A stretch of DNA of 64,000 nt, from assembly GCA_964601715.1 (NCBI GenBank), contig CAZROM010000002.1, positions 2,155 to 66,154 of the forward strand, read 5' to 3'. The notes below the pieces were generated by a model. It was not told the origin of the DNA and ran no database searches. It worked only from the letters and a program-made list of their open reading frames with translations. A program made the translations under genes and the position numbers. This document shows, piece after piece, positions 1-64,000 of the stretch. Every line of letters starts with the position of its first letter. Within the stretch, counting starts at the first letter, position 1. This DNA comes from an uncultured Candidatus Peribacteria bacterium. GTDB lineage: Bacteria > Patescibacteriota > Gracilibacteria > UBA1369 > 2-02-FULL-48-14.

Positions 1-759
1 GATCAAGTGGCTTCTGCCTATTTGCAGGATTTGATCGAAGCGGGAAGCACGGAATTTGCCTACGGAGATTACAAAGTGGTGATGTCTGTTTTTGATCATG
101 ACGATTGGCTTCAATCCCACTCTGAACACCGTGGAAAAAATCACGGTGAAAAGCATGAAGATGCCGAGCAAGGCGCTTGGTACGAATCTTACATGAATTA
201 CTCGGTGGACAATGGGTTCTTTCAAGGTTACAAAGATGACAAAGGAAAGTTGAATGGAAAGATTGGTCCTGGTGACAATCTCACTCGCTTTCAATTGCTC
301 AAAGTGATGTTTGAACTCTCTTCCAAATTGGAGATGGGAGTTGCGACTTCCGCTTGTGATCCAGAAACCGTGACTCAAGACTCTTCTACCGATTGGATGG
401 GTGAGGATTGGGCACGAGGTTATGTGCAATGCATTGAAAACTCAGGTGTAGATCTGACCGTCCTGAGTGATGTGATCAACGGCTCCATGGATGCTGGAAA
501 TGAAGCTGCGCTTCGCTGGGAAGTCGTGGTGACTGCCTTCGAAATGCTTGGAGTGGATGCTTCTGATTCTACAGACTCTACTTTGACGGATCTTGTAGGA
601 AGCGGACTCGAGTCTCAATACCAAGACATGGTTTCTAAGGCAGATGAGCTCGACATTGTTTCGGGTTATCCTGATGGAGAGTTCAAGCCTAGCAAAACAG
701 TGAATCGAGCAGAAATGTTTAAAATCGTTTCTCTCTTCAGTGAAGTGTTTGCGCTCTAA
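1..759 (+). CDS. S-layer-homology (SLH) domain protein, C-terminal fragment (5' end lies outside the window)
   Basis: The frame is open from the window edge to the stop at 757-759. It contains three SLH-like repeats. The last, IVSGYPDGEFKPSKTVNRAEMFKIVSLF, matches the SLH consensus (GyxDGxFxPxxxiTRaE). A hairpin terminator follows. Confidence 0.75.
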   Translation, partial: DQVASAYLQDLIEAGSTEFAYGDYKVVMSVFDHDDWLQSHSEHRGKNHGEKHEDAEQGAWYESYMNYSVDNGFFQGYKDDKGKLNGKIGPGDNLTRFQLLKVMFELSSKLEMGVATSACDPETVTQDSSTDWMGEDWARGYVQCIENSGVDLTVLSDVINGSMDAGNEAALRWEVVVTAFEMLGVDASDSTDSTLTDLVGSGLESQYQDMVSKADELDIVSGYPDGEFKPSKTVNRAEMFKIVSLFSEVFAL

Positions 760-783
760 TACAGCTACAACAGGTTTGCGACG

Positions 784-815
784 AAAAAGCCCCTCTCGCG
801 AGGGGCTTTTGTTTT
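784..815. terminator. Bidirectional intrinsic terminator between the SLH gene and tRNA-Ile
   Basis: The hairpin is GCCCCTC-TCGC-GAGGGGC (789-806). It is flanked by an A-run upstream and TTTTGTTTT downstream. Confidence 0.7.
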
Positions 816-827
816 GAATCTAAAAGA

Positions 828-904
828 TGGTGGGCGATCGAAGATTTGAACTTCGGACCTCGACATTATCAGTGTCGCGCTCTAACCAACTGAGCTAATC
901 GCCC
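828..904 (-). tRNA. tRNA-Ile (anticodon GAU)
   Basis: The reverse complement folds as a cloverleaf. The acceptor stem is GGGCGAT/ATCGCCC, the anticodon loop is CTGATAA, the T-loop is TTCAAAT, and CCA is encoded. Confidence 0.95.
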
Positions 905-925
905 GTTTACCGTAAAGAGTGAGAA

Positions 926-1002
926 TGGTGGAGCTGAGGAGAGTCGAACTCCTGACCTCCTCGGTGCAAGCGAGGCGCTCTAGCCAACTGAGCTACAGCC
1001 CC
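926..1002 (-). tRNA. tRNA-Ala (anticodon UGC)
   Basis: The acceptor stem GGGGCTG/CAGCTCC carries the G3:U70 alanine identity pair. The anticodon loop is CTTGCAC, and CCA is encoded. Confidence 0.95.
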
Positions 1003-1148
1003 ATGTTTCTCATTTCACTTTCAAAAATTGAAAGCAGGGAACTTATATCATTTAAAGAAGTTGAAAATCAAGACGAGATTTTACATTTGATCTTCGCTAA
1101 AAAACTGTGCAGACTTAAACTCGCACGTCGCTTAATGAACTTTCGTTT

Positions 1149-1382
1149 ATGCAATACCTTCAAGGCTTCATTGGAATGGTGATCGGACTTCTGATTTTAG
1201 TGTACAGACCCAAGATCAAAGATTTCACGGGGGACATTGGCTTTGCGGAACGTTGGTTTGGTTCGGGTGGAACGTGGACTTTCTTTATATTGGTGGGAGT
1301 TGGAACCTTTGTGCTCAGTTTGATGTGGGCAACGGGTACCTTACAGGCTTTCATGTCCAGCAAGTTCTCTCAATTTCTATAA
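1149..1382 (+). CDS. Small integral membrane protein (77 aa), function unknown
   Basis: The ORF starts at an ATG and has two clear hydrophobic helices (FIGMVIGLLILVY and WTFFILVGVGTFVLSLMW). It is the only plausible ORF between the tRNAs and the rRNA promoter. Confidence 0.5.
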   Translation: MQYLQGFIGMVIGLLILVYRPKIKDFTGDIGFAERWFGSGGTWTFFILVGVGTFVLSLMWATGTLQAFMSSKFSQFL

Positions 1383-1478
1383 AAGGAATAGGGCGGCTTG
1401 CTGACCTCAGAATTATGTGTTAGGATGTACGTCCAGTCAGCTTTGACGTAGGGCTTAAGAAAATCCCTAAAAAATCTC

Positions 1479-1507
1479 TTGACTGCAGAGTGGACACTTC
1501 CTATAAT
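1479..1507 (+). promoter_or_regulatory. Sigma70-type promoter of the 23S-5S unit
   Basis: TTGACT (1479-1484), a 17-nt spacer, then TATAAT (1502-1507). An A-rich UP-like tract (aaaatccctaaaaaatc) lies immediately upstream. Confidence 0.55.
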
Positions 1508-1611
1508 GCCCCAGCCTAGTTCGATAGGCGTACTTCTTCAACTGAATGGATCTAGTCCATAAACTCCAGAGCATCAAACATTAAGGTCTTTTAGGACCGT
1601 TTGGGATTCTG

Positions 1612-1640
1612 GAGTGTATGGAAACATACACTCTTTTTGT
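1612..1640 (+). promoter_or_regulatory. rRNA leader hairpin followed by a CTCTTT box (boxB/boxA-like antitermination candidate)
   Basis: A 9-bp stem GAGTGTATG/CATACACTC with a GAAA loop runs into CTCTTTTTGTTCC. Confidence 0.3.
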
Positions 1641-1711
1641 TCCTTGAAAATTCGGAGCTGATCAAATTATATAAAGTCAGTCTTTTCAAATTAAATGTAT
1701 TAGTCTTTCAG

Positions 1712-1740
1712 ATTGCCATAAAAGTAATTAGAAGATGACG

Positions 1741-1749
<9 letters not shown>
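1712..1749 (+). other. 5' arm of the 23S precursor processing stem
   Basis: About 34 of 38 nt are complementary to 4699-4735 (attgccataaaagt...tagaaga...gacgtt...acaacat). Confidence 0.8.
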
Positions 1750-4698
<2,949 letters not shown>

Positions 4699-4709
<11 letters not shown>

Positions 4710-4735
4710 GTCTTCTTCTAGACTTTTATGGCAAT
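4699..4735 (+). other. 3' arm of the 23S precursor processing stem
   Basis: Complementary to 1712-1749. Confidence 0.8.
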
Positions 4736-4820
4736 TCGAGAGAGTAATGCTATAATCTGGAGAGATCAAACTTTATATAGAAACGCTTCGAGTTTTCCAG
4801 AAACTTTGAAAAGCGATTTG

Positions 4821-4938
4821 GTCCAGGCAATTTTAGAGAGAAGGTCACACCTGTTCCCATTCCGAACACAGTAGTTAAGCTTCTCATCGCCGATAGTACT
4901 GCAACCTGAGTTGTGGGAGTGTAGGACGTTGCCTGGAC
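4821..4938 (+). rRNA. rrf: 5S ribosomal RNA
   Basis: Helix I is GTCCAGGCAA/TTGCCTGGAC. The conserved core CCTGTTCCCATTCCGAACACAG...GCCGATAGTACTG is present. Length is 118 nt. Confidence 0.95.
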
Positions 4939-4952
4939 TAAGTCGCTTTTTT
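4939..4952 (+). terminator. T-run ending the rRNA unit, part of an extended 5S stem
   Basis: AAAAGCGA (4809-4816) pairs with TCGCTTTT (4943-4950). The T6 run is at 4947-4952. Confidence 0.4.
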
Positions 4953-4957
4953 AGTTC

Positions 4958-6310
4958 TCAGTTGGTTTCAAAAAATGTAATCGCTGCTTCTAGTGCACTC
5001 AATTGTTCCAGATCCATTTCCGGAGAATGTTGATCTCTAAGGATTCGTCCTTCTGTTAGTGCGGCACTTCGTAACGCCTGGATGTCTAAATCTAAAATTC
5101 GTGGGTAAGGGTGATATGAACGTGTATCCTCTAAAAGTTGGATGATTTCTGCAGACTCGCATATCGTCCTATGTTTACTTTTTATTTTTTGTGGTTTGAG
5201 GTTCTTTAAGTTATTAAGTCGATCGGCTGCTTTAACCGACAGAAATTGGATTATCTGAGATTTCTCTATAAGTCCATCTCGATGTCGAGTGAGATATCCT
5301 TTTTTTAGAGTTCTCTCTTTTGGTTTGCTTAATGCTGCTAGTACTGGAACGACGTTGTGCTGGGATCTTCGGAATAGGTTGGTCGGATGGGGTAAACCCT
5401 TGTATCCAGATGATCGGTAAGATAGTTCTTTCGCTGTGTCTGGGGTGAAGTGTTCTGAGAGTTTCTCAGATAAAAAGTCTAAACCTAATTCTGGATAGTC
5501 TTCATCATAATCGTGACATTCAGCCTCGATGACACGTTCTTTTAGATCAGCAAAAACTTGTTTTTTTTCTTCAAAAGTTTTACACAGACCAAGTGTTGCC
5601 CTACCTCGATTTATGATGTGAACGCAGACTTGATAAAGATGGTTCATTGTTAATTCACCACTTTTTCGTTTTGGCTCTTTTGCGTGTACAGCACTCTTGA
5701 TGGGATTATAAACGATGTGACCAGCTTGGATGACTTCTATCCACTCTGTTAACTCTTTTAGTGATTCTTTTTTCAACTCTTCCGGCACTTCGGGGCAGGC
5801 GAGATACAGTCTCATGTAATTGATCGCGCTTTGAAAGAACAGCTTTTTAGTTGTGAAGTGCATCCGATTCAAAGTCTTTAATTTCGGTGAGTTTCTTGGC
5901 TCTTTTGAATCTAGAAATGGAGGAGGGTCCATTACTTTGACGTTGGGCGAAACTTGCATCAGTTCTTGCACTTGTCTTCGGTATCCCCCCATTTGACCTT
6001 TAATTATGCTTTTACTTGGAGAACACTCTACGATTTGATCCATATTTGCTTCTAGATTTCTGTGTTCTCTTAAAAGATCTGTGAATGCAAGTTGAAGCGG
6101 GTGATCTGGACTTAAACCTTCTGGTGGAATTGGATAACTGTTTATGTTGAAGATTTGCTCCTCATTAAGCCATAGTGATCTCTCTTCGATTTCTGGATAA
6201 GAAGGATTTTTTTGCCATTTCTCATGAGGAACATTAAAGGGAGGCCTTGTGTAATCGAATTCGGCGTACTCTTCCTTTAATTCTTCGGTTGAATGTACCG
6301 TTTCTGACAT
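4958..6310 (-). CDS. Hypothetical protein with a RelA/SpoT-type HD (HD_4)-like core; N-terminal ~200 aa unknown
   Basis: The ATG at 6310 gives MSETVH; the track ORF begins earlier at a TTG. By eye it carries KRKSGELTMNHLYQV, AECHDYDEDYPE and LSVKAADRLNNLKNL. These resemble the RSH hydrolase blocks RxSGEPYxxHPxxVA, ALLHDxxEDT and VKLADRLHNMRTL. GC is lower than in neighbouring genes. Confidence 0.4.
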   Translation of the reverse strand: MSETVHSTEELKEEYAEFDYTRPPFNVPHEKWQKNPSYPEIEERSLWLNEEQIFNINSYPIPPEGLSPDHPLQLAFTDLLREHRNLEANMDQIVECSPSKSIIKGQMGGYRRQVQELMQVSPNVKVMDPPPFLDSKEPRNSPKLKTLNRMHFTTKKLFFQSAINYMRLYLACPEVPEELKKESLKELTEWIEVIQAGHIVYNPIKSAVHAKEPKRKSGELTMNHLYQVCVHIINRGRATLGLCKTFEEKKQVFADLKERVIEAECHDYDEDYPELGLDFLSEKLSEHFTPDTAKELSYRSSGYKGLPHPTNLFRRSQHNVVPVLAALSKPKERTLKKGYLTRHRDGLIEKSQIIQFLSVKAADRLNNLKNLKPQKIKSKHRTICESAEIIQLLEDTRSYHPYPRILDLDIQALRSAALTEGRILRDQHSPEMDLEQLSALEAAITFFETN

Positions 6311-6366
6311 TTTATTAGCATAAACAGTGTCTGATTGAACACCCAAAACCGCTTTTCGTCAATCTG

Positions 6367-7125
6367 TTAGGCGCTCTTCGGCACTTCAGCGCTGATGGGG
6401 GCGACGGTGGCTTCGTCTTGTTCGAGAGCGAGTTCTTTGTCGGTTTCGAAGCGTTGACTGCGTGAAGTCAGAGGATTGTAGGTTTCGTAGTAGAGTTCGA
6501 TCAGCTCCTGAGTGCCCAAAATTTGAGCTTGGAGGCCACAGCTTTCGAGGCCAGCTCGCACGGTGTTCACACGTTGTGTGAGGCGTTTTTTAAGGTCGTC
6601 GAATTGAGCGTGGCGTTTTTTGATTTTGGCGACGTCGTCTCCTGGAAAGATGGATTCGATGAAGCTCTTCAAAAAACTGCGGCGTTCTTCACCGATGGGG
6701 TCTTGAGGAATGACAACGTAGAATTGTTTTTCCATGATGTCGGCGTATTCCACCAGACGACTGACGTATTCGATGTATTCAAAAGTCTGTTTTTGCAGGA
6801 GAGGATTGCCTTGTTTGACGCCGATTTTTTTGAGTTTGTCGATGTACTGTTCGAGGTCGAGTTTTTTACTGCGGATCACGACTTGAATGGGAAATTCCAA
6901 AGAGTTCAAAAAGTTTTGGTAGGAATAGATGACGGCGTTTTGTTCCTGTTCGGATTTCAAATTCAAATTGATGCTCGAGGTTTTGAGCACCATGCGAAGT
7001 CCTCCGTTCTTCAAAATGACGGCATCGTCGCGGATTTCAGAAACCTTCAGATACAACTGTGTGCTGAGACGTTTGTCTTTTTTGCTTCCTTTCACCGAAT
7101 CTTTTGTCCCTGGCGTGGGTGTCAT
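6367..7125 (-). CDS. VirB4/TraC N-terminal-domain-like protein (T4SS-associated) lacking an ATPase domain
   Basis: LKVSEIRDDAVILKNGGLRMVLKTSSINLNLKSEQEQNAVIYSYQNFLNSLEFPIQVVIRSKKLDLEQY follows the pattern seen at the N-terminus of Gram-positive/CPR VirB4-like ATPases. There is no Walker A motif. An ATGA overlap couples it to the PrgI-like gene. Confidence 0.5.
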   Translation of the reverse strand: MTPTPGTKDSVKGSKKDKRLSTQLYLKVSEIRDDAVILKNGGLRMVLKTSSINLNLKSEQEQNAVIYSYQNFLNSLEFPIQVVIRSKKLDLEQYIDKLKKIGVKQGNPLLQKQTFEYIEYVSRLVEYADIMEKQFYVVIPQDPIGEERRSFLKSFIESIFPGDDVAKIKKRHAQFDDLKKRLTQRVNTVRAGLESCGLQAQILGTQELIELYYETYNPLTSRSQRFETDKELALEQDEATVAPISAEVPKSA

Positions 7126-7571
7126 AAGGTTTGGGGTTTGCCGTAAGAGTCGAGCAGTTTCGAAATTTCTCCGATTTTTTCAAGACGTTCGTGATCGCGT
7201 TCGGCTTTGCTGCTTTCAACAGGACCAGTTTGCACTTTTTTATCCTTTTGAGCAAACAAGCTTAACGAATAATTGTCTCCCGCTCCCATGATGAAGATTC
7301 GCTTATTGGGGAGGAAGAAGTATTCGGCCATGAGAAAAACCCATTTCCCAAAAGGAATTCCGTTCAATTTGAGAAAGGTGACCATGAGGGTCAAGGAACC
7401 CGTGATGAAGGGAAGGATGAGCCAAGCGCCCATGTAATAGCGACTTCCGAAATAGTTGTAGATCACGTAGGTGATGCCTCCGCCCACGCCCAAATAGATC
7501 AGTTGGCGCAGGGTCAGTGGGCCCACGATTTTGTCTTCTACTTGCACGTTTTGAGGAATTTTGTATTGCAT
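7122..7571 (-). CDS. PrgI family (VirB3-like) membrane protein
   Basis: The N-terminus MQYKIPQNVQVEDKIVGPLTLRQLIYLGVGGGITYVIY is the characteristic PrgI-family signature. Two TM helices are present. Confidence 0.7.
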   Translation of the reverse strand: MQYKIPQNVQVEDKIVGPLTLRQLIYLGVGGGITYVIYNYFGSRYYMGAWLILPFITGSLTLMVTFLKLNGIPFGKWVFLMAEYFFLPNKRIFIMGAGDNYSLSLFAQKDKKVQTGPVESSKAERDHERLEKIGEISKLLDSYGKPQTL

Positions 7572-7649
7572 TTATTTGTTTTCAATCTGTTTATTGTATC
7601 ACAAAACGGGGCTTTTTTCAAGGAGCCTAATCTGGTACACTCCTGCCAC

Positions 7650-9464
7650 ATGAAAAACATTCGAAATTTTTGTATCATCGCGCACATTGACCACGGTAAA
7701 TCCACCTTGGCGGATCGCTTTTTGGAGGTTACGGGAACGCTGACTCGACGTGAAATGAAGCACGGCCAGATGCTCGACACCATGGAGCTTGAGCAAGAAC
7801 GTGGAATCACGATCAAATTGCAGCCGGTTCGCATGGAGTACAACTACAAGGGCGAAGAGTATCAATTGAACCTGATCGACACTCCCGGACATGTGGACTT
7901 TTCCTACGAAGTTTCTCGTAGTTTGGCGGCCTGTGAAGGAGCGGTTTTGGTGGTGGATGCGACGCAAGGAATCCAAGCACAAACCTTGGCCAACTGTTAC
8001 ATGGCTTTGGAGCACAATTTGGAAATCATCGCTGTGCTCAATAAAATCGATTTACCCGCCGCGGATGTGGAAGGACGTTCCACGGAGATTGAAAATGCCT
8101 TGGGAATCCCTCGCGAGGGCATTTTGTGCATTTCAGCCAAAGAAGGAACCAATGTGAAAGAGCTTTTGGAACGGGTCATTGATCGAGTACCTGCGCCCAA
8201 ATCGATTGGGGTTGAGGCGGAAACGCGCGCTTTGATTTTTGATTCGGTTTACGATCCTTATAAAGGCATTGTGGCTTACGTGCGACTCATGCAAGGCTCG
8301 CTCAAACGCGGAGATCGCATCAAAATGCTCAACACGCGAGCGGAAACCGAAGTCACGGAAGTGGGATGTTTTAGACCCAAATACGAAACGACGAATAGTT
8401 TGCAAGCGGGGGAAGTCGGTTATGTGGTCACAGGGATGAAATCCGTGGCAGACGCTCGCGTCGGAGACACGATTTGGCGTCCCAAAGAATGGCATTTGCG
8501 CGACGAGCAAAAGCCCGATCCTTTACCCGGTTATAAAAAAGTTTTACCCTTCGTTTTTGCCGGAGTTTTTGCCACCGACAATGATCAATATCCTTTGCTC
8601 CGCGATGCTCTGGAAAAGCTCAGTCTCAACGATTCGTCACTCACTTTTGAACCTGAAAACTCGGGGGCTTTGGGGCACGGATTCCGTTGTGGATTTTTGG
8701 GACTTCTTCACATGGACATTGTGCAGGAACGTTTGGAACGAGAATACAATTTGGATTTGATTGTGACGGCGCCCAGCGTGCGTTACCAAGTGCTGAAAAT
8801 GGGCGGCGAACTCATCGAAATTTCCAATCCTTCTGAGCTCCCAGAACCTTCGCACATTGAGGCGATTTTGGAGCCTTGGATCAAAGTGGAATTGCTGACG
8901 CCAAAAGAATACATGGGGGCGCTCATGCAAATGCTCGCGGATCGTCGTGGTGTCTCAAAAAACGTGACTTATCTCGATCAAAATCGTGTGAATTTGCACT
9001 ATGAAGTGCCGCTCGCGTCCATCGTGATCGACTTTTATGACGAGCTGAAAAGTTTGACCTCAGGCTACGCTTCCATGAGTTATGAATTCATGGATTTTAG
9101 ACCCGGAGATTTGGTGCGCCTCGATATTCTCGTTCACCACGAAGCTTTGGACGCGCTCGCCATCATCATTCACCGTGACGAAGCGTTTCACCATGGAATC
9201 AAAGTCTGCAAACGCCTCAAAGAAATCATTCCAAGAGGACAATTTGAAATTCCCATTCAAGCGGCGATTGGCGCTAAAATCATTGCACGCGAAACGATTG
9301 CGGCTTATCGCAAAGACGTGACGGGGTATTTGTACGGAGGGGATGTGTCTCGAAAGAACAAACTGCTCGACAAACAGAAGAAAGGGAAGAAACGCATGAA
9401 GATGTTCGGACGCGTGGAAGTGCCTCAAGAAGCCTTCCTTGCGGTGCTGAGAAAAGATGGCTAG
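7650..9464 (+). CDS. lepA: Elongation factor 4 (LepA)
   Basis: MKNIRNFCIIAHIDHGKSTLADR (G1), DTPGH (G3) and NKID (G4) are present, along with the LepA C-terminal domain. The start was moved to the ATG at 7650, where homology begins. Confidence 0.95.
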   Translation: MKNIRNFCIIAHIDHGKSTLADRFLEVTGTLTRREMKHGQMLDTMELEQERGITIKLQPVRMEYNYKGEEYQLNLIDTPGHVDFSYEVSRSLAACEGAVLVVDATQGIQAQTLANCYMALEHNLEIIAVLNKIDLPAADVEGRSTEIENALGIPREGILCISAKEGTNVKELLERVIDRVPAPKSIGVEAETRALIFDSVYDPYKGIVAYVRLMQGSLKRGDRIKMLNTRAETEVTEVGCFRPKYETTNSLQAGEVGYVVTGMKSVADARVGDTIWRPKEWHLRDEQKPDPLPGYKKVLPFVFAGVFATDNDQYPLLRDALEKLSLNDSSLTFEPENSGALGHGFRCGFLGLLHMDIVQERLEREYNLDLIVTAPSVRYQVLKMGGELIEISNPSELPEPSHIEAILEPWIKVELLTPKEYMGALMQMLADRRGVSKNVTYLDQNRVNLHYEVPLASIVIDFYDELKSLTSGYASMSYEFMDFRPGDLVRLDILVHHEALDALAIIIHRDEAFHHGIKVCKRLKEIIPRGQFEIPIQAAIGAKIIARETIAAYRKDVTGYLYGGDVSRKNKLLDKQKKGKKRMKMFGRVEVPQEAFLAVLRKDG

Positions 9465-9862
9465 GGGTTCACGACCCAAGTGTCAGTTTGGATCACGTCC
9501 TTTTTGCATTCCCAGTCGGTGATCACTCGAGCGCCACTGCTTGCCAAAAATGTTTGTGCTGCCGTTTCTAAACTGATTAAATCACTGGCGGCCTTTAGAC
9601 CCTGCTCATTGTGTTGTTTGCAAGCGGCTTCGTTTGCTTGTTGTCTTCTGGCAGCTTCTTCTCTGTTCTCGTACATGGTTGAGCATCTTTCTTCTGGCTT
9701 TAGGGCGACGATACAAGCCTTTTGGTATCTATCTTCAAGCACAGCGATGTGTGTCTTTGCCTCTTCGGGTAGATCGCTTTCTGCAGCGCGTCTGGGGATT
9801 TGATCGCAAGCACTGAGTGCAAGGAGGCCAGCACCAGCAATTGAAAGGGGAAGCTTGGTCAT
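9461..9862 (-). CDS. Lipoprotein, function unknown
   Basis: Signal peptide with lipobox: MTKLPLSIAGAGLLALSAC. Confidence 0.6.
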   Translation of the reverse strand: MTKLPLSIAGAGLLALSACDQIPRRAAESDLPEEAKTHIAVLEDRYQKACIVALKPEERCSTMYENREEAARRQQANEAACKQHNEQGLKAASDLISLETAAQTFLASSGARVITDWECKKDVIQTDTWVVNP

Positions 9863-9954
9863 GAAAGAATGTTAGACCTCATTTTACACCTTGGCCTCAG
9901 GCTGTCAAAACCCCTTTTGGATTTTTTATTTTGTTGTTATTATCTGCTCTAGTT

Positions 9955-11442
9955 ATGCCAAAATTTTTCCGCGCGCTTTGTCTTTTTTCCGTTTTATTTT
10001 GTTCCGCCTGCACGGGGGATTTTTCTGACTTAAGCCAAGCGGGCCCCAGTTTCGACACACTCAGCATTGCGTATGCGGAGCCGATTTCGAGTTATTCGCC
10101 ACTTTCGTACAACACCGTGGACCGAAAATATTTGAGCAATTTGTACGAACCTTTGGTGCGATTTGATGGCACCTTTAACACCGATTCTGCTTTGGCGGTT
10201 TCGTGGGGAAGACTCGATGACACGACCTGGGATTTTCAACTTCGCCAAGGCGTGACCTTTCATTCGGGCGTGGCTTTCACGGCGGATGATGCGGTGTATT
10301 CTTTGGGATTGGCTAAGGCGGAAGGTGACTCAGAACTTGGAGCGCTGCTGTCAACGATTGTGGATGTGAAAAAAATCAGCGACTCGCGCATTGAAATCAC
10401 CACGAGCAAACCCGATCCACTTTTGCTGAACAAACTGACCTACGTTTACATGGTTCCGAACGGCTACACCGCTTTTGACTTGCCGATTGGAACGGGACCT
10501 TATCGCGTGAGCAGTTTTTCGGACAATGCTTTGAATTTGGAGCGCTTCGATGCGTATTGGGGAGCGCAGGGCTACTTCCCAAAGGTGAGTTTGGAATTTG
10601 TGCCCGAAGTGGAACAACGCAATGCCGGATTTTTGGATGGAACTTATTCGGTGCTAGCCAATGTTCCACCTCAGTACGTTCAAGACTACAAAGATGCGGG
10701 CTATGAGCTCGAGGAATTTCCCAGTTTGGAAGTGAGTTATTTGATGATGAGTCGCGATGGAACCTTTTCCAATTCCAATTTGAGAGAAGCGGTTTGGTAC
10801 GCACTTTCTGCGGATTACGCCTCTTCGTTTGGAGGAGGATTTTTGCAAAACACAAGTCAGTACGCGGCCACCGGAATTTTTGGCTACCGTTCGGATGAAG
10901 TCAGTCGTGAGCAAAATTTGGATTTGGCCAAGCAATTCAGGGCACTCGTGGAGGGAGATGTTGCGGTGACTTTGGATGTGCCCGAGGGCCTCAAAGTTTT
11001 GGGTGAAGCCATCGCCAAAGATTTGAGTGAGGTGCAAATTGATGTGACGGTGAATGAGCTCAATCCTCAGGCTTTGGATGACAAAATCAAAGCGGAGCAG
11101 TCGGAATTTTATTTTTTTGGCTGGAAGTATGATCTGGCCGATGCCTCGGATTTTTACGAAGCTGCGGTGCATTCGCACTCTGAAGATTTTGGACAATTCA
11201 ACGGCGTGAATTATCAAGATTCAGATTTGGACGCTCTCATTGAACAGGCGGCTAGTTCGCTTTCGGTGGAAGAAAGACGTGACATTTTGGATGAAATTTC
11301 GGCACGACTTTTGGACGATAAAAGCATCATTCCGCTCTTTGAGTCCAAAACTTTGTATGGACTTCAGGCGGGACTTTATTGGAACCTCCGTTTGGACGGT
11401 CAGCTTTGGGCTTCTGAAATCATCGAAAGTGTGGTAAAATGA
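9955..11442 (+). CDS. ABC-type substrate-binding protein, family 5 (peptide/nickel-type), lipoprotein
   Basis: Lipobox FCSAC. Typical SBP_bac_5 blocks are LYEPLVRFD, WDFQLRQGVTFHSG..FTADDAVYS and GTGPYRV. No permease or ATPase gene is adjacent. Confidence 0.8.
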   Translation: MPKFFRALCLFSVLFCSACTGDFSDLSQAGPSFDTLSIAYAEPISSYSPLSYNTVDRKYLSNLYEPLVRFDGTFNTDSALAVSWGRLDDTTWDFQLRQGVTFHSGVAFTADDAVYSLGLAKAEGDSELGALLSTIVDVKKISDSRIEITTSKPDPLLLNKLTYVYMVPNGYTAFDLPIGTGPYRVSSFSDNALNLERFDAYWGAQGYFPKVSLEFVPEVEQRNAGFLDGTYSVLANVPPQYVQDYKDAGYELEEFPSLEVSYLMMSRDGTFSNSNLREAVWYALSADYASSFGGGFLQNTSQYAATGIFGYRSDEVSREQNLDLAKQFRALVEGDVAVTLDVPEGLKVLGEAIAKDLSEVQIDVTVNELNPQALDDKIKAEQSEFYFFGWKYDLADASDFYEAAVHSHSEDFGQFNGVNYQDSDLDALIEQAASSLSVEERRDILDEISARLLDDKSIIPLFESKTLYGLQAGLYWNLRLDGQLWASEIIESVVK

Positions 11443-11467
11443 TCAGATGATTTAAAGGAGTTCGGAA

Positions 11468-13045
11468 ATGCTCAATTCTCTCAAAGCAAAATTTGTCCTC
11501 GCGTTTGGAACATTGATTCTGGTTCTGTTCACTGTTTTGGGCTTGTTTTTGGTGGATGCGAAAACTCAAGAACTTTCTCTCGACATTGCCGACAGCACGC
11601 AAAGTTTTGCTCAGCTCACTTCTGAAAAATTTGTAGAAAGTTATGAGCAATATCTCAAACCCGGAAACTATTTGGCCTTCAGTCGTGAGGCTTCTGCCTT
11701 GCTGCGTCAAAATTCTTCCATCTCGGATTTCAAGATGTCGACCTATGGCGGCGTTGTACTTTTCATCTCTTCTGAAGAACAGACTGCTCGATACACAGGA
11801 ATGCTTCGCACCCTGACAAATCCCACGGAAGTGGAACGTTCTCAGGCCAACAAAACCTCTTTGCTTCTGAGTGATGGACGAGTTGTGTACATGAAAATCG
11901 ACGAGCAGAAACAAATTTCTTACGTGAATTTCAATGAGAATCCTGTGGCTGCGCCCGTGGCAGCCGATCGAATCGTGGACATTGTGGTTCCTGTGAACAA
12001 CGCTTATGCGCTCAAATACTCCGTGAGTTATCAACTGATGGAGGAGCGTCTCGCGGCGGCCAAACTCCAAATTGGAATCATTGCTTTGGTCGGCATGGTG
12101 CTGACTTTACTTTTGTCTTACATGCTTTCGGTGAGTGTGACCAATCCTCTCAAAGCGCTTAAGGAAGGCGCCATGAAGCTAGCGACAGGTGACTTCACCA
12201 CTCGAGTCATTGTTAAAACCAAGGATGAAGTGGGTCTTTTGGCCAGCACCTTCAATCAAATGGCCAAGGATTTGTCTGCTGCTCTTGAAATTCGTTTGTA
12301 CAAAGAACGTGTCACCAAAGAACTGGAATTGGCTGCGAAAATTCAAGCGGATCTGCTTCCGAAAGAACGAGTTCAATTGCCCACTTTGGATTTGGCGGGC
12401 GGACTTGATCCAGCCACTGAAATTGGAGGAGACGCGTTCGACTTCATTCCCACCGCATCCGGTGAAACCATTGTGTACTTGGGAGATGTGAGCGGGCACG
12501 GCGTGCCTGCTGGAATCTTATCCTCAATTGTGAATGGACTTTTGTACACGCTTCGTGACGAAACCGATTTGAAAAAGTTGGCACTGCGAATCAATGAAGT
12601 CATCCAAAAGAAATCTTCCAGCAACATGTTCATGAGCATGGGTCTCACACGTTGGAACCCAACGACGGGCGTGCTCAGTTATTTAAACGCAGGGCATCTT
12701 CCACTTTTGCATTACAGCGCAAAAGATAAGAAAGTGAATGAAATCAAATTGCCCGGAATTGCGTTCGGAATGGCGGATGATGTGACGAACTTACTCCAAG
12801 TTCTCGAGCTCAAACTCGATGCTGGCGATGTGATCGTTTTGTATTCCGACGGTTTCCCCGAAGCGCAAGATTTGCATCACGAACAGTATGGAATGCAACG
12901 ACTTCGCCGCATCGTGCAACAAGCCGGCGACGATTTGCTCACAGCGGAAGGCATCAAAAATGCAGTCTTTTCGGACGTGCTTCAATTCATCGACAAACAA
13001 GATCACCTCGACGACATCACGATTGTGGTGATGAAGAGGAAATAA
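11468..13045 (+). CDS. Membrane sensor with HAMP domain and PP2C/SpoIIE-type serine phosphatase domain (RsbU-like)
   Basis: TM1, a ~170-aa extracytoplasmic region, then TM2. The HAMP domain reads NPLKALKEGAMKLATGDFTTRV...DEVGLLASTFNQMAKDL. The PP2C domain reads AAKIQADLLP...EIGGDAFDF...VYLGDVSGHGVPAG...DGFPE...DDITIVV. An AGGAG Shine-Dalgarno sequence lies upstream. Confidence 0.85.
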   Translation: MLNSLKAKFVLAFGTLILVLFTVLGLFLVDAKTQELSLDIADSTQSFAQLTSEKFVESYEQYLKPGNYLAFSREASALLRQNSSISDFKMSTYGGVVLFISSEEQTARYTGMLRTLTNPTEVERSQANKTSLLLSDGRVVYMKIDEQKQISYVNFNENPVAAPVAADRIVDIVVPVNNAYALKYSVSYQLMEERLAAAKLQIGIIALVGMVLTLLLSYMLSVSVTNPLKALKEGAMKLATGDFTTRVIVKTKDEVGLLASTFNQMAKDLSAALEIRLYKERVTKELELAAKIQADLLPKERVQLPTLDLAGGLDPATEIGGDAFDFIPTASGETIVYLGDVSGHGVPAGILSSIVNGLLYTLRDETDLKKLALRINEVIQKKSSSNMFMSMGLTRWNPTTGVLSYLNAGHLPLLHYSAKDKKVNEIKLPGIAFGMADDVTNLLQVLELKLDAGDVIVLYSDGFPEAQDLHHEQYGMQRLRRIVQQAGDDLLTAEGIKNAVFSDVLQFIDKQDHLDDITIVVMKRK

Positions 13046-13109
13046 AAAAGGAAATCCCTCAGCGCTCCGGGCCGCTAGGCCGAGTCTTACTTTCGGGATT
13101 TCCTTTTTT
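13045..13109. terminator. Long-loop hairpin terminator between convergent genes
   Basis: The 14-bp stem AAAAAGGAAATCCC (13045-13058) / GGGATTTCCTTTTT (13095-13108) encloses a 36-nt loop. A T-run follows on the plus strand and an A-run corresponds to it on the minus strand. Confidence 0.7.
13059..13094 (+). repeat. Conserved 36-nt loop element, copy 1
   Basis: TCAGCGCTCCGGGCCGCTAGGCCGAGTCTTACTTTC is 33/36 identical to the reverse complement of 19005-19040. Confidence 0.85.
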
Positions 13110-13129
13110 ATTTCCTAAGTTCGAAGAAT

Positions 13130-14377
13130 TTAGCTTTCAATTCCAGGTACAGGGAATCCTTTGCAGAGTTCCTTCACTTCGCCTTGGACTTTGCTTTGAA
13201 CGGAAGCGTCGCTTGCGTTTGAAACGACTTCGTCGATCCAGCCTGCGAGGATTTTCATTTGGTCTTCCTTCATGCCACGAGTGGTGATCGCTGGAGTTCC
13301 CATACGGATTCCAGAAGGATCGAAAGGGGAGCGAGTGTCGAAAGGAACCATGTTCTTGTTGCAGGAGATTCCGGCGAGTTCCAAAGCTTTTTCAGCGTCT
13401 TTTCCAGGGACGCCCTTGCTCGCCATGGTGTCGATGAGCATGAGGTGGTTGTCGGTTCCGTTGGAAACGATTTTGAATCCGCGAGCCATGAGCTCGGCAG
13501 CGAGCACTTTGGCGTTGGCGATGACTTGGCGGCTGTATTCTTTGAATTCAGGCTTGAGCGCTTCTGCAAACGCAACGGCTTTGGCCGCATTGATGTGGTC
13601 GTGAGGTCCGCCTTGCATTCCAGGGAACACGGCTTTGTCGATGGCTTTGGCATACGCTTCTTTGCACATGATCATGGCGCCACGAGGTCCACGCAAAGTT
13701 TTGTGAGTTGTGGTGCTGACGATGTCAAAGTAAGGTACTGGATTTTCGAGTTGCCCCCCTGCGATGAGCCCAGCGATGTGAGCGATGTCGGCAAAAGTGA
13801 TGGCTCCAATCTTGTCTGCGATTTCTTTGAAACGTTTCCAGTCCATGCTGCGTGAGTAAGCGGAGAATCCAGCCACAATCATTTTTGGTTTTTCACGAAG
13901 CGCGATTTCTTCTACTTTATCCATGTCGATGATTCCGTTTTCTTCCACTCCGTAACGAACGAAGTCGTAGAGCATTCCGCTGAAGTTCACGGGGTGACCG
14001 TGGGAGAGGTGTCCTCCGTGATCCAAACTGAGTCCGAGCACTTTGTCACCGGGTTTGATGGTGGCGAAGTACACGGCTGCGTTGGCTGGGGATCCGGAGA
14101 GAGGTTGAACGTTCACGTGTTCGGCTCCAAACAATTCTTTAGCGCGATCGATGGCAAGAGTCTCGACGGTGTCGATGTTCACTTGTCCGGCGTAGTAACG
14201 CTTTCCTACATATCCTTCGGAATATTTGTTGGTCAAAATGGTTCCCATGGCTTCGAGCACGGCTGGGGAAACATAGTTTTCGGAAGCGATCAGTTCGAGT
14301 TCTTCGGATTGACGCTTGGACTCCGCCATGATGGCGTTGTAGATTGCGGGATCCTGAGCTTGGAGCTTGGGAAGCAT
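13130..14377 (-). CDS. glyA: Serine hydroxymethyltransferase
   Basis: [28 protein letters not shown] and the PLP-lysine block [12 protein letters not shown] are present. Confidence 0.97.
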
Positions 14378-14388
14378 GGGGGAAGGGG

Positions 14389-14940
14389 TTAGAAGGTGTA
14401 AGTATGGGTGTCCGTGAGGACGAGATCAACAGGCACATCGTGGCTTTCGGTGGGCAATTCTTCGGTCACTTGTTCATCAAAAGCCAGAGCGACTTTAAAG
14501 CCCTTTGTTTCTTTGAGCAAGCGATCGTAAAAGCCTTTGCCATGTCCGAGGCGATTGCCTTTGAGGTCGAAGGCAAGCCCTGGAATCACGATGAGGTCGA
14601 TGCTTTGTGGATGAGCGAGGTTTTGGGTTTCACGGGGTTCAAGAATGCCGATTTCGCTGGGACTGAGTTCATCGAGAGAGTTGAGTGGGCAGAGCAAAAG
14701 ATTCAGTCCGTCGACTTTGGGTGCGAACACCGTTTTGCCGAGCGCGAGGCTCTGCTCAATTGCGTCGTGGGTGGCCACTTCTTCAGGAGTGGAGACATAA
14801 AAAAGGACGCTTTTGGCGTCTTTGAATTCTTGGAGTTCGAGAAGTTTGCGAGTGATGAGGAGACTTTTTTCCTCGCGGACGGTTGGCAGAAGCGTGAGTC
14901 GCTTCTCCCCAAATTGCTTTCGAAGAGCTTGTTTGTTCAT
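14389..14940 (-). CDS. 5-formyltetrahydrofolate cyclo-ligase
   Basis: [10 protein letters not shown]...LFYVS...EIGILEP...[24 protein letters not shown]...[11 protein letters not shown]. The start is the ATG at 14940. It sits directly upstream of glyA. Confidence 0.85.
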
Positions 14941-15065
14941 TGGGATGAAACCGTGACCAGTGTGAGGCCGTAGACCCCTTTTGTAAAGCAAAAAATGGTG
15001 CTAAATTAGGGCCACACGCGTTCTCAAATCTCACGACCTTATTCTTTTCTTTAAATATTATTTTT

Positions 15066-16271
15066 ATGGAGAATTCTCTGAAAAAAACTATTTTATTCAC
15101 CGCTTTGGTTTCTGTTGTTTGCGGAGCCTTAGGGGGAGGACTGATCTCGGCATTGGTCCTGACCACGGTGCCCAATTCCACTGTTGAAACGGGTGGCAAC
15201 ACGACTATTACGATGGAAGGTGGCTTTGGCGAAGTGGTCCAAAAAACTTCCCCTGCAGTGGTTTCGGTGGTGGCCCTCAAAGACGTTTCGGCTTCGAGTC
15301 AAAATCTAAACTTTGGCCCCTTCCAATTTTTTGGAATGACGCCTGAACAAACTCAACCCACGGAGCCAGATGAGAATGACGAACCCAATCTATCTGAAGT
15401 CAGCAGTGGAACGGGTTTCATTGTGACGGCGGATGGACTGGTGGTGACGAACAAACACGTGGTCTCAGATGAAGAGGCGACTTATGTGGTGATTTTGGAT
15501 GATGGAACGCAGCTCGATGCGGACGTGCTCGCCAAAGACTCTTTGAACGACATCGCTTTGCTGCAAATCACAGGGGACGATGATCGCATCGGTGAATTGC
15601 CCAGTTTGAGCTTTGCCGATTCCGATCAAATTCAGGTTGGCGATCCGGTCCTTGCCATTGGCAATGCGCTGGGTGAATATTCCAACACAACGACTTCTGG
15701 AATCATCTCTGCTACGGATCGCCAAATCGTGGCGAGCGGCGCGGGATTCGGTTCAGAAAACTTGGTGAATTTGATTCAAACCGATGCAGCCATCAATCCA
15801 GGCAACAGCGGAGGTCCACTTCTGAATTTGGCTGGAGAAGTGGTGGGAATGAACACCGCCATCGACACGACGGCCAGCGGAATTGGGTTTGCGATTCCTG
15901 CGAATGACATTGCTGTGGTTCTCAAGTCTTATCAAGAGAATGGAGAAATCGTCCGTGCCTTCTTCGGAGTCCGTTATGTGCCTGTGACTCCTCGTCTTGA
16001 AGAACACTTCAGTTTGACCGTGGATCACGGAGCTTATGTGATTGGCGATCCCAACTCTGGCCCTGGCGTGGTGGATGGAAGTCCTGCCGATAAAGCAGGG
16101 ATTCTGGAAGGGGATGTGATTTTATCCGTGAATGGAAAAGACATCACCGAAGAATTTTCACTTCAAAATGCCATTGCGCAGTACGCCGTGGGTGACACGG
16201 TTAAAGTTCAGGTTTCCCGTGATGGTAAAACGTTGGACTTGGATGTGAAGCTTGAAAAGAGCGAGCAATGA
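15066..16271 (+). CDS. HtrA/DegP-family serine protease with PDZ domain
   Basis: An N-terminal TM anchor is present. The catalytic triad blocks are TNKHVV, NDIALLQI and GNSGGPLLN. The PDZ domain reads GSPADKAGILEGDVILSVNGKDI. Confidence 0.9.
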   Translation: MENSLKKTILFTALVSVVCGALGGGLISALVLTTVPNSTVETGGNTTITMEGGFGEVVQKTSPAVVSVVALKDVSASSQNLNFGPFQFFGMTPEQTQPTEPDENDEPNLSEVSSGTGFIVTADGLVVTNKHVVSDEEATYVVILDDGTQLDADVLAKDSLNDIALLQITGDDDRIGELPSLSFADSDQIQVGDPVLAIGNALGEYSNTTTSGIISATDRQIVASGAGFGSENLVNLIQTDAAINPGNSGGPLLNLAGEVVGMNTAIDTTASGIGFAIPANDIAVVLKSYQENGEIVRAFFGVRYVPVTPRLEEHFSLTVDHGAYVIGDPNSGPGVVDGSPADKAGILEGDVILSVNGKDITEEFSLQNAIAQYAVGDTVKVQVSRDGKTLDLDVKLEKSEQ

Positions 16272-16276
16272 AGTTC

Positions 16277-16353
16277 TGGTGGGCAATAATGGACTCGAAC
16301 CATCGACCTCACGAATGTGAATCGTGCGCTCTAACCAGCTGAGCTAATTGCCC
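16277..16353 (-). tRNA. tRNA-Val (anticodon CAC)
   Basis: The acceptor stem is GGGCAAT/ATTGCCC and the anticodon loop is TTCACAT. CCA is encoded. Confidence 0.93.
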
Positions 16354-16809
16354 ACGTGGACCGATTTTAGTAGTAGTTTTGATGGAATGCAATTGGGCTT
16401 GTTCCCACGCCCTCAAGAAATCATCACAGTGTGCTGTGGGTGGGGCAACAATGATCCCCACATCACCTCTGCATACGAGTCTGTCCACTAAAACTTCCCA
16501 GCCTTCGCTTGGAGATCCTGCTGTAGTGATGGCGTGAGCAACACCTTGAGTTACGCAGACGACCGTTGGTATCGAGTTCGCAATTTTATCTAGGACGGAA
16601 TCAAGATCCCAGCGTAATCCACTTCGTCGAGGTGCTTCAACTAAAGCACCACTAAACAGTTTTGGTCCAAGTCGTCCACTTTCGATGCCCAACACAGCGG
16701 GGAGCGCACCTTCGTAGTGCATGTTGCCTCTTCCCATGGCTATTGCTTCGCGTAAGTAGGGAGGGCTGTTTTCTCCTCGAGTGATTAAGATGGAATTTTC
16801 TATCACCAC
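16309..16809 (-). CDS. Hypothetical ORF or possible gene remnant between two tRNA-Val genes
   Basis: This is a 166-codon open frame. It starts at a GTG immediately after an in-frame TAG, and the first ATG is codon 24. The last 15 codons are made of tRNA-Val(CAC) sequence. I recognised no family. Confidence 0.3.
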   Translation of the reverse strand: MVIENSILITRGENSPPYLREAIAMGRGNMHYEGALPAVLGIESGRLGPKLFSGALVEAPRRSGLRWDLDSVLDKIANSIPTVVCVTQGVAHAITTAGSPSEGWEVLVDRLVCRGDVGIIVAPPTAHCDDFLRAWEQAQLHSIKTTTKIGPRGQLAQLVRAHDSHS

Positions 16810-16869
16810 TAAATTTTAGAACCTTTTTCGCTTACGTCAATAGACCCACCATCTTTCTAAGTGAATTGA

Positions 16870-16946
16870 TGGTGGGCGCTGAGGGATTCGAACCCCCGAC
16901 CCTCTCGGTGTAAACGAGATGCTCTAGCCAACTGAGCTAAGCGCCC
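16870..16946 (-). tRNA. tRNA-Val (anticodon UAC)
   Basis: The acceptor stem is GGGCGCT/AGCGCCC and the anticodon loop is TTTACAC. CCA is encoded. Confidence 0.93.
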
Positions 16947-16987
16947 ACATAAGTGGATGACTTCGGACGACTCGGCGATGCCGAGAA

Positions 16988-17076
16988 TGGTGCGCAGGAG
17001 AGGACTTGAACCTCCAATCCCGGTAAAAGGAGCTACCACCTCAAGGTAGTGCGTCTGCCAATTTCGCCACCTGCGC
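16988..17076 (-). tRNA. tRNA-Leu (anticodon GAG), long variable arm
   Basis: 89 nt long. The acceptor stem starts GCGCAGG, the anticodon loop is TTGAGGT, and the variable arm is extended. CCA is encoded. Confidence 0.9.
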
Positions 17077-17164
17077 GTTTGTTTTCGTCGAAGTGCCGAC
17101 CGATTATAGCGAATCTTGCGAAATGCACAAGATTTTTATATGCTATTTTTACACGCCAACCTAA

Positions 17165-18472
17165 ATGCCTGATTTTTTCCACTTTTTTGAAGACCTTGGT
17201 CTTGCCTTGCTCATGGGTAGCTTGATTGGCCTCGAGCGTGAGAGAAATCATAAAGATTTGAAGAATGCGCAGGAAACGCATGAGTTTGGAGGTTTGCGTA
17301 CCATGGCGCTCGTCACCATGTATGGATTTTTGGCTTACCGTTTGTTCTTCGACAATGTTTTGGTCTTCGCCCTGCTCACGGCGGCTTATTTTGCTTTGGT
17401 GGTGGCGTCCTATGTGATGTCTTCCGTCCAAAATAAAAATTCGGGTGCCACAACAGAAGTGGCGGGCCTTTTTGCATATTTAATAGGAATGCTCGTTGGA
17501 ATGGGAGGTCAGGAAGAGCTGTATGCGACGGTGATCACGCTTCTAGTGGTGCTCATCATGTACTTTAAGGCGCCTTTGCATCGCTTCGCTCATCAGATCG
17601 GGAACGCCGAGCTCTACGACACGCTCAAGTTCATTGCGGTGGTTTTTGTGGTTTTGCCGTTGCTGCCCAATCAGTTCTATGGACCTTTGGACGTGCTCAA
17701 TCCTTACGAGATCTGGTTCGTGGTGGTTCTGATCTGTTCCATCTCCTTTGCCAGCTACATCGGGATCAAGCTCTTGGGGCCCAAAAATGGAATCGGTTTT
17801 GGAGGATTTTTAGGGGGACTGATCTCATCCACGGCCGTGGCTCTGAGTTTTTCAGCCTTGAGCAAGAAGTCTCAGAAAGTTGTGAATCCTTTTATTTTTG
17901 GAATTTTGATCGCGGCTTCCGCCATGTTTGTGCGTGTTTTGTTCACTATTTCGGTCATCAACAAAGATCTGCTCGGCTATCTGCTTTTGCCTTTGCTCGC
18001 GATGGGCGGAACGGGTTTTGTGATCGCTCTTTATTATTGGTTTAAAAAACGTGGGCAGCCCAGTGCAGACGTTTCTGCCAAAGATTTAGATTTGAAAAGT
18101 CCTTTTGAACTGGGTTCGGCCATCAAGTTTGGAGTGATTTTCGCGGCTTTGCTTTTTGCCTCTAAATTTGCCGCCAACAGTTTTGGCGATGTGGGACTTT
18201 ATCTGACAGCATTCCTTTCGGGAACCTTTGATGTGGACGCGATTACGGTTTCGATGGCGCATTTGAGCATGGCGGGCAATATCACGCCACATACCGGTGC
18301 ACTGGGAGTTCTTATCGCGGTGATGACGAACACGCTCTCAAAGGGCTGTATTGTTCTGTTCTTTGCCTCTCGTGAGGTGGGCAAGCGCACTTTGTTTGCG
18401 ACGCTGCTCATCATTGCGGCAGGTTGTCTGACTTTCTTTATCCCTGCAAGTTATGGTGCTTTTACATTCTAA
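17165..18472 (+). CDS. MgtC/SapB-family membrane protein with C-terminal DUF4010-like region
   Basis: LLMGSLIGLERERNHKD...GGLRTMALV is the MgtC signature. About 10 further TM helices follow. Confidence 0.75.
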   Translation: MPDFFHFFEDLGLALLMGSLIGLERERNHKDLKNAQETHEFGGLRTMALVTMYGFLAYRLFFDNVLVFALLTAAYFALVVASYVMSSVQNKNSGATTEVAGLFAYLIGMLVGMGGQEELYATVITLLVVLIMYFKAPLHRFAHQIGNAELYDTLKFIAVVFVVLPLLPNQFYGPLDVLNPYEIWFVVVLICSISFASYIGIKLLGPKNGIGFGGFLGGLISSTAVALSFSALSKKSQKVVNPFIFGILIAASAMFVRVLFTISVINKDLLGYLLLPLLAMGGTGFVIALYYWFKKRGQPSADVSAKDLDLKSPFELGSAIKFGVIFAALLFASKFAANSFGDVGLYLTAFLSGTFDVDAITVSMAHLSMAGNITPHTGALGVLIAVMTNTLSKGCIVLFFASREVGKRTLFATLLIIAAGCLTFFIPASYGAFTF

Positions 18473-18473
18473 A

Positions 18474-18968
18474 ATGGTTCCGCTGGGCACGCCGGCTCCT
18501 GATTTTGATCTGCTCGGAATCGATGGAGAGCGTCACACTTTGGCCGATTACGCTCGTGCGAAGGTTTTGGTGGTGGTGTTCATGTGCAACCATTGCCCTT
18601 ATGTGCAGAAGATTTGGGACGATTTGGTGGCTTTGGATAAGGCTTCTTCGGCCGAAGTTCAGTTCGTGGGCATCAACCCCAATGGAGGGAATCCCGCTTA
18701 TCCCGAAGATGCATTTGATAAAATGAAGGAGTACGCGGCGCAAAAAAGTCAGGAATTCCCTTATTTGTTGGATGAGAATCAGGAGGCGGGCCGTGCTTTT
18801 GAAGCAGAATGCACGCCTGACTTCTTTGTCTATGACGAAGCAAGGGCGCTCGCTTATCGCGGCGCTTTTGAAGGTCTCGGCTCAGCGATTGACGCTCTTT
18901 TGAAAGGACAAGCGCCCGCTCAAAATCAAAGCCATTCGATGGGCTGCTCTATAAAATGGGCTGTTTAA
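18474..18968 (+). CDS. Thioredoxin-fold protein (TlpA/AhpC-TSA-like)
   Basis: GTPAPDFDL..IDGERHTL...KVLVVVFMCNHCPYV contains a CxxC motif. The ATG at 18474 lies one nt after the upstream stop. Confidence 0.8.
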   Translation: MVPLGTPAPDFDLLGIDGERHTLADYARAKVLVVVFMCNHCPYVQKIWDDLVALDKASSAEVQFVGINPNGGNPAYPEDAFDKMKEYAAQKSQEFPYLLDENQEAGRAFEAECTPDFFVYDEARALAYRGAFEGLGSAIDALLKGQAPAQNQSHSMGCSIKWAV

Positions 18969-18981
18969 GGTTAAAACCCTC

Positions 18982-19065
18982 AAAACATTTAAAAAGATTT
19001 CTTCGCAAGTGAGACTTGGCCTAGCGGCCCGGAGCGCTGAGAAGAAATCTTTTTAAAATGTTTTT
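18982..19065. terminator. Long-loop hairpin terminator between convergent genes
   Basis: AAAACATTTAAAAAGATTTCTTC (18982-19004) pairs with GAAGAAATCTTTTTAAAATGTTTT (19041-19064) with a one-nt bulge. The loop is 36 nt. Confidence 0.65.
19005..19040 (-). repeat. Conserved 36-nt loop element, copy 2 (inverted relative to copy 1)
   Basis: The reverse complement, TCAGCGCTCCGGGCCGCTAGGCCAAGTCTCACTTGC, is 33/36 identical to 13059-13094. Confidence 0.85.
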
Positions 19066-19088
19066 GCCTTAGAAGCTTCTGTTTAACC

Positions 19089-20165
19089 TTAAACAAGTCT
19101 CGTTAAGGTGTATTTATCGCGTCCCACGCGAGCGAATTGATTCTTGTTTTTGAGGTTCAAGTAGATGGTGATGGTCTTCACGTGTCGTTGATCGAGCACG
19201 GCTTTGGTGATTTCTTCACGGCTGCGAGCCACTCCATCCGATAGGATTTCGGTGATCACATCGGCGACGGTACCTGTTTTGTAGCCCCATTCTTTGAGGG
19301 CGTAGATTCCACGTCCGATCAGAATGAAGTTTTCGTTGCGGATGAGTTCGTTGTGCACGGCTTGTACGTTCACGCGTTTGGAGTCGAAGTCCGATTCTCG
19401 AATGAGGAGCGCCAACTTTTCGAAGTGAAGAGGTTTCTTTTCTCGGTTCAAAACGAAGGCGATCTTGTCTTTGAGCGTGCGAGGATTGATGTGTCTCCAG
19501 CTGTAGAGTCCCACTCCTTGATCGGTGAGTTTGTACTCTTTTACGATGCGGAGAATGTTGGTGATTTGGTTCACCGTCAGATCACTTTCAACGGCTTCGT
19601 TGATCTTTTCAGCCAATTTATCCACGGGCAGAACGTGCTTGTTCTTGCTGAGGAATTTGATCCCTGCGTTGCCGGCTTTGCTCACAAAAGCTTCGTTGAA
19701 GCGAGCGGTTCTCCAGTAAGGATTGGTTTTGAGGGTGTTGGATTCGAAGTGGATGTCGCTGTCTAAAGAAAGGGCGAGGTGCAAATCTTGAATTTCTTGA
19801 GCGCTGATGTTTGGCAAAATCTTGAGGAGCAGTTCTTTGAAGTGTTCGTCGGAAGCGATTCCGCCTTCTTTTTCGAGGAGAGCCTTGGAGAATTCGCTGA
19901 GGATTTTAAGATTGGTGTTTTGGGCGTTGCGTTCCAATTTGCGGAGCGCGGTCTTTTCGATTTGACGCACACGTTCGCGGGTGACCCCGAAGTGCTGTCC
20001 AATTTCCTCAAGCGTTTGCTTTTCGGTGGTTTCCAGCGCAAAGCGGTTCTTGATGATGTACTTTTCTTTGTCGGAAAGAACGATCAAGAGATTTTCCACC
20101 AAGTCATGCAATTTGATGTCTTGGGGTGAAAGCTTGCGATCGAACGTGAAGTTCGTGTTAACCAT
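19089..20165 (-). CDS. Sigma-70 region-4 HTH protein with C-terminal HARE-HTH-like domains
   Basis: LSDKEKYIIKNRFALETTEKQTLEEIGQHFGVTRERVRQIEKTALRKL is a region-4 motif. The C-terminal blocks LIGRGIYALKEWGY and FARVGRDKYTL resemble HARE-HTH / RNAP delta-like folds. Confidence 0.6.
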   Translation of the reverse strand: MVNTNFTFDRKLSPQDIKLHDLVENLLIVLSDKEKYIIKNRFALETTEKQTLEEIGQHFGVTRERVRQIEKTALRKLERNAQNTNLKILSEFSKALLEKEGGIASDEHFKELLLKILPNISAQEIQDLHLALSLDSDIHFESNTLKTNPYWRTARFNEAFVSKAGNAGIKFLSKNKHVLPVDKLAEKINEAVESDLTVNQITNILRIVKEYKLTDQGVGLYSWRHINPRTLKDKIAFVLNREKKPLHFEKLALLIRESDFDSKRVNVQAVHNELIRNENFILIGRGIYALKEWGYKTGTVADVITEILSDGVARSREEITKAVLDQRHVKTITIYLNLKNKNQFARVGRDKYTLTRLV

Positions 20166-20327
20166 TTTGACAGTGGGTAAGGGGGTTGACGGAATTTTTG
20201 TTATTTTCCCGCCGATGACAACCCAGATTCTCCGACAATTTCAAAATTTGTAAAGAGCTAGACCCCCATTTGGTGTTGTCAAAATTATTGACAGCTAGGA
20301 TCTCTAATCTGTAATTCCGCTAATAGG

Positions 20328-21098
20328 TCACTTTCTCGATTTTATCTTCAAAAGGTCTTTTTCTAAAAGTTTTGCGTATTCAAAGGCTAAATTAAAAATT
20401 GCCTTTTGTGTGTCGGCTATGTTCTGATTTTGAATAATCACTCCTATCTGGTCCTGATGAGAGATTATTGCTACTTTGTCGTCGTAAATATTAATTTCAT
20501 TTTTAAATGGAAATTTTTCCACTGGGACCAGGTAGACCTCTCTTAGTTCTTCCTTGCCTCTAGTTTTGAACTTTAATCCTATGTTGTCATAACAGAATAT
20601 ACCTCTGAGCCAAATCTTCCGTTCTACTTTTTTCTTAACGTAGGTGGGGTAATAGTCTTCAAGTAAATCCATTGCGATGTTTGGGTTAGCCCAACAATTC
20701 AAATCGCTCTTTGCAGTTAACGTATCCTCCATAATTTGAATTAGCCCCTCTTTGCCTTCGTAAACGCTCATTTGTGGTGTTACTTCGAATTTTTGATTTA
20801 GCTTTTGAAGCAATGGCATTACGTTTTGTAGCTTCAGGAATTTGTTTTTCTCCTCTTCTAGTAGCAATGATGGGTCTACTGCTCTATAGAATAAGTTGCC
20901 TTTTTTGCTAATGTGGCTAACAAATCCCTTTTTCTGTAACTGCTCAAGGATAACGTAAGTTGTTGGACGTTTGACTCCTGATTTCCTGGAGATCGTGCTT
21001 GGTAGTGATTCGTTTAACTCAAGCAGTGTTAGGTAGATCAAAGATTCTTTTTCCGTAAAACCAATGGAGTTAAGAGTGTTTTGTAATATGTTTTTCAT
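20328..21098 (-). CDS. TrmB-family transcriptional regulator, paralog 1
   Basis: The N-terminal wHTH reads FTEKESLIYLTLLELNESLPSTISRKSGVKRPTTYVILEQLQKKGFV. The C-terminal block NEINIYDDKVAIISHQDQIGVIIQN is shared with the other two paralogs. Confidence 0.8.
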   Translation of the reverse strand: MKNILQNTLNSIGFTEKESLIYLTLLELNESLPSTISRKSGVKRPTTYVILEQLQKKGFVSHISKKGNLFYRAVDPSLLLEEEKNKFLKLQNVMPLLQKLNQKFEVTPQMSVYEGKEGLIQIMEDTLTAKSDLNCWANPNIAMDLLEDYYPTYVKKKVERKIWLRGIFCYDNIGLKFKTRGKEELREVYLVPVEKFPFKNEINIYDDKVAIISHQDQIGVIIQNQNIADTQKAIFNLAFEYAKLLEKDLLKIKSRK

Positions 21099-21102
21099 TG
21101 TC

Positions 21103-21113
21103 TGACATGTTTG
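21103..21113 (+). repeat. TGACATGTTTG motif, copy 1 (operator candidate)
   Basis: Exact 11-mer, 5 nt from the paralog-1 start codon. It is repeated at 21189-21199. Confidence 0.5.
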
Positions 21114-21187
21114 TGAATTTTGGTCCGCGAATATGGTAATTCTACTCTTTTGAATGAAGTATTTACAGTTTTAGATAAGGTTTAACA

Positions 21188-21216
21188 TTGACATGTTTGA
21201 CTATTTTGTTTATATA
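21188..21216 (+). promoter_or_regulatory. Sigma70-type promoter for the 21236 ORFan
   Basis: TTGACA (21188-21193), a 17-nt spacer, then TATATA (21211-21216). Confidence 0.5.
21189..21199 (+). repeat. TGACATGTTTG motif, copy 2, overlapping the -35 box
   Basis: Exact 11-mer, 86 nt from copy 1. Confidence 0.5.
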
Positions 21217-21235
21217 TAGCGCTACGTATCATATT

Positions 21236-22171
21236 ATGCGCTGTATTGAGCCGAATTCCGGGGGAGCAGAGTCTGAAGCTGAAGTGACTGAGGTCATCTC
21301 TGTTATTGCTGGTGATGTTTTTTTTGGGTCTTCCGATAGGGGTGCTGACTATCAAGATGCTGCTTTCGTGTCTGCTATGAAAACTGTAGTTGAGATTAGG
21401 AATTCAAGGCGTCAAGAACTTGGGAATGCAATTTTTATGTTTGATCAGGCAGGTCCTTGGAGGGATTTTATCCAAGCCTCTTCTTTGAGTCAAAGTAAGA
21501 AAAGGATCACTCTTTCGAGGCTTAAAGAGCAGTTTAAAGATCCTTTAGCTAAGTTTGTAATACACTCAGGCCTTCCATTAACTTTTTTAGATGAGTTGGA
21601 GGCGTTGCCAGAAGAGAAGTTAAAATTTTTGTTTTTAAATTTGGCTAAACAGAGGCAGTTAGATGTTAGGATGCTTTTGGAGAATGGTTTGTTAGGGCCA
21701 AAGGCCTTTGGCCCACTGCCTAGAGGGCAGCTTGTTGGGCAGACACGCTTATTTGATATGATTGATGATGGTGCCGAGGATGAAGACAGTGATTCAGTTG
21801 AAGATAATGTTGAGTTCTCAGCTGATAGTTGTTCTCTAATTCGTTCTCCTGCAGGTGATTTGACTCAAGTTAGTGTTTCGTTTGAAGATTATTTGGCACG
21901 CTGTCGTGCTGTTGCTACAGCTCTAACTCTTCGTGCCGCCACGCTTTCTAGTATGGACCAGGCGGATAGGGTGGAGGCTTTTTATCAATATGACAATACA
22001 GCTCCTAATCGAGTTGATCCTAATGTCGTTACATTTGGCGCGGAATTTGCCCAGAAGACATTAGGACTAACGGCTCCTGTAGTTACACATTTCTTTGTTC
22101 CACATGAAGGAGGGGTCCATGAGTCGATTTTCGATACAAGAGGTGGGCTTACAATTAAAAGGCCTAACTAG
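21236..22171 (+). CDS. Hypothetical protein (311 aa), no recognisable domain
   Basis: Long ORF starting at the ATG at 21236; the track start at 21188 is the TTG of the -35 box. It has an acidic central linker (DDGAEDEDSDSVED). Confidence 0.6.
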   Translation: MRCIEPNSGGAESEAEVTEVISVIAGDVFFGSSDRGADYQDAAFVSAMKTVVEIRNSRRQELGNAIFMFDQAGPWRDFIQASSLSQSKKRITLSRLKEQFKDPLAKFVIHSGLPLTFLDELEALPEEKLKFLFLNLAKQRQLDVRMLLENGLLGPKAFGPLPRGQLVGQTRLFDMIDDGAEDEDSDSVEDNVEFSADSCSLIRSPAGDLTQVSVSFEDYLARCRAVATALTLRAATLSSMDQADRVEAFYQYDNTAPNRVDPNVVTFGAEFAQKTLGLTAPVVTHFFVPHEGGVHESIFDTRGGLTIKRPN

Positions 22172-22931
22172 CACTCTCTGCTTTTTCAAACGCCATGTAA
22201 AACAGAGCTCGTTGTGAATCAGCGATGGCTTTGTTTTGTATGATCACGCCGATCTCATCTCTTGGGGAAATAATGCTAACTTTGTCGTCATAGATGTTTA
22301 TTTCGTTTTCGAATTTGTATTTGCTGTCACTTATGAATCTAACTTCACGCAGCTGTTTCATGCTCTGAGTTTTTAAGTAGATGGCACCAACACTTTTGTC
22401 GAATAAGCATTTTGAATGAATCTTCCTCTCCACCTTCTTTTTTACGTACGATGGGTGGTAGTTTGTCAAAAAAGTACTTTCTGCAATTTCTACATTAGAC
22501 CAACAAAGAATTTCTCCTTTCGTTGTGAGTGAGTCCTCCATGACTTGAATCACGCCATCTCGTCCATGATACACCGACATTTGAGGAGTTTTTGTGTAGT
22601 TTTCGTGGGTTGCATATAGCTTCGGAATGGCTTCGGTCAGAGTGCTCAGATTGGACTTGCTGTCTTCGAGCCGACTCTGTTCCTTTTCCAAGAAAATTTC
22701 AGGTTTAATGGCTTGGTAATAGAGGACTTTTTGTTTCTTGACACAGGTGACGAGTCCTCTCTCGAGTAGTTTCTCGAGGGCCATGTAGGTCGTTGGTCTT
22801 TTGAGGCCAACTTTTTTCGAAATCACACTTGGAAGTGCTTCATGCAATTCAAGCAAAGCTAGATAAGTTTTCGCTTCCTTTTCGGTGAAGTTCAGTGCTT
22901 GTAAGGCGTGTTGAAGGGCGAGTGTGGTCAT
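22164..22931 (-). CDS. TrmB-family transcriptional regulator, paralog 2
   Basis: FTEKEAKTYLALLELHEALPSVISKKVGLKRPTTYMALEKLLERGLV. The C-terminal block is NEINIYDDKVSIISPRDEIGVIIQN. An ATGA overlap couples it to paralog 3. Confidence 0.8.
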   Translation of the reverse strand: MTTLALQHALQALNFTEKEAKTYLALLELHEALPSVISKKVGLKRPTTYMALEKLLERGLVTCVKKQKVLYYQAIKPEIFLEKEQSRLEDSKSNLSTLTEAIPKLYATHENYTKTPQMSVYHGRDGVIQVMEDSLTTKGEILCWSNVEIAESTFLTNYHPSYVKKKVERKIHSKCLFDKSVGAIYLKTQSMKQLREVRFISDSKYKFENEINIYDDKVSIISPRDEIGVIIQNKAIADSQRALFYMAFEKAESAS

Positions 22932-23749
22932 GATTTGGATTTGCCTTTTAAATACTTGATATCTTCCTCTGTCAGAACTTTTTTTTCTAATTCCTTTGCT
23001 CTTTCAAAAGTAAGTTTAAATATCGCTCGTTGAGTATTTGCTATGTGTTCATTTTGTATGATTACCCCAATTTCATCAGTGTGTGAAATAATCGCTACTT
23101 TATCATCATAGATGTTGATCTCATTTTGAATTGGGTATTCCTCTTTTGGAATGAGATAAACTTCACGTAATTCCTTTGCACCATATTTTTTGTCGTGAAG
23201 CGAAGCTTTGTCATAGGTCGAAACACCTTTGAGCCATAGATTCTTCTTTATTTTTCTTCTTAGATATTCTGGGTAATACTCTTTTAATGATTCAAGTGCT
23301 AAATCTCCATTGCACCAGCAAAGTAGTTCGGTTTTGGAGGTCAACGTATCTTCCATCACTTGTATCAAGCCTTCTTTGCCGTAGAAGACGGACATTTGAG
23401 GAGTGGCGGAGTATTTTTGGTGAAGGGAGAGCAGTTCGGGCAGGGCGCTGGTGAGGCTGGTGAGTGTTTTTTCGAGTTCTTGGGCGCGGGTACGTTCTTT
23501 TTCGAGGAAGTATTCTGGTTTGGTGGCTTGGTAGTACAGGACTCCCTTCTTTTTCACGCTGGAGGCGAGGCCGCGAGCCTGAAGTTTTTCGAGGGTTAGG
23601 TAGCAAGTGGGACGCTTTTGGTTCAATTTTTTGGCGAGCGTGCTCGGCAGGGCTTCGTTCAGTTCAAGCAAAGTGAGATAGACTTCAGCTTCACGCTTGC
23701 TGAGTCCGAGATTCTGTAGGAGCAAGGTGATTTGGCTGAGTTCTATCAT
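22928..23749 (-). CDS. TrmB-family transcriptional regulator, paralog 3
   Basis: The start was set at the ATG at 23749 (MIELSQ...), which overlaps the rluD stop as ATGA. LSKREAEVYLTLLELNEALPSTLAKKLNQKRPTCYLTLEKLQARGL is the wHTH. The C-terminal block is NEINIYDDKVAIISHTDEIGVIIQN. Confidence 0.8.
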   Translation of the reverse strand: MIELSQITLLLQNLGLSKREAEVYLTLLELNEALPSTLAKKLNQKRPTCYLTLEKLQARGLASSVKKKGVLYYQATKPEYFLEKERTRAQELEKTLTSLTSALPELLSLHQKYSATPQMSVFYGKEGLIQVMEDTLTSKTELLCWCNGDLALESLKEYYPEYLRRKIKKNLWLKGVSTYDKASLHDKKYGAKELREVYLIPKEEYPIQNEINIYDDKVAIISHTDEIGVIIQNEHIANTQRAIFKLTFERAKELEKKVLTEEDIKYLKGKSKS

Positions 23750-24651
23750 CCGTTTAGGAGGGCTAAGGTATTGGTCAGATCCTCGGGTAGATCGGCTTCG
23801 AAATGTTTGCCGTCCAGGTCCAGTTCTTTGGCGTGCAGCCATTGGCGAGTCAGGCCCAAGTCTTTTAAAGCGCGGGCGTTGAGAGCTTTGTTGCCGTAGG
23901 TGGCATCTCCAAGCACAGGATGACCGATGCCGGCGAGGTGAAGGCGGATTTGGTGGGTTCGTCCGGTTTCGATGTTCACTTTAAGTAAAGAACACCATCC
24001 GTAATTTTCGATGATTTCAAAAGTGGTGACGGCGGCTTTGCCTTGGCTGTGCATGGCCATTTGTTGACGATTCTTGGTGTCTCGTTTGATGGGGGCGCTG
24101 ATGCGTCCACTTGTGGTTTTTGGGTAATCCTTAACAAGAGCCCAGTAGGTCTTGTGAACTTTGCGTTTTTGAAAGAGATTGGAAAGTTTGCGCAAACTTT
24201 CTGCGGTTTTTGCAATGACCAAGGCTCCGGAGGTGTCTTTATCCAGACGATGCACAATTCCTGGACGGAGCTCGTCCTTAGGTTTTTTGATTTTGAGGTG
24301 AGAAACGATGGCGTTGGCGATGGTGTTGTTTTGATGTCCGGTGGTGTCTGGGTGAACCACGATGCCGGCTGGTTTGTTGATGACCATCATCTCTTCGTCT
24401 TCGTAGAGAATGTTGAGGGGCATCTCATTTGGCAAAACGCCACGACGGGGTGCTGCGGCCAGTGGCATATGCAGTTTTTCACCCGTAGTGAGGCGGTAAC
24501 CGGTTTTGGTGCAAGCTTTTCCATTCACTTTCACTCGACCGGCGTCGATTTGCTTTTGAATGGCGCTTCGACTTTGCCCTGTGGCTTCGGCGATGAATTG
24601 ATCGATGCGTTTGCGGCTGTCTTTCTCGGTGATTTGGGTTTCAAATTGCAT
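23746..24651 (-). CDS. rluD: RluA-family 23S rRNA pseudouridine synthase (RluD-type, with S4 domain)
   Basis: The S4-like N-terminus reads RIDQFIAE...SRSAIQKQIDAGRVKVNG. The catalytic block is HRLDKDTSGALVIAKT, followed by GRTHQIRLHL. Confidence 0.88.
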   Translation of the reverse strand: MQFETQITEKDSRKRIDQFIAEATGQSRSAIQKQIDAGRVKVNGKACTKTGYRLTTGEKLHMPLAAAPRRGVLPNEMPLNILYEDEEMMVINKPAGIVVHPDTTGHQNNTIANAIVSHLKIKKPKDELRPGIVHRLDKDTSGALVIAKTAESLRKLSNLFQKRKVHKTYWALVKDYPKTTSGRISAPIKRDTKNRQQMAMHSQGKAAVTTFEIIENYGWCSLLKVNIETGRTHQIRLHLAGIGHPVLGDATYGNKALNARALKDLGLTRQWLHAKELDLDGKHFEADLPEDLTNTLALLNG

Positions 24652-24707
24652 TTGAGTGGGGGGCTTGTTAATCTGTTCTTGTTTATTCTACTTCATTTTA
24701 AAAGTTT

Positions 24708-25913
24708 ATGGCAGTGAATACCGACGAAAAAGCGATAGATCGGCTTTTGAACCTTGGCGTAGCGGATGTGATTGTGAAAGAAGACCTCAAAAAGAAACTG
24801 ATGAGCGGCAAGCAACTTCGCATCAAGCTGGGAATCGATCCCACGGGTTTTGATCTGCACCTTGGCCACATGGTGGTGGTGCACAAACTCAAGGAATTCC
24901 AAGACCTCGGTCATCAAATCATTTTGTTGTTTGGAAATTTCACCGGAAGGATTGGAGACCCAACGGGTAAAAACGAAACTCGTCCCATGCGCACGCAGGA
25001 AGAACTCGAGGCGAATGCCAAAGATTACATGAAGCAAGCTTCTTATGTTTTAGACATTTCTAAAGTGGAAGTTCGTTGGAACGCCGAATGGCTCGCTCCG
25101 CTCAGTTTTGCGGATGTGGTGACTTTGGCTTCTCAGTTCACGGTGGCGCAAATGCTCGAGCGAGACATGTTCCAAGATCGCATCAAGGCGAATCAGCCGA
25201 TTTCGGTGCACGAATTCATGTATCCGCTCATGCAAGGTTACGACTCCGTGGCACTCAAGGCCGATGTGGAGCTCGGCGGAACGGATCAAACTTTCAACCT
25301 GCTTGCAGGGCGCACTTTGCAAAAAGCTTACGGACAGGAGCCTCAAAACATTTTGACCGTGCCCATTTTGGTGGGAACGGATGGCAGCATGAAGATGGGC
25401 AAGAGCACTGGCAACTACATCGCGGTGGATGAAAAGCCCGAGGACATGTACGGAAAAACCATGTCCATTCCCGATGATCTGATTTTGACCTATTTTGAGT
25501 TGGCTGGACGCGCTACTGGCGACAAGCTGTCCGAGGTCTCCGCTCGTTTGAAAGGTGGCGAAAACCCTCGCAATTTGAAGATGGAACTCGGCTACGAATT
25601 GGTGAAACTCTACAAAGGCGAAGAAGAAGCAAAGAAGGCGGAAGAACACTTCAAGACCGTGCACCAAAAGAAAGAGATTCCGGATGAGATTGAAGAGGTG
25701 ACTTTAGATAAGGCCACTTGGAACATCGTGGACCTGATTTGCGAGTTGGGATTGGCCGAAACGAAGAGCAAAGCTCGTCAATTGGTGGAAGGTGGAGGCG
25801 TGAAATGGGAAAACGAAAAGGTGGAGGATGTGAAGCGGGAGGTGGCGCTGAGTGGCGAGCCTGCACTTTTACAGGTTGGGAAGAGGAATTTTAGGAGGAT
25901 AAAAACAGTTTGA
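24708..25913 (+). CDS. tyrS: Tyrosyl-tRNA synthetase
   Basis: The HIGH motif is HLGH and the KMSKS motif is KMGKS. A C-terminal S4 domain is present (SKARQLVEGGGVKWENEKV). Confidence 0.93.
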   Translation: MAVNTDEKAIDRLLNLGVADVIVKEDLKKKLMSGKQLRIKLGIDPTGFDLHLGHMVVVHKLKEFQDLGHQIILLFGNFTGRIGDPTGKNETRPMRTQEELEANAKDYMKQASYVLDISKVEVRWNAEWLAPLSFADVVTLASQFTVAQMLERDMFQDRIKANQPISVHEFMYPLMQGYDSVALKADVELGGTDQTFNLLAGRTLQKAYGQEPQNILTVPILVGTDGSMKMGKSTGNYIAVDEKPEDMYGKTMSIPDDLILTYFELAGRATGDKLSEVSARLKGGENPRNLKMELGYELVKLYKGEEEAKKAEEHFKTVHQKKEIPDEIEEVTLDKATWNIVDLICELGLAETKSKARQLVEGGGVKWENEKVEDVKREVALSGEPALLQVGKRNFRRIKTV

Positions 25914-27277
25914 ATATGACTTTCGAAACATTCAGTTGTTTAGTAGATGAAAAACTACCACAAAAAAAGGTACTTTTTTTTGTTTATACTATCTTATTTG
26001 GTTCTTTTATCGCTGCTAACAGTTTTTTATCTCAGTATTTTAATTTAAGTGTAAGAACGTATATTTACTTTATCCTAATTGGTGCTTGGACTTCTTTCTG
26101 GTTTTTTAATAAATTTTATCTTCCTAGGAATAAATATGAAAAGGTTGGAATTGTTATCGCAATCTTTTCTGAAAATGAATCTGAGAGATTAAAGCTTAAG
26201 GCTGATTTTATTTCTGAACTTAGAAAAAACTTTCAAAATGAGGGCATCTTAGATTTTTCAGAATTAATTTTTTTAAAAAATCATTTTTCCGAAAGGATTC
26301 ATGATTCAAATAACCCCCTAAGCGAGATTGAAGGGATGAATGAAACAATAAAAGCACATTTTTATGTTTGGGGAGATGTTAAGAGAAGGCCTGATGGTGA
26401 TGAGGGTGACAAGTATTTCCTCAACTTTCAGGGTTATGTAGTCCATAGGCCTATACCACGTGATTTGAGCCAAAAGATTTCTAGAGAATTTGCTTCTGTT
26501 CTTCCAAGTGAAATCAACTTTTTAGAGAAAAGAAGTTTTAAGGGGTTTCAGGCAACTGCCACTGCTGTTCATCTAGCTGCTAAATATATTATAGGATTAG
26601 CTGCCTTTGTGTCACAGGATCCTGAGCTTGCCCTTAAGCTTCACAATGGTTTAAAGGATCAGTTCAATTGTTACCGACCTTTGCCACCTGCTTTGCAAGA
26701 AATTAGAAACCGCATACCAGGCTTGTTATCTGATGAAGCCCTCTGGATGGCAAAGTGGCACTACTATAAAAATAAGGATATAGGTAAGGCTAAAGATTTT
26801 TTGGAATTATCTTTGCGTGAAAATCCTAATAATTATGGCGCTTGGTTGTTTAAGGCTGCTTTTGAGTTTTCAGAATTCCGGGATACGGATGAGGCATTTA
26901 GAAGTGTTTCTAAAGCTGAAAAATATGCGCTAAATGCTTTTGAATGGAAATATAGTAAAGCGTTTCTTTATTTTTGGAGGGGGGATTATGCTCATGCCTT
27001 TAAAATGTGCCTAAAAATTAGAAACCAAAATTATGATTTAGAGCCTAGGACTTTACAGGAAGTAAGGGCCTTTAATCTCAATTTATTAAAAAATGTAGAT
27101 TCCAAGCCTCAACTTTATTTCTGGATGGGATTCTTATCTTTTTTCAAGGAGAGAAATTTGGAGCAAGCTTTAAGTGATTTTGAAAAATTCGAAGAATCTT
27201 CTGATTCAAGTATGGTCCTGTTAAAACAAAAATCATCTGCTTATTTGCTTCAAATTAGACAGGAGATTGAACGTTAA
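25910..27277 (+). CDS. ORFan membrane protein: N-terminal 2 TM helices, unknown middle domain, C-terminal TPR-like repeats
   Basis: TM helices are VLFFVYTILFGSFIAANSF and YIYFILIGAWTSFWFF. The TPR-like tail reads KAKDFLELSLRENPNNYGAWLFKAAFEF.... A possible TTG start at 25910 lies 11 nt after AGGAGG; an alternative ATG is at 25916. GC drops to about 30%. Confidence 0.6.
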   Translation: MNMTFETFSCLVDEKLPQKKVLFFVYTILFGSFIAANSFLSQYFNLSVRTYIYFILIGAWTSFWFFNKFYLPRNKYEKVGIVIAIFSENESERLKLKADFISELRKNFQNEGILDFSELIFLKNHFSERIHDSNNPLSEIEGMNETIKAHFYVWGDVKRRPDGDEGDKYFLNFQGYVVHRPIPRDLSQKISREFASVLPSEINFLEKRSFKGFQATATAVHLAAKYIIGLAAFVSQDPELALKLHNGLKDQFNCYRPLPPALQEIRNRIPGLLSDEALWMAKWHYYKNKDIGKAKDFLELSLRENPNNYGAWLFKAAFEFSEFRDTDEAFRSVSKAEKYALNAFEWKYSKAFLYFWRGDYAHAFKMCLKIRNQNYDLEPRTLQEVRAFNLNLLKNVDSKPQLYFWMGFLSFFKERNLEQALSDFEKFEESSDSSMVLLKQKSSAYLLQIRQEIER

Positions 27278-27317
27278 TTGCGACTTAATTCAGTGCTTTA
27301 TTTTCCTATTTATCCTG

Positions 27318-28319
27318 TCAAAGTAGGTCAGCCAGCTTTCTCTCCTCTGCCCGTCTCCTAATCAACTCCATCATAAAGGGATTGAAGCGGTCTTCGTTGC
27401 TTTGGCCGGCGTCGCTCACTTCACCGTGACTTAATTTTTGGTCTGCTTCGAGTTGGGCGACATTGGTGACCATTGAGAAGGAGGCGAAATGACTTCCTGC
27501 GCCTTCGTTGGTGAAGCCGATGGACCGCGCTTTAACGGCTTCTGGGCCTGTGGACATTCCGAACAGAGTGGCTCCTTGCTTGGTGCGGGCTCGAGTGTAG
27601 GCGGGGGTTTCGTAGCCACGTCCCTTTCTCCAGTTGAGAACTCCTTCTGTTAAGTTCCAGCCTTGTTCTCGAGCGACTTCTTGAGCCAGTCGATGTACTT
27701 CTGCGGAATACAGATTTCCTTGTCCGTAAAAATAGTCTTCGTTGCCGTAGACGTATTTTGGATCCTTTTCCTTTTTTTCTTTGAACCAAGCTTCTTCCTC
27801 GGGCACACCAAAGTCATCGTCGGGATCGAGCATATGATCTGAAACGCGAACGATGTCTCCCACTTGGTGCACTGGGTTGGATGATCCCACTGCGTTGGAA
27901 GTGAAAAGATCTTGAATACCCAACTGTTTGCTGATGGCAACGTAGTAAGTGATCGCTGCTTTTCTGATTTCTGGATCGGTGATTCGTTTCCATTCACCCT
28001 CCATTTTTTGAAGGAGTCTTTGGTAGAAGTGAATGCGACCCGCCCAGATGGCCATGGTTTCCTTTGAGCCTTCTTCGATGGGGGCGATGATCAGATTTCC
28101 ATCGTGACCATTGGCTGCCGTCTCCGCTTTTGCAAAGTGAGGGACGTCCGAAGTAGGAATAACCAAGCGAGTGTCGGGATTTGTGTAACGGTTTGCAAAG
28201 CTCTTGAGGCCTGAACCTAGTGTCACGGCGACCTTTGGCAGGGCGAGGCCTTTTTTATCTGCATGCTCTCCGATGTAATCGGCTGCGTCTTTAGAATGGT
28301 CGAATCCGAAGTCTTCCAT
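27318..28319 (-). CDS. Purine nucleoside phosphorylase, family 2 (PunA/MTAP-like), with short insertions
   Basis: TLGSGLKSF, AGRIHFYQ, TSNAVGS, GYETPAY, FGMSTGPEAV and MVTNVA match the trimeric PNP active-site blocks. Confidence 0.75.
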   Translation of the reverse strand: MEDFGFDHSKDAADYIGEHADKKGLALPKVAVTLGSGLKSFANRYTNPDTRLVIPTSDVPHFAKAETAANGHDGNLIIAPIEEGSKETMAIWAGRIHFYQRLLQKMEGEWKRITDPEIRKAAITYYVAISKQLGIQDLFTSNAVGSSNPVHQVGDIVRVSDHMLDPDDDFGVPEEEAWFKEKKEKDPKYVYGNEDYFYGQGNLYSAEVHRLAQEVAREQGWNLTEGVLNWRKGRGYETPAYTRARTKQGATLFGMSTGPEAVKARSIGFTNEGAGSHFASFSMVTNVAQLEADQKLSHGEVSDAGQSNEDRFNPFMMELIRRRAEERKLADLL

Positions 28320-28380
28320 GTGGATTTATATTAAGAAGAAATGAGACCATAATTAGTTTTTTTCATCAAGTGTTGGACGG

Positions 28381-28408
28381 TTGACATATCTAAATTAAGT
28401 CTTATAAT
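28381..28408 (+). promoter_or_regulatory. Near-consensus sigma70 promoter
   Basis: TTGACA (28381-28386), a 16-nt spacer, then TATAAT (28403-28408). It lies 22 nt upstream of the ATG at 28431. Confidence 0.6.
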
Positions 28409-28425
28409 TACGCACTTAATTTAGA
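28389..28425. promoter_or_regulatory. Perfect 12-bp inverted repeat bracketing the -10 box (operator candidate)
   Basis: TCTAAATTAAGT (28389-28400) and ACTTAATTTAGA (28414-28425) are separated by a 13-nt spacer that contains TATAAT. Confidence 0.55.
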
Positions 28426-28430
28426 ATAAA

Positions 28431-29033
28431 ATGGCTGCATCGAATCGATACTCAAGATTGGAAAATGAACCTTTCCCAGTTTTTCCTGATGTGGAGGTAG
28501 AGATTGCAGATGGTTTATCTGCCCCTGATTATTCTGAACGTCTCGAACTGCCGGTGGCTGAGTTACCTGCGGATGAAGAGCAAGCGAGAGAAGTGATTCG
28601 TACTGCGCTTTTAGGAAATCAGGCCTTGTTGAGACGAATTGGTGTTTTGTCTAATCCCTTTGTTTTTGGAGTAGGTGGAAATGCACTTGTACTGGGAGGT
28701 GATGAAATTCCTGCTCGCACGGGAGCTTCTGATAAAGCCAATCATTTTGCAGAAGCTATGTCTAGAGCTGTTGATCTTCGCGTCAATCAACTTACTGATT
28801 TGAGGAGGTTTTTTATTAATGGGCATTTCCCCGTTACAGATGCCCCTATTTGGATTCCGGGCACAGAGGAAGTGTTGCCCGTTCCACCCAGAGAGCGCAG
28901 AAAAGGTAGCCCAGCTGAGGTTAGAGTTGCTGATGTGATTTCACCAAGAGGTTGGGTGGATTCAGCTAGAGTAAATACTCAGGCAGGCTTACTTCCCGCC
29001 ATTGTGGTTCAGTTTGTTTTTGATAGAGACTGA
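28431..29033 (+). CDS. Hypothetical protein (200 aa)
   Basis: ATG-initiated ORF behind a strong promoter. No motif was recognised. Confidence 0.6.
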   Translation: MAASNRYSRLENEPFPVFPDVEVEIADGLSAPDYSERLELPVAELPADEEQAREVIRTALLGNQALLRRIGVLSNPFVFGVGGNALVLGGDEIPARTGASDKANHFAEAMSRAVDLRVNQLTDLRRFFINGHFPVTDAPIWIPGTEEVLPVPPRERRKGSPAEVRVADVISPRGWVDSARVNTQAGLLPAIVVQFVFDRD

Positions 29034-29302
29034 GCGTTCGTTTGATTTTCCATCGCCATCCTTACCGATTGTGTAATCACTGCGACGACGGAGAAAATCA
29101 GCGCTTCTTCAGGACTGCCGACTTCGACATTTAAAACTTGTACCTTAATTTCACTGCCTTTCGGGATGTCTTCAGTAAACTGAATTGTTACTGCGGCGTG
29201 TCTGAACTTTTTTAAAAGCTGATCAACCGTATCATCTTTGGTCACTTCAAAACTGATGATGGAGGATGTTTCTTTATCGGCGCTCAAACAGACGATGGGC
29301 AT
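29009..29302 (-). CDS. Hypothetical protein (97 aa)
   Basis: ATG-initiated ORF that converges on the 200-aa ORF with a 25-nt overlap. No motif was recognised. Confidence 0.4.
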   Translation of the reverse strand: MPIVCLSADKETSSIISFEVTKDDTVDQLLKKFRHAAVTIQFTEDIPKGSEIKVQVLNVEVGSPEEALIFSVVAVITQSVRMAMENQTNAQSLSKTN

Positions 29303-29405
29303 GTTTTTTGTTGTGAGGCTATGAATTTAAATATTAATTTTTCGTTTGTCAAAAGGTCTTTTGGACTGGTTTTTACCTTTCTTTGAGAAGTGCTAAACTT
29401 TGGCC

Positions 29406-30149
29406 ATGGGTCTTTATCTTCTCGTTTTCTTCTCGATTTTGTTCTCCACTTTTTTGAGTTCAATGTCGGGAGGGGGGTCGTCGGTCATCAGTCTGCCCAT
29501 CCTTTTGTGGGCGGGTGTGCCTTTGCCTTTGGCGATTGCGGTGCATAAAGTGGCTGCAGTTTTTTGGACGCCCATTTCGGCGCAAACTTATTTGAAAGGA
29601 CGAAAGGTGGATTGGAGTTTTCTTTTTTTATTCGCGGCGATTGGTTTGATAGGGATTTATTTTGGCGTGCAGTTCATCACTCAAGTGGACGCTGAGGTTC
29701 TTTCTAAGGTGATAGGAGGGGTCATTTTGATTTTTGTTCTGTATACAGCTCTTAAGAAAGATCTTGGTCTTAAGGAGCATAGGATTTCCTCCGACTTCAA
29801 GCGTAAACTTTCCTATTTTTTGGCGCTCCCTATGGGGTTTTATGAGGGGCTGCTGGGTTCGGGCAATGGAATAGCTTTTGCGGCCCTCACGTTTTACACG
29901 CGTGGCTTTGATTTGATCCACGCCTTGGGTTACTACTTTGCGATCGCTTTCTTTTGGGTCACTTTCGAGTCTGTACTCTTGATTCAGGCTGGGTATTTTG
30001 ATTGGAAGATCATGCTGGCTGGCGTGCTTGGCTCTATGGTGGGAAGCACCTTGGGTTCACGCTTGGCGCGCTTCAAGGGGAACCGCTTTGTGAAGCGAGT
30101 TTTCATCGTCATTGGAGCGTTTTTGGCTTTGAAGTTGCTGGTGGGGTGA
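29406..30149 (+). CDS. TauE/SafE (TSUP) family anion exporter
   Basis: About eight TM helices. The signature SGGGSSVISLPILLWAGVP is present, and the second half is an internal repeat. Confidence 0.8.
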   Translation: MGLYLLVFFSILFSTFLSSMSGGGSSVISLPILLWAGVPLPLAIAVHKVAAVFWTPISAQTYLKGRKVDWSFLFLFAAIGLIGIYFGVQFITQVDAEVLSKVIGGVILIFVLYTALKKDLGLKEHRISSDFKRKLSYFLALPMGFYEGLLGSGNGIAFAALTFYTRGFDLIHALGYYFAIAFFWVTFESVLLIQAGYFDWKIMLAGVLGSMVGSTLGSRLARFKGNRFVKRVFIVIGAFLALKLLVG

Positions 30150-30205
30150 CTGGTGTTTGAATCTTGGTTTTAGATTCAGTTGGACGCCTGGATCTACGCC
30201 CTATC

Positions 30206-31003
30206 TTATGTTGTTCTTCGTTCCTTATGCAGTTGAGCAGCGCCATCGAAGTAAGCTTCGATCTCAGGAAGGGTGACTCTGCTCGCTTGAGTGACTTTAT
30301 CCATCCATCGATTGAAGTTTTCTGAACCTCGTGAGGCTTTTTCAATGTTGTTTTTCTCGCCTATTCCTCCAATACGTTTCATGGCCATTTGTCCTCCATT
30401 GACTGTGTAGCTCATTTGATAAAGTCCTCCATCGTCTCCGATTACCACGAAGATGAAGGTACGTCCTTGTTGTTGCACTACTTCTAGAGGTGTGGCGCGG
30501 ACCTCAGGTAGGGGTTGCGCAGGATCGAATTCGAAATTGTTGGTTATATCTCTGAAGGGGATCTTTCGTTCGACACCAAATGTTCCATCTTCATTCACAG
30601 AACCTTTGATGCTCGTCCAAACTCCTCGAACAACGGGATAAGCGCTTGTTTCAAAAACACCAGCACGGTAGACGGGGATGGGATCTCGCATTTGAATGCG
30701 AGCGTCTAGAAAGTGAGCTTGTCGGCCGTCATCTGTTGGTAGATCTTTCACTAAGACGCCGGTGTGTCTGCGCGGATCGTCACCTGAAACATTCGTCTTT
30801 TCAATCTCTATGGCATCTAAGTCGATCTCTTGAAGGCGAGTGCATAAATCTCGAGAAATATATCTGCAGTCACCACCAAAACGAGGATCGGTCTCTTGTC
30901 TTGCGACGTGATAATGACCTGTTGCAGTGTTGTAAGGAATCCTTCCAGCGAGACGAAGGTGGTCTACCGCTAGTCCTAACTGTGTGCTATCTAGATTATT
31001 CAT
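30206..31003 (-). CDS. Hypothetical protein with a possible Cys-His-Asp (NAT/transglutaminase-like) arrangement
   Basis: GGDC(46)RYISRDL ... RRH(80)TGVLV ... AHFLD(100)A. The spacing resembles the arylamine N-acetyltransferase triad. The match is weak and made by eye only. Confidence 0.3.
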   Translation of the reverse strand: MNNLDSTQLGLAVDHLRLAGRIPYNTATGHYHVARQETDPRFGGDCRYISRDLCTRLQEIDLDAIEIEKTNVSGDDPRRHTGVLVKDLPTDDGRQAHFLDARIQMRDPIPVYRAGVFETSAYPVVRGVWTSIKGSVNEDGTFGVERKIPFRDITNNFEFDPAQPLPEVRATPLEVVQQQGRTFIFVVIGDDGGLYQMSYTVNGGQMAMKRIGGIGEKNNIEKASRGSENFNRWMDKVTQASRVTLPEIEAYFDGAAQLHKERRTT

Positions 31004-31102
31004 TGCAGTTAAAATAACATAATAACGCTAATTTGTAAACTCTCTCAGCAGTGATTGTTTCATGGCGGTGAGGCGGGTATTTTAAGAATACTAAGCTTTT
31101 TT

Positions 31103-33148
31103 ATGCTCGACTATCGACTCGATTCCAAAATTCTGAAAACGCGCGATGCTTATATCCTGAAGCTCAAGGATATGGGCGTGAAGACGTTGGCGGATTTGCT
31201 GACGTATTTTCCGAGGGCGTATCGAGATGAACAGGAGTTCACCAAGATCAATGAAATGCGAACGGATGAGGTGAATGTGATTCAGGCCAAGATCAAATCC
31301 ATCCTCAATGTGCCCACGCGGGCTGGGGGAGTGGTGACGCGTGCGGTGGTGGCGGACGACACAGGTGAACTGCCGGTGATGTGGTTCAATCAACGTCACT
31401 TAAAACAGATGTTTTTTAAGGGAAGCGACATCGTTTTGACAGGGAAAATCAAGTTCGAAAAGGGGAGGAGCATGATGATGAGTCCCAAGTACGAAAAACC
31501 TTCGACGGTGCTGCTGCACACGGGGCGCATTGTGCCGGTGTATCCAGAAAGTGAGGAAATCACGTCGAAATGGCTTAGGGAAAAGATTTATAGCGTGTTG
31601 CCCTATGCAAAATTCTTCGACGAATATTTGCCTTTTTGGGTCTTGCAAGGGGAGGGGCTCTTACCTTATAGCGAGGCGATTTATCACGCGCATTTTGCAA
31701 AAGACGAAGATTTTTTAAACAAAGCGCGCGAACGCTTGGCGTTTGATGAACTGTTCATGCTGCAGTTCATGGCGCTGCGTCGCAAAAAATGGTGGCAAGA
31801 AGGGTTTTCGGGCGAGAAAAAGCAACTGAGCCCCGAACTTGACATGGATCCTTTTTATTTGGCTTTGCCTTTTGAACTCACGGGCGCGCAAAAGCGCACG
31901 ATTGGTGAGATTTTTGATGACTTGAGGCGAGATTTCCCGATGTTGCGCTTGGTTCAAGGAGACGTGGGCTCGGGTAAAACGGCGGTGGCGGCTGCGGCCA
32001 TTTTTGCGATGGTGAAGTCGGGTTATCAGTGTGTGCTCATGGCGCCGACGGAAATCTTGGCTCGTCAGCACTACAAGAATTTGACAGAGCTGCTCACTCG
32101 TTTTGGATTCAATGTTCAACTGATGACGGGTTCGATGACGGCTGGCGAGCACAGCGCCGTGGCCATGCAACTGGCTACGGGAACCTGCGACGTGGTGATT
32201 GGTACGCACGCCTTGATTCAAGAAGGAATCACTTTTCCTAAATTGGGTCTGGTGGTGATCGACGAGCAGCACCGCTTTGGAGTGAAGCAGCGCGCCAAAC
32301 TCAAGGCTCAGGGATTTCCGCACTTGCTCAATTTGTCGGCCACACCGATTCCTCGCACCATGGCGCTAACGATTTATGGCGATCAGGATTTGTCGATCCT
32401 CGATGAACTGCCTCCCGGACGCACGCCGATCGTGACGCGACTGGTGCCGGAAGCCAAACGAGGCGATGCCGAATTCTGGGTCTCGGATCAAGTGACCAAA
32501 GGACGACAAGTGTTTGTGGTGTGTCCGCTCATCGAAGAGTCCGATGCGGTGCAGGTTAAAGCGGCGACCATGGAGTTTGAACGGCTTTCGAAAGACGTCT
32601 TCCCGCAACATCGACTCGCACTCTTGCATGGAAAAATGAAGGCCGACGACAAGGACACCGTGATGCAGGCTTTTTCGCAAGGCACCGTGGACATTCTCGT
32701 TTCAACGTCCGTCGTGGAAGTCGGAATCGATGTGCCGAATGCGTCCATCATGATGATTGAAGGCGCGGATCGATTTGGCTTGGCTCAATTGCATCAATTT
32801 CGGGGGAGAGTCGGGCGAGGTGCGCACCAGTCCTATTGCTTCTTGTTTACAGATTCAAACACGGACCAAGCCTTGCAAAGATTGAAATTTATGGTACAGT
32901 TTAATTCTGGCTTCGATTTGGCTGAAAAAGACCTCGAACTCAGAGGTCCCGGAGAAATCTACGGCGTGAAACAAAGTGGAATTCCGGACCTGCGCATGGC
33001 AAGTTTCAGCAACAAAGAACTTTTGGATCGTGTTCGAGCCTGCGCACAGCGTCTTGTGGACGAAGATCCCAATTTGAGCGGCTATCCAGCACTCGCACAG
33101 AAAATCCTCAAATTAGAGTCCCAAATGGAAGTCACAGACGCAGCTTAA
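31103..33148 (+). CDS. recG: ATP-dependent DNA helicase RecG
   Basis: Walker A is GDVGSGKT and the DEQH box is VIDEQHRFGV. LSATPIPRT and QLHQFRGRVGRG are also present. The start was set at the ATG at 31103. Confidence 0.95.
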   Translation: MLDYRLDSKILKTRDAYILKLKDMGVKTLADLLTYFPRAYRDEQEFTKINEMRTDEVNVIQAKIKSILNVPTRAGGVVTRAVVADDTGELPVMWFNQRHLKQMFFKGSDIVLTGKIKFEKGRSMMMSPKYEKPSTVLLHTGRIVPVYPESEEITSKWLREKIYSVLPYAKFFDEYLPFWVLQGEGLLPYSEAIYHAHFAKDEDFLNKARERLAFDELFMLQFMALRRKKWWQEGFSGEKKQLSPELDMDPFYLALPFELTGAQKRTIGEIFDDLRRDFPMLRLVQGDVGSGKTAVAAAAIFAMVKSGYQCVLMAPTEILARQHYKNLTELLTRFGFNVQLMTGSMTAGEHSAVAMQLATGTCDVVIGTHALIQEGITFPKLGLVVIDEQHRFGVKQRAKLKAQGFPHLLNLSATPIPRTMALTIYGDQDLSILDELPPGRTPIVTRLVPEAKRGDAEFWVSDQVTKGRQVFVVCPLIEESDAVQVKAATMEFERLSKDVFPQHRLALLHGKMKADDKDTVMQAFSQGTVDILVSTSVVEVGIDVPNASIMMIEGADRFGLAQLHQFRGRVGRGAHQSYCFLFTDSNTDQALQRLKFMVQFNSGFDLAEKDLELRGPGEIYGVKQSGIPDLRMASFSNKELLDRVRACAQRLVDEDPNLSGYPALAQKILKLESQMEVTDAA

Positions 33149-33186
33149 GTTGTTTTTAAAAATTTATCACGTTATAGCGCATTTTT

Positions 33187-33381
33187 ATGGGATGTGATTT
33201 AGGACACGATGATGATGAGCATCTACTAAATAATCCGGATGACATCAATAATAATGAGGAATGTTGGCGGATTGCTAATGGAGATGAACGGTTAGACGAT
33301 ATCTGCTCTACAAGAGAGCAGGTCGCGAGGGCTTTAGCTGCTCTTACTGATTTTATACGAACCTTCTTAACTAAGGAGTAA
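33187..33381 (+). CDS. Small, very acidic ORF (64 aa), uncertain
   Basis: ATG-initiated ORF in an AT-rich spacer, followed by the hairpin CGCACAA-GATACA-TTGTGCG (33385-33404). An ORF of similar length exists on the opposite strand. Confidence 0.3.
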   Translation: MGCDLGHDDDEHLLNNPDDINNNEECWRIANGDERLDDICSTREQVARALAALTDFIRTFLTKE

Positions 33382-33444
33382 CTTCGCACAAGATACATTG
33401 TGCGGGATTATTAATCATTCTAATCTGGTGATCGATCAGCTCCC

Positions 33445-36396
33445 CTACTTGGCGGGTGTTTCTTCCGGGTCTTCTGCAAGGGGCAAATCGATTTCAATGG
33501 GCTCTTGATCTTTCGTATCGAATATGAGTTCGTAACCCAGTTTGCCCACTTCAACAGCGGTGACTCCGACCATCCCCTTCCCTGCGACGTTCTTCATCAC
33601 ACGTAAAAGTTCTTGGTATCCACCGAGTGCTTTGGCTAGACCTTGTACTTCTGGAACAATGGCTTTGGCTGCGGCGATCACTTCAGGGCCTTTACCTGCA
33701 GCTCGAAGGGCGCCTTCAATAGTATTTGAAGTTCCGTAAATAGCAGCGCCTCCTGCGCCACCCACTTCAACTGTCGCACCTCCACCAATAGCTGCTAAAG
33801 CGTCGCTTCCCAAATTGTAGGCGCCAAAGACTACACGTGTTAGTCGATTCCATGTTCCTGCCTCTTTTCCCGTGAATAATTCTTTTCCGGTTGCGACGGT
33901 GTACCAGTCGGAAGCTCCAAATGGAGACAGTACGTCAGCAATGATTTGGAGTACATCCCAACCGAATTCTTTACCCCAGTCGTAGACTTTTCCAGCTGCA
34001 TAGGCTTCTTTTTGTTCATCACTACATTCAAGATATTCAAGCCCAATAGCGGCTGTTCCGAATATGATTTGTAATTTTCCTGTAGATCGTTCTCCCATTT
34101 CTCTTAAGATTCCTCGGACCCCACTTGCGTGTGCCATTTCTGTTTTGAGCAATCCTTTGAGTGCGGTTTGTTCTTCTTTGCTGAGCTCTTTAGAATGAGT
34201 TTTTAGGTCTTCGAATATACTCTTGTAACGAGTTCTTACTTCTTCGAGGTGCGCTCGAGTTTCTTGTGTAAGTGCATCAATCTCTGTTTGAGGTTTTCCG
34301 TCTCGAGTCATTTGCTCTACCTTTTCTTGGAAAGATTTCATGTAGGCATCACTTTCTTCTACACTCTTGCGAAGGGCTTCAATTTTCCCCATGTTGGGCT
34401 GAGCTTCAATGGCATCGGGTGCTAATCGGGCCTTGGTTTCGTCTAAGGAATTCATTTGAGGTGCTCTTGGATTTACTTCGTCTTGGAAGGCGTGGATGAA
34501 TTCTTTTATGTCTTCACGATGTTCTCTGAAGTCACGAAGATCATATGGAAATTTTGGATTTTTAACGCCTTTTGCCCTCTGATAATCCTCCCAACTTTTA
34601 CCGAATTCTACGAAGTGGAATTTCTCCATTCGTTCAAAATGCTCGGGCTCCAGAGTGTTGAGACGTACGAGATGTGCATCGGTTAATCGCCCTTTTTCTA
34701 CTCGTTGCACTCGATCGAAGTATTTTTCGTATTCTTTAATGTGCCTAAGGGCTTGATCTTTGGCTCGTGTTATTTTGACGTCTTGGGTCCGGAATAGACT
34801 TCCTAGTTTTTCTCCTTCATTTTGAGCCTGGGCCATTCTGTAGTCTGCCTCCGTGAGGACTTTTGCCAAACCTTTTTCACCCGCTTTGACCATTTTTATG
34901 GAATTCCAGATGGCACCTACGGGGCCGAGGAGTGCTCCTCTCAATCCTCCTATTGTAAGCCCTCTCGTGATGCTTTCTCCTTTCCATAAGGCCGCCATGG
35001 TTCCCATTGCCATTCCTGTTCCCATGAACCATACCCCCCCGTTTTCGTACCAACTGATTCCTCCTTCGACAACGTTTTTGGCAGCGCCATGGAAATCCCC
35101 TCTTCCCGCATTGTAAACGAATAAACCAGCGTGTTTGAATTCGTCTGCTAGAATGGTTCCAGAAGAAACAAGAATCCCTGTCGCTCCTTTTGCGATGAAG
35201 GTCCCCCATTCAGTTTGAACAAGAGTGGCGCCGTCTTTAAGAGCTCCTTCGGTAAGAATCACAGCAGCTTCTTCTTTGCTTTCGGCATCTTTTGCTCGCT
35301 TGAATGCCTCTGCGGTTGCGGGCAATTCTCCTTTTGCCTTTTCGGGATCATCGGTAATGGTTAGGTCGCCATTTTCTGGGCTCTTATCGTCGCCTTCTTC
35401 TGTTTTTTCTCCTTTTTCACCGACTTGTTCGTGAGCTTTAAGAGCTAGGAATTTTTGAAAAATTTCTCCGATGGTGAGCTTTTCGAGTTCTTTGTCGGAG
35501 ATTTTAAGTTCGGCTTTGTGAGCTTCGATGTAGTCGGCGATTTTATCTTCTTCGGCCACACGTTTGAGTTCGTCATCCACATTGGTAAATGGGATGTCTT
35601 CCACTTGGACGCCTGCCCATTCAAGCCCTTTGGTGAGGTAGCTTTTTTTGCGGTCTTTGGCGCGTTGTTCTTTAAAGTGGTTGTACCCTACCGTTTGAAG
35701 TTCGGCGAGGTGGCGTTTTTCGATATCGAGTTCGTCGGAAAAATATTCAATGGTTGGATTGTCGGTGTCGTAAACGAGTTGTTCGTAAGCCTCTTTAAGA
35801 TGATCTGGCCCTTTTTTCAAGGTTTCAAAGAACTTCTTCAAGCTTCCGTTATTGATAGTGAAGTCGAAAGCCTTTTGAATCCATTCAAAAAACGTGCCTC
35901 TAAAAACAAATCCTGTGGCGCCGAGCAGTCCGAGCCCCCAGCCCCATGGAAAATCTTTCACTTTTTCTACAAAGTCCTTTCCTTTTTCAATGAGTCCTTT
36001 GTCTTCTTTTTCCTCGTCGGTTTTCCCCTCTCCTTTATCTTTTTCTGTGGTGTCATCTGTAAATAGGGACTCTGCCCATTTGGTCATTTTGTAGGCACCG
36101 ATGGCTCCGATTCCACCTGCTGCCAGGTAAGCTGTGAGGGTCATCCAGCTGAACTCTTTGGGATTTTCTCCTTTTTCCATTCGTTCTCGCATTTTTTCTC
36201 CTTCCTTGCTTCGAAGATACGCATCGACTCTCTCCCCAAAACTATTATTTCTTTGGTGAATATCTAAAGAAAGATCCGCACGTGCTTGAGCTGGTGTTTT
36301 TTCTCTTTCGAGTTGGCTTTCATTACCCGTTTCAAGAGTGTTTTGTGATCCTTGTGGAAGTCTGGCGTTCATTGAAGAGGTTTTAAATCTCTTCAT
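33445..36396 (-). CDS. Large (983 aa) multi-pass membrane / coiled-coil protein with a PT-TG-like motif near the C-terminus
   Basis: Several Gly/Ala-rich hydrophobic segments and long charged coiled-coil stretches are present. LSPFGASDWYTVATGKELFTGKEAGTWNRLTRVVFG (nt 33823-33930) resembles the pre-toxin TG domain. The tail is Gly-zipper-like (GGGATVEVGGAGGAAIYG). Confidence 0.6.
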   Translation of the reverse strand: MKRFKTSSMNARLPQGSQNTLETGNESQLEREKTPAQARADLSLDIHQRNNSFGERVDAYLRSKEGEKMRERMEKGENPKEFSWMTLTAYLAAGGIGAIGAYKMTKWAESLFTDDTTEKDKGEGKTDEEKEDKGLIEKGKDFVEKVKDFPWGWGLGLLGATGFVFRGTFFEWIQKAFDFTINNGSLKKFFETLKKGPDHLKEAYEQLVYDTDNPTIEYFSDELDIEKRHLAELQTVGYNHFKEQRAKDRKKSYLTKGLEWAGVQVEDIPFTNVDDELKRVAEEDKIADYIEAHKAELKISDKELEKLTIGEIFQKFLALKAHEQVGEKGEKTEEGDDKSPENGDLTITDDPEKAKGELPATAEAFKRAKDAESKEEAAVILTEGALKDGATLVQTEWGTFIAKGATGILVSSGTILADEFKHAGLFVYNAGRGDFHGAAKNVVEGGISWYENGGVWFMGTGMAMGTMAALWKGESITRGLTIGGLRGALLGPVGAIWNSIKMVKAGEKGLAKVLTEADYRMAQAQNEGEKLGSLFRTQDVKITRAKDQALRHIKEYEKYFDRVQRVEKGRLTDAHLVRLNTLEPEHFERMEKFHFVEFGKSWEDYQRAKGVKNPKFPYDLRDFREHREDIKEFIHAFQDEVNPRAPQMNSLDETKARLAPDAIEAQPNMGKIEALRKSVEESDAYMKSFQEKVEQMTRDGKPQTEIDALTQETRAHLEEVRTRYKSIFEDLKTHSKELSKEEQTALKGLLKTEMAHASGVRGILREMGERSTGKLQIIFGTAAIGLEYLECSDEQKEAYAAGKVYDWGKEFGWDVLQIIADVLSPFGASDWYTVATGKELFTGKEAGTWNRLTRVVFGAYNLGSDALAAIGGGATVEVGGAGGAAIYGTSNTIEGALRAAGKGPEVIAAAKAIVPEVQGLAKALGGYQELLRVMKNVAGKGMVGVTAVEVGKLGYELIFDTKDQEPIEIDLPLAEDPEETPAK

Positions 36397-36418
36397 TATA
36401 CCTGAAAATCTGTTTTTT

Positions 36419-38029
36419 TTAAAGGGCTTTGGTCATATAGGTTCCTTCGAGCTCGTAACCCCATTTGCGGTAGTAGTTACGAGTGCCGACGCCGGCGATG
36501 ATGGCCATTTTTTTGAAGCCGTCTTTTTTGGCGAGTTCTTCGGCTTTTTCGAGCATGCGTCGTCCGAGGCCGGCGTGTTGTGAGGCTTCTTTGTTTGCGG
36601 TTCCGATTTGCATTTCGGCGCCGTAGACGTGGACTTCGCGAATGAGAGCAGCACCATCGAGTTCAGGAATGAAGTGTGGTTTGCCTTGTAAGGAATACGA
36701 GGAGTAACGCATGCGCAGAAGCGAGCAGAGTTTGTCTCGTTTTTCATCGTTGAAGCTGATGAAGAATTCTTTTCCATCGGCCGCTTCGTATTCTTCCACC
36801 CGAAGGATGGTGACGTTGGGATCGTAGGATTCGCCTTTGATTTCGCGGCAGCGGATGCAGCGGCAGAATTTTTTGTCGGCGTTCATGCGCTCTTCGAGCA
36901 ATTGGCGCATGTTGGTTTTTTGACTTCCTTCTAAAATGGATTCTCCTGGAATGTCGCGGAAGAGACGTTCGACGCGAACGTAATCCGGCAGCTCGAGCTG
37001 CATTTTGTAGAGCAAATCCATGAGCACTTCGTCGCTGTAGGCTTCGTAACGACCTTCCTTCCACCACTGTTCGAGCTCCGCGTAAGGCGTGACCACGCAA
37101 GGGTAAATCTTGACTTGATCGGGTTTGAAAGCGGGATTGCGGAAAAATTCTTGGACCACCCAGAGGTCAAGTTCGGGAGTGCTGCCGGGCAGGTTCGGCA
37201 TGAGGTGAGTCGCGATTTTAAAGCCTGCGTCACGGAGGAGTTTCATGGCATGAACGGTGTCTTCGATTTTTTCGCCGCGTTTGTTGAGGTCGAGCACGGC
37301 TTGGTCGATGTGTTGCACTCCGATTTGAACTTTGGTGCAGCCGAGACGTCGCATGTTTAGAATTTCGTCTTCGGTGATGTGATCGGGACGTGTTTCGAGA
37401 CTCAGTCCGATGATCTTGTGTTTGGCGGATTCATTGATGATTTGCGCTTCTTCCAGTGAGCGGCCTGTCTTCCCTTTTTCGTCGGGAAGTCCTTTGTTGC
37501 AGGCGTTGAACAGAGCGCGTACGAAATCGGTTTGATAGCGACGGTTGTAGGCTGAAAAGGTTCCGCCCAGCACGATCATTTCGATTTTATCGGTTTCGTG
37601 ACCCTGACGAGTGAGACTGTCGATGCGAGTTATAACCTGATCTTCAGGATGGAAATCGTCCAAAACGGCGCGCATGGCGCCGGGTTCGTTCGAAAGATAG
37701 GACTTGGGCATTCCCGGTTCTGTGGGGCAGAACACACACTTTCCTGGGCACGGATAAGGTTTGGTGAGCACCGTGAGCACGCTCACGCCCGACAAGGTTC
37801 GGATTTTGCGTTTGCGGATGAGGCGCTGCAGGACTTTATCCCCTTCCCATCCGGTTTTGAGCAAGTCTTCGTAGGCGACTTGAAGCTGAAAGTTGCTGGG
37901 TAAAGGAATTTTGAACTCGCGGGCGAAGAGTTTTTTGAGTTTGTGAAGCTCCTCCTCAGATTTCTCCTTGAGTTTGGAAGCTTGTTTCAGCAGGTTTTGA
38001 AGTATATTCTCCTCTTGAATGATTTTCAT
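36419..38029 (-). CDS. elp3: Elp3-type radical-SAM / GNAT tRNA uridine(34) modification enzyme
   Basis: RTLSGVSVLTVLTKPYPCPGKCVFCP...SYLSNEPGAMRA...GHETDKIEMIVLGGTF is the radical-SAM part. The C-terminal GNAT part reads QHAGLGRRMLEKAEELA...IAGVGTRNYYRKWGYELEGTYMTKAL. The start was set at the ATG at 38029. Confidence 0.85.
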   Translation of the reverse strand: MKIIQEENILQNLLKQASKLKEKSEEELHKLKKLFAREFKIPLPSNFQLQVAYEDLLKTGWEGDKVLQRLIRKRKIRTLSGVSVLTVLTKPYPCPGKCVFCPTEPGMPKSYLSNEPGAMRAVLDDFHPEDQVITRIDSLTRQGHETDKIEMIVLGGTFSAYNRRYQTDFVRALFNACNKGLPDEKGKTGRSLEEAQIINESAKHKIIGLSLETRPDHITEDEILNMRRLGCTKVQIGVQHIDQAVLDLNKRGEKIEDTVHAMKLLRDAGFKIATHLMPNLPGSTPELDLWVVQEFFRNPAFKPDQVKIYPCVVTPYAELEQWWKEGRYEAYSDEVLMDLLYKMQLELPDYVRVERLFRDIPGESILEGSQKTNMRQLLEERMNADKKFCRCIRCREIKGESYDPNVTILRVEEYEAADGKEFFISFNDEKRDKLCSLLRMRYSSYSLQGKPHFIPELDGAALIREVHVYGAEMQIGTANKEASQHAGLGRRMLEKAEELAKKDGFKKMAIIAGVGTRNYYRKWGYELEGTYMTKAL

Positions 38030-38036
38030 AAGCACT

Positions 38037-38684
38037 ATGCACTCTAAGAGAATCCGCGAAAAGGTCAAGCAGGACTACGATTTGATCGCTTCGGAGTTTT
38101 CGGGAACGCGCCAAGCGGGCTGGTCTGAATTCGAGGTTTTTAAGCCTTATTTGAAGCAAGGAATGCGCGTTTTGGATCTGGGTTGTGGGAACGGACGACT
38201 GCTGGATTTTCTGAAGGATTTTAAGCCTGCATTGTATGTGGGCGTTGACCAGTCGACAGGGCTTTTGGAAGAGGCTAAGAAAAAGTATAAGGGCGAAGGT
38301 GTGAAGTTTTTGAATCTGGACATGATGGAGATGAACGAAGTGGAGGGACCTTTTGATGCGGTTTTTTTGATCGCTTCTTTTCATCACTTGCCGCCCAAGG
38401 ACCAACGATTTTTTCTAAGACAACTCAAATCGGTACTGGCGCCGAATGCAGTGATTTGCATGACGAATTGGAATTTGTGGGGGTGGCGATTTTGGAAGGC
38501 GTGGCTTAGGAATTTGTTCTGGCCGAATTACGGTTTTAAAGGGCTGCTCATTCCCTTCCAAAATCGCGTCCATCGTTATTACTATGCTTTCACGCAGAAT
38601 GAAATCCGCACTTTGCTGCAAGATGAAGGTTATACGGTGCTGCACGAAGAACCTGGTAGAAATTATGTAACCGTGGCTCAATAA
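38037..38684 (+). CDS. Trm9/ALKBH8-like class I SAM methyltransferase
   Basis: DYDLIASEFSGTRQAGW, VLDLGCGNGRLL, FDAVFLIASFHHL and RYYYAFTQNEI line up with yeast Trm9 blocks VYNEIAPHFSQTRYKPW, IDVGCGNGKYL, FDFAISIAVVHH and RYYHLY. Confidence 0.65.
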   Translation: MHSKRIREKVKQDYDLIASEFSGTRQAGWSEFEVFKPYLKQGMRVLDLGCGNGRLLDFLKDFKPALYVGVDQSTGLLEEAKKKYKGEGVKFLNLDMMEMNEVEGPFDAVFLIASFHHLPPKDQRFFLRQLKSVLAPNAVICMTNWNLWGWRFWKAWLRNLFWPNYGFKGLLIPFQNRVHRYYYAFTQNEIRTLLQDEGYTVLHEEPGRNYVTVAQ

Positions 38685-39463
38685 TGAAAAAAGGAGGAAC
38701 ATTTTTTGGAGTGCATGTGGATGGATTCACCCGTGAAGAAGCGCGCGAGCTTTTGAACGAGAAACAACTCATCTTCACGCCAAATCCTGAAATTTTGCTG
38801 GAAGCGTCTCGCAATGAACGATATAAAAAAGCACTGCAGCACGGAACCATGATGCTCCCCGATGGCAATGGGCTTCAGCTGGTCAGCTTTCTGATGAAGC
38901 TGCGATCTCGTTTTCTGCGACTCCTCTTGCTGCCCAGTGTTTTGCTCCTTTTCCTTTTCAAAAAATCTTATTTCAAATTGTTTGGATTCCCTGAAATCAT
39001 TCACGGCTCCGACTTCATGCACGATGTGGTGGCGAAGGCAGAGTCCAAAGGATGGTCTGTGTTCTTTTTAGGGGCAAAAGCGGGTGTTGCCGACAAAGCT
39101 GCGAGTCATTTCAGCGATGAGTTTCCTTGTCTTAAAATCGCAGGCGTTTCTTCCTTGGATCCAAGTGAAGCGGCGTTTGATTTAGTCTTGGCTTCGAGAG
39201 CACAGGTGCTTTTTGTGGCTTATGGGGCGCCCAAGCAAGAGCTTTGGCTCGCTGAGTATGCGTCACGCCTCCCCGACTTAAGACTGGGCATGGGCGTTGG
39301 CGGCTCCTTTGATTTTTATGCAGGCACCGTGAAACGAGCGCCTAAACTCATGCGAAAGCTCGGACTTGAATGGCTCTGGCGTTTACTCATGAATCCCGTT
39401 CAGCGCGCAAAACGCATCTGGAATGCGGTGGTGGTGTTTCCGGTCTTGACACTTTTAAAGTAA
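38684..39463 (+). CDS. WecB/TagA/CpsF-family glycosyltransferase (ManNAc-transferase type)
   Basis: IFTPNPEILLEA, LPDGNGLQL, VFFLGAKAGVADKA, VAYGAPKQELW and APKLMRKLGLEWLWRL are present. Confidence 0.8.
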   Translation: MKKGGTFFGVHVDGFTREEARELLNEKQLIFTPNPEILLEASRNERYKKALQHGTMMLPDGNGLQLVSFLMKLRSRFLRLLLLPSVLLLFLFKKSYFKLFGFPEIIHGSDFMHDVVAKAESKGWSVFFLGAKAGVADKAASHFSDEFPCLKIAGVSSLDPSEAAFDLVLASRAQVLFVAYGAPKQELWLAEYASRLPDLRLGMGVGGSFDFYAGTVKRAPKLMRKLGLEWLWRLLMNPVQRAKRIWNAVVVFPVLTLLK

Positions 39464-39499
39464 GTGCTAAAGTTCGCGCATGCTTGTAATCTAATTCTT

Positions 39500-39817
39500 A
39501 TGGCTTTGTCTTTTTCGCCAAACGGTACTGTTGGAGCAACTGAAGCTTTGTATGAGCAAATTCATGCAGCTCGAGTCTTAAGAGGGGATGAAGTTAATTC
39601 CACTCTTGATGCTACGGCTGAACTTATCGCTAGTATCTCGTTAAGAAATCAAGATCCAACTGAGCAACGTGTTCCCAAAGATCCTACGCATGACCTTTAT
39701 CTTAGTATAGTTCAAAGGAACATGGATGTTTCTGCAACTCGTGTGCCTGTTGATCCGTCTAAGGATTTGTACCTTCGTGCTAAAATGGCTCGTGAGTTGC
39801 GAGAACAAGGGTTTTAA
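39500..39817 (+). CDS. Hypothetical protein with an internal repeat
   Basis: RVPKDPTHDLYL and RVPVDPSKDLYL are repeated 26 aa apart. There is no signal peptide. Confidence 0.4.
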   Translation: MALSFSPNGTVGATEALYEQIHAARVLRGDEVNSTLDATAELIASISLRNQDPTEQRVPKDPTHDLYLSIVQRNMDVSATRVPVDPSKDLYLRAKMARELREQGF

Positions 39818-40071
39818 TCCCTTCTCTTCTTCCCTACTTTTTCTTGGGCGCCTTGGATGAAGGGTGAGATGAATTCGATGATGCTCTTGGTGAGCAAGAT
39901 GGGTTTGGTGACGTAGGTGTTCACTTTATCGACGAGGTCTTTGACTTGGTCGGTCACTTTAACCACGTCGCGCAAAATGAAGAGCAAGTACACAAGGGTC
40001 ACGGAAAGAAAAACCGTGAGCAAGGTGATGCAAACCGAAAGCGTGAGGTAGAGAATGTCGAGAGATTGCAT
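39814..40071 (-). CDS. Small membrane protein (DUF948-like architecture)
   Basis: One N-terminal TM helix followed by an amphipathic helix (VVKVTDQVKDLVDKVN). Confidence 0.45.
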   Translation of the reverse strand: MQSLDILYLTLSVCITLLTVFLSVTLVYLLFILRDVVKVTDQVKDLVDKVNTYVTKPILLTKSIIEFISPFIQGAQEKVGKKRRD

Positions 40072-40107
40072 GGGGCGTGGAGTTAAAGTGTGGAACTTTT
40101 CTTTGAC

Positions 40108-40317
40108 CTATTCGTCGATCTTAACGTCGGGGCAAGCATTCTTGTAGGCTTCCAGTTCATCTTGAACCTTGAGCTTTTGAGTGATGGTGGTTTGGATCAT
40201 GTTTTTCAAACTGTCGTACTCCTTTTGTTTGACTTGGTAGACGATCGCACCTGTTACGATGTTGGTGATGACGAGGACTAAAACGAGCAGGAAAACTTTG
40301 AGTTTGGTGTTCTTCAT
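40108..40317 (-). CDS. Small membrane-anchored protein (69 aa)
   Basis: An N-terminal TM helix (VFLLVLVLVITNIVTGAIVY) with a coiled-coil tail. It lies directly downstream of gatB on the same (minus) strand. Confidence 0.45.
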   Translation of the reverse strand: MKNTKLKVFLLVLVLVITNIVTGAIVYQVKQKEYDSLKNMIQTTITQKLKVQDELEAYKNACPDVKIDE

Positions 40318-40321
40318 AAAA

Positions 40322-41752
40322 TTAAGATAAGAGTTTAGTGAGAAGTTCGTTGACCATTTGAGGATTGGCTTTGCCTTTGCTCTCTTTCATTACGGTTCCA
40401 ACGATGGCGGCCATGGCTTTGGTTTTCCCGGCTTTCACATCCGCTACAGCAGCTGGATTGGCTTCGATCGCTTTCTTGCAGAATTCTTCGATGGCACCGG
40501 TGTCGCTGACTTGGCTGAGACCCAATTCTTCTACGATTTGTTTGGGCATCTTTCCACTTTCCATCATGTTTTCAAACACTGAAGATTTGGCCACGTTGTT
40601 GGAAATGGCTCCGGAATCGATCATTTGAATGAGCTCAATGAGATGAGCCGCGGTGACAGGAGAACTGCTCAGAGTTTTTCCCGTTTCCTTGAGACGACTC
40701 ACGAGCACGGTTCCCACAAAGGATGAAGCTGTTTTTGGATTCTTGGTTGCTTTGGCGATCTCTTCAAAGAGTTTTGCGAACTTGTAATCTTCTGAGAAGA
40801 AGCGCGCTTCGGCTTCGCCCAAGGCGTAGTCACTGATGAAACGTTCGTAAACGTGCATGGGTGATTCTGGCACTTCTTTTTTCCATTCTTCGATCTGTTC
40901 GTCCGTGAGCTCTAGAGGTGGCAAGTCAGGTTCTGGGAAATAGCGGTAGTCGGCTGCGCTTTCTTTCTCACGCATCAAGTAAGTAGTTCCTTTCAGGTCG
41001 TCCCAACCTACAGTGGTTTCGATGGTGGGAGGAGTTCCTGCTTCCCAGAGTTCACGTTGTTTGGCGATTTCACATTCGATGGCGGATTCTAAGGAGCGGA
41101 AGGAATTGAGGTTTTTGATCTCGGCTCTTGGATAGAGTTTAGTGTCCCCCACTGGGCGGAGTGACACGCTGGCGTCAAAACGCATTTGACCTTTTTCCAT
41201 GTCGCAGTCGCTGCTTCCGCAGTAACGCACGATTTTCTGGATGCTCATGGCGTATTCTTTGGCTTCTACAGAAGAACGCATGTCGGGATCGGAAACGATT
41301 TCCATTAAAGGTTTGCCGGCACGATTGAAGTCGAGCAAGGTACCTTGAGTGCTGTGACTGAGTTTACCTGCGTCGTTTTCAAGGTGGAGTCGAGTGATAC
41401 CGATGCGCTTCTTTCCTCCATTCACAAGAATGTCTAAATGGCCGTGTTCAGACACGGGTTCATCGTATTGAGAGATCTGATATCCGGAAGGTAGATCAGG
41501 ATAAAAATAGTTTTTTCGGTCGAATTTGGAGTGTTTGCGAATGGTGCAGTTGAGCGCCAAAGCGGCGATCACACCTTTTTTGATGCTTTCTCCGTTGGCG
41601 GATGGCAGCATTCCAGGGAAGCCCATACAGATTGGGCAAACGTTGGTGTTGGGCTCTTTTGCGAAATTATCGTTGTTGCAGCCACAGAACATTTTGGTCT
41701 GGGTGTTCATTTCAGCGTGAATTTCGAGTCCGATGATTGCTTCTAGTTCCAT
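40322..41752 (-). CDS. gatB: Asp/Glu-tRNA amidotransferase subunit B
   Basis: MELEAIIGLEIHAEMNTQTKMFCGC...CPICMGFPGMLP...RFDASVS are present, along with the C-terminal YqeY-like domain. Confidence 0.95.
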   Translation of the reverse strand: MELEAIIGLEIHAEMNTQTKMFCGCNNDNFAKEPNTNVCPICMGFPGMLPSANGESIKKGVIAALALNCTIRKHSKFDRKNYFYPDLPSGYQISQYDEPVSEHGHLDILVNGGKKRIGITRLHLENDAGKLSHSTQGTLLDFNRAGKPLMEIVSDPDMRSSVEAKEYAMSIQKIVRYCGSSDCDMEKGQMRFDASVSLRPVGDTKLYPRAEIKNLNSFRSLESAIECEIAKQRELWEAGTPPTIETTVGWDDLKGTTYLMREKESAADYRYFPEPDLPPLELTDEQIEEWKKEVPESPMHVYERFISDYALGEAEARFFSEDYKFAKLFEEIAKATKNPKTASSFVGTVLVSRLKETGKTLSSSPVTAAHLIELIQMIDSGAISNNVAKSSVFENMMESGKMPKQIVEELGLSQVSDTGAIEEFCKKAIEANPAAVADVKAGKTKAMAAIVGTVMKESKGKANPQMVNELLTKLLS

Positions 41753-41767
41753 GGCTCGTATTTAATC

Positions 41768-42334
41768 TTATTTTCGTGAGGAGCGCAACAGGCTTGTGAG
41801 CAGTTCTTTGAGCTGGCCGTGATCACGAATGGTTTGGCTGTGCACGAATTTGCTCTGATTCTCCATGATGATGCGTTCCACTTTTTGTGGCAAAGCTACA
41901 TTTTTCAAAGTGACTGGACTGGAGGAAACGTTGTCGATTTGAAGGTTTCCGAAACGGAATATCGTTCCCCAAAAGCCGTGAATTTCGCTGGTGGTTGTTT
42001 CGATGGTTCCAAATTCAATCCGATTGGTGGATTGGCTGAAGGGCGAATTCCATTCAAAATTGATCACCGATAAATTGGTGACGATCCACGCGTCCATGTA
42101 CCACTGAATCAAACGGTAGCTGCAAATCATGAGACCTATGATCAGCCATGCGCTCCACACTTCAGGCATGAGTGGAAAAAGCCAATAACCGATTCCTGGC
42201 ATTAGGATGCCGAGAGTGAGTGCTTTGAATAAAACGGGGTAAACGACAAAGGGATGAATGTGAGCGACGTAGACGATTTCTTCCCCTTCATCCAAAAGTT
42301 TTCGGAAGAGAATTTGATCAAGAACTGATTTCAT
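41768..42334 (-). CDS. Membrane protein with bacterial PH (bPH_2/YdbT-like) architecture
   Basis: GEEIVYVAHIHPF is followed by two TM helices and a ~90-aa soluble domain. Confidence 0.4.
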   Translation of the reverse strand: MKSVLDQILFRKLLDEGEEIVYVAHIHPFVVYPVLFKALTLGILMPGIGYWLFPLMPEVWSAWLIIGLMICSYRLIQWYMDAWIVTNLSVINFEWNSPFSQSTNRIEFGTIETTTSEIHGFWGTIFRFGNLQIDNVSSSPVTLKNVALPQKVERIIMENQSKFVHSQTIRDHGQLKELLTSLLRSSRK

Positions 42335-42384
42335 TGTGGAGGAGTTTTTTTCTTGCTAAGCTTCCAAAGCCATCTTACACCGCT

Positions 42385-43056
42385 ATGACTCAAAAGACGA
42401 ACAAAGATTTTAAACTCGGACGTTTTATTTTAGACATTGTGGTGGACGTTGCGATCGTTGCGGTGCTCGTGCTCTTCATTCAAAACTTTCTTTTTGCGCC
42501 TTTTCGAATTCACGGACCTTCGATGTGTGACACCTTCAATAATTTCAATGGAGAGTGCTACAACGGAGATGGGGAATTCATTTTGGTTTCTCGACTTTCG
42601 ACTTGGGATCTTTTTGGTTGGACACCCAGCACTCTGGAGCGTGGCGATGTGATTGTTTTTCAAGCTCCTTATGCCGAAGAGGGTGAGTTTTACATCAAGC
42701 GCATCATTGGAGTTCCCGGCGATTCAGTTCTGATCAAAGATGGTCTCGTTTATGTGAAAAATGCTGACGGACAATTCATTGAGATCGACGAACCTTATTT
42801 GAATGCCGACAACGCGGGCAATACCTATCCTCACCGTTCCAGTTCTGAAACTTTCACTGTTCCTGAAGGCCAATATTTTGTGATGGGAGACAATCGCACG
42901 AAGAGCAGTGACTCACGTCGTTGCTTCCAGCAATTGGGGTGCACCGATCAAAGCTCCCCTTACCTCGATGCCAGTGCCATCGAAGGCGAAGTGGAAGTGG
43001 TGCTCTTCCCTCTCAGTCATTTGAGGCTTGTCTACGACACGGATTACGCACTCTAA
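42385..43056 (+). CDS. lepB: Signal peptidase I
   Basis: GPSMCDTF carries the catalytic Ser. YIKRIIGVPGD and GDNRTKSSDSR are also present. The start was set at the ATG at 42385. Confidence 0.9.
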   Translation: MTQKTNKDFKLGRFILDIVVDVAIVAVLVLFIQNFLFAPFRIHGPSMCDTFNNFNGECYNGDGEFILVSRLSTWDLFGWTPSTLERGDVIVFQAPYAEEGEFYIKRIIGVPGDSVLIKDGLVYVKNADGQFIEIDEPYLNADNAGNTYPHRSSSETFTVPEGQYFVMGDNRTKSSDSRRCFQQLGCTDQSSPYLDASAIEGEVEVVLFPLSHLRLVYDTDYAL

Positions 43057-43469
43057 AGTTCGTCTTTGCCACTGAAATAAAATTCGATGAGCATCATGAG
43101 GGTGACCAGTAAAAGGCCATTCCATACTCTTAAAAATCCCAGCATCAAAAGCCCTAGGCACAAAGTGGTGCAGAGGCTGAGCAGGGTTCCTTGGCGAAGA
43201 GAAATCATCACGTGTTTGAGATAGATTTGATCTTTATTTTTCCATTTTTTGAGCAAGGACAAGAGAATTGTGAAGGTTCCTGCCAGAGCAACAAAACTGG
43301 TGAGAAAGAATAGGGGCAGTGCAAAATTGGGATTCGTGTATGGGTCTAATTTGCTCAAAACCACTCCCCAAGCCGCCCAAGCCATGACTGTTCCGAATCC
43401 AAAATAAAGAAGGGTTCGATAGTGAGGAATGATGAGGTAGCGATTCTTGAATTGTTTTTCTTCGTTCAT
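43053..43469 (-). CDS. Integral membrane protein (4 TM), function unknown
   Basis: Four hydrophobic helices and no recognised motif. Confidence 0.5.
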   Translation of the reverse strand: MNEEKQFKNRYLIIPHYRTLLYFGFGTVMAWAAWGVVLSKLDPYTNPNFALPLFFLTSFVALAGTFTILLSLLKKWKNKDQIYLKHVMISLRQGTLLSLCTTLCLGLLMLGFLRVWNGLLLVTLMMLIEFYFSGKDEL

Positions 43470-43513
43470 AGGCGTGCTTTCATGTTACAATTGCTTTGTC
43501 ATCCTAGCAATCC

Positions 43514-44452
43514 ATGATGCCAATCTCGATTTTATTTTTTTCCAGCAGTCCCATCAGTCTTCCGCTTCTCAGCGCTTTGCTGAAAGACGATCGTTTTAAA
43601 GTGGTGGGGCTTTTTTGTCAGCCCGATAAGCCGGCTGGACGTGGTCAAGAACTCACAGCACCTGAGACTAAAGCTCTCGCCGAAAAAGAAGGAGTTTCTG
43701 TTTTTCAAACGCCACTGCTCCGTACCGATCACGAGCTTCTTGAACGCTTCAAATTGAATCCACCTGACTTCATGCTGACCTTTGCTTATGGCCAGATTTT
43801 ATCGGAAGACTGGCTCGCGCTTCCGATGCGTGCGCCGCTCAATGTGCACACTTCCCTTCTGCCTTTGTATCGTGGAGCCTCCCCGATTCAAGCAGCACTT
43901 TTGGATGGAAAGACGGAAACGGGACTCACGCTCATGAAAATGGAAAAAGAAATGGATGCGGGTCCCATCGCCTTTCAACATTCATTTGCGATTGATGAAG
44001 ACATGACGAGTGAAGATCTTTTTGACGGACTCGCGAATCTTGCGGCTGAAGTGATACCTGAGGATTTGCTTGCATTGAGTCATGATCTAAAATTTCACGA
44101 GCAGGATGCGACGCAGGCCACTTTCACCAAGAAAATTAAGAAGGAAGACGGTTATGTGGATTTTCAATGCGAGGCGGAAACTTTGCTGCGACGCTTTCGA
44201 GCTTACACGCCGTGGCCTGGGCTTTGGACGACGCACAAGGGCGAACGCATCAAACTTTTAGGCCTCGAAAAAACAACTGAAAAATCATTGAAACCAGGCG
44301 AGGTGCTTTATAAGGATTTTGCTTTTTATCTTGGTACTTTGGATTTTGACGTGCGACTCACCTTGCTTCAGGCCGAGGGGAAAAAAGCGATTGCACCAAA
44401 AGATTTCATCCAGGGTTCCCCTGAGTGGGCTTCGACTTCTTTAGCTTCTTGA
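43514..44452 (+). CDS. fmt: Methionyl-tRNA formyltransferase
   Basis: FCQPDKPAGRGQ, NVHTSLLPLYRGASPIQ and the C-terminal beta-barrel domain are present. Confidence 0.92.
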   Translation: MMPISILFFSSSPISLPLLSALLKDDRFKVVGLFCQPDKPAGRGQELTAPETKALAEKEGVSVFQTPLLRTDHELLERFKLNPPDFMLTFAYGQILSEDWLALPMRAPLNVHTSLLPLYRGASPIQAALLDGKTETGLTLMKMEKEMDAGPIAFQHSFAIDEDMTSEDLFDGLANLAAEVIPEDLLALSHDLKFHEQDATQATFTKKIKKEDGYVDFQCEAETLLRRFRAYTPWPGLWTTHKGERIKLLGLEKTTEKSLKPGEVLYKDFAFYLGTLDFDVRLTLLQAEGKKAIAPKDFIQGSPEWASTSLAS

Positions 44453-45776
44453 TGGCTTTGATCGGCACTGGGTCGGATAAAAATCTTGAAATGGAGGCGA
44501 ACAAAATGATGGCCAGAAAACGTGCGGGTTCAAGCGTCATCCAGTAGTGGTCGAAAAAACCTGTGGTGATGAGAATGAGCCCCATTGAAAAGAAAAAATT
44601 CTTCTTGCTTTCTTCGTGACTGGTGCCCAGCATTTTTTCGTGTTCGAGGAGTTTTTTGCTGGTGAGAATTAGAAGCAAGACGAAGGCGAAGAGGCCTTGC
44701 AAACCGGTCTCGACCCAAGCCAACAAGAAGATGTTGTGAGTGGGTTGATAGTCCCACGGCAGCCATGTTCGTGTTGGATTTTCGTCGATGAATAAAGTTT
44801 CAAAACTCCATCCTGTTCCCAAAGGGTGCTCGATGAAAATTTGACCTGCTTGTTCGTAGCCTTCTATGCGTGTTTGAATGGCAGGATCACTGAGCAGGGG
44901 CAAAGGCCTCGTGAGCACAAGCACTAAAATTTCTAAAAACATTAGGATGAAAATTCCGTAGCTGACGAATCGATTGTATTTTTCTTTTATGAGCGGTACG
45001 GAGCGATAACTGAGCATGAGGATTCCGAGGATCAGTCCCAAGAGTGCGGACCTAGAAAAGCTACAAACCAAGCCCAGCAATTGTAGCACGAGCAAAGCAT
45101 TGCGTAGTCGTATGGAGCTGGGTGGATAGAGCAAAGTTCCTAAAATGCTGAACGCCAAAAATCCGCCGAGGATATTGGGGTGCTCGAAGGTGCCGTAGGA
45201 ACGAATGAGTTCGAATGAACCGAGTTGAAGCTTTGCAAGGTGCGCGGTGGTGAGCGAAAGCGTTGGTTCTCCTAAAAAACCTAAGCCTAAACTGTGACCT
45301 AGCGCGAGTTGAAGAATGGCGAGCAAAGCTTGAAAACTCATGCTCCAAGTGAGCACTCTGAAAATTTCGTTCACCTTTAAAATTTTGTTCGCAATTAAAA
45401 AATAGATGCACAGCAGTTCAGTTAAGCCGATGAGTGTGAAAAATTTGAGTGTTGAATCTTCAACTGGACTGAGAAGTAAGGACAATGCTCCGACCCCAAG
45501 ACACAATAGAAACGCAGAACTTAAAACTTTTTTTCCGAAGTTAAAATTGCGCTTTGGATCTTCTAGAAAGAAAACGAGCGCCGCTAAAAACAAAAAGCAT
45601 TCCGAAATGCTGAGTGAAATACTTGTGTAGGGATTGATGAATCCTCTTCCCCACATCGTTTCGTAAATCAAAATTGAACTCTGAAACGGAAGCGTGAATA
45701 AGAAGATCTTAAAAAGAACTCCGCTCCATTTATTTTTCAGTTGTTGCTGGAGCCACGTACGTGGGTTTGATTCCAC
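44406..45776 (-). CDS. O-antigen ligase / Wzy_C-family membrane protein
   Basis: About 11 TM helices. The central loop region RSALLGLILGILML is typical of Wzy_C. The start is uncertain: the GTG at 45776 overlaps the upstream gene by 47 nt. Confidence 0.6.
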   Translation of the reverse strand: MESNPRTWLQQQLKNKWSGVLFKIFLFTLPFQSSILIYETMWGRGFINPYTSISLSISECFLFLAALVFFLEDPKRNFNFGKKVLSSAFLLCLGVGALSLLLSPVEDSTLKFFTLIGLTELLCIYFLIANKILKVNEIFRVLTWSMSFQALLAILQLALGHSLGLGFLGEPTLSLTTAHLAKLQLGSFELIRSYGTFEHPNILGGFLAFSILGTLLYPPSSIRLRNALLVLQLLGLVCSFSRSALLGLILGILMLSYRSVPLIKEKYNRFVSYGIFILMFLEILVLVLTRPLPLLSDPAIQTRIEGYEQAGQIFIEHPLGTGWSFETLFIDENPTRTWLPWDYQPTHNIFLLAWVETGLQGLFAFVLLLILTSKKLLEHEKMLGTSHEESKKNFFFSMGLILITTGFFDHYWMTLEPARFLAIILFASISRFLSDPVPIKAIKKLKKSKPTQGNPG

Positions 45777-47133
45777 TGCTTGGGATTAAAGCTTGAATTT
45801 TGTCTGCCATGCTTTTCAGCACATCTTGACTGCGAGCCGTGCCGAGCACGCTAGAAATTCCATCTAAGAAAATGGTTTTATATGCGTCTGGATCACTCAT
45901 GGTGAGATCGGTTGCGTAGCCCACTTGTGAGGCGAATACCCCATAAATTGGATCAGCAGTTTGCTCGGTGATCAAGCTGCGACGCGCGCTGGGGCGGTGT
46001 GTTGTTTGATTGTAGGTGCGAAGCAAATCGGAAGAAGTCATGCTGAGCAAAAAGTCCCAAGCCACCTCGGAGTTTGGACTGGTTCTTCCGACTACGGGCA
46101 CGAAATAATTTGCATAAGCGATGCGGCTATCGGCGGATGTTTCTGGATCATTCACTTGAGGAACGGGTGCTATTTTAATGTCGCCCCAATCCATGGTTTC
46201 TTCGCCTTGGCTGGAAAGGAGTTTCACTTCGTTGATCAAATCTTCGTAGGTATAACTGTATCCAAAGACCATGGAAACTTTTCCACGGGCAAAGGTTTCC
46301 AATTCTTTTTCGGAACTTTCGGAATCCGCGAGGTACTTGTTCCAGCTGTAATTTTTTTTGCTAGGCAATCCAAAACTCGTGTAAAGATCGAGGGCGGCCA
46401 AAGCGTTTGGATCACTTTCGAATAAGACTTTGGTGTAGTCGCCTGTGTAGAAACTGGTTTTGTATTGAAGCATCATCAAGGCGAGCACATCGAAGGCACG
46501 CAAAATGTTGTCGCTGCGTCCCAAGGCAATTCCGGCTCGAGCGAAGCGTTCAAAGCTTTGATCTTGTTTGCTCAGTAAGCTCACATCGTTCTTAATTCCT
46601 TCCCACGTGCTGGATGGCTGACCTTGAGCTGGGATGGCATCTTCGAAATGAGAGTCATTGTAGTAGAGCGCCAAGGTGTCGACATAGAGAGGAATTCCGT
46701 AGATTTGCTCGATTCCGTTTTCGTCGGGAATGATCAAATCTTTTGCCGCGATGTCTACAAAGCTGCTTCGGAAGTCTTCCACACTTACGGAATTTTGAGG
46801 TGCTGGGGTGAGTTTTTTATAGTTTTCGGGGAACCACGTGTTATTCATCATGAAGAGGTCGGGTCCCTCGCCTTCGGCCAGTTCATTCACGATCAAATCC
46901 ATGTACGCCGTGGGATCGGTGAATTTTTTATACAAAATTGTCACATTGGGATGAGCGTCTTGATAGCTTTCAATGAAGGGCGTGATGACTTCTTCGTTGT
47001 CGAATAGACCGTAAAAAGTCAGCGTGATGGGCGTCGGTGTTTGCGTTGTGACGCTTGTTTTTGGAGAACATCCCGTGAGCGTACTCAAAGCGAGAATCGA
47101 AAGCGTGAGGCTTAAGCTGATGAATTTTTTCAT
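45730..47133 (-). CDS. Extracellular solute-binding protein, family 1 type, lipoprotein
   Basis: The lipobox is LTGC. TLTFYGLFDNEEVITPFIESYQDAHPNVTILYKKF...GEGPDLFMMNNTW has the SBP_bac_1 pattern. Confidence 0.7.
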   Translation of the reverse strand: MKKFISLSLTLSILALSTLTGCSPKTSVTTQTPTPITLTFYGLFDNEEVITPFIESYQDAHPNVTILYKKFTDPTAYMDLIVNELAEGEGPDLFMMNNTWFPENYKKLTPAPQNSVSVEDFRSSFVDIAAKDLIIPDENGIEQIYGIPLYVDTLALYYNDSHFEDAIPAQGQPSSTWEGIKNDVSLLSKQDQSFERFARAGIALGRSDNILRAFDVLALMMLQYKTSFYTGDYTKVLFESDPNALAALDLYTSFGLPSKKNYSWNKYLADSESSEKELETFARGKVSMVFGYSYTYEDLINEVKLLSSQGEETMDWGDIKIAPVPQVNDPETSADSRIAYANYFVPVVGRTSPNSEVAWDFLLSMTSSDLLRTYNQTTHRPSARRSLITEQTADPIYGVFASQVGYATDLTMSDPDAYKTIFLDGISSVLGTARSQDVLKSMADKIQALIPSSGIKPTYVAPATTEK

Positions 47134-47160
47134 TGGTGAGGCGAAAATGGCGTGCCTTGA

Positions 47161-48132
47161 TTATATAGAAAACTGTTCCAATAAGGCTAGAGCTTCTTTG
47201 TGGAGTTCAGAAATGTTTTCAGCGGGTTTGGCGGAATCAAAGGCTAGGCTCAAATTGCGTGAAGACATTTCGTCCAAATCCAGACTGGCTAGATTCAAAT
47301 CCTTTAAAACACCGCTTACTTTTTGAGTGTAAGAGAGTCCGAGCACTTTTGTTCCGCTCAAAGCGGCGGCGATTAAAAAGTGCAATCTCATTCCGATGCA
47401 GGTGTCACAAGTGCTTAGAAATTGGATCAGCGATGTGAAGGACTCGAACTGCTCCACTTCCCCAAATTCCTTGAGCACCGTCGGATCTTTGAGGTCCATG
47501 CTGACGAAGTGGAGTTCGTAACCTTTTTTTGCGAGTTTCTCTGTAAAATGTTTGAATTCGTCCACCTTTCCTCCCCAAGGTCTTAGGTTGATCGCGATTT
47601 TTTTTGTTGGATGATTTTTTTGAGCTTCAAAGGCAAAACACAGATCGGTGCTGATGCGAGGGCCGAAGGTCTTAGCCAGTTTTTTGAGTGTTTCGGCTGA
47701 AGTTTTATCGCGGACGGTGATGTTTTTCGCTCGAGAGAACGCCCACTTGGTCAGAGTTTTGCCAAAGCGGCTGTGGAGTGGGCCAATCGACTGTCCGAGA
47801 AAATGAACGGGCTTCATGAAGAGCCTTGCCCACAGCACGTGCCAACTCCATAAAGCGATGGCTTTTTTACCTTCGTGTTCGGTGAAAAGTCCTCCTCCTG
47901 TAAAAACCACGGCTTTGCATTTAAAAAGATAGTAGAAGGATTTGAGCCATCCGAAACTGAGTGCCGAACGAAAACCAAAAGGCAGATGCCTTGCTTCATT
48001 CTTCTCTTTTGGATTTCCTGTTAAAACCAAGCAATGAAAGTGTTTACCAAGCTTCTGCAAGGCTATTTCTTTCAAGGCTTCGTCCCCCAAATTCCCGGAC
48101 CCATATGAGCCGATGAGTAGAATGGTTTTCAT
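47161..48132 (-). CDS. csaB: Polysaccharide pyruvyl transferase (CsaB-like)
   Basis: ILLIGSYGSGNLGDEALKEIAL...TGGGLFTE...FLGQSIGPL...ITVRD matches the CsaB pattern. The ATG at 48132 overlaps the upstream stop as ATGA; an alternative ATG is at 48153. Confidence 0.65.
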   Translation of the reverse strand: MKTILLIGSYGSGNLGDEALKEIALQKLGKHFHCLVLTGNPKEKNEARHLPFGFRSALSFGWLKSFYYLFKCKAVVFTGGGLFTEHEGKKAIALWSWHVLWARLFMKPVHFLGQSIGPLHSRFGKTLTKWAFSRAKNITVRDKTSAETLKKLAKTFGPRISTDLCFAFEAQKNHPTKKIAINLRPWGGKVDEFKHFTEKLAKKGYELHFVSMDLKDPTVLKEFGEVEQFESFTSLIQFLSTCDTCIGMRLHFLIAAALSGTKVLGLSYTQKVSGVLKDLNLASLDLDEMSSRNLSLAFDSAKPAENISELHKEALALLEQFSI

Positions 48133-49454
48133 CGCAGTTTTTTTAGGAGCCATTTTGCTAAAAAGAAAACCCCGTCTTTTTTGATTCTGAATTTAAGTTT
48201 TGCAAGTGTTGAGCCTGAAAAGTATTGGTTTTTGTCGGGTGCAATTTTTGGAGCGTTTAGCCAAGCAACAAACGGCGCGAGTGTTTTTTTGTAACTGTAT
48301 TCTTTACTCATGAATTTTTTGGCAGTTTCCGCCCATGATTTTCTGTCTAAGTCGAAGAGCGTTGCAATGGCTTTGCTCAAGGCTTTTGGATCTTTGAATG
48401 GGAGAGCGAAAATGATTTTTTCTTGGGCCAAGTGTTTGGTGAATTCTGAGCCTGCGGTGCTGAGGGTTGGCACGCCGTAATGAAGCCATTCGTTGATGCG
48501 ATTGCGTGCTCCGAAATGTGTTTCGAGATTGTCTCGATCTAAGTTGATTGCGCCTAAGACTTGCTCATAAACCGCGAGCAAATCCTTTTTCTCAAGACGC
48601 CCTAAAAAGTGATAGCGATGCTTGTACTCGGAGTTTTGAATTTTAGCTAAGAAGTTTTTTAAAACAGGATTTCCTTCTGCATCCGCTTCACTGCCTGTGC
48701 TCATAAAATGAAGCGTTGGATTTTGTTTCATTGCGAGCTCAAGACCCGCAAACAATGTTTCTTCATCGAGCCATGTGTTGTAAGAGCCGCAGAATAAAAT
48801 CGCCCTTTCGTTGGACTTTAAATCGAGTTTGTAGTGGGATGCTTTTTCTGTTTCGAGTTCATTTGCAGGAGGAATCACGTGAAAAAACTCCTGCCCTTCG
48901 GTCAAATGATTGAGCCTGAAAAGCGTGGCGATTTCTCCATAACTTGCCTCTTTTTGAGGAGTGCTGGCTACGGAACCACAATCCATCTTTTCTAGGATTT
49001 TCTTTTCGCGTTGCCACAGAGTTTTTAAGTAGCTGCTGTCTTGGTGCACGAAAGCGGCACTTTGCGCCTCACCCATGAGCCAACCATTGAGGTCTGCCCA
49101 GAATGGGATTTGTGAACTTAGCTCTGCCAAATAAAAGCTGGGGAGATTGTTCACGCCGATACAAAGATCTGCGTTGGAATCTTTAAAGGCTTTTTTGAGC
49201 TCATTTTTAAAGCCTCCTTCGTCCTTGTCTAAATATAGGATGTGGATACCATCTTTCTTAACCCATTTCTTTAATGGGCGAGCATTTTTGTAGTTTTTTT
49301 GTTCTGTTAAAAGCACCAAAAACACTTCCCATTCTTTTTTGTCTATAAAGGCTTGGAGGAATTGCCACGTTCGAAGTCCGTAGGCGGTTTGCCACAGAAC
49401 TCCTTCTTCATTCGGTAAGGGGCCGGCCCCACAGATGAATGCTGTTTTTTGCAT
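48129..49454 (-). CDS. Glycosyltransferase, GT-B fold (GT4-like)
   Basis: The C-terminal block ETHFGARNRINEWLHYGVPTLST resembles the E-x7-E region of GT4 enzymes. Confidence 0.5.
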   Translation of the reverse strand: MQKTAFICGAGPLPNEEGVLWQTAYGLRTWQFLQAFIDKKEWEVFLVLLTEQKNYKNARPLKKWVKKDGIHILYLDKDEGGFKNELKKAFKDSNADLCIGVNNLPSFYLAELSSQIPFWADLNGWLMGEAQSAAFVHQDSSYLKTLWQREKKILEKMDCGSVASTPQKEASYGEIATLFRLNHLTEGQEFFHVIPPANELETEKASHYKLDLKSNERAILFCGSYNTWLDEETLFAGLELAMKQNPTLHFMSTGSEADAEGNPVLKNFLAKIQNSEYKHRYHFLGRLEKKDLLAVYEQVLGAINLDRDNLETHFGARNRINEWLHYGVPTLSTAGSEFTKHLAQEKIIFALPFKDPKALSKAIATLFDLDRKSWAETAKKFMSKEYSYKKTLAPFVAWLNAPKIAPDKNQYFSGSTLAKLKFRIKKDGVFFLAKWLLKKLR

Positions 49455-49472
49455 GACAACGTTATAGCACGC

Positions 49473-49865
49473 TTAGGCGGCTACGGCGAGGTCTTCCTCT
49501 TTTGCTTCCAATTCCTTGGTGTCCACTCGTTCCTTTTGCCATTGAAGCAGAGTGATGGTGCTGGCCACCACTTCGGTGATGTAGTGCATGGTTTTGTCCT
49601 TGCCTTCGTAGGCGCGATTGGTCAAACGTCCTTCCAAAAAAATAGGCGAGCCTTTGCGTAAAAACTTGCCGCTCAAGTCGGCTAAATGATCCCACGCAAC
49701 GACGCGGTGGAAGTCCACGCTTTTTTTGAGCTCACCTTCGGCATCGAACCACTCGTTGTTGGTGGCGATGGCAAAGCTACTCACGTGCTTTTTATTTTTC
49801 GTGTTTTTGACTTCCGGATCTGCTACTATGTGGCCAAGGAAGGTCACGCGATTGATGCTTTTCAT
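49473..49865 (-). CDS. ssb: Single-stranded DNA-binding protein
   Basis: The OB fold reads MKSINRVTFLGHIVADPEVK...FHRVVAW...GSPIFLEGRLTNRAYE. The start was set at the ATG at 49865. Confidence 0.9.
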   Translation of the reverse strand: MKSINRVTFLGHIVADPEVKNTKNKKHVSSFAIATNNEWFDAEGELKKSVDFHRVVAWDHLADLSGKFLRKGSPIFLEGRLTNRAYEGKDKTMHYITEVVASTITLLQWQKERVDTKELEAKEEDLAVAA

Positions 49866-49970
49866 AGAGTAAGGGGTTAATGAATAAGCGAAACCGTTAT
49901 AAGCCATCGACCTGAATAGAATCCTGAAATTTTTCTTTCATTCACCTTAAATTTTTCTTACAAATCGAAT

Positions 49971-50552
49971 ATGTTCACTGGACTTGTGCAAAACCTTGGA
50001 ACCTTAATGGAGGTGCAAAACGTGGGTAAATCTAAGGAATTTCTGATTCAAAGTAGTTTACCGGCAGAAACTTTTAAAAAAGGGGCGAGCATCATGGTGA
50101 ATGGGGCTTGCCTGACGGTTGAACGCTACTTCCCCGAAGGGAATTTTTTAGTGACGGCCGTAGAAGAAACGTTGAAAAAAACCACGCTCTCTAAATTGAA
50201 AGTGAAGCAAAAACTCAATCTCGAAGCGGCACTCACCTTAGGGACTCCCTTGGGTGGGCACTTGGTTTCTGGTCACGTGGATGGCGTTGGAGAAGTCGTT
50301 CACGCTGGCTCTAAGCTCATCCTTCAAGTGCCCAAAGACTTGCTTAAATTCTTTGCTGTCAAAGGTTCCATTGTGGTTAATGGAGTGAGTTTGACTCTCG
50401 TGGATCAAGTCAAAGACACGGTTGAAATCGCATTGATCCCGGAAACGTTAAAAGAGACGAATTTGGGACTTTTAAAAAAAGGTGATCTCGTTAATCTTGA
50501 AGTGGATTTGATCGCACGCTATCTTGATCGCCTCTTAACTGCTCGCTCATGA
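49971..50552 (+). CDS. ribE: Riboflavin synthase alpha chain
   Basis: MFTGLVQNLG and the duplicated lumazine-binding repeats (SIMVNGACLTV and SIVVNGVSLT) are present. Confidence 0.93.
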   Translation: MFTGLVQNLGTLMEVQNVGKSKEFLIQSSLPAETFKKGASIMVNGACLTVERYFPEGNFLVTAVEETLKKTTLSKLKVKQKLNLEAALTLGTPLGGHLVSGHVDGVGEVVHAGSKLILQVPKDLLKFFAVKGSIVVNGVSLTLVDQVKDTVEIALIPETLKETNLGLLKKGDLVNLEVDLIARYLDRLLTARS

Positions 50553-50947
50553 ATGCTCTGATTGTTTACTCTCGATTCAACGAAGACGTCACTCTCCCTT
50601 TGCTTGAGGAATGTGTGAAGGGTTTTGAGGAACAAGGGCTCGACCCTAAGGTCATCGACGTTCCGGGAGCCGTTGAAATTCCACTCATGATTCAAAATCA
50701 GTTGGACAGAGGTGAATTCGACTGCGTGGTTGCTTTGGGTTGCGTGATCAAGGGCGACACCGAACATTACGACGCTGTTTGTGAAATGTGCAGTGCCGGA
50801 ATCATGGATGTGATGCTCACCAGTGGTGTTCCCGTGGTGTTTGAGGTGTTGATGGTGGACGACAAACAAAAAGCCTTGGATCGCATTTCAAAAGGTTACC
50901 ATGCGGCTTTTGTGGCGACTGAAATGGCTGCGAAACTACAAGCTTAG
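50549..50947 (+). CDS. ribH: 6,7-dimethyl-8-ribityllumazine synthase (short form, 132 aa)
   Basis: VPGAVEIPL and LGCVIKGDTEHYDAVC are present. An ATGA overlap couples it to ribE. Confidence 0.88.
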   Translation: MNALIVYSRFNEDVTLPLLEECVKGFEEQGLDPKVIDVPGAVEIPLMIQNQLDRGEFDCVVALGCVIKGDTEHYDAVCEMCSAGIMDVMLTSGVPVVFEVLMVDDKQKALDRISKGYHAAFVATEMAAKLQA

Positions 50948-50950
50948 GAG

Positions 50951-51994
50951 TTATTTCCGTTTCTTTCTGCTTAAACTCTCTCGACAGTAATCTTCTGCAG
51001 TGTCACCTGCGTAGAAGATCCAGTCTGCGCCTGTGTATTCTGCGTCGTGTGGGTGGTTCCAGTGTGCATTTTCATGGAGCGTTTCATGCAAAAGTGTGTT
51101 GACTAGTGTGCATCTATCCCAAAAAGCATCTTCGTAAAGTGCTATAGAGCCAACTTCATTGAATCTGCTTAGTCCAAGATATTTTTCTGACGGACCGGGG
51201 CATTTGAAATTGAACGCTTCTTTGCTTTTAAAAATTTCGTTTGTTCTGCTGAATTTATCTTCAGGAAATGCAACATCCATCACTATTAATCGGTTCATCC
51301 ATGCTCTTTCTTCTGAAGTTCTAATTGTGTCAATTTTGCCGTCGATGGCGTCCACGTTTTTCTGAAGCCACTCTTTTGCCCAAGCAATTTTGTAGAGCTC
51401 TTTAGACGTGCAAGTTTTAGTCAGGTCGCCGTATTCTGCTAGCAATTCTGACTTGGTTTTTCCATCTGGGATGTAGACGTCGTGTGGTGCAGAGTACTTG
51501 TTGGAAGATTCTTCGGTTTGAAGTGGCGTTTTCTTGTGCTCTATTTGTGGAGTTTGATCAGGCTGTGGAGTTTGATCTGGTTCGTGGTTATACAGTAGAA
51601 ATCCCATTGAAGCTACTAAACTTGTCCCCACTCCTAATTCCCACCATTTATGTCCTTTTTTCGTTCTTGAGGACTCTTGTCCACTCCCATCTTGATACTT
51701 AACCCATTTTTTTTCTGAATTTAGAATCACTCCCTGAAAGGGTTTAGAGTCTTTGTATTCACAAATTTCACTTCCTTCTTGATGTGGAGTCGTCATGAAA
51801 CCATTGTATGGTTTGCCATCTTTGATGGTTCCTGTGAATGTTCTTCCGTCATAGTAGTTTAGATCACCATCGCCAAACCCTTCTGAATCTAAAAGGCTAC
51901 CCCTGTAATAATAGCCTTCAAAGTAGATTCGAGTTTCTGGTGGGCCAATCTCTTCTGGCTCTTCATCCTCTATCGTAGGATCGTCAACAGTCAT
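50951..51994 (-). CDS. Membrane-anchored protein: MORN-like N-terminus, one TM helix, C-terminal HExxH domain
   Basis: The N-terminus reads YFEGYYYRGSLLD...YYDGRTFTGTIKDGKPYNG. The TM helix is WWELGVGTSLVASMGFLLY, followed by the tandem repeat PDQTPQPDQTPQ. The zinc motif is LLHETLHENAHWNHPHD. Confidence 0.5.
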   Translation of the reverse strand: MTVDDPTIEDEEPEEIGPPETRIYFEGYYYRGSLLDSEGFGDGDLNYYDGRTFTGTIKDGKPYNGFMTTPHQEGSEICEYKDSKPFQGVILNSEKKWVKYQDGSGQESSRTKKGHKWWELGVGTSLVASMGFLLYNHEPDQTPQPDQTPQIEHKKTPLQTEESSNKYSAPHDVYIPDGKTKSELLAEYGDLTKTCTSKELYKIAWAKEWLQKNVDAIDGKIDTIRTSEERAWMNRLIVMDVAFPEDKFSRTNEIFKSKEAFNFKCPGPSEKYLGLSRFNEVGSIALYEDAFWDRCTLVNTLLHETLHENAHWNHPHDAEYTGADWIFYAGDTAEDYCRESLSRKKRK

Positions 51995-52009
51995 AGCTTT
52001 AATTTGGTT

Positions 52010-52297
52010 TTATTTCTCCATAAACATTCTAACCGCTTTTCTCCATTTTTTAATACCGGTTCGGCAGAGGAACCAGTTGAGGCCCGCAAGCGCCAAAGGG
52101 GCGGCGCCTGTTCCTGTTGAAAGTGTGTCGGAAAATAGAATCGAGGTCGTGTAATTGTTGGTGTACACGTCGTTTTCGATTCCGTGTAAATAGAGTTCGT
52201 AGGTAAGACCGATCGCCAGACTCAAGATGAGTCCGGTGCCTAATCCACTGAGTACGTCTATTTTTAGGTTCTTGTGTGGCATCATGTTATTGTACAT
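52010..52297 (-). CDS. Small membrane protein (2 TM)
   Basis: The ATG at 52297 is used (the track starts at a TTG at 52342). The helices are GLGTGLILSLAIGLTY and GAAPLALAGLNWFL. Confidence 0.45.
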   Translation of the reverse strand: MYNNMMPHKNLKIDVLSGLGTGLILSLAIGLTYELYLHGIENDVYTNNYTTSILFSDTLSTGTGAAPLALAGLNWFLCRTGIKKWRKAVRMFMEK

Positions 52298-52377
52298 CTT
52301 TTTTGAAGGTTTGTCACACCTTTCTTTTTCGCTATTCGGCAATATTGCCTAGAATAGGCGTGATTTAAACTTTGAAT

Positions 52378-53553
52378 ATGAAACTCAAAACCCTAGAAAA
52401 TGTCGCTTTGGAAGGTAAAACGGTACTGCTTCGAACGGACTTCAATGTGCCTTTGCAGGATGGTGTGGTTCAAGATCAGACTCGACTTCGTGAAAGCCTC
52501 CCCACCCTTCGTCTTTTGCTCGAAAAGGGAGCGAAAGTGGTGATTGCGACGCATTTGGGTCGTCCTAAGGGTCTAGTGGTGGAGGGATTGCGTTTGGATG
52601 CGGTGGCGGCTGCCTTGTCTGCCCTGCTTGGCAAACCTGTTGCTAAACTCAATGACTGCATCGGTGCTGAGGTGGAAGCCGCTGTGGCAGCCGCGCCCTT
52701 TGGTTCTGTGATTTTGCTTGAAAATTTGCGTTTTCACCCTGAAGAAGAGGCCAATGACGCTGCTTTTGCTGCCGCGCTCGCGGCTGGCAAAGATTTGTAC
52801 GTGAGTGATGCCTTTGGAACGGTGCACCGAGCTCATGCCAGCACGGTTGGGGTGACGAAGCTCTTGCCCTCTTACGCAGGACTTTTAGTCCAAAAAGAAG
52901 TGGAAGTGCTCAGCGGAATTTTGGAAAATCCTAAGAAACCCCTCGCCTTGGTGGTGGGTGGCGCAAAAGTTGATACGAAAATTGGAATTTTGGAGAAATT
53001 CTTAAACATTGCCGATGTCTTTGTGATTGGAGGAGCCTTGGCAAATACTTTCCTTGCTGCTCAAGGGTACGCAGTGGGCAGTTCCTTGTTTGAAGCGGAT
53101 AAAGTGGAGGTTGCGAAACAGTTCTTGGCTGCCGCTTCTGGAAAAACGGTGCTTTTACCCACCGATGTTGTGATTGCTGCGGATCTGACTCCTGGCTTGC
53201 CTGTTCAGGAAGTTTTGATCTCTGCCGTTCCTGCGGACCAGAAAATCTTGGATCTCGGCGCAGCCACGCGTAAAGCCTTTGCGGATGGACTTTCAGGCGT
53301 TCAAACCATTTTGTGGAATGGACCCATGGGACTTTATGAACAAGATGCTTTTGCGGCTGGAACACGCGATTTGGCTCTAGCCATTGCTGAGCTGCCTGCG
53401 GTCAAAGTGTTGGGAGGAGGCGACACCATTGATGCCCTCGCCCACTTTGGCATACCAACTGAAAAGTTCACCCACATTTCTACGGGTGGTGGCGCGATGC
53501 TTGAATTCTTGGAAGGAAAAATGCTTCCTGGTGTGGAGGTGCTTCTCGCTTAG
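52378..53553 (+). CDS. pgk: Phosphoglycerate kinase
   Basis: RTDFNVP, HLGRPKG, GGAKVDTKI and STGGGAMLEFLEG are present. Confidence 0.96.
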   Translation: MKLKTLENVALEGKTVLLRTDFNVPLQDGVVQDQTRLRESLPTLRLLLEKGAKVVIATHLGRPKGLVVEGLRLDAVAAALSALLGKPVAKLNDCIGAEVEAAVAAAPFGSVILLENLRFHPEEEANDAAFAAALAAGKDLYVSDAFGTVHRAHASTVGVTKLLPSYAGLLVQKEVEVLSGILENPKKPLALVVGGAKVDTKIGILEKFLNIADVFVIGGALANTFLAAQGYAVGSSLFEADKVEVAKQFLAAASGKTVLLPTDVVIAADLTPGLPVQEVLISAVPADQKILDLGAATRKAFADGLSGVQTILWNGPMGLYEQDAFAAGTRDLALAIAELPAVKVLGGGDTIDALAHFGIPTEKFTHISTGGGAMLEFLEGKMLPGVEVLLA

Positions 53554-53828
53554 TTGAGGTAAGCCAGTATGTAGACCTGAGTAAGCGCGTAAAAACCGAT
53601 GCCCATCCAAATGATGTTCAAAATGAAGGATGGGTAGGCCTTGTTTTTATATGCATTGATCAACATTCCAAAAGCCCCGAAAAAATTGAGGAATTGAAAA
53701 GTGAAAGTCTGAGCCTCAATCTTCCCAAGACTATTGAGTCCGTAGGCCACCAAAATCGACAAGGCACCTAACCAACCTAGAATTTCGTGAGGCTCGTCGA
53801 AGTATTCGATCCATTTGATTTTCTTCAT
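53550..53828 (-). CDS. Small membrane protein (CBU_0592-like, 3 TM)
   Basis: ILGWLGALSILVAYGL...FLNFFGAFGMLINAY...ILNIIWMGIGFYAL. Confidence 0.45.
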   Translation of the reverse strand: MKKIKWIEYFDEPHEILGWLGALSILVAYGLNSLGKIEAQTFTFQFLNFFGAFGMLINAYKNKAYPSFILNIIWMGIGFYALTQVYILAYLN

Positions 53829-54241
53829 GGTTCTTGTGGCAAGGAGGCTAAGTAATTTTCGAGCAAAATTTGGGCTGAGCGACTGTCCACGAATTTATCG
53901 CCAGTTTCGTGACCGTCTAAATTTTTTGCAAATTCGGTGGTGAGGCGCTCATCCATTTCTAAGATTGGGAGTCCCCATGCCGAGATTTCGCTCAAGACTT
54001 TTTTGGTTTTCTCTGTTTGTAAGGTCGAGGTTCCATCCAGCTTCAGTGGCATGCCTGCGACGATGCCTTTGATGTTTTCGATTTGGATGGTGGCTTTGAT
54101 TTTTTCGAGTGCTTCGCTTTGACTTTGGTGCTCCAATTCGGGGCGCGAAAAAGCCACACGTTGTTTTTCATCGGTCACGGCGACGCCGGTGCGTCGCGTT
54201 CCAATGTCTAGCGCTAAGAGTTTGCCTACGGGGAGTTTCAC
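53825..54241 (-). CDS. ruvX: Holliday junction resolvase-like / pre-16S rRNA nuclease RuvX (YqgF)
   Basis: LALDIGTRRTGVAVTD and DERLTT are present. The start codon is GTG. Confidence 0.88.
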   Translation of the reverse strand: MKLPVGKLLALDIGTRRTGVAVTDEKQRVAFSRPELEHQSQSEALEKIKATIQIENIKGIVAGMPLKLDGTSTLQTEKTKKVLSEISAWGLPILEMDERLTTEFAKNLDGHETGDKFVDSRSAQILLENYLASLPQEP

Positions 54242-54258
54242 CTGGTTTGGTGTGAAGG

Positions 54259-54702
54259 CTAAGCGGCTGTCACAGAGACATGCACGGTTGCTTTGATTTC
54301 TTTGTAGAGATCGATTTTGATCGTGTAGGAGCCTGTGTTTTTGATGGGATCCATGTTGATCGCCTTCTCTGGAATGTCTGCTGAAAGTTGAGCTTTGATG
54401 GCGGCAGAAATTTCTTTTTGATGAAGCGCAGCATAGAGCTTGCCTCCGTCGCTGCTTTTTTCAGCCAAACTCACGGCTTTGCCATCGATTTTGTCTTTCA
54501 CCGCCATTGCGCTTTCCTTCATGTTTTCCAGTTTTTCCACAGCCTTGGCTTTTTGAGCTTGAACCAAAGTCACTTTGCCGGAGGTGGCAATGGTGGCCAA
54601 TTTTCGTGGAGCGAGAAAGTTTTGGTAGTAGCCATCAGAGACTTCTTTGACGTCTCCTTTTTGACCTAAACCTTTGATGTGACTGGTGAGGATGACTTTC
54701 AT
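54259..54702 (-). CDS. rplI: Ribosomal protein L9
   Basis: MKVILTSHIKGLGQKGDVKEVSDGYYQNFLAPRKLA. The start was set at the ATG at 54702, where homology begins. Confidence 0.93.
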   Translation of the reverse strand: MKVILTSHIKGLGQKGDVKEVSDGYYQNFLAPRKLATIATSGKVTLVQAQKAKAVEKLENMKESAMAVKDKIDGKAVSLAEKSSDGGKLYAALHQKEISAAIKAQLSADIPEKAINMDPIKNTGSYTIKIDLYKEIKATVHVSVTAA

Positions 54703-54712
54703 AAAGTTTGGA

Positions 54713-56362
54713 TTAATTGAGTTCCCACTCGGTGATGTTCGAGAGGCGATCTTTGGGCAGCGCGAGTTTTTGGAATTCGATTCCTTCAACCTTAGCGTCC
54801 ACAAGATAGTAGAAAGTGGGAGTGTAAAGGAAGACGGCTGGCACGTCTTCGGCAATGGTCGTGGCCAACTTAGTGAGTAGCTCTTCGCGTTCGCTGTTGT
54901 CAAAGGTGCCTCGGATTTTCTCGATCAAAAGATCGGCACTTGGGTTCTGATAGTTCGATAGATTGAATCCGGCTTCGTTGGCTTGGCTGGAATGCCAGTA
55001 CGCAAAGGTGTCCAGATTGTAACCAAGGCTTTGACCGTAGAGCAGCATGTCGTAGTCGCGAGTTCTGATTTTTTCACTGAGTTCGTCGGCTGGATACACT
55101 TCGATGTTCACTTGAACGCCCACGGCTGCCAATTGAGTTTGAATGAGCTCTGAGGTTTTCTTCGCGACTTCTTCTTGAGGTTCATTCACCCCTGAGAAAT
55201 CACGACGGATCAGTCTGAGTGTGAGCACCGTTCCGTCTTCGTTTGTGCGGTAAGTTTGTCCTTCTTGCATGGCCCAGCCTGTGTCAAACAAGGCGCCCAT
55301 GGCTTCTTCTTGATTCCATTTGTTGATCCATTCTTCTTGGTTCAATTCGAGGAGTGGAGTGTCGATTTGTGTGGCTCCCCCGATTGCAGCAATGATTTCT
55401 TCTTTATTGATGCCTTTGGAAATTCCTAAGCGAGTTTTATTCTTGGTCAGGAAGGGCGAATCGGTGTTGAAGAACAAGGCTGTGTATTGAGGAAGTTCGT
55501 ACTCATAACTGACCACATCGGTCAAATCCATATCCTTGAGCAGGCTCTCCTTGATGCGTCCAGCCCCATGCCAGGTGGATCGGTTTGCGATGAGATCTGA
55601 GATTGTGGGGTAAGCCACGAAACGGATGGTTTCTAGGTTGGGTTTTTCTCCGTAATACTTGTCATTGGCGGTCAAAGTCACACTGCTGCTGCCATCGCCG
55701 TTCATGCTGTAAGGTTCTTCCACGGCATAAGGGCCAGTCCCGATTGGCATTTTGTTGAAGTCGTTCTGGTCAAGATCGGCAACGGCAACATCTCCAAGAA
55801 TGTGTTTTGGCAGCAATCCAACTGTGAGGGAAGTGAAGAAGAAGGAGTTTACTGAATTAAGAGTGAATGTCACGGTTCGACTGTTCACTTCTTCAATTTT
55901 TACCCCGTCAAAATTGGATTTGAGCAAAATATTGCTGAATTCTGGGGATTGAATGACTTCGGCAAAGGTGAAGTAGACGTCATCGGCGGTCACGGGTTCA
56001 CCGTCCTGCCAAAAAATGTCGTTTTTAAGTGTGAAGGTGTAGATCAACTTGTCGTCACTCAAGGTGTGAGAAGCGAGGTCTTCGTCAAAAGTCGCGGTCT
56101 GAGGGGTGTACTTAACGAGACCAGAGAAGATGAGGCTGGAAATGTCCGCATCGGCTTCGCTGAATTCAGTGAAAACAGGATTCAAATGGGTGATTTCCCC
56201 AACGACTCCTTCAGTATAGATTTTGCTTGTATAGCTATTGAAAGTGAAGAAGCTTTGGAAAATAAGCGAAAACAAGCTTCCTAGGAACACTACAAGGAAA
56301 GCTCCTGCCACCCATCGTTCCTTTGTTGAGAAGGACTTTAAGGTTCGAGCGAAGAGATTCAT
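54713..56362 (-). CDS. ABC-type substrate-binding protein, family 5, TM-anchored
   Basis: An N-terminal TM anchor is present. SGLVKY, YTFTLKNDIFWQDGEPVTADDVYFT and GTGPYAV match the family. No permease or ATPase gene is adjacent. Confidence 0.8.
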   Translation of the reverse strand: MNLFARTLKSFSTKERWVAGAFLVVFLGSLFSLIFQSFFTFNSYTSKIYTEGVVGEITHLNPVFTEFSEADADISSLIFSGLVKYTPQTATFDEDLASHTLSDDKLIYTFTLKNDIFWQDGEPVTADDVYFTFAEVIQSPEFSNILLKSNFDGVKIEEVNSRTVTFTLNSVNSFFFTSLTVGLLPKHILGDVAVADLDQNDFNKMPIGTGPYAVEEPYSMNGDGSSSVTLTANDKYYGEKPNLETIRFVAYPTISDLIANRSTWHGAGRIKESLLKDMDLTDVVSYEYELPQYTALFFNTDSPFLTKNKTRLGISKGINKEEIIAAIGGATQIDTPLLELNQEEWINKWNQEEAMGALFDTGWAMQEGQTYRTNEDGTVLTLRLIRRDFSGVNEPQEEVAKKTSELIQTQLAAVGVQVNIEVYPADELSEKIRTRDYDMLLYGQSLGYNLDTFAYWHSSQANEAGFNLSNYQNPSADLLIEKIRGTFDNSEREELLTKLATTIAEDVPAVFLYTPTFYYLVDAKVEGIEFQKLALPKDRLSNITEWELN

Positions 56363-56580
56363 TAGATGAAGTTAAGCGTGATAGAAAGGGCGATGAACAC
56401 AATCAAGAAAACGACTGTGGTGCTAGCCAAAACTTTCTCAGCTCCTCGTTTAGTGGTTTGGTAAGAAGCTCCAGTCCCACCAATGGCTTCACCGAGTCCG
56501 CTGCCCTTTTCTTGGACAAGGATGAGGAGAATAAGGAGAGCTCCAGAGATTTGTTGAGCGATGAGTACTGCTGTTTGCAT
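56362..56580 (-). CDS. secG: Preprotein translocase subunit SecG
   Basis: 72 aa with two TM helices. LLILLILVQEKGSGLGEAIGG is the SecG signature. Confidence 0.85.
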   Translation of the reverse strand: MQTAVLIAQQISGALLILLILVQEKGSGLGEAIGGTGASYQTTKRGAEKVLASTTVVFLIVFIALSITLNFI

Positions 56581-56581
56581 T

Positions 56582-56947
56582 TTAATCTTCTTTTAAGAAC
56601 AAATGAATGATCCAGTTTGCGACGCCAAAGATAGCTGCTGCAAAGAGATAGGTCAAGGGGCTGTCGACGGTCATGCTTAGTCCACTGAAGTCCATGGTGG
56701 TGAGCAAATGCTGCGCCACATACAGAATTAGTGCATTGATGACGATCAAAAACAAGCCACCCGTGATGAATACCAGCGGAAAAGCGAGAACTTTGAGGAT
56801 GGGCTTGAGCACGAAATTCAAGATGCTCACGATCGCTGCAACAATGACGTAGGTCGCGATTCCCCCTTCAAAGATGATGCCATCCAGTACGCGGCTCACT
56901 AAAAAGAGAGCGAGACTGTTGGCAAGAAGTGTGTAAAGAATACTCAT
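56582..56947 (-). CDS. DUF360 / phage-holin-4_2 family membrane protein
   Basis: ANSLALFLVSRVLDGIIFEG...ILNFVLKPILKVLAFPLVFITGGLFLIVINALIL. Confidence 0.6.
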   Translation of the reverse strand: MSILYTLLANSLALFLVSRVLDGIIFEGGIATYVIVAAIVSILNFVLKPILKVLAFPLVFITGGLFLIVINALILYVAQHLLTTMDFSGLSMTVDSPLTYLFAAAIFGVANWIIHLFLKED

Positions 56948-56956
56948 AAGGCGTGG

Positions 56957-59900
56957 TTAGCATTTCTTTACAGCGAGTGTACCAGTGAATTCGTCGATTT
57001 CGAAGGCTTTTTCGAGATCCCATTCCATGCTGCCACTCATCTGCAAATCTTCAGCGAGGGTTTCACCTTTGATCACATCTGAGAATTTGAGGATCGCTTC
57101 TTCGAGTCCGCCCGAAGTTTTGATCTGGAGTTGAATGCGGTCGCTGACTTCGTAGCCCGCTTCCTTTCGTAGGTCTTGGACCAAGCGAACCACTTCGCGC
57201 ATCAAACCTTCTTGATACAACTCGTCGGTGATTTCGGTGTCGATGGCAACCACGACTCCTTCTTCGGATTCCACGTCGAAGCCTTCTTTGCCTTTGAAAG
57301 CGAGTTCAATTTCTCCTGGAATCAGGGTAAAGCCAGCGACTTTCACCGTGTGGTCGGCTTGTACCTCAAAGTTGCCCGCCTTGGCGTCTTGAATGATTTT
57401 TTGAACGTCCTTGCCATATTTGGGTCCAAGCAGTTTTGCATTGGGCAAAGCGACGAACTCGGCCACTTCCCCAGCGTCTTTGAGGATTTCTAGGTTTTTA
57501 ACATTGAGTTCTTCTAAAATCACTTCTTTTTGCAAGAGCACCACTTCAGGGTTCACGGATTTTGGCAAACCGATGGTTACTTTTGCGAGAGGCTGGCGAA
57601 CGCGAATCTTCTTTTTGGAACGGATGGCATGACCCAAATTCACCACGCGACGTGCGAGGCCGATTTCTTTGTCGAGGTCTTGAGAGATTTGTGCTGCATT
57701 GGGTTTTGGCCAATCGCTGAGATGCACGGATTCTTCACCGGTTAGGTTGCGATAAATCTCATCGGACAAGAATGGCATGAAAGGCGCCAAGAGTTGAGAG
57801 AACTTAACGAGCACCGTGTACAAGGTTTGATACGCCTCGGCCTTGTCTCCATCGTTTTCGGATTTCCAGAAACGGCGACGGCTACGACGGATGTACCAAT
57901 TCGAAAGTTCATCGACAAACTCAATGAGAGGTCGAGTTGCTTTGGTCAGATTGTAAACTTCCATGTTTTCGGTCACTTCTGCAATCACCCCGTTCAAACG
58001 TGAAAGGATCCATTGATCCAACTTGTGAGAAGGAAGGGTTTCTAAAAGTGTTGGTGTGACTTCATCAATGTTAGCGTAGGTCACGTAGAAACTGTAAGTG
58101 TTCCAGAGCGTCAGGGTGAACTTTTTCATCAAGTCTTCCACGTGTTGTTCGGAGAAGCGCACGTCTTCGGCGAGCGGAGCGGTGGAGCTATAAAGGAACA
58201 TACGAGTGGTGTCGACTCCCTTTGCTTCGAACAAAGCGTTGGGATCGGGATAATTCTTTTTGCGTTTGGAAAGTTTTTCTCCGTCGGCTGCGAGCAAAAT
58301 TCCGTTCACGATCACGTTTTGGAAGGCTGGTTTGTCGAACAAAATAGTCGCAAGCACATGCAAGGTGTAGAACCAACCTCGGGTTTGATCCAAGCCTTCT
58401 GCGATGAAATTGGCTGGGAAGTTTTTTTCAAATTCCTCTTTGTTTTCAAAAGGATAGTGGAGTTGAGCGTAAGGCATGGCTCCCGATTCAAACCAGCAAT
58501 CGAGTACTTCAGGAATGCGTTTCATGGTTGCCTGACATTTTTGACAAGGCATGGTCACTTCGTCGATGTAAGGTTTGTGAAGGTCGAGCTCGCCGTCACG
58601 TTTTGGCAAAACGCCTCCGCTGCGATTGGAAAGTTCCTCCACGGAACCGATGCATTCTTGAGTTTTGCATGATTCACATTCCCATACTGGGATTGGGCAA
58701 CCCCAGAAACGATTGCGAGAGATGTTCCAGTCTCGCACATTTTCGAGCCACTTTCCAAAGCGGCCCTCTTGAATGTGGTCGGGCTGCCAGTGGATCTTTT
58801 TATTGTTGGCGATGAGCTTATCTTTGATTTCGGTCACACGTACAAACCATGCTTTGGTGGCAAAGTTGAGCAAAGGTGTATCGCAGCGCCAGCAGTGTGG
58901 GTAGCTGTGACGGAAGTTTTCTTTTTTGAATAAAAGGTCTCGTTCTTCAAGCCAAGCGGCTACGTTCTGTTCCTGCCCTTTTACAAATTTTCCAGCGAAG
59001 TCTGTGATTTCTGGTTCAAAAAGTCCAGCCATGTTCACGTGTTGAATGACAGCTATGTTTTCTCTTTTTCCAGCGAGATAGTCGTCTTCCCCATATCCCG
59101 GAGCAATGTGCACTATTCCAGTTCCATCTTCTGTTGTAACGAAGTCGCCGGCAATCACCTTCCAGCAGTTCTCAATGCCAGCGAGGGTAGAGTTTTTATA
59201 GTAATGGAAAAGGGGTTCGTAGGTTTCACCGACTAAACTTGCTCCCTTCATCTCGGAATCGATAGTGTAGCTTCCCTCTTCAAAAAACTTAGCGACTAAA
59301 CCTTTTGCAAGAATGTAGGATTTTCCTTCGTTGCTCACGCGAACATAATCGATATCTGCGCCCACTGCGAGAGCGGCGTTTCCGGGTAAAGTCCAAGGTG
59401 TGGTCGTCCACGCGAGGAAGAACAAGTTTGGATCTTTTTTCGATTGAAATTTAGCTGTTATTGATAGGTCAGTGACATCTTTGTAGCCCAATGAAACTTC
59501 AAAATTGGAGAGTGGCGTTACGCAACGAGGACAGGTGTGCATGGACTTGAAGTCTTGATACACCATTTTCTTGTCCCAGATACTTTTGAAGACCCACCAG
59601 ATGGATTCCATGTAGTCGGAATCGAGTGTTGCGTATGAATCTTCAAAATCCACCCAGCGTCCGATGCGAGTCAGCAACTCTTCCCACTGAGCGGTGTAAC
59701 GAAAAACGGATTCGCGGCACTTGGTGTTGAACTGTTCCACGCCCATGTCCACGATGTCTTTGCGTCCTGAAAGCCCGAGTTCTTTTTCGATTTCGTATTC
59801 CACAGGAAGTCCATGACAATCCCAACCGTTGGTTCGAGGAACGAAATAACCTCGCATGGTGAAATAGCGAGTCACCGCATCTTTGAGAGAGTTCGCCATG

Positions 59901-60076
59901 ATGTGGCCATAGTGTGGAAGCCCGTTCGCAAAAGGAGGCCCGTCAAAGAACACAAATTTCTCGCGACCTTTGCGCTGCTCTACACTGCGATTGAAAATAT
60001 TTGCAGCCTTCCAGTATTCAAGGTGCTTGTGCTCAACGTCAGGGAGATGGGTTTTGGGATCGATGGGTCGGTACAT
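56957..60076 (-). CDS. ileS: Isoleucyl-tRNA synthetase (type 2, long C-terminus)
   Basis: The HIGH-type motif is PPFANGLPHYGHIM, the editing domain follows, and the KMSKS-type motif is KLSKRKKN. Confidence 0.96.
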   Translation of the reverse strand: MYRPIDPKTHLPDVEHKHLEYWKAANIFNRSVEQRKGREKFVFFDGPPFANGLPHYGHIMANSLKDAVTRYFTMRGYFVPRTNGWDCHGLPVEYEIEKELGLSGRKDIVDMGVEQFNTKCRESVFRYTAQWEELLTRIGRWVDFEDSYATLDSDYMESIWWVFKSIWDKKMVYQDFKSMHTCPRCVTPLSNFEVSLGYKDVTDLSITAKFQSKKDPNLFFLAWTTTPWTLPGNAALAVGADIDYVRVSNEGKSYILAKGLVAKFFEEGSYTIDSEMKGASLVGETYEPLFHYYKNSTLAGIENCWKVIAGDFVTTEDGTGIVHIAPGYGEDDYLAGKRENIAVIQHVNMAGLFEPEITDFAGKFVKGQEQNVAAWLEERDLLFKKENFRHSYPHCWRCDTPLLNFATKAWFVRVTEIKDKLIANNKKIHWQPDHIQEGRFGKWLENVRDWNISRNRFWGCPIPVWECESCKTQECIGSVEELSNRSGGVLPKRDGELDLHKPYIDEVTMPCQKCQATMKRIPEVLDCWFESGAMPYAQLHYPFENKEEFEKNFPANFIAEGLDQTRGWFYTLHVLATILFDKPAFQNVIVNGILLAADGEKLSKRKKNYPDPNALFEAKGVDTTRMFLYSSTAPLAEDVRFSEQHVEDLMKKFTLTLWNTYSFYVTYANIDEVTPTLLETLPSHKLDQWILSRLNGVIAEVTENMEVYNLTKATRPLIEFVDELSNWYIRRSRRRFWKSENDGDKAEAYQTLYTVLVKFSQLLAPFMPFLSDEIYRNLTGEESVHLSDWPKPNAAQISQDLDKEIGLARRVVNLGHAIRSKKKIRVRQPLAKVTIGLPKSVNPEVVLLQKEVILEELNVKNLEILKDAGEVAEFVALPNAKLLGPKYGKDVQKIIQDAKAGNFEVQADHTVKVAGFTLIPGEIELAFKGKEGFDVESEEGVVVAIDTEITDELYQEGLMREVVRLVQDLRKEAGYEVSDRIQLQIKTSGGLEEAILKFSDVIKGETLAEDLQMSGSMEWDLEKAFEIDEFTGTLAVKKC

Positions 60077-60132
60077 AAGCGGTGATTAATGTTTGAAGTT
60101 TAAAGAGGGACGGACTGAGAAACAAGAGATTT

Positions 60133-60156
60133 AAAAAACCTCGCTGGGAGCGAGGG
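60133..60156 (-). terminator. Intrinsic terminator inside the ileS 5' leader (attenuator candidate)
   Basis: On the minus strand the sequence is CCCTCGC-TCCCA-GCGAGG followed by TTTTTT, 56 nt upstream of the ileS ATG. A second GCGAGG at 60177-60182 can pair alternatively with CCTCGC. Confidence 0.55.
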
Positions 60157-60279
60157 AATTTGTTTAAACAAAATATCCTCGCTTAAGTGCGGGGAATAAT
60201 AATTGTTGAGTTGAGGCAAGTGTTTCTCACGACCCAGTTATACCTTGGTTTCTATGATTCGTCTAGCTAGCCATTCAAA

Positions 60280-61656
60280 ATGGATTTTTTCAAGAGTGGT
60301 TTTATGGTAGCTTCAGATCACTTAAATTTGCCTATGCGCCACTCACTCGTTCACCCTTCTGCCTACCTGCTTCGTTACGAAATTCGCGAGATTGTGGATT
60401 TTGTACAACAACTGACGGAGCTCGATCCAACGATGAAAATTGAAAATGAAAACATTGGTGACCCCATTGCGAAGGGTTGGCCAGTGCCTGCTTTTATGAA
60501 GGAATTGATCAAGCAAGAAGTGGATAAACCGGGTGACGCGGTGTTTGGTTACACTCATTCTCGTGGTGCGATTCCCGTTCGCAAATGGATTGCGGAATAT
60601 TCGCGTCGTTTTTCTCCCAACAGTGAGCTCGATTACGAAGACGTACTTGTGACCTCTGGTCTTGGTGCTGCGATTTCAATGATGTACCAAATGCTTCCCA
60701 AAGGTGCACGCATTTTGCAACCTTCCCCTGCTTATCCAACGCACGGAGCTTTTGAATCTTTCTCGGAAGGGGAAGAGGCTCTGACTTATAAACTCGACCC
60801 TGACAATGCGTGGGAACCTGATTTGGCGGACATGGAGAACATGATCGTTCAGCACCCGGAAGTGGCGGGAATTTTGGTCATCAATCCCAACAATCCAACG
60901 GGAGCCATTTACAGTGCAGAGACTTTGGAGAAAATCGTTCAACTCGCTGAAAAGTATCAACTCATGATTCTTTCGGACGAGATTTACTTCCGCATGGTTT
61001 ACAACGGATTCACCTTCCCTCAAATCACGGAGATTGCGAAAAATCGTGTGCCCCTTATTGTGATGCGTGGTCTCTCAAAAGATGTGCCTTGGCCGGGAGG
61101 ACGCAGCGGTTGGGTGGAATTCCACAACGTGAATTTGGATGCCGATTTCAAAAAATACGCCGACAGCGTGAAGCGTCGCGCCTTGCTTGAAGTGTGTTCC
61201 ACACATTTGCCACAAGTCGTGATGCCCAAGGTTTATGATCATCCTGAATTTGCGGCTTGGCTTGCTGCCAACAACCAACTTTTGGAGCGCAACAGCCGCG
61301 TGATCACCGAAAAGTTAAAGGCTGTGAAAGGTCTAAAAGTCAACGCCACGAATGGAGCCTTCTACATGATGCCAATTTTTGAAGAAGGAGTTTTGAAAGC
61401 TCACCAAACTTTGCCCATCGCCAATGAAGCGGTTCGCACGTTTGTGGAAGAAAAAACAGCCGATCCTGACATGGCACTCGATAAACGTTTTGTTTATTAC
61501 CTCGTGGCAAGCACGGGAATTTGTGTGGTTCCTGCCACCGGCTTCTTCAGCCCTTACTATGGCTTCCGCGTGACAACCCTAACTCGCGACCCAGCACGCC
61601 TGGATGCGATTTATGCCACGCTCGCGAAGGCTATTGAACAGTACTTGGCGAGCTAA
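60280..61656 (+). CDS. Class I/II PLP-dependent aminotransferase (alanine-aminotransferase-like)
   Basis: INPNNPTG, SDEIY and the PLP-lysine region RGLSKDVPWPGGRSGW are present. Confidence 0.8.
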   Translation: MDFFKSGFMVASDHLNLPMRHSLVHPSAYLLRYEIREIVDFVQQLTELDPTMKIENENIGDPIAKGWPVPAFMKELIKQEVDKPGDAVFGYTHSRGAIPVRKWIAEYSRRFSPNSELDYEDVLVTSGLGAAISMMYQMLPKGARILQPSPAYPTHGAFESFSEGEEALTYKLDPDNAWEPDLADMENMIVQHPEVAGILVINPNNPTGAIYSAETLEKIVQLAEKYQLMILSDEIYFRMVYNGFTFPQITEIAKNRVPLIVMRGLSKDVPWPGGRSGWVEFHNVNLDADFKKYADSVKRRALLEVCSTHLPQVVMPKVYDHPEFAAWLAANNQLLERNSRVITEKLKAVKGLKVNATNGAFYMMPIFEEGVLKAHQTLPIANEAVRTFVEEKTADPDMALDKRFVYYLVASTGICVVPATGFFSPYYGFRVTTLTRDPARLDAIYATLAKAIEQYLAS

Positions 61657-61657
61657 C

Positions 61658-61685
61658 TTGTCATTTCTAGAATTTATACTATAAT
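61658..61685 (+). promoter_or_regulatory. Sigma70-type promoter giving a (nearly) leaderless transcript
   Basis: TTGTCA (61658-61663), a 16-nt spacer, then TATAAT (61680-61685). The ATG at 61693 is only 7 nt after the -10 box. The inverted repeat CTAGAATT (61667-61674) / AATTCTAG (61683-61690) straddles the -10 box. Confidence 0.5.
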
Positions 61686-61692
61686 TCTAGCT

Positions 61693-62241
61693 ATGACTCA
61701 TTTAGATTCTCCTGATCTCAATTCTAGAGATTTACTGTCTGCTTATCTTAAAAGACGACAAAAAATGGGTAATTCTCGTTTTGAAGCAGCCTGCCTCAAA
61801 CTAGGCAATGTCCCTCCTTTCTCGTATTTTAATGAGATCGGCTCAGAAGAAATACTGATCTTTGTGGGGCATTTGCTTTCAATCAACACGTATAATGATT
61901 TTGAGCGCCTTTTTACTGAATTTAAAGCTAAAGCTGAGGAACAGTTGCTTATACGTGTCGATAGGTCTGCCGTTCAAGGCACGCTAGGTTCAGTGAAAAG
62001 ATCAAATTCTTTAAGGAGGGATCTGACTATTCTTGAAGAATCCAGTCTTCCATTTGATGAACAATCGTGGACTCTTTATTTGGAAGAATTGCTTGAAATC
62101 GTTGCATCACTTCTTTCTCAAACTCCCGCTCATTCTCAGTTTTCTTTTGAACTGAGCCAGGATCTCGATGACTGTTTTGTTGATTTAGCAAGAGTTTTTC
62201 CTGAGTTGACTCAGTCCGATGGAGATTGGGGGTCAACCTAA
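61693..62241 (+). CDS. Hypothetical protein (182 aa), ORFan
   Basis: ATG-initiated ORF in an AT-rich stretch. No motif was recognised. Confidence 0.5.
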   Translation: MTHLDSPDLNSRDLLSAYLKRRQKMGNSRFEAACLKLGNVPPFSYFNEIGSEEILIFVGHLLSINTYNDFERLFTEFKAKAEEQLLIRVDRSAVQGTLGSVKRSNSLRRDLTILEESSLPFDEQSWTLYLEELLEIVASLLSQTPAHSQFSFELSQDLDDCFVDLARVFPELTQSDGDWGST

Positions 62242-63792
62242 GCTCTTCCTCATCACGGCGGCTTCCACCAAGTCTTCTTGAAAGTCGATGCCCATGGCAC
62301 GCTTGAGGATGATGTTGGAGGTCAGGTTGCGATGCAGAGTGTGATGAGGTTTTTGGGGGCCCAGCTCGATGCCTAAAATTTCTTCGGTGAGGCGGACGTC
62401 TTCCAGCAACTCTTTGGCCCACTCCGCGGGGGCTTCGGTTTCGGTTCCTTCGGCGAACTTGATCAAGTTTTCAATGTTGAGAAATTTGCCTGCGTGACGA
62501 AGCTCTGAGCGCATCGTGAAAAAGTGCTCTTCCAACAAAGGTAAAAGGCCCTGCTCTTTGGCTTGCTTGAGCGCGCGTCCAGTTCCAATGAATTCGGGTG
62601 GAACGCCAAGAGAATAGCACGCTCCTGTGAAGGTGATGGCGCGGGGCAATTTGATTTCACCCACTCCTCGGTTGTAGCCAAAAAGTCCGATGTGCTGAAC
62701 ACGTTCGCGACGGCTTGGGATGTGCTTTGCCATTTCGTTGATGAGTGGAGCGAAGGCTTCCAAAGTTGGGCGGTAAACACTTTTGAAGAGTTGGATGAGT
62801 TCTTTCAGTTTTTCAAAAGTGGCGTCGTCGAATTCGGGAGCCTTTTTTTTAGGCAGCTCGTCAGCGATGAACTTGAGTGCCTTTTGAACTTCTTCTTGCG
62901 GGTAATCGTAGCGGAAAGCGGATTGAATCGAGATGGTTCGCACACCTTCGTATTGAGGAAGCACTTTTTCAATGTTTTCAGGATTGATTCCTCCACGGAA
63001 TGGGAGTGAGCCGCTACCGATGATCGGATACATGGGGATGCCTGTTTCTTTTTCGAGACGAGCGATTTCGCGGAGCGCGAGGCGCGACGCGAGGACCGCG
63101 GGCACGAACCCTGCGTTCAAGGCGGGGTCTGAGCGTGCGATGAACACACGAAGGTAAGGAGGATCTTTTTTAAAATGTTCTTTGTGGAGTCGCAGAAATT
63201 CTTTTAAAACTGTGGCACAGCCTGAAAGGTCGTCCACGCTTTCGAACAAAGGCACAATGTGAATGTAACCTTCCCCGAATCGATTGCAGTCGCTGCCCTC
63301 TTCTTCGCAGAAAATTTGTTCGTGAAGTTGCGCTGTTTTTTGGAAGGTTTTTTGAATATGAATGAGCTGATCCGCGGACTTGGTCATGGGCAAAATGAGC
63401 TCAAACACGGGCGGCGTCTTCAGGTTCAAAGACTTCATGAACTCCCCCGCTGAAAGCACGCTCATGTAAGCGCGCGCGAGCTTGAAGGATTTTTCCTCCC
63501 AAATGTTTGGGATGCGCAAAGTGATGAAGCGATCCTTTCCCAGTTGTTCTTTTTGAAAGGCTTCGAAGTATTTCGAAAGCAAACGTTCGATCATTCCTTC
63601 GTCGGCGAACTTACCTTCCCAGTCCCACATGTAGTCGTCGCAACCCAAACCAAAAAAACTTTGATAAATCTCTTCCACCTCTTTGTGCGTGTTGATGAAA
63701 GGATTGTCTGTCCAAAAAGGCGCGCTGGCATTGTCGGGATGCTGCGTGGCCATGAGGGCCGGAATCTTACGAGATTGAATGGGGTTGAACAT
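62233..63792 (-). CDS. ppcA: Archaeal-type phosphoenolpyruvate carboxylase (PepcA family)
   Basis: KIPALMATQHPDNASAPFW at the N-terminus is the hallmark of the ~520-aa archaeal-type PEPC. The length of 519 aa fits. Confidence 0.75.
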   Translation of the reverse strand: MFNPIQSRKIPALMATQHPDNASAPFWTDNPFINTHKEVEEIYQSFFGLGCDDYMWDWEGKFADEGMIERLLSKYFEAFQKEQLGKDRFITLRIPNIWEEKSFKLARAYMSVLSAGEFMKSLNLKTPPVFELILPMTKSADQLIHIQKTFQKTAQLHEQIFCEEEGSDCNRFGEGYIHIVPLFESVDDLSGCATVLKEFLRLHKEHFKKDPPYLRVFIARSDPALNAGFVPAVLASRLALREIARLEKETGIPMYPIIGSGSLPFRGGINPENIEKVLPQYEGVRTISIQSAFRYDYPQEEVQKALKFIADELPKKKAPEFDDATFEKLKELIQLFKSVYRPTLEAFAPLINEMAKHIPSRRERVQHIGLFGYNRGVGEIKLPRAITFTGACYSLGVPPEFIGTGRALKQAKEQGLLPLLEEHFFTMRSELRHAGKFLNIENLIKFAEGTETEAPAEWAKELLEDVRLTEEILGIELGPQKPHHTLHRNLTSNIILKRAMGIDFQEDLVEAAVMRKSLG

Positions 63793-63795
63793 GGA

Positions 63796-64000
63796 TTAAA
63801 CCAGTTTTACCTTGTCGAATTCTGGGTCGATCGTGAGGCGGCTTTCTTCGGGCAAGGTTTGACCTTGGTACTTGGAAGACGCTTTTTTATTGTAAGGAAC
63901 GTCGGCTGGACTGCTCATTTCTTCGAAAGCCAATTGGCAAACGCGCATTCCTGGGTATAAAGCCACGGGCATGCGGTTGATGTTGGTGATTTCAAGAGTG
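63796..64000 (-). CDS. dcd: dCTP deaminase, C-terminal fragment (5' part lies outside the window)
   Basis: My translation of the minus strand gives LEITNINRMPVALYPGMRVCQLAFEEMSSPADVPYNKKASSKYQGQTLPEESRL, ending at a TAA (63796-63798). The PGMRxxQLxF and KYQGQ blocks are Dcd-like. Confidence 0.7.
   Translation of the reverse strand, partial: TLEITNINRMPVALYPGMRVCQLAFEEMSSPADVPYNKKASSKYQGQTLPEESRLTIDPEFDKVKLV

Follow-up and report, generated by a model that had tools for sequence, protein, structure and literature searches.

The window, that is, the whole stretch of 64 kb that was analysed, comes from a Peregrinibacteria-like CPR bacterium, whose glyA gene is 93% identical to that of Peregrinibacteria CP064962.1. 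Two long hairpins lie in this window, each between convergent genes and accompanied by A and T runs; the T run belongs to the stem, which encloses a loop of 36 nt. The genes and the parts of the hairpins are given below, where "R" designates the structurally favoured strand, which is the - strand for copy 1 and the + strand for copy 2.

11468-13045, + strand: gene of a HAMP + SpoIIE (PP2C) sensor phosphatase, whose 3' end lies within the 5' arm of copy 1
13037-13116, - strand: copy 1 hairpin, with 22-bp arms and a 36-nt top, 71.2 bits on the - strand
13037-13058 and 13095-13116, + strand coordinates: arms of copy 1, 22 bp
13037-13049, + strand: outer 5' arm of copy 1, AGGAAATAAAAAA, from the alignment with loci L113 and L117
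13059-13094, - strand: 36-nt loop of copy 1, common to both window copies
13062-13090, - strand: family-wide invariant 29-nt apex core of copy 1, R strand 5'-GUAAGACUCGGCCUAGCGGCCCGGAGCGC-3'
13130-14377, - strand: glyA (SHMT), convergent with the SpoIIE gene
18453-18968, + strand: AhpC/TSA-redoxin gene, which ends upstream of copy 2
18963-18977, + strand: outermost inverted repeat of copy 2, GTTTAAGGTTAAAAC, which pairs with 19081-19094 (read from the sequence)
18982-19064, + strand: copy 2 hairpin, with 23/24-nt arms and a 36-nt top, 66.1 bits on the + strand
18982-19004 and 19041-19064: arms of copy 2
19005-19040: 36-nt loop of copy 2, in the orientation opposite to copy 1
19009-19037, + strand: 29-nt apex core of copy 2, GUGAGACUUGGCCUAGCGGCCCGGAGCGC
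19081-19094, + strand: partner of the outermost repeat of copy 2, GTTTAACCTTAAAC (read from the sequence)
19089-20165, - strand: gene of a Sigma70 region-4 protein, which converges on the AhpC gene

The earlier note had described a 14-bp stem for copy 1 and a second hairpin which carries the same 36 nt on an unrelated stem, in the opposite orientation. The second hairpin is indeed present at 18982-19064, and the two 36-mers differ at three positions (33/36 identical). The stem of copy 1 also exists, but it is 22 bp long and includes the stop codon of the SpoIIE/PP2C gene (13043-13045), enclosed in the outer 5' arm. The outermost repeat of copy 2 contains the stop codon of AhpC (18966-18968), and its partner that of the sigma-r4 gene (complement of 19089-19091). 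The 36-nt unit is composed of the 29-nt core and of GAAA/UGA closing nucleotides, which are lineage-specific. The identical polarity of the two copies relative to the upstream gene, which the note had stressed, carries no information, because both sites are convergent and each copy has both polarities.

A 23-mer of the loop has two exact matches in the window and none in 100 shuffles. The folding energy is -42 to -43.5 kcal/mol for copy 1 (z about -6.6 to -6.9) and -33 to -35 kcal/mol for copy 2 (z -4.3 to -5.1). A covariance model of 106 family members finds copies 1 and 2, and nothing else, in the 64 kb; the third-ranked score (18.3 bits) is that of the opposite strand of copy 1. A scan with a terminator consensus which permits loops of 3-8 nt does not call the window copies as Rho-independent terminators, a class in which a GC-rich stem and a short loop are followed at once by a U tract at the end of a gene. 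Long, A/T-flanked and placed between convergent genes, the hairpins are probably two-way terminators or insulators, a role which would belong to the stem rather than to the apex. Simple promoter and terminator scans were uninformative.

The core 20-mer of the apex, GCGCTCCGGGCCGCTAGGCC, is present at 110 loci at least, and every named record among the matches listed belongs to the Patescibacteria. In these matches, single Patescibacteria assemblies contain 3-5 copies or more. The density is about one copy per 100 kb: two in the 64-kb window and about six more in 700 kb of flanking DNA. A metagenome scan for the UGA variant of the window returned three loci only. The core 20-mer has no match in IMG/VR or in phage and plasmid collections. 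Similarly, no family of Rfam 15 matches the window or 24 loci at gathering or permissive thresholds (E <= 5-10); the hits that overlap the hairpins are weak generic miRNA-hairpin matches (22-29 bits, compared to gathering scores of 60-79). The LOOT motif of OD1/OP11/TM7 is an Rfam family; it is among those of Rfam 15 and does not match the hairpin element. Searches of the literature by topic and by sequence string returned no description of the element. It is Patescibacteria-specific and spread across the CPR classes, and the family is apparently undescribed. The earlier note had named a local duplication, or a match to a known repeat or vector, as what would undo its reading; the many loci beyond the window, and the absence of matches in the phage, plasmid and viral collections and in Rfam, dispose of both.

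The unit consists of about 24 bp, a 29-nt apex and another 24 bp, for a total of about 77-80 nt. The apex is GC-rich and nearly invariant across CPR classes, although the conservation of 20 core positions is by construction, since the loci were sampled by the exact 20-mer and only five diverged copies were recovered. The inner 10 bp or so of the arms recur from locus to locus, whereas the outer arm is locus-specific: the mean best identity between loci is 0.86 for the inner arm and 0.74 for the outer arm, compared to 0.67-0.69 for flanking controls. A conserved interior on locus-specific stems, the inverse of the MITE/REP architecture, had been proposed from the two window copies and holds for the family. 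The alignment flanks outside the hairpin are unconserved, with no conserved promoter or 5' part, and the bases of the hairpins show neither direct repeats nor a consensus.

The structure check that the earlier note had called for shows that the arms covary, in addition to the recovery of both window copies by the 106-member model. All 24 arm pairs (24/24) covary in the family alignment, where 971 cells are changed on both sides, compared to 344 in shuffles, and 84.6% of the cells are paired, compared to 35-53% when the partners are slid. A compensatory GGGC/GCCC change is seen in the apical stem of one diverged copy. The arms of orthologous loci (L009/L028/L099 and a PrmC quartet) also change by compensation.

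The pairing is maintained on one strand, R, whichever way transcription runs. This strand is complementary to the one that the earlier note had written, whatever the direction of the host gene. The arm mismatches on the written strand are A:C in 109 cases versus G:T in 20, and C-rich in 229 out of 288. Mismatches which favour R outnumber those which favour the other strand, M, by 46:3 at arm positions 1-8, 90:10 at positions 9-16 and 68:4 at positions 17-24, and the ratio falls to 25:18 beyond position 25. The R hairpin is more stable in 100 copies out of 106, and in 10/10 copies for genes read on either strand. The orientation of the copies relative to transcription is 10:10 within genes and 23:14 between tandem genes. 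At 64 of 91 loci R lies on the C-rich strand (p = 1.3e-4), a figure which is confounded with gene direction. A strict orientation relative to the replication strand was rejected on account of this confounding and of the window copies, which are opposed on a uniformly G-skewed strand.

About one fifth to one quarter of the sampled copies lie in frame within protein genes, and at least 20 are inside validated genes. The host genes with in-frame copies include those of ValRS, ArgRS, IF-2, MiaA, IscS, PrmC, TruB, RarA and FtsJ; an O-antigen-ligase-like protein gene also has an internal copy. The apex has four stop-free frames, all of which are used by genic copies; the M strand is the one that is read in 10 of these copies, and the R strand in another 10. 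All genic copies keep the downstream frame, and none splits its host gene across frames. PrmC orthologues which are only about 61-64% identical have intact copies at the same site, and so do TruB and RarA. The intergenic copies lie 7-9 nt from stop codons, and no gene class consistently adjoins them. Copies persist only just after stops, or in frame in tolerant, translated protein loops.

The comparison of filled and empty sites shows that the apex is gained, lost or exchanged at hairpin tips. The closest relatives, L117 and L113, retain the outer stem (AAATAAAAAAG/CTTTTTTATTT) unchanged behind the corresponding SpoIIE gene, so that the outer 5' arm AGGAAATAAAAAA is also present without the apex; their inner stem and loop differ from those of copy 1, and their loop is not itself repeated in the data examined. 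In more distant relatives, the corresponding convergent stop codons are a mere 4-7 nt apart; compared to these empty sites, the window sites have gained about 80 and about 113 nt. The ValRS of the filled loci L037 and L047 is 10-12 amino acids longer (+30/+36 nt) than that of the empty loci L092 and L090, and the ValRS of L001 has, in the same loop, a perfect 17-bp palindrome without the apex. The closing pairs of L028 differ from those of the orthologous copies L009 and L099. A model in which every insertion adds the apex and an inverted copy of one native flank (net +51-54 nt) agrees loosely with IscS and MiaA, but with neither ValRS nor the window sites. Sites in IscS (L036), in IF-2 (L102) and in the spacer of L112 were considered as decayed copies and rejected, their DNA similarity to the core being 17-23 compared to 18.9 +/- 2.5 in shuffles; at least the first two do contain apex-less inverted repeats. 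Neither a target-site duplication nor a clean insertion junction was observed in a near-identical genome pair. The search for a mobilising gene was negative, with IS200/IS605 TnpA genes at only 2 of 119 loci and none in the window.

Three ideas had been put forward in the earlier note: a binding module grafted onto terminators, the 3' end of a small-RNA family, and an insertion which targets terminator loops. The last fits best, given the outer stem shared with L117 and L113 and the empty sites, but the copies in ORFs show that it is not specific to terminators. The small-RNA 3' end is disfavoured because the orientation does not depend on the direction of transcription. A binding module is disfavoured for the same reason at the level of mRNA, while a protein-binding one which acts at the level of DNA, or of an RNA that belongs to the element, could still be at work. 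An even chance may be given to the explanation that this Patescibacteria-specific hairpin family is a selfish tip cassette, which acts single-stranded and is recognised by a conserved factor. The element would function either as single-stranded DNA or in the form of its own RNA, two forms which the sequence cannot distinguish, and a conserved trans-acting CPR factor would recognise it. The cassette might spread from tip to tip by means of a dedicated enzyme, e.g., an HUH-type single-strand transposase. It might also spread by template switching during replication at the A-rich/T-rich inner stems, in which case fold-back copying would then build the locus-specific outer stem. A more specific version may be put forward tentatively: a tip module of about 30-50 nt would propagate by a mechanism unlike that of known mobile elements. 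It would home into the tips of hairpins or nucleate them, its stem being fold-back-copied from local sequence, would be maintained by a strand-specific factor that the whole superphylum has conserved, and would repeatedly remodel loops of essential translation proteins.

The apex could instead be a host-beneficial binding module for a conserved CPR protein at the tip of a hairpin or cruciform, dispersal being secondary, which is unlikely but has to be reckoned with. Termination, protection of RNA 3' ends and chromosome organisation are possible roles, with a logic like that of iron-responsive elements. Such a module agrees with the invariance of the apex across classes, with the compensatory evolution of the arms at orthologous loci and with the proximity of copies to stop codons; a conserved loop on variable stems is typical of protein-binding hairpins. 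Invariance of the apex and intact orthologous copies also resemble the outcome of purifying selection on a host function more closely than selfish DNA in decay. However, the orientation is random with respect to transcription, relatives lack the element at the same junctions, copies interrupt essential proteins and their neighbours belong to no consistent class.

It is improbable that small RNAs, or RNAs derived from 3' UTRs, terminate at their 3' side in these hairpins, whose apex would be a seed or a chaperone-binding site: the hairpin is stable, flanked by U runs and placed at gene ends in the window, and its strand-specific structure could reflect RNA, but nothing like a promoter or 5' part is conserved outside it, many copies are within ORFs in either orientation, and no Rfam family matches. 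The uptake sequences of Neisseria and Haemophilus occur in both orientations, sometimes within genes and terminator-like hairpins. The apex, shared across the phylum, resembles them in these respects, but it is very improbable that it is a DNA-uptake or self-recognition signal of the competence machinery on which CPR bacteria depend, since uptake sequences number hundreds to thousands per genome, far above the density given above, and since strand-specific pairing and 24-bp arms have no role there. An intervening sequence that is taken out of the RNA or skipped by the ribosome, be it a mini-intron, an insert excised by RNase III or a translational "hop", is scarcely credible, even if a long hairpin would bring its flanks together and genic hairpin inserts recall mitochondrial "byp" elements and rRNA intervening sequences: the genic copies all use the four stop-free frames and keep the downstream frame, no gene was found split, and half of these copies run antisense to the favoured strand. 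Several contigs do end inside the element (L111, L054, L072/L088), as would be expected of an artefact, but an origin by chance, local duplication, assembly or vector deserves practically no weight and is effectively refuted by the shuffles, by the independent assemblies from many studies, by the in-frame, covarying copies of orthologues and by the absence of phage and plasmid matches.

Much of bacterial diversity belongs to the Patescibacteria, whose genomes are very small and would be expected to hold little non-essential DNA. The element is an exception: its 29 nt are near-constant between classes that share only about 60% identity in their housekeeping proteins. It occurs several times per genome, and it also stands in coding sequences, namely those of tRNA synthetases, of IF-2 and of enzymes that modify tRNA and rRNA. 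The activity that recognises the apex is expected to be conserved and specific to CPR bacteria, and can now be searched for; it could be an enzyme of single-stranded hairpins or a DNA/RNA-binding protein. The element may serve as a sequence marker for CPR DNA, is a cause of contig breaks in genome assemblies and accounts for some lineage-specific protein insertions. If the stems are written from local sequence, it would combine the natural creation of palindromes by template switching with a mobile tip.

Several known systems resemble the element in part. The TIGR-Tas systems of CPR bacteria form tandem arrays beside a tas gene, and their loops have box C/D motifs around variable spacers of 8-12 nt (PMC12045711; bioRxiv 10.64898/2026.09.09.750476). 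They share with the element the organisms, variable palindromic stems and a structured loop, but the copies described here are solitary and kilobases apart, and their invariant loop lacks the boxC-9nt-boxD interval in the preprint's definition (bioRxiv 10.64898/2026.09.09.750476). The window copies also neighbour SpoIIE, SHMT, AhpC and sigma-r4 genes, and a TIGR-Tas array was therefore rejected. An integron attC site, whose R''/R' boxes are conserved at the base of the stem around a variable centre and which occurs in cassette arrays beside intI, was rejected as well, since the conservation is at the tip and not at the base, and each copy stands alone among ordinary housekeeping genes. Bacterial MITEs (Correia, ERIC, RUP, BOX) and RNase III-excised rRNA intervening sequences are likewise short imperfect palindromes, foldable as RNA and tip-replacing. 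However, arm positions 12-24 are no more alike between loci than flanking controls, so that terminal inverted repeats are unconserved, and there is no target-site duplication, parent IS or linked transposase, which argues against a MITE; unlike rRNA intervening sequences, the element is not in rRNA.

Iron-responsive elements, like the CPR element, have a conserved apical loop or bulge, covarying stems and many unlinked copies, but they act in sense mRNA, whereas the orientation of the CPR copies is independent of transcription, and copies lie inside the coding regions of essential genes. The mobile GC clusters and "byp" elements of yeast mitochondria are small GC-rich hairpins which land in AT-rich spacers, occasionally in frame in genes, and possibly spread via replication or conversion. 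They are organellar, belong to other sequence families and have neither long locus-specific stems nor strand-specific pairing.

The REP/REPIN-RAYT and IS200/IS605 systems also have strand-specific single-stranded hairpins just after stops, and REP/REPIN populations similarly persist long-term within genomes. The favoured CPR strand starts with GUAAG or GUAGG, which loosely recalls the 5' GTAG of REPs. REPs, however, are strictly extragenic and have conserved stems, whereas at least 20 CPR copies are genic. The Y1 genes of L112 and L082 score 124-126 bits as IS200/IS605 TnpA and 23-26 bits as RAYT (cut-off 80) and adjoin no copy, and no RAYT gene was found in the 119 loci.

The Rickettsia palindromic elements (RPE) are short hairpin repeats scattered in a reduced genome, both between genes and in frame within housekeeping proteins, where they are translated; they are not known to have a transposase. 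They are conserved over their whole length (100-150 bp) and confined to Rickettsia. The CPR element, which has no sequence relationship with them, recurs only in its 29-nt tip and in the inner 10 bp or so of the stem, the outer stem being local, uses four frames and both orientations, and has a tip shared across a superphylum. Like the RPE, it is inserted in frame in protein genes, whose ORFs it preserves.

Direct reading of the window confirms two hairpins which, as an earlier note had stated, have 36 nt in common and unrelated arms. M is the strand on which the element was first written and R is its complement. The 29-nt near-invariant core at the hairpin tip is called the apex (13062-13090 in copy 1, 19009-19037 in copy 2).

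13037-13058 and 13095-13116, copy 1 (R strand −), arms of 22 bp around the loop TCAGCGCTCCGGGCCGCTAGGCCGAGTCTTACTTTC
13059-13094, copy 1, this 36-nt loop
18982-19064, copy 2 (R strand +), reverse complement of the 36 nt of copy 1 with three differences, between arms unrelated to those of copy 1
18963-18977 pairing with 19081-19094, outer repeat of 13-14 bp beyond the arms of copy 2, covering both convergent stop codons
R strand of the apex, 5'-GUAAGACUUGGCCUAGCGGCCCGGAGCGC-3'

Copy 1 lies between SpoIIE/HAMP and glyA, with the stop codon of the HAMP+SpoIIE gene inside its 5' arm, and copy 2 between the genes of an AhpC-like and a sigma region-4 protein. A 23-mer of the loop has two exact matches in the window versus none in 100 shuffles, both copies fold far more stably than shuffled sequence on either strand, and a covariance model finds only these two copies in the window. 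Their probable role is that of bidirectional terminators or insulators separating the convergent genes, and it would come from the stem and not from the apex. Relatives of the window organism do without them at the corresponding junctions.

The window also carries 23S and 5S rRNA genes but no 16S, with two tRNAs just upstream on the opposite strand (831-1002 (−) and 1744-4937 (+) for these features together) and a long hairpin at 1556-1622, ahead of the 23S gene. GC skew of the + strand is about +0.05 to +0.13 throughout, except for a 4-kb block at 32001-36000 (−0.015).

The two copies belong to a family and are not a local pair: an exact-match search covering a single genome of each prokaryotic species places the 20-mer GCGCTCCGGGCCGCTAGGCC at 110 loci at least. 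Among the matches listed, all named records are Patescibacteria (CPR), including Saccharibacteria, Paceibacterota/Parcubacteria (with Kaiser-, Adler- and Nomurabacteria) and Minisyncoccia, according to record titles. The window comes from a CPR bacterium too; glyA there is 93% identical to that of Peregrinibacteria CP064962.1. Single assemblies hold 3-5 copies or more, a lower bound from the exact scan. Across 700 kb of flanking CPR DNA the covariance model picks up about six more, a density near one per 100 kb. The apex sequence is absent from IMG/VR and from the phage and plasmid collections searched, Rfam has no matching family even at permissive thresholds, and no description of the element came up in full-text literature searches, whether by topic or by sequence string. 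Contigs end within the element (ends of L111 and L054, start of L072/end of L088) and in one assembly a copy is divided over two contigs; short-read assembly thus seems to break at the hairpin or repeat.

In all copies the 20-mer, whose positions are conserved by construction since the sample was picked by exact match, is extended by [A/G]AGTC-YNAC and flanked by long inverted arms. The alignment of 106 copies bears out the hairpin: the arms covary, with all 24 pairs changed on both sides (971 such cells versus 344 in shuffles) and 84.6% of arm cells paired, compared to 35-53% with partners slid. RNAalifold independently recovers the long helix, two apex closing pairs (G1-C29, U2.G28), a short middle helix and a GGCC/GGCC apical stem with a UAGC loop. 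One diverged copy has a compensatory GGGC/GCCC apical stem, two others define a second apex subtype, and two more carry extra hairpins inside the apex. From one locus to another the arms recur in their inner ~10 bp; the outer ~13 bp are paired yet as locus-specific as the flanking DNA. The core contains the palindromes GCGC, CCGG, GGCC (twice) and CTAG. Its M strand ends YNAC, most often TTAC, a resemblance to the IS608 target tetranucleotide; its R strand begins GUAAG or GUAGG, loosely similar to the GTAG of REP sequences.

The two strands are not equivalent. On M, 229 of the 288 arm mismatches are A:C, C:T and C:C, which on R read as G.U, G.A and G.G, tolerated non-canonical pairs. This R-favouring bias is 46:3, 90:10 and 68:4 across arm positions 1-24 and is gone past position 25 (25:18), so that the unit measures about 24 + 29 + 24 nt. 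In the commonest apex variant, U9 pairs with G24 on R only. With RNA parameters the hairpin on R is the stabler one in 100 of 106 copies (median difference 5.7 kcal/mol); DNA parameters give the same preference in 89 of 106. The bias holds for 10/10 copies in genes reading M and for 10/10 in genes reading R; selection of the structure on one strand regardless of transcription makes a signal in mRNA less likely. More in keeping with it is single-stranded DNA or the element's own RNA, alike at the sequence level, which would be recognised by a conserved trans-acting factor.

Between genes, the median distance of copies to the flanking stop codon(s) of convergent or tandem genes is 7-9 nt. A surprise is that 20 copies or more are located within conserved genes, which read through them in frame: ValRS, ArgRS, IF-2, MiaA, IscS, PrmC, TruB, RarA/MgsA, an FtsJ-type methyltransferase and an O-antigen-ligase-like protein (gene calls beyond Pfam- or BLAST-validated cases are ORF heuristics). 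All four stop-free apex frames are used (ALRAARPSL, RSGPLGQV, VRLGLAARS, KTWPSGPER). No host gene split between frames was found among the in-gene copies, which suggests that the insert is not removed but translated. Several species have copies in one and the same protein loop, though often with a different orientation or phase (four times in PrmC, three in RarA, many in MiaA and IscS). If the 29-nt apex is inverted where it stands, the frame stays open for the VRLGLAARS/ALRAARPSL pair only, exactly the pair found in PrmC, TruB and the ligase-like protein. Most identified hosts are translation-related or modify tRNA or rRNA (ValRS, ArgRS, IF-2, MiaA, TruB, PrmC, FtsJ, IscS), an apparent pattern that may only reflect which genes are recognisable.

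Comparison of orthologous sites reveals gain, loss and exchange. In CP064962.1, 7 nt separate the stop codons of sigma-r4 and AhpC, versus 120 nt in the window; between those of glyA and SpoIIE there are 4 nt in a relative (glyA 81% identical), versus 84 nt in the window. In the closest relatives (glyA 96-98% identical), the hairpin after SpoIIE has the identical outer stem, AAATAAAAAAG/CTTTTTTATTT, with a different inner stem and a 29-nt loop unrelated to the apex; thus, a hairpin already in place had its top replaced. Between orthologous copies, the closing pairs of L009 and L099 differ from those of L028 and the outer stem covaries. The glyA 3' junction is variable among close relatives (L112-L119), with an SLH-domain gene, other ORFs or a directly convergent SpoIIE, which makes it a local rearrangement hotspot.

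In ValRS, filled genes (L037, L047) exceed empty ones (L092, L090) by only 10-12 aa; the insert flanks are at native positions, the downstream one complementary to the upstream one. In the protein loop where the filled genes carry the apex, the ValRS ORF of L001 has an apex-less perfect palindrome (4204-4240) of 17 bp around a 3-nt loop; the gene is as long as that of L092, an orthologue with no hairpin. Hairpins lacking the apex thus arise or persist within genes. The 917 kb of all loci compared hold 81 perfect hairpins with stems of ≥14 bp and loops of ≤50 nt, versus 1 in shuffles; 48 lack the apex, and of 45 checked about 9 may fall in ORFs. At least one other loop sequence is common to different genomes. 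L010 (3208-3274) and L051 (5864-5930) share a 39-nt structured loop (AAGACATTG..AATGTCT and CCGACTCG..CGAGTCGG) on 14-bp stems. The sequences suggest further families of hairpin tips among CPR bacteria.

In its behaviour the apex is like a cassette: hairpin tips gain and lose it, and it persists at permissive sites only. The main rival explanation, a binding site beneficial to the host, draws on the invariance of the apex across CPR classes and on intact same-site copies in orthologues only ~61-64% identical. For a mobile cassette, an HUH-type enzyme is one candidate for spreading the apex. Y1 genes near copies amount to IS200/IS605-family TnpA of the ordinary IS200 type in 2 of 119 loci; neither adjoins a copy, and the window has no Y1 transposase gene.

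L112 1897-2331, − strand, IS200/IS605 TnpA (Y1 HUH transposase), in a close relative of the window organism
L082 3992-4342, + strand, IS200/IS605 TnpA (Y1 HUH transposase)

Alternatively, the cassette might spread when replication switches template at the A-rich/T-rich inner stems and then copies by fold-back, a route that would account for recurrent inner stems and locally written outer stems. The general logic of the element matches that of REP/REPIN, RPE and mitochondrial GC-cluster elements, but with the architecture inverted: here a conserved tip sits on a local stem.

Follow-up and report, generated by a model that had tools for sequence, protein, structure and literature searches.

Wobble-uridine modifications of the mcm5U type are regarded as eukaryotic and archaeal. 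Among bacterial enzymes, MnmE and MnmG, a GTPase and an FAD enzyme, employ methylene-THF plus glycine or ammonium, and CmoM, a carboxyl methyltransferase of E. coli, converts cmo5U to mcmo5U (PDB 8JOZ). The closest described relatives of the locus analyzed here are eukaryotic Elongator together with Trm9-Trm112 (ALKBH8-TRMT112 in humans); the archaeal combination of Elp3 and Trm9-Trm112 (Haloferax volcanii, Sulfolobus solfataricus); and DmcElp3 (PDB 5L7J/5L7L/6IA6), the model bacterial Elp3. Both eukaryotic and archaeal Trm9 require Trm112, in archaea in vivo (PMC6144793). For the archaeal Trm9 HVO_1032, mcm5U is the product both in vivo and in vitro, and in Sulfolobus the genes for Elp3 and Trm9 are clustered (PMC6144793); we count both observations as precedents. 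According to a 2017 review, homologues of the Trm112-dependent methyltransferases are not detectable in bacterial genomes, and our literature searches found no paper describing a bacterial Trm9, nor one with both 'Candidate Phyla Radiation' and 'Elp3'. What bacterial Elp3 produces in vivo has not been established so far, one reason being the weak activity of DmcElp3.

Here, we describe a divergent gene pair in a 64,000-nucleotide stretch of DNA from an uncultured Candidatus Peribacteria bacterium (hereinafter, the window) that encodes Elp3 and a Trm9-like methyltransferase. It appears likely that the two proteins constitute a bacterial, stand-alone counterpart of the Elongator-type pathway, in which cm5U is made and then converted to mcm5U.

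An Elp3 gene and a Trm9-like methyltransferase gene, head to head

The features of the locus are the following (MT, the methyltransferase; ScTrm9, yeast Trm9).

36419..38029, minus strand: Elp3 gene, 536 aa plus stop, ATG at 38029
36422..36667, minus strand: C-terminal part of the Elp3 KAT/GNAT domain, with QHAGLGRRML and Y519 (MAFFT residue mapping)
37727..37750, minus strand: Elp3 radical-SAM Fe-S motif CPGKCVFC (C94, C98, C101), from the translation, spaced as in DmcElp3
37805..38029, minus strand: Elp3 N-terminal extension, aa 1-75, 17 K+R vs 11 D+E
38030..38036, no strand: spacer between the divergent start codons, 7 nt
38037..38684, plus strand: Trm9-like class I SAM methyltransferase gene (MT), 215 aa plus stop
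38076..38111, plus strand: MT N-terminal helix motif Y14..IA..F..TR25, matching ScTrm9 Y18 and R29 (alignment A3)
38175..38195, plus strand: MT SAM-binding motif I, DLGCGNG, aa 47-53 (alignment)
38382..38387, plus strand: MT H116-H117, matching ScTrm9 H115/H116
38469..38471, plus strand: MT W145, matching ScTrm9 W145
38556..38558, plus strand: MT F174, at the position of ScTrm9 W168
38574..38585, plus strand: MT R180-Y-Y182-Y motif, matching ScTrm9 R241 and Y243
38661..38663, plus strand: MT N209, matching ScTrm9 N271, invariant in alignments A1 and A3
38684..39463, plus strand: WecG/TagA/CpsF-family glycosyltransferase gene (Pfam PF03808, 159.9 bits; TIGR00696, 123.9 bits)

The two open reading frames, their coordinates and the gap of 7 nt had been reported in a first-pass annotation, and all were borne out by the sequence and its translations, in which we also found the Elp3 peptides quoted there, PCPGKCVFCP and QHAGLGRRML...YMTKAL, as well as the MT blocks DYDLIASEFSGTRQAGW, VLDLGCGNGRLL, FDAVFLIASFHHL and RYYYAFTQNEI. 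Alternative starts are possible, namely, a TTG at 38068 that would lengthen Elp3 and an ATG at 38019 upstream of the MT start; independent gene calls in three public assemblies give products of exactly 536 aa (Elp3) and 215 aa (MT), and the N-termini agree with those of homologues (MHSKRI for MT; residue 1 of Elp3 in the related loci L001-L007). Given the short spacer, each promoter must sit within the 5' coding region of the opposite gene. A promoter scan recovered one weak sigma70-like match for Elp3 (TTGACC-16-TAGAGT, 38068..38041, minus strand), just upstream of its ATG, and no sigma70-like match for MT. From the spacing, we infer that the two genes might share a single control region and be co-regulated through the common 5' region.

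The product of 36419-38029 is unambiguously identified as Elp3, the predicted tRNA U34 carboxymethyl-forming radical-SAM/GNAT enzyme. It scores 530.8 bits against NCBIfam TIGR01211 (curated cutoff, 350 bits), with residues 18-536 aligned to model positions 7-522 of 522, and comprises the Pfam domains Radical_SAM (PF04055), Radical_SAM_C (PF16199) and GNAT; the earlier description of a full-length Elp3 with a radical-SAM region and a C-terminal GNAT domain thus stands, with the motifs kept. The best PDB matches are the archaeal MinElp3 (6iaz, E=8e-118) and DmcElp3 (5l7j, E=3.5e-110), for both of which tRNA-dependent activity has been demonstrated. The window protein is 44.8% identical to DmcElp3 and shares its CX3CX2C spacing of the Fe-S motif, in contrast to CX4CX2C in archaeal Elp3, as well as its active-site residues. 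The zinc-binding CxCxxC motif is kept, with C389/C391/C394 aligned to the DmcElp3 cysteines, and MAFFT equates the acetyl-CoA-site residues K148, K271, E465, H467, R490 and Y519 with K77, K193, E386, H388, R411 and Y441 of DmcElp3. K148, K271, E465 and Y519 are identical to residues listed for the DmcElp3 acetyl-CoA site (PMC6367351), K148 and K271 being located in the radical-SAM part, upstream of the C-terminal KAT/GNAT segment.

The principal difference from DmcElp3 lies at the N-terminus. The basic extension of about 72 aa is missing in DmcElp3, the alignment of which begins at residue 73 of the window protein, but is present in the window protein and in other Elp3 proteins from the Candidate Phyla Radiation (CPR). 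Archaeal and eukaryotic Elp3 also possess an N-terminal extension, which binds tRNA (for its role in MinElp3, see PMC6367351), and published work ties its absence from DmcElp3 to the poor tRNA binding and low activity of this enzyme (PMC6367351). The window Elp3 combines the radical-SAM, KAT and basic N-terminal parts found in eukaryotic Elongator, without the Elp1, Elp2 and Elp4-6 partners, and resembles archaeal Elp3 in being a stand-alone enzyme with an extended N-terminus. Bacterial Elp3 homologues had been described as rare in the first-pass annotation, a statement contradicted by at least 8000 DmcElp3-like proteins among the matches listed.

The assignment of MT required comparison at the family level. 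With the single sequence, Pfam yields generic matches only (Methyltransf_25/11/12/31/23), leaving the family undecided, and in phmmer searches of the PDB, Trm9 ranks 14 for the window MT and 7 for the Dehalococcoides MT; single-sequence searches are, accordingly, not discriminating, which counts against mcm5U as the product. When a profile built from 42 homologues was searched against 177,635 PDB sequences, Yarrowia Trm9 (5cm2_Z) came first with 81.7 bits (E=5e-22; next match, 67.7 bits). Its alignment spans residues 23-208, and it is the only full-length match and the only one to reach the N- and C-terminal substrate-binding motifs. Comparison of the MT family with 14 fungal Trm9 proteins using hhalign gave, across 192 columns, a probability of 99.9 and E=2.7e-33; the profile comparison with other families that had been recommended at the outset came out in favor of Trm9. 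The top Foldseek match of the AF2 model (pLDDT 94.6) is also 5cm2_Z, albeit a weak match by itself because its E-value is just 2.5-fold better than that of METTL6, a negligible margin that likewise counts against mcm5U. One family member, P0120, is named TRM9 in the JGI annotation. UbiE/MenG, CpaM, CFA synthase and other Methyltransf_11/25 families were rejected, with NCBIfam scores far below the curated cutoffs (CpaM, 63.4 vs 180; UbiG, 43.1 vs 103; UbiE, 37.9 vs 158) and only the Rossmann core aligned. The identification of the 38037-38684 product as Trm9-like, that is, as a predicted tRNA cm5U34 carboxyl O-methyltransferase, is supported by these comparisons. The family is represented in at least 542 GTDB species loci.

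Alanine substitution of R29, D72, H116, W145, W168, R241, Y243 or N271 abolishes the function of ScTrm9 (PMC4678810); these residues map to R25, D71, H117, W145, F174, R180, Y182 and N209 of MT, so that 7 of the 8 are identical and the eighth, W168 to F174, is a conservative replacement. In addition, Y18 and H115 map to Y14 and H116. In ScTrm9, Y18 and R29 position the cm5U carboxylate, H115/H116 contribute to uracil O4 recognition and catalysis, W145 stacks on U34, and N271 provides bidentate recognition of uracil O2/N3 (PMC4678810). In the first-pass annotation, four blocks of MT had been lined up with yeast Trm9. MT shares with eukaryotic Trm9 the Y..IA..F..TR..W helix, the HH, W and RYY motifs and the terminal N, but its identity to fungal Trm9 is about 25%, and the fungal insertion before RYYH is missing. 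The PW motif of eukaryotic Trm9 is common in the MT family as well: at the position of W168, at least 90% of the members have W, and the clade of the window has F throughout. In L011, one of the relatives in which MT is fused to WecG (see below), RYYY is replaced by RFAH, which we count against the formation of mcm5U.

Conservation of the pair and the question of partners

The pairing of Elp3 and MT is far above chance. Among 73 informative species loci (related loci with at least 1.8 kb of sequence upstream of MT), Elp3 lies immediately upstream of MT, always divergently, in 63, which span many classes of Patescibacteria (CPR), at spacings of about -28 to +130 nt; in 40 of these loci, the other neighbors seen in the window, recG, gatB and wecG, are not conserved. 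The arrangement extends to Dehalococcoidia-type loci, with Elp3 adjacent and divergent to MT in all four that are informative, so that the proposed check of adjacency across relatives turned out in favor of a conserved pair. In D. mccartyi CP019867, MT occupies 5283-5957 on the minus strand and Elp3 6001-7380 on the plus strand; the gene of the crystallized DmcElp3 is itself divergently paired, at a distance of about 43 nt, with an MT gene of this family, the product of which has 224 aa. The Dehalococcoides and window MT proteins are 29% identical (E=1e-16), and the R, D, HH, W, PW, RYY and N positions are kept. Counting against mcm5U, MT does not adjoin Elp3 in 10 of the 73 loci. Genes are inserted between the two in 7 loci (GxxExxY-type proteins, an MBL hydrolase, secreted repeat proteins, a TrmB regulator, an HD protein); these are unrelated to one another, and none of them represents a hidden third component.

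Clustering of all genes within 4 kb on each side in 69 pair-bearing loci revealed no recurrent thiolase, amidotransferase or Trm112; the only recurrent genes were SHMT and FolD (16-20 loci), GatB and the WecG gene, the latter grouped with MT because of MT-WecG fusions.

In the window, and in the 10 kb flanking MT on each side in 80 relatives, we detected no Trm112/YcaR-like open reading frame, which extends the initial observation that no such partner is visible nearby. The search combined a CPxC...DG[IV]P regular expression, tblastn with a YcaR query, inspection of 57 small intergenic ORFs, and Pfam analysis of the two nearest small ORFs. Given that Trm112 is needed by eukaryotic and archaeal Trm9, we count its absence from the vicinity against mcm5U; this absence also sets the locus apart from the archaeal system and, along with the head-to-head arrangement, from the eukaryotic one. 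In alignment A3, examined by eye, some positions of the hydrophobic Trm112 interface have turned polar in the MT family (Yarrowia V59 to R44 and A110 to N100), and others are still hydrophobic (F78 to L66 and F116 to F106). Pfam detected no MnmE, MnmG or MnmA domains in about 55 genes of the window, and neither Ncs6/TtuA nor Trm112 among about 50 further window genes.

A predicted two-step wobble pathway and the competing explanations

In the pathway that we consider likely, Elp3 would use its radical-SAM chemistry and acetyl-CoA to modify some of the tRNAs, adding a carboxymethyl group to U34 at C5 and yielding cm5U, and the Trm9-like MT would then esterify the carboxylate with SAM as the methyl donor, yielding mcm5U; if the genome also thiolates position 2, the end product could be mcm5s2U. 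The catalytic folds are the same two as in the eukaryotic system, and so is the predicted chemistry. The first-pass annotation had taken adjacency to suggest a complete two-step pathway of the Elongator type, a proposal that gains support from the profile homology of MT and the conserved pair. We infer the nucleoside product, the tRNA substrates and the independence of Trm112; for the archaeal pair, mcm5U has been proven in vivo (HVO_1032, PMC6144793). MnmE/MnmG (with MnmC) would share with this pathway the target, C5 of U34, and presumably the decoding role, but the enzymes and chemistry are unrelated. CmoM likewise is a bacterial class I methyltransferase that methyl-esterifies a wobble-uridine side-chain carboxylate, but it ranks 29 in the Foldseek search with MT and falls outside the top 60 profile matches, and its substrate comes from CmoA/CmoB, a pathway unrelated to Elp3.

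An alternative that we regard as unlikely, although it deserves consideration, is that MT is a Trm9 relative with a different substrate (another carboxylated or hydroxylated nucleoside, another tRNA or rRNA position, or some other derivative of what Elp3 makes), its pairing with Elp3 resulting from shared regulation of genes involved in translation and not from consecutive chemistry. Many class I methyltransferases score nearly equally in single-sequence and structural searches, the MT family has WNL where Trm9 has WALEQ and an inserted helix after beta4, and both the W168 to F replacement in the window's clade and the lack of a nearby Trm112 fit this possibility. However, the invariant positions of the MT family are those proposed, in Trm9, to hold the uracil ring and the carboxylate of cm5, and the sole neighbor conserved across phyla is Elp3, the maker of the Trm9 substrate.

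The gene downstream of MT suggests yet another scenario. The ATG of the WecG/TagA gene overlaps the MT stop codon (TAATG), and this gene is, as read from the sequence, co-transcribed and translationally coupled with MT. The MT-WecG link, which is as tight as the MT-Elp3 link, was overlooked in the first-pass annotation.

Directly downstream of MT, a WecG homologue is present in 30 of 80 loci; in at least 5 of these, the upstream sequence is long enough and yet includes no adjacent Elp3. True in-frame MT-WecG fusions occur in L011, L031 and 6 of the top 150 family representatives. In Peregrinibacteria and Gracilibacteria, MT is tied to WecG/TagA at least as tightly as to Elp3, which counts against mcm5U. 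All these observations would fit a role of MT in cell-envelope glycopolymer synthesis with WecG/TagA, for example, methylation of a sugar or a lipid-linked intermediate, with Elp3 as an incidental neighbor. Such a role appears quite improbable, given that the link is restricted to a single clade, the genomes of which have recG and gatB synteny in common as well, and is missing in 40 loci of other CPR classes as well as in Dehalococcoidia, where the Elp3-MT pair persists and MT has no adjacent WecG gene; furthermore, the conserved residues of MT match a nucleoside-carboxylate methyltransferase.

Conceivably, albeit as a highly speculative extension, WecG/TagA in Peregrinibacteria and Gracilibacteria could be a third enzyme that glycosylates the wobble side chain into a new uridine derivative, with Elp3 and a Trm112-independent Trm9 jointly forming the native, possibly sole, xm5U34 system of Patescibacteria and Dehalococcoidia.

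Finally, that the adjacency is merely inherited synteny of two housekeeping genes in a compact genome is barely credible: CPR genomes are indeed gene-dense, with many unrelated genes abutting or overlapping, and unrelated genes do interrupt the pair in 7 loci, but the pair survives where all other neighbors differ, two distant phyla carry it in the same orientation, and archaea provide a precedent for Elp3-Trm9 clustering.

Probable Elongator-type modification in bacteria

The pathway itself is known; the bacterial Elp3-Trm9 pair is a new bacterial member. Given that the same pair recurs in dozens of other species, Elongator-type tRNA modification is probably widespread in bacteria, and our analysis suggests that Elp3 and MT are exchanged between archaea and bacteria together, as a mobile two-gene module. 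CPR Elp3 proteins with the full tRNA-binding N-terminus, along with a possibly Trm112-independent Trm9, would offer better bacterial model enzymes than those at hand. The nearly invariable head-to-head arrangement of a bacterial Elp3 with a homologue of Trm9 in which the residues that bind cm5U are retained, seen in 63 of the 73 loci, leads to a testable prediction, namely, that mcm5U, or a derivative thereof, exists in Patescibacteria and Dehalococcoidia.

The divergent Elp3 and methyltransferase genes

The window is made up of housekeeping genes, namely, those for 23S and 5S rRNA, five tRNAs, LepA, SHMT, TyrRS, IleRS, RecG, GatB, and others, whose homologues bear names belonging to the Patescibacteria, or Candidate Phyla Radiation (CPR): Candidatus Peregrinibacteria, Peribacteria, or Gracilibacteria. 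The genes considered here are:

36419..38029, minus strand: Elp3 ORF, 536 aa
38037..38684, plus strand: ORF of a Trm9-like SAM methyltransferase (MT), 215 aa
38682-39463, plus strand: MT stop and WecG/TagA-family glycosyltransferase gene (WecG), translationally coupled to MT

The first-pass annotation had placed the two divergent ORFs at these coordinates, with starts 7 nt apart, and had quoted several peptide blocks; all the blocks are found in the translations, and the ORFs and their spacing are confirmed by translation and by three independent public assemblies, where 536-aa and 215-aa products are called identically. The N-termini of the Elp3 and MT homologues coincide with the window starts, so the 7-nt distance between the ATG codons does not result from a wrongly chosen start. 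With so short a spacer, each promoter must fall within the coding sequence of the opposite gene. A promoter scan recovered only a weak sigma70-like match, ahead of Elp3, and co-regulation via the common 5' region is thus something that we infer.

Judged by sequence, the minus-strand protein can be identified unambiguously as Elp3, as originally called: it matches NCBIfam TIGR01211 over the whole model (530.8 bits; cutoff 350), contains the Pfam domains Radical_SAM, Radical_SAM_C, and GNAT, and has as its nearest solved structures the Elp3 proteins of M. infernus (E=8e-118) and Dehalococcoides mccartyi (DmcElp3; E=3.5e-110, 44.8% identity). The Fe-S cysteines C94, C98, and C101, the zinc cysteines, and the acetyl-CoA-site residues K148, K271, E465, H467, R490, and Y519 (K77, K193, E386, H388, R411, and Y441 of DmcElp3 in the alignment) are preserved. 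Unlike DmcElp3, the window protein possesses a lysine-rich N-terminal extension of ~72 residues, which is also present in other CPR Elp3 proteins. The N-terminal region of archaeal Elp3 is the source of high-affinity tRNA binding, and its absence is the proposed cause of the weak DmcElp3 activity (PMC6367351, PMC7663514).

Several other features of the window deserve mention. Directly downstream of Elp3 (33445-36396, minus strand) is encoded a 983-aa protein that has no significant Pfam domain and whose only homologue in the related loci is a weak one (L004, 30% identity); the protein seems to evolve fast and is probably associated with the membrane or surface. The rRNA layout (828-4937) is unusual: the plus strand carries 23S (1744-4706) and 5S (4823-4937), the minus strand carries, just upstream (828-1002), tRNA-Ile(GAU) and tRNA-Ala(UGC), whose usual location is the 16S-23S spacer, and no 16S gene is found within the window. 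Near the rRNA genes are also encoded a type IV secretion/conjugation-like component of the PrgI family (7122-7571) and a protein with an S-layer-homology domain (7-759). Three paralogous TrmB-type (archaeal-like sugar-specific) regulators are found inside a 3.5-kb stretch (20328-23842), two of them side by side and overlapping on the minus strand.

Family assignment of the methyltransferase

Single-sequence searches did not permit family placement of MT: Pfam yielded generic Methyltransf_25/11 matches, all NCBIfam matches were far under their cutoffs, and in a phmmer search of the PDB, Yarrowia Trm9 (5cm2_Z) ranked 14th, yet was the sole match aligned nearly end to end. A database search recovered 385 relatives at E<=1e-5, and a profile of 42 of these ranked Trm9 first in the PDB (81.7 bits, E=5e-22, residues 23-208 aligned), ahead of a runner-up (67.7 bits) aligned over the Rossmann core only, which supports the Trm9 likeness proposed initially. 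Profile-profile comparison of the family with 14 named fungal Trm9 sequences gave a probability of 99.9 (E=2.7e-33, 192 columns); the AlphaFold model of MT (pLDDT 94.6) has 5cm2_Z as its first Foldseek match, with a negligible margin over METTL6; and one family member (P0120) is already annotated TRM9 by the JGI pipeline.

The decisive evidence for what we predict to be a Trm9-like enzyme is conservation at the level of individual residues. Yeast Trm9 (ScTrm9) is inactivated by R29A, D72A, H116A, W145A, W168A, R241A, Y243A, and N271A, and in the Trm9-Trm112 structure, binding of the uracil ring and the cm5-carboxylate is assigned to these eight residues plus Y18 and H115 (PMC4678810). In the joint alignment, after verification of the Yarrowia numbering, the eight correspond to R25, D71, H117, W145, F174, R180, Y182, and N209 of MT, and Y18 and H115 to Y14 and H116; most of the mapped residues are invariant throughout the bacterial family. 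The single deviation is F174 (38556-38558) in place of W168, a Phe common to the window's own clade (P0002, P0003, P0505), where Trm9 and 90% or more of the bacterial family members have Trp. In the MT part of one relative (L011:9974-11461), RFAH replaces the family RYYY, making the Y243 equivalent Ala, though Elp3 adjoins; the copy may have diverged or be relaxed.

Conservation of the pair and the glycosyltransferase linkage

With each GTDB species represented by one genome, a scan detected the MT family in at least 542 loci, of which the best 80 were taken with 10-kb flanks. In 63 of these 80, tblastn with the window proteins located Elp3 upstream of MT and in every case on the other strand; 56 of the 63 have the two genes within about 300 nt of each other. 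Given that 7 of the 17 remaining loci have insufficient upstream sequence, the divergent adjacency, originally noted in the window alone, extends to 63/73 informative loci. The loci are labeled Peregrinibacteria, Gracilibacteria, Komeilibacteria, Falkowbacteria, Kuenenbacteria, Nealsonbacteria, Magasanikbacteria, Parcubacteria, and Humimicrobiaceae, along with many generic names; 40 of those with the pair lack any other window neighbour (RecG, GatB, WecG), and the genes that intervene between Elp3 and MT, where found, are unrelated to each other.

The DmcElp3 sequence, rebuilt from the PDB alignment, led to the corresponding locus of D. mccartyi CP019867 (L081), where the genes for Elp3 (6001-7380, plus) and a 224-aa MT (5283-5957, minus) diverge across a gap of ~43 nt. 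This MT shares 29% identity with that of the window (E=1e-16), and its R, D, HH, W, PW, RYY, and N residues are preserved. The same arrangement is present in three more Dehalococcoidia-type Elp3 loci having upstream sequence; a fourth ends at a contig end. The head-to-head pair, found in both CPR and Dehalococcoidia-type loci, is thus general to bacterial Elp3 rather than peculiar to the window.

Other neighbours vary. In 16-20 loci from other CPR classes, SHMT and a FolD-like gene lie on the far side of Elp3 (e.g., L022:964-2310, L010:5092-6033), so that one-carbon/folate genes adjoin this wobble-U enzyme; the SHMT (13130-14377) and 5-formyl-THF cyclo-ligase (14389-14991) of the window are 22 kb away. 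QueH, an epoxyqueuosine reductase and also a wobble-base enzyme, and a GNAT acetyltransferase are located 1.5-3 kb from the Dehalococcoidia pair, in an order preserved in three loci (L081:3140-4406, L082:2767-3859, L085:1263-2463).

On its other side, the MT stop overlaps the WecG start by 1 nt (TAATG, 38682-38686). A WecG homologue follows MT in 30/80 loci, at least 5 of which have adequate upstream sequence, yet no adjoining Elp3; uninterrupted MT-WecG fusions occur in L011:9974-11461 and L031:1928-3394, and in 6 of the top 150 of the 949 cluster representatives recovered by exhaustive search at E<=1e-30 (P0363, P0408, P0424, P0442, P0472, P0496). Most likely, the linkage reflects operon compaction inside one clade because, among the loci examined, it is confined to genomes with window-like recG...gatB synteny (Peregrinibacteria/Gracilibacteria-like) and absent from other CPR classes and Dehalococcoidia. 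The linkage supports a minority reading, in which MT would be envelope-related and work with WecG, and also a speculative one, in which WecG would be a third enzyme of the wobble pathway. In some relatives, MT is fused at the C-terminus to a SET domain in the same ORF (L047:9545-11092; P0447, PF00856), a fusion type distinct from that with WecG.

A putative bacterial Elp3/Trm9 pathway

The pair suggests a two-step pathway in which Elp3, acting alone, would form cm5U34, and the Trm9-like MT would methyl-esterify it to mcm5U. Archaeal Elp3 alone makes cm5U34 in vitro, and the window Elp3 is proposed to act likewise. The archaeal system is a direct precedent: HVO_1032 (Trm9) with Trm112 yields mcm5U in vivo and, in vitro, requires cm5U whose formation depends on Elp; in Sulfolobus, the genes for Elp3 and Trm9 are clustered (PMC6144793, PMC5372719). 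In line with the first-pass annotation, which saw no Trm112-like partner nearby, a search of local sequence, covering the window and the regions flanking MT in 80 relatives, found no Trm112-like ORF. The MT positions matching the hydrophobic Trm9-Trm112 interface are mixed, some polar and some still hydrophobic, and MT may or may not act independently of Trm112. Genes for MnmE, MnmG, and MnmA are absent from the window, and the pathway may either replace the canonical bacterial MnmE/MnmG pathway or coexist with it.

According to a 2017 review, bacterial genes similar to Trm112-partner methyltransferases are not detectable (PMC5372719); a 2020 review limits bacterial Elp3 to Dehalococcoides, without evidence for xcm5U derivatives (PMC7663514); and a 2026 paper mentions Elp3 merely as present in "numerous bacteria" (PMC13315578). 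Our literature search found nothing joining CPR with Elp3 and no description of a bacterial Trm9, an earlier mention in the 2016 DmcElp3 paper being possible. The Elp3/Trm9 pathway is well known in two domains, to which the pair would add a bacterial member. The pair turns the question of what bacterial Elp3 makes into a directly testable prediction and indicates better model enzymes.
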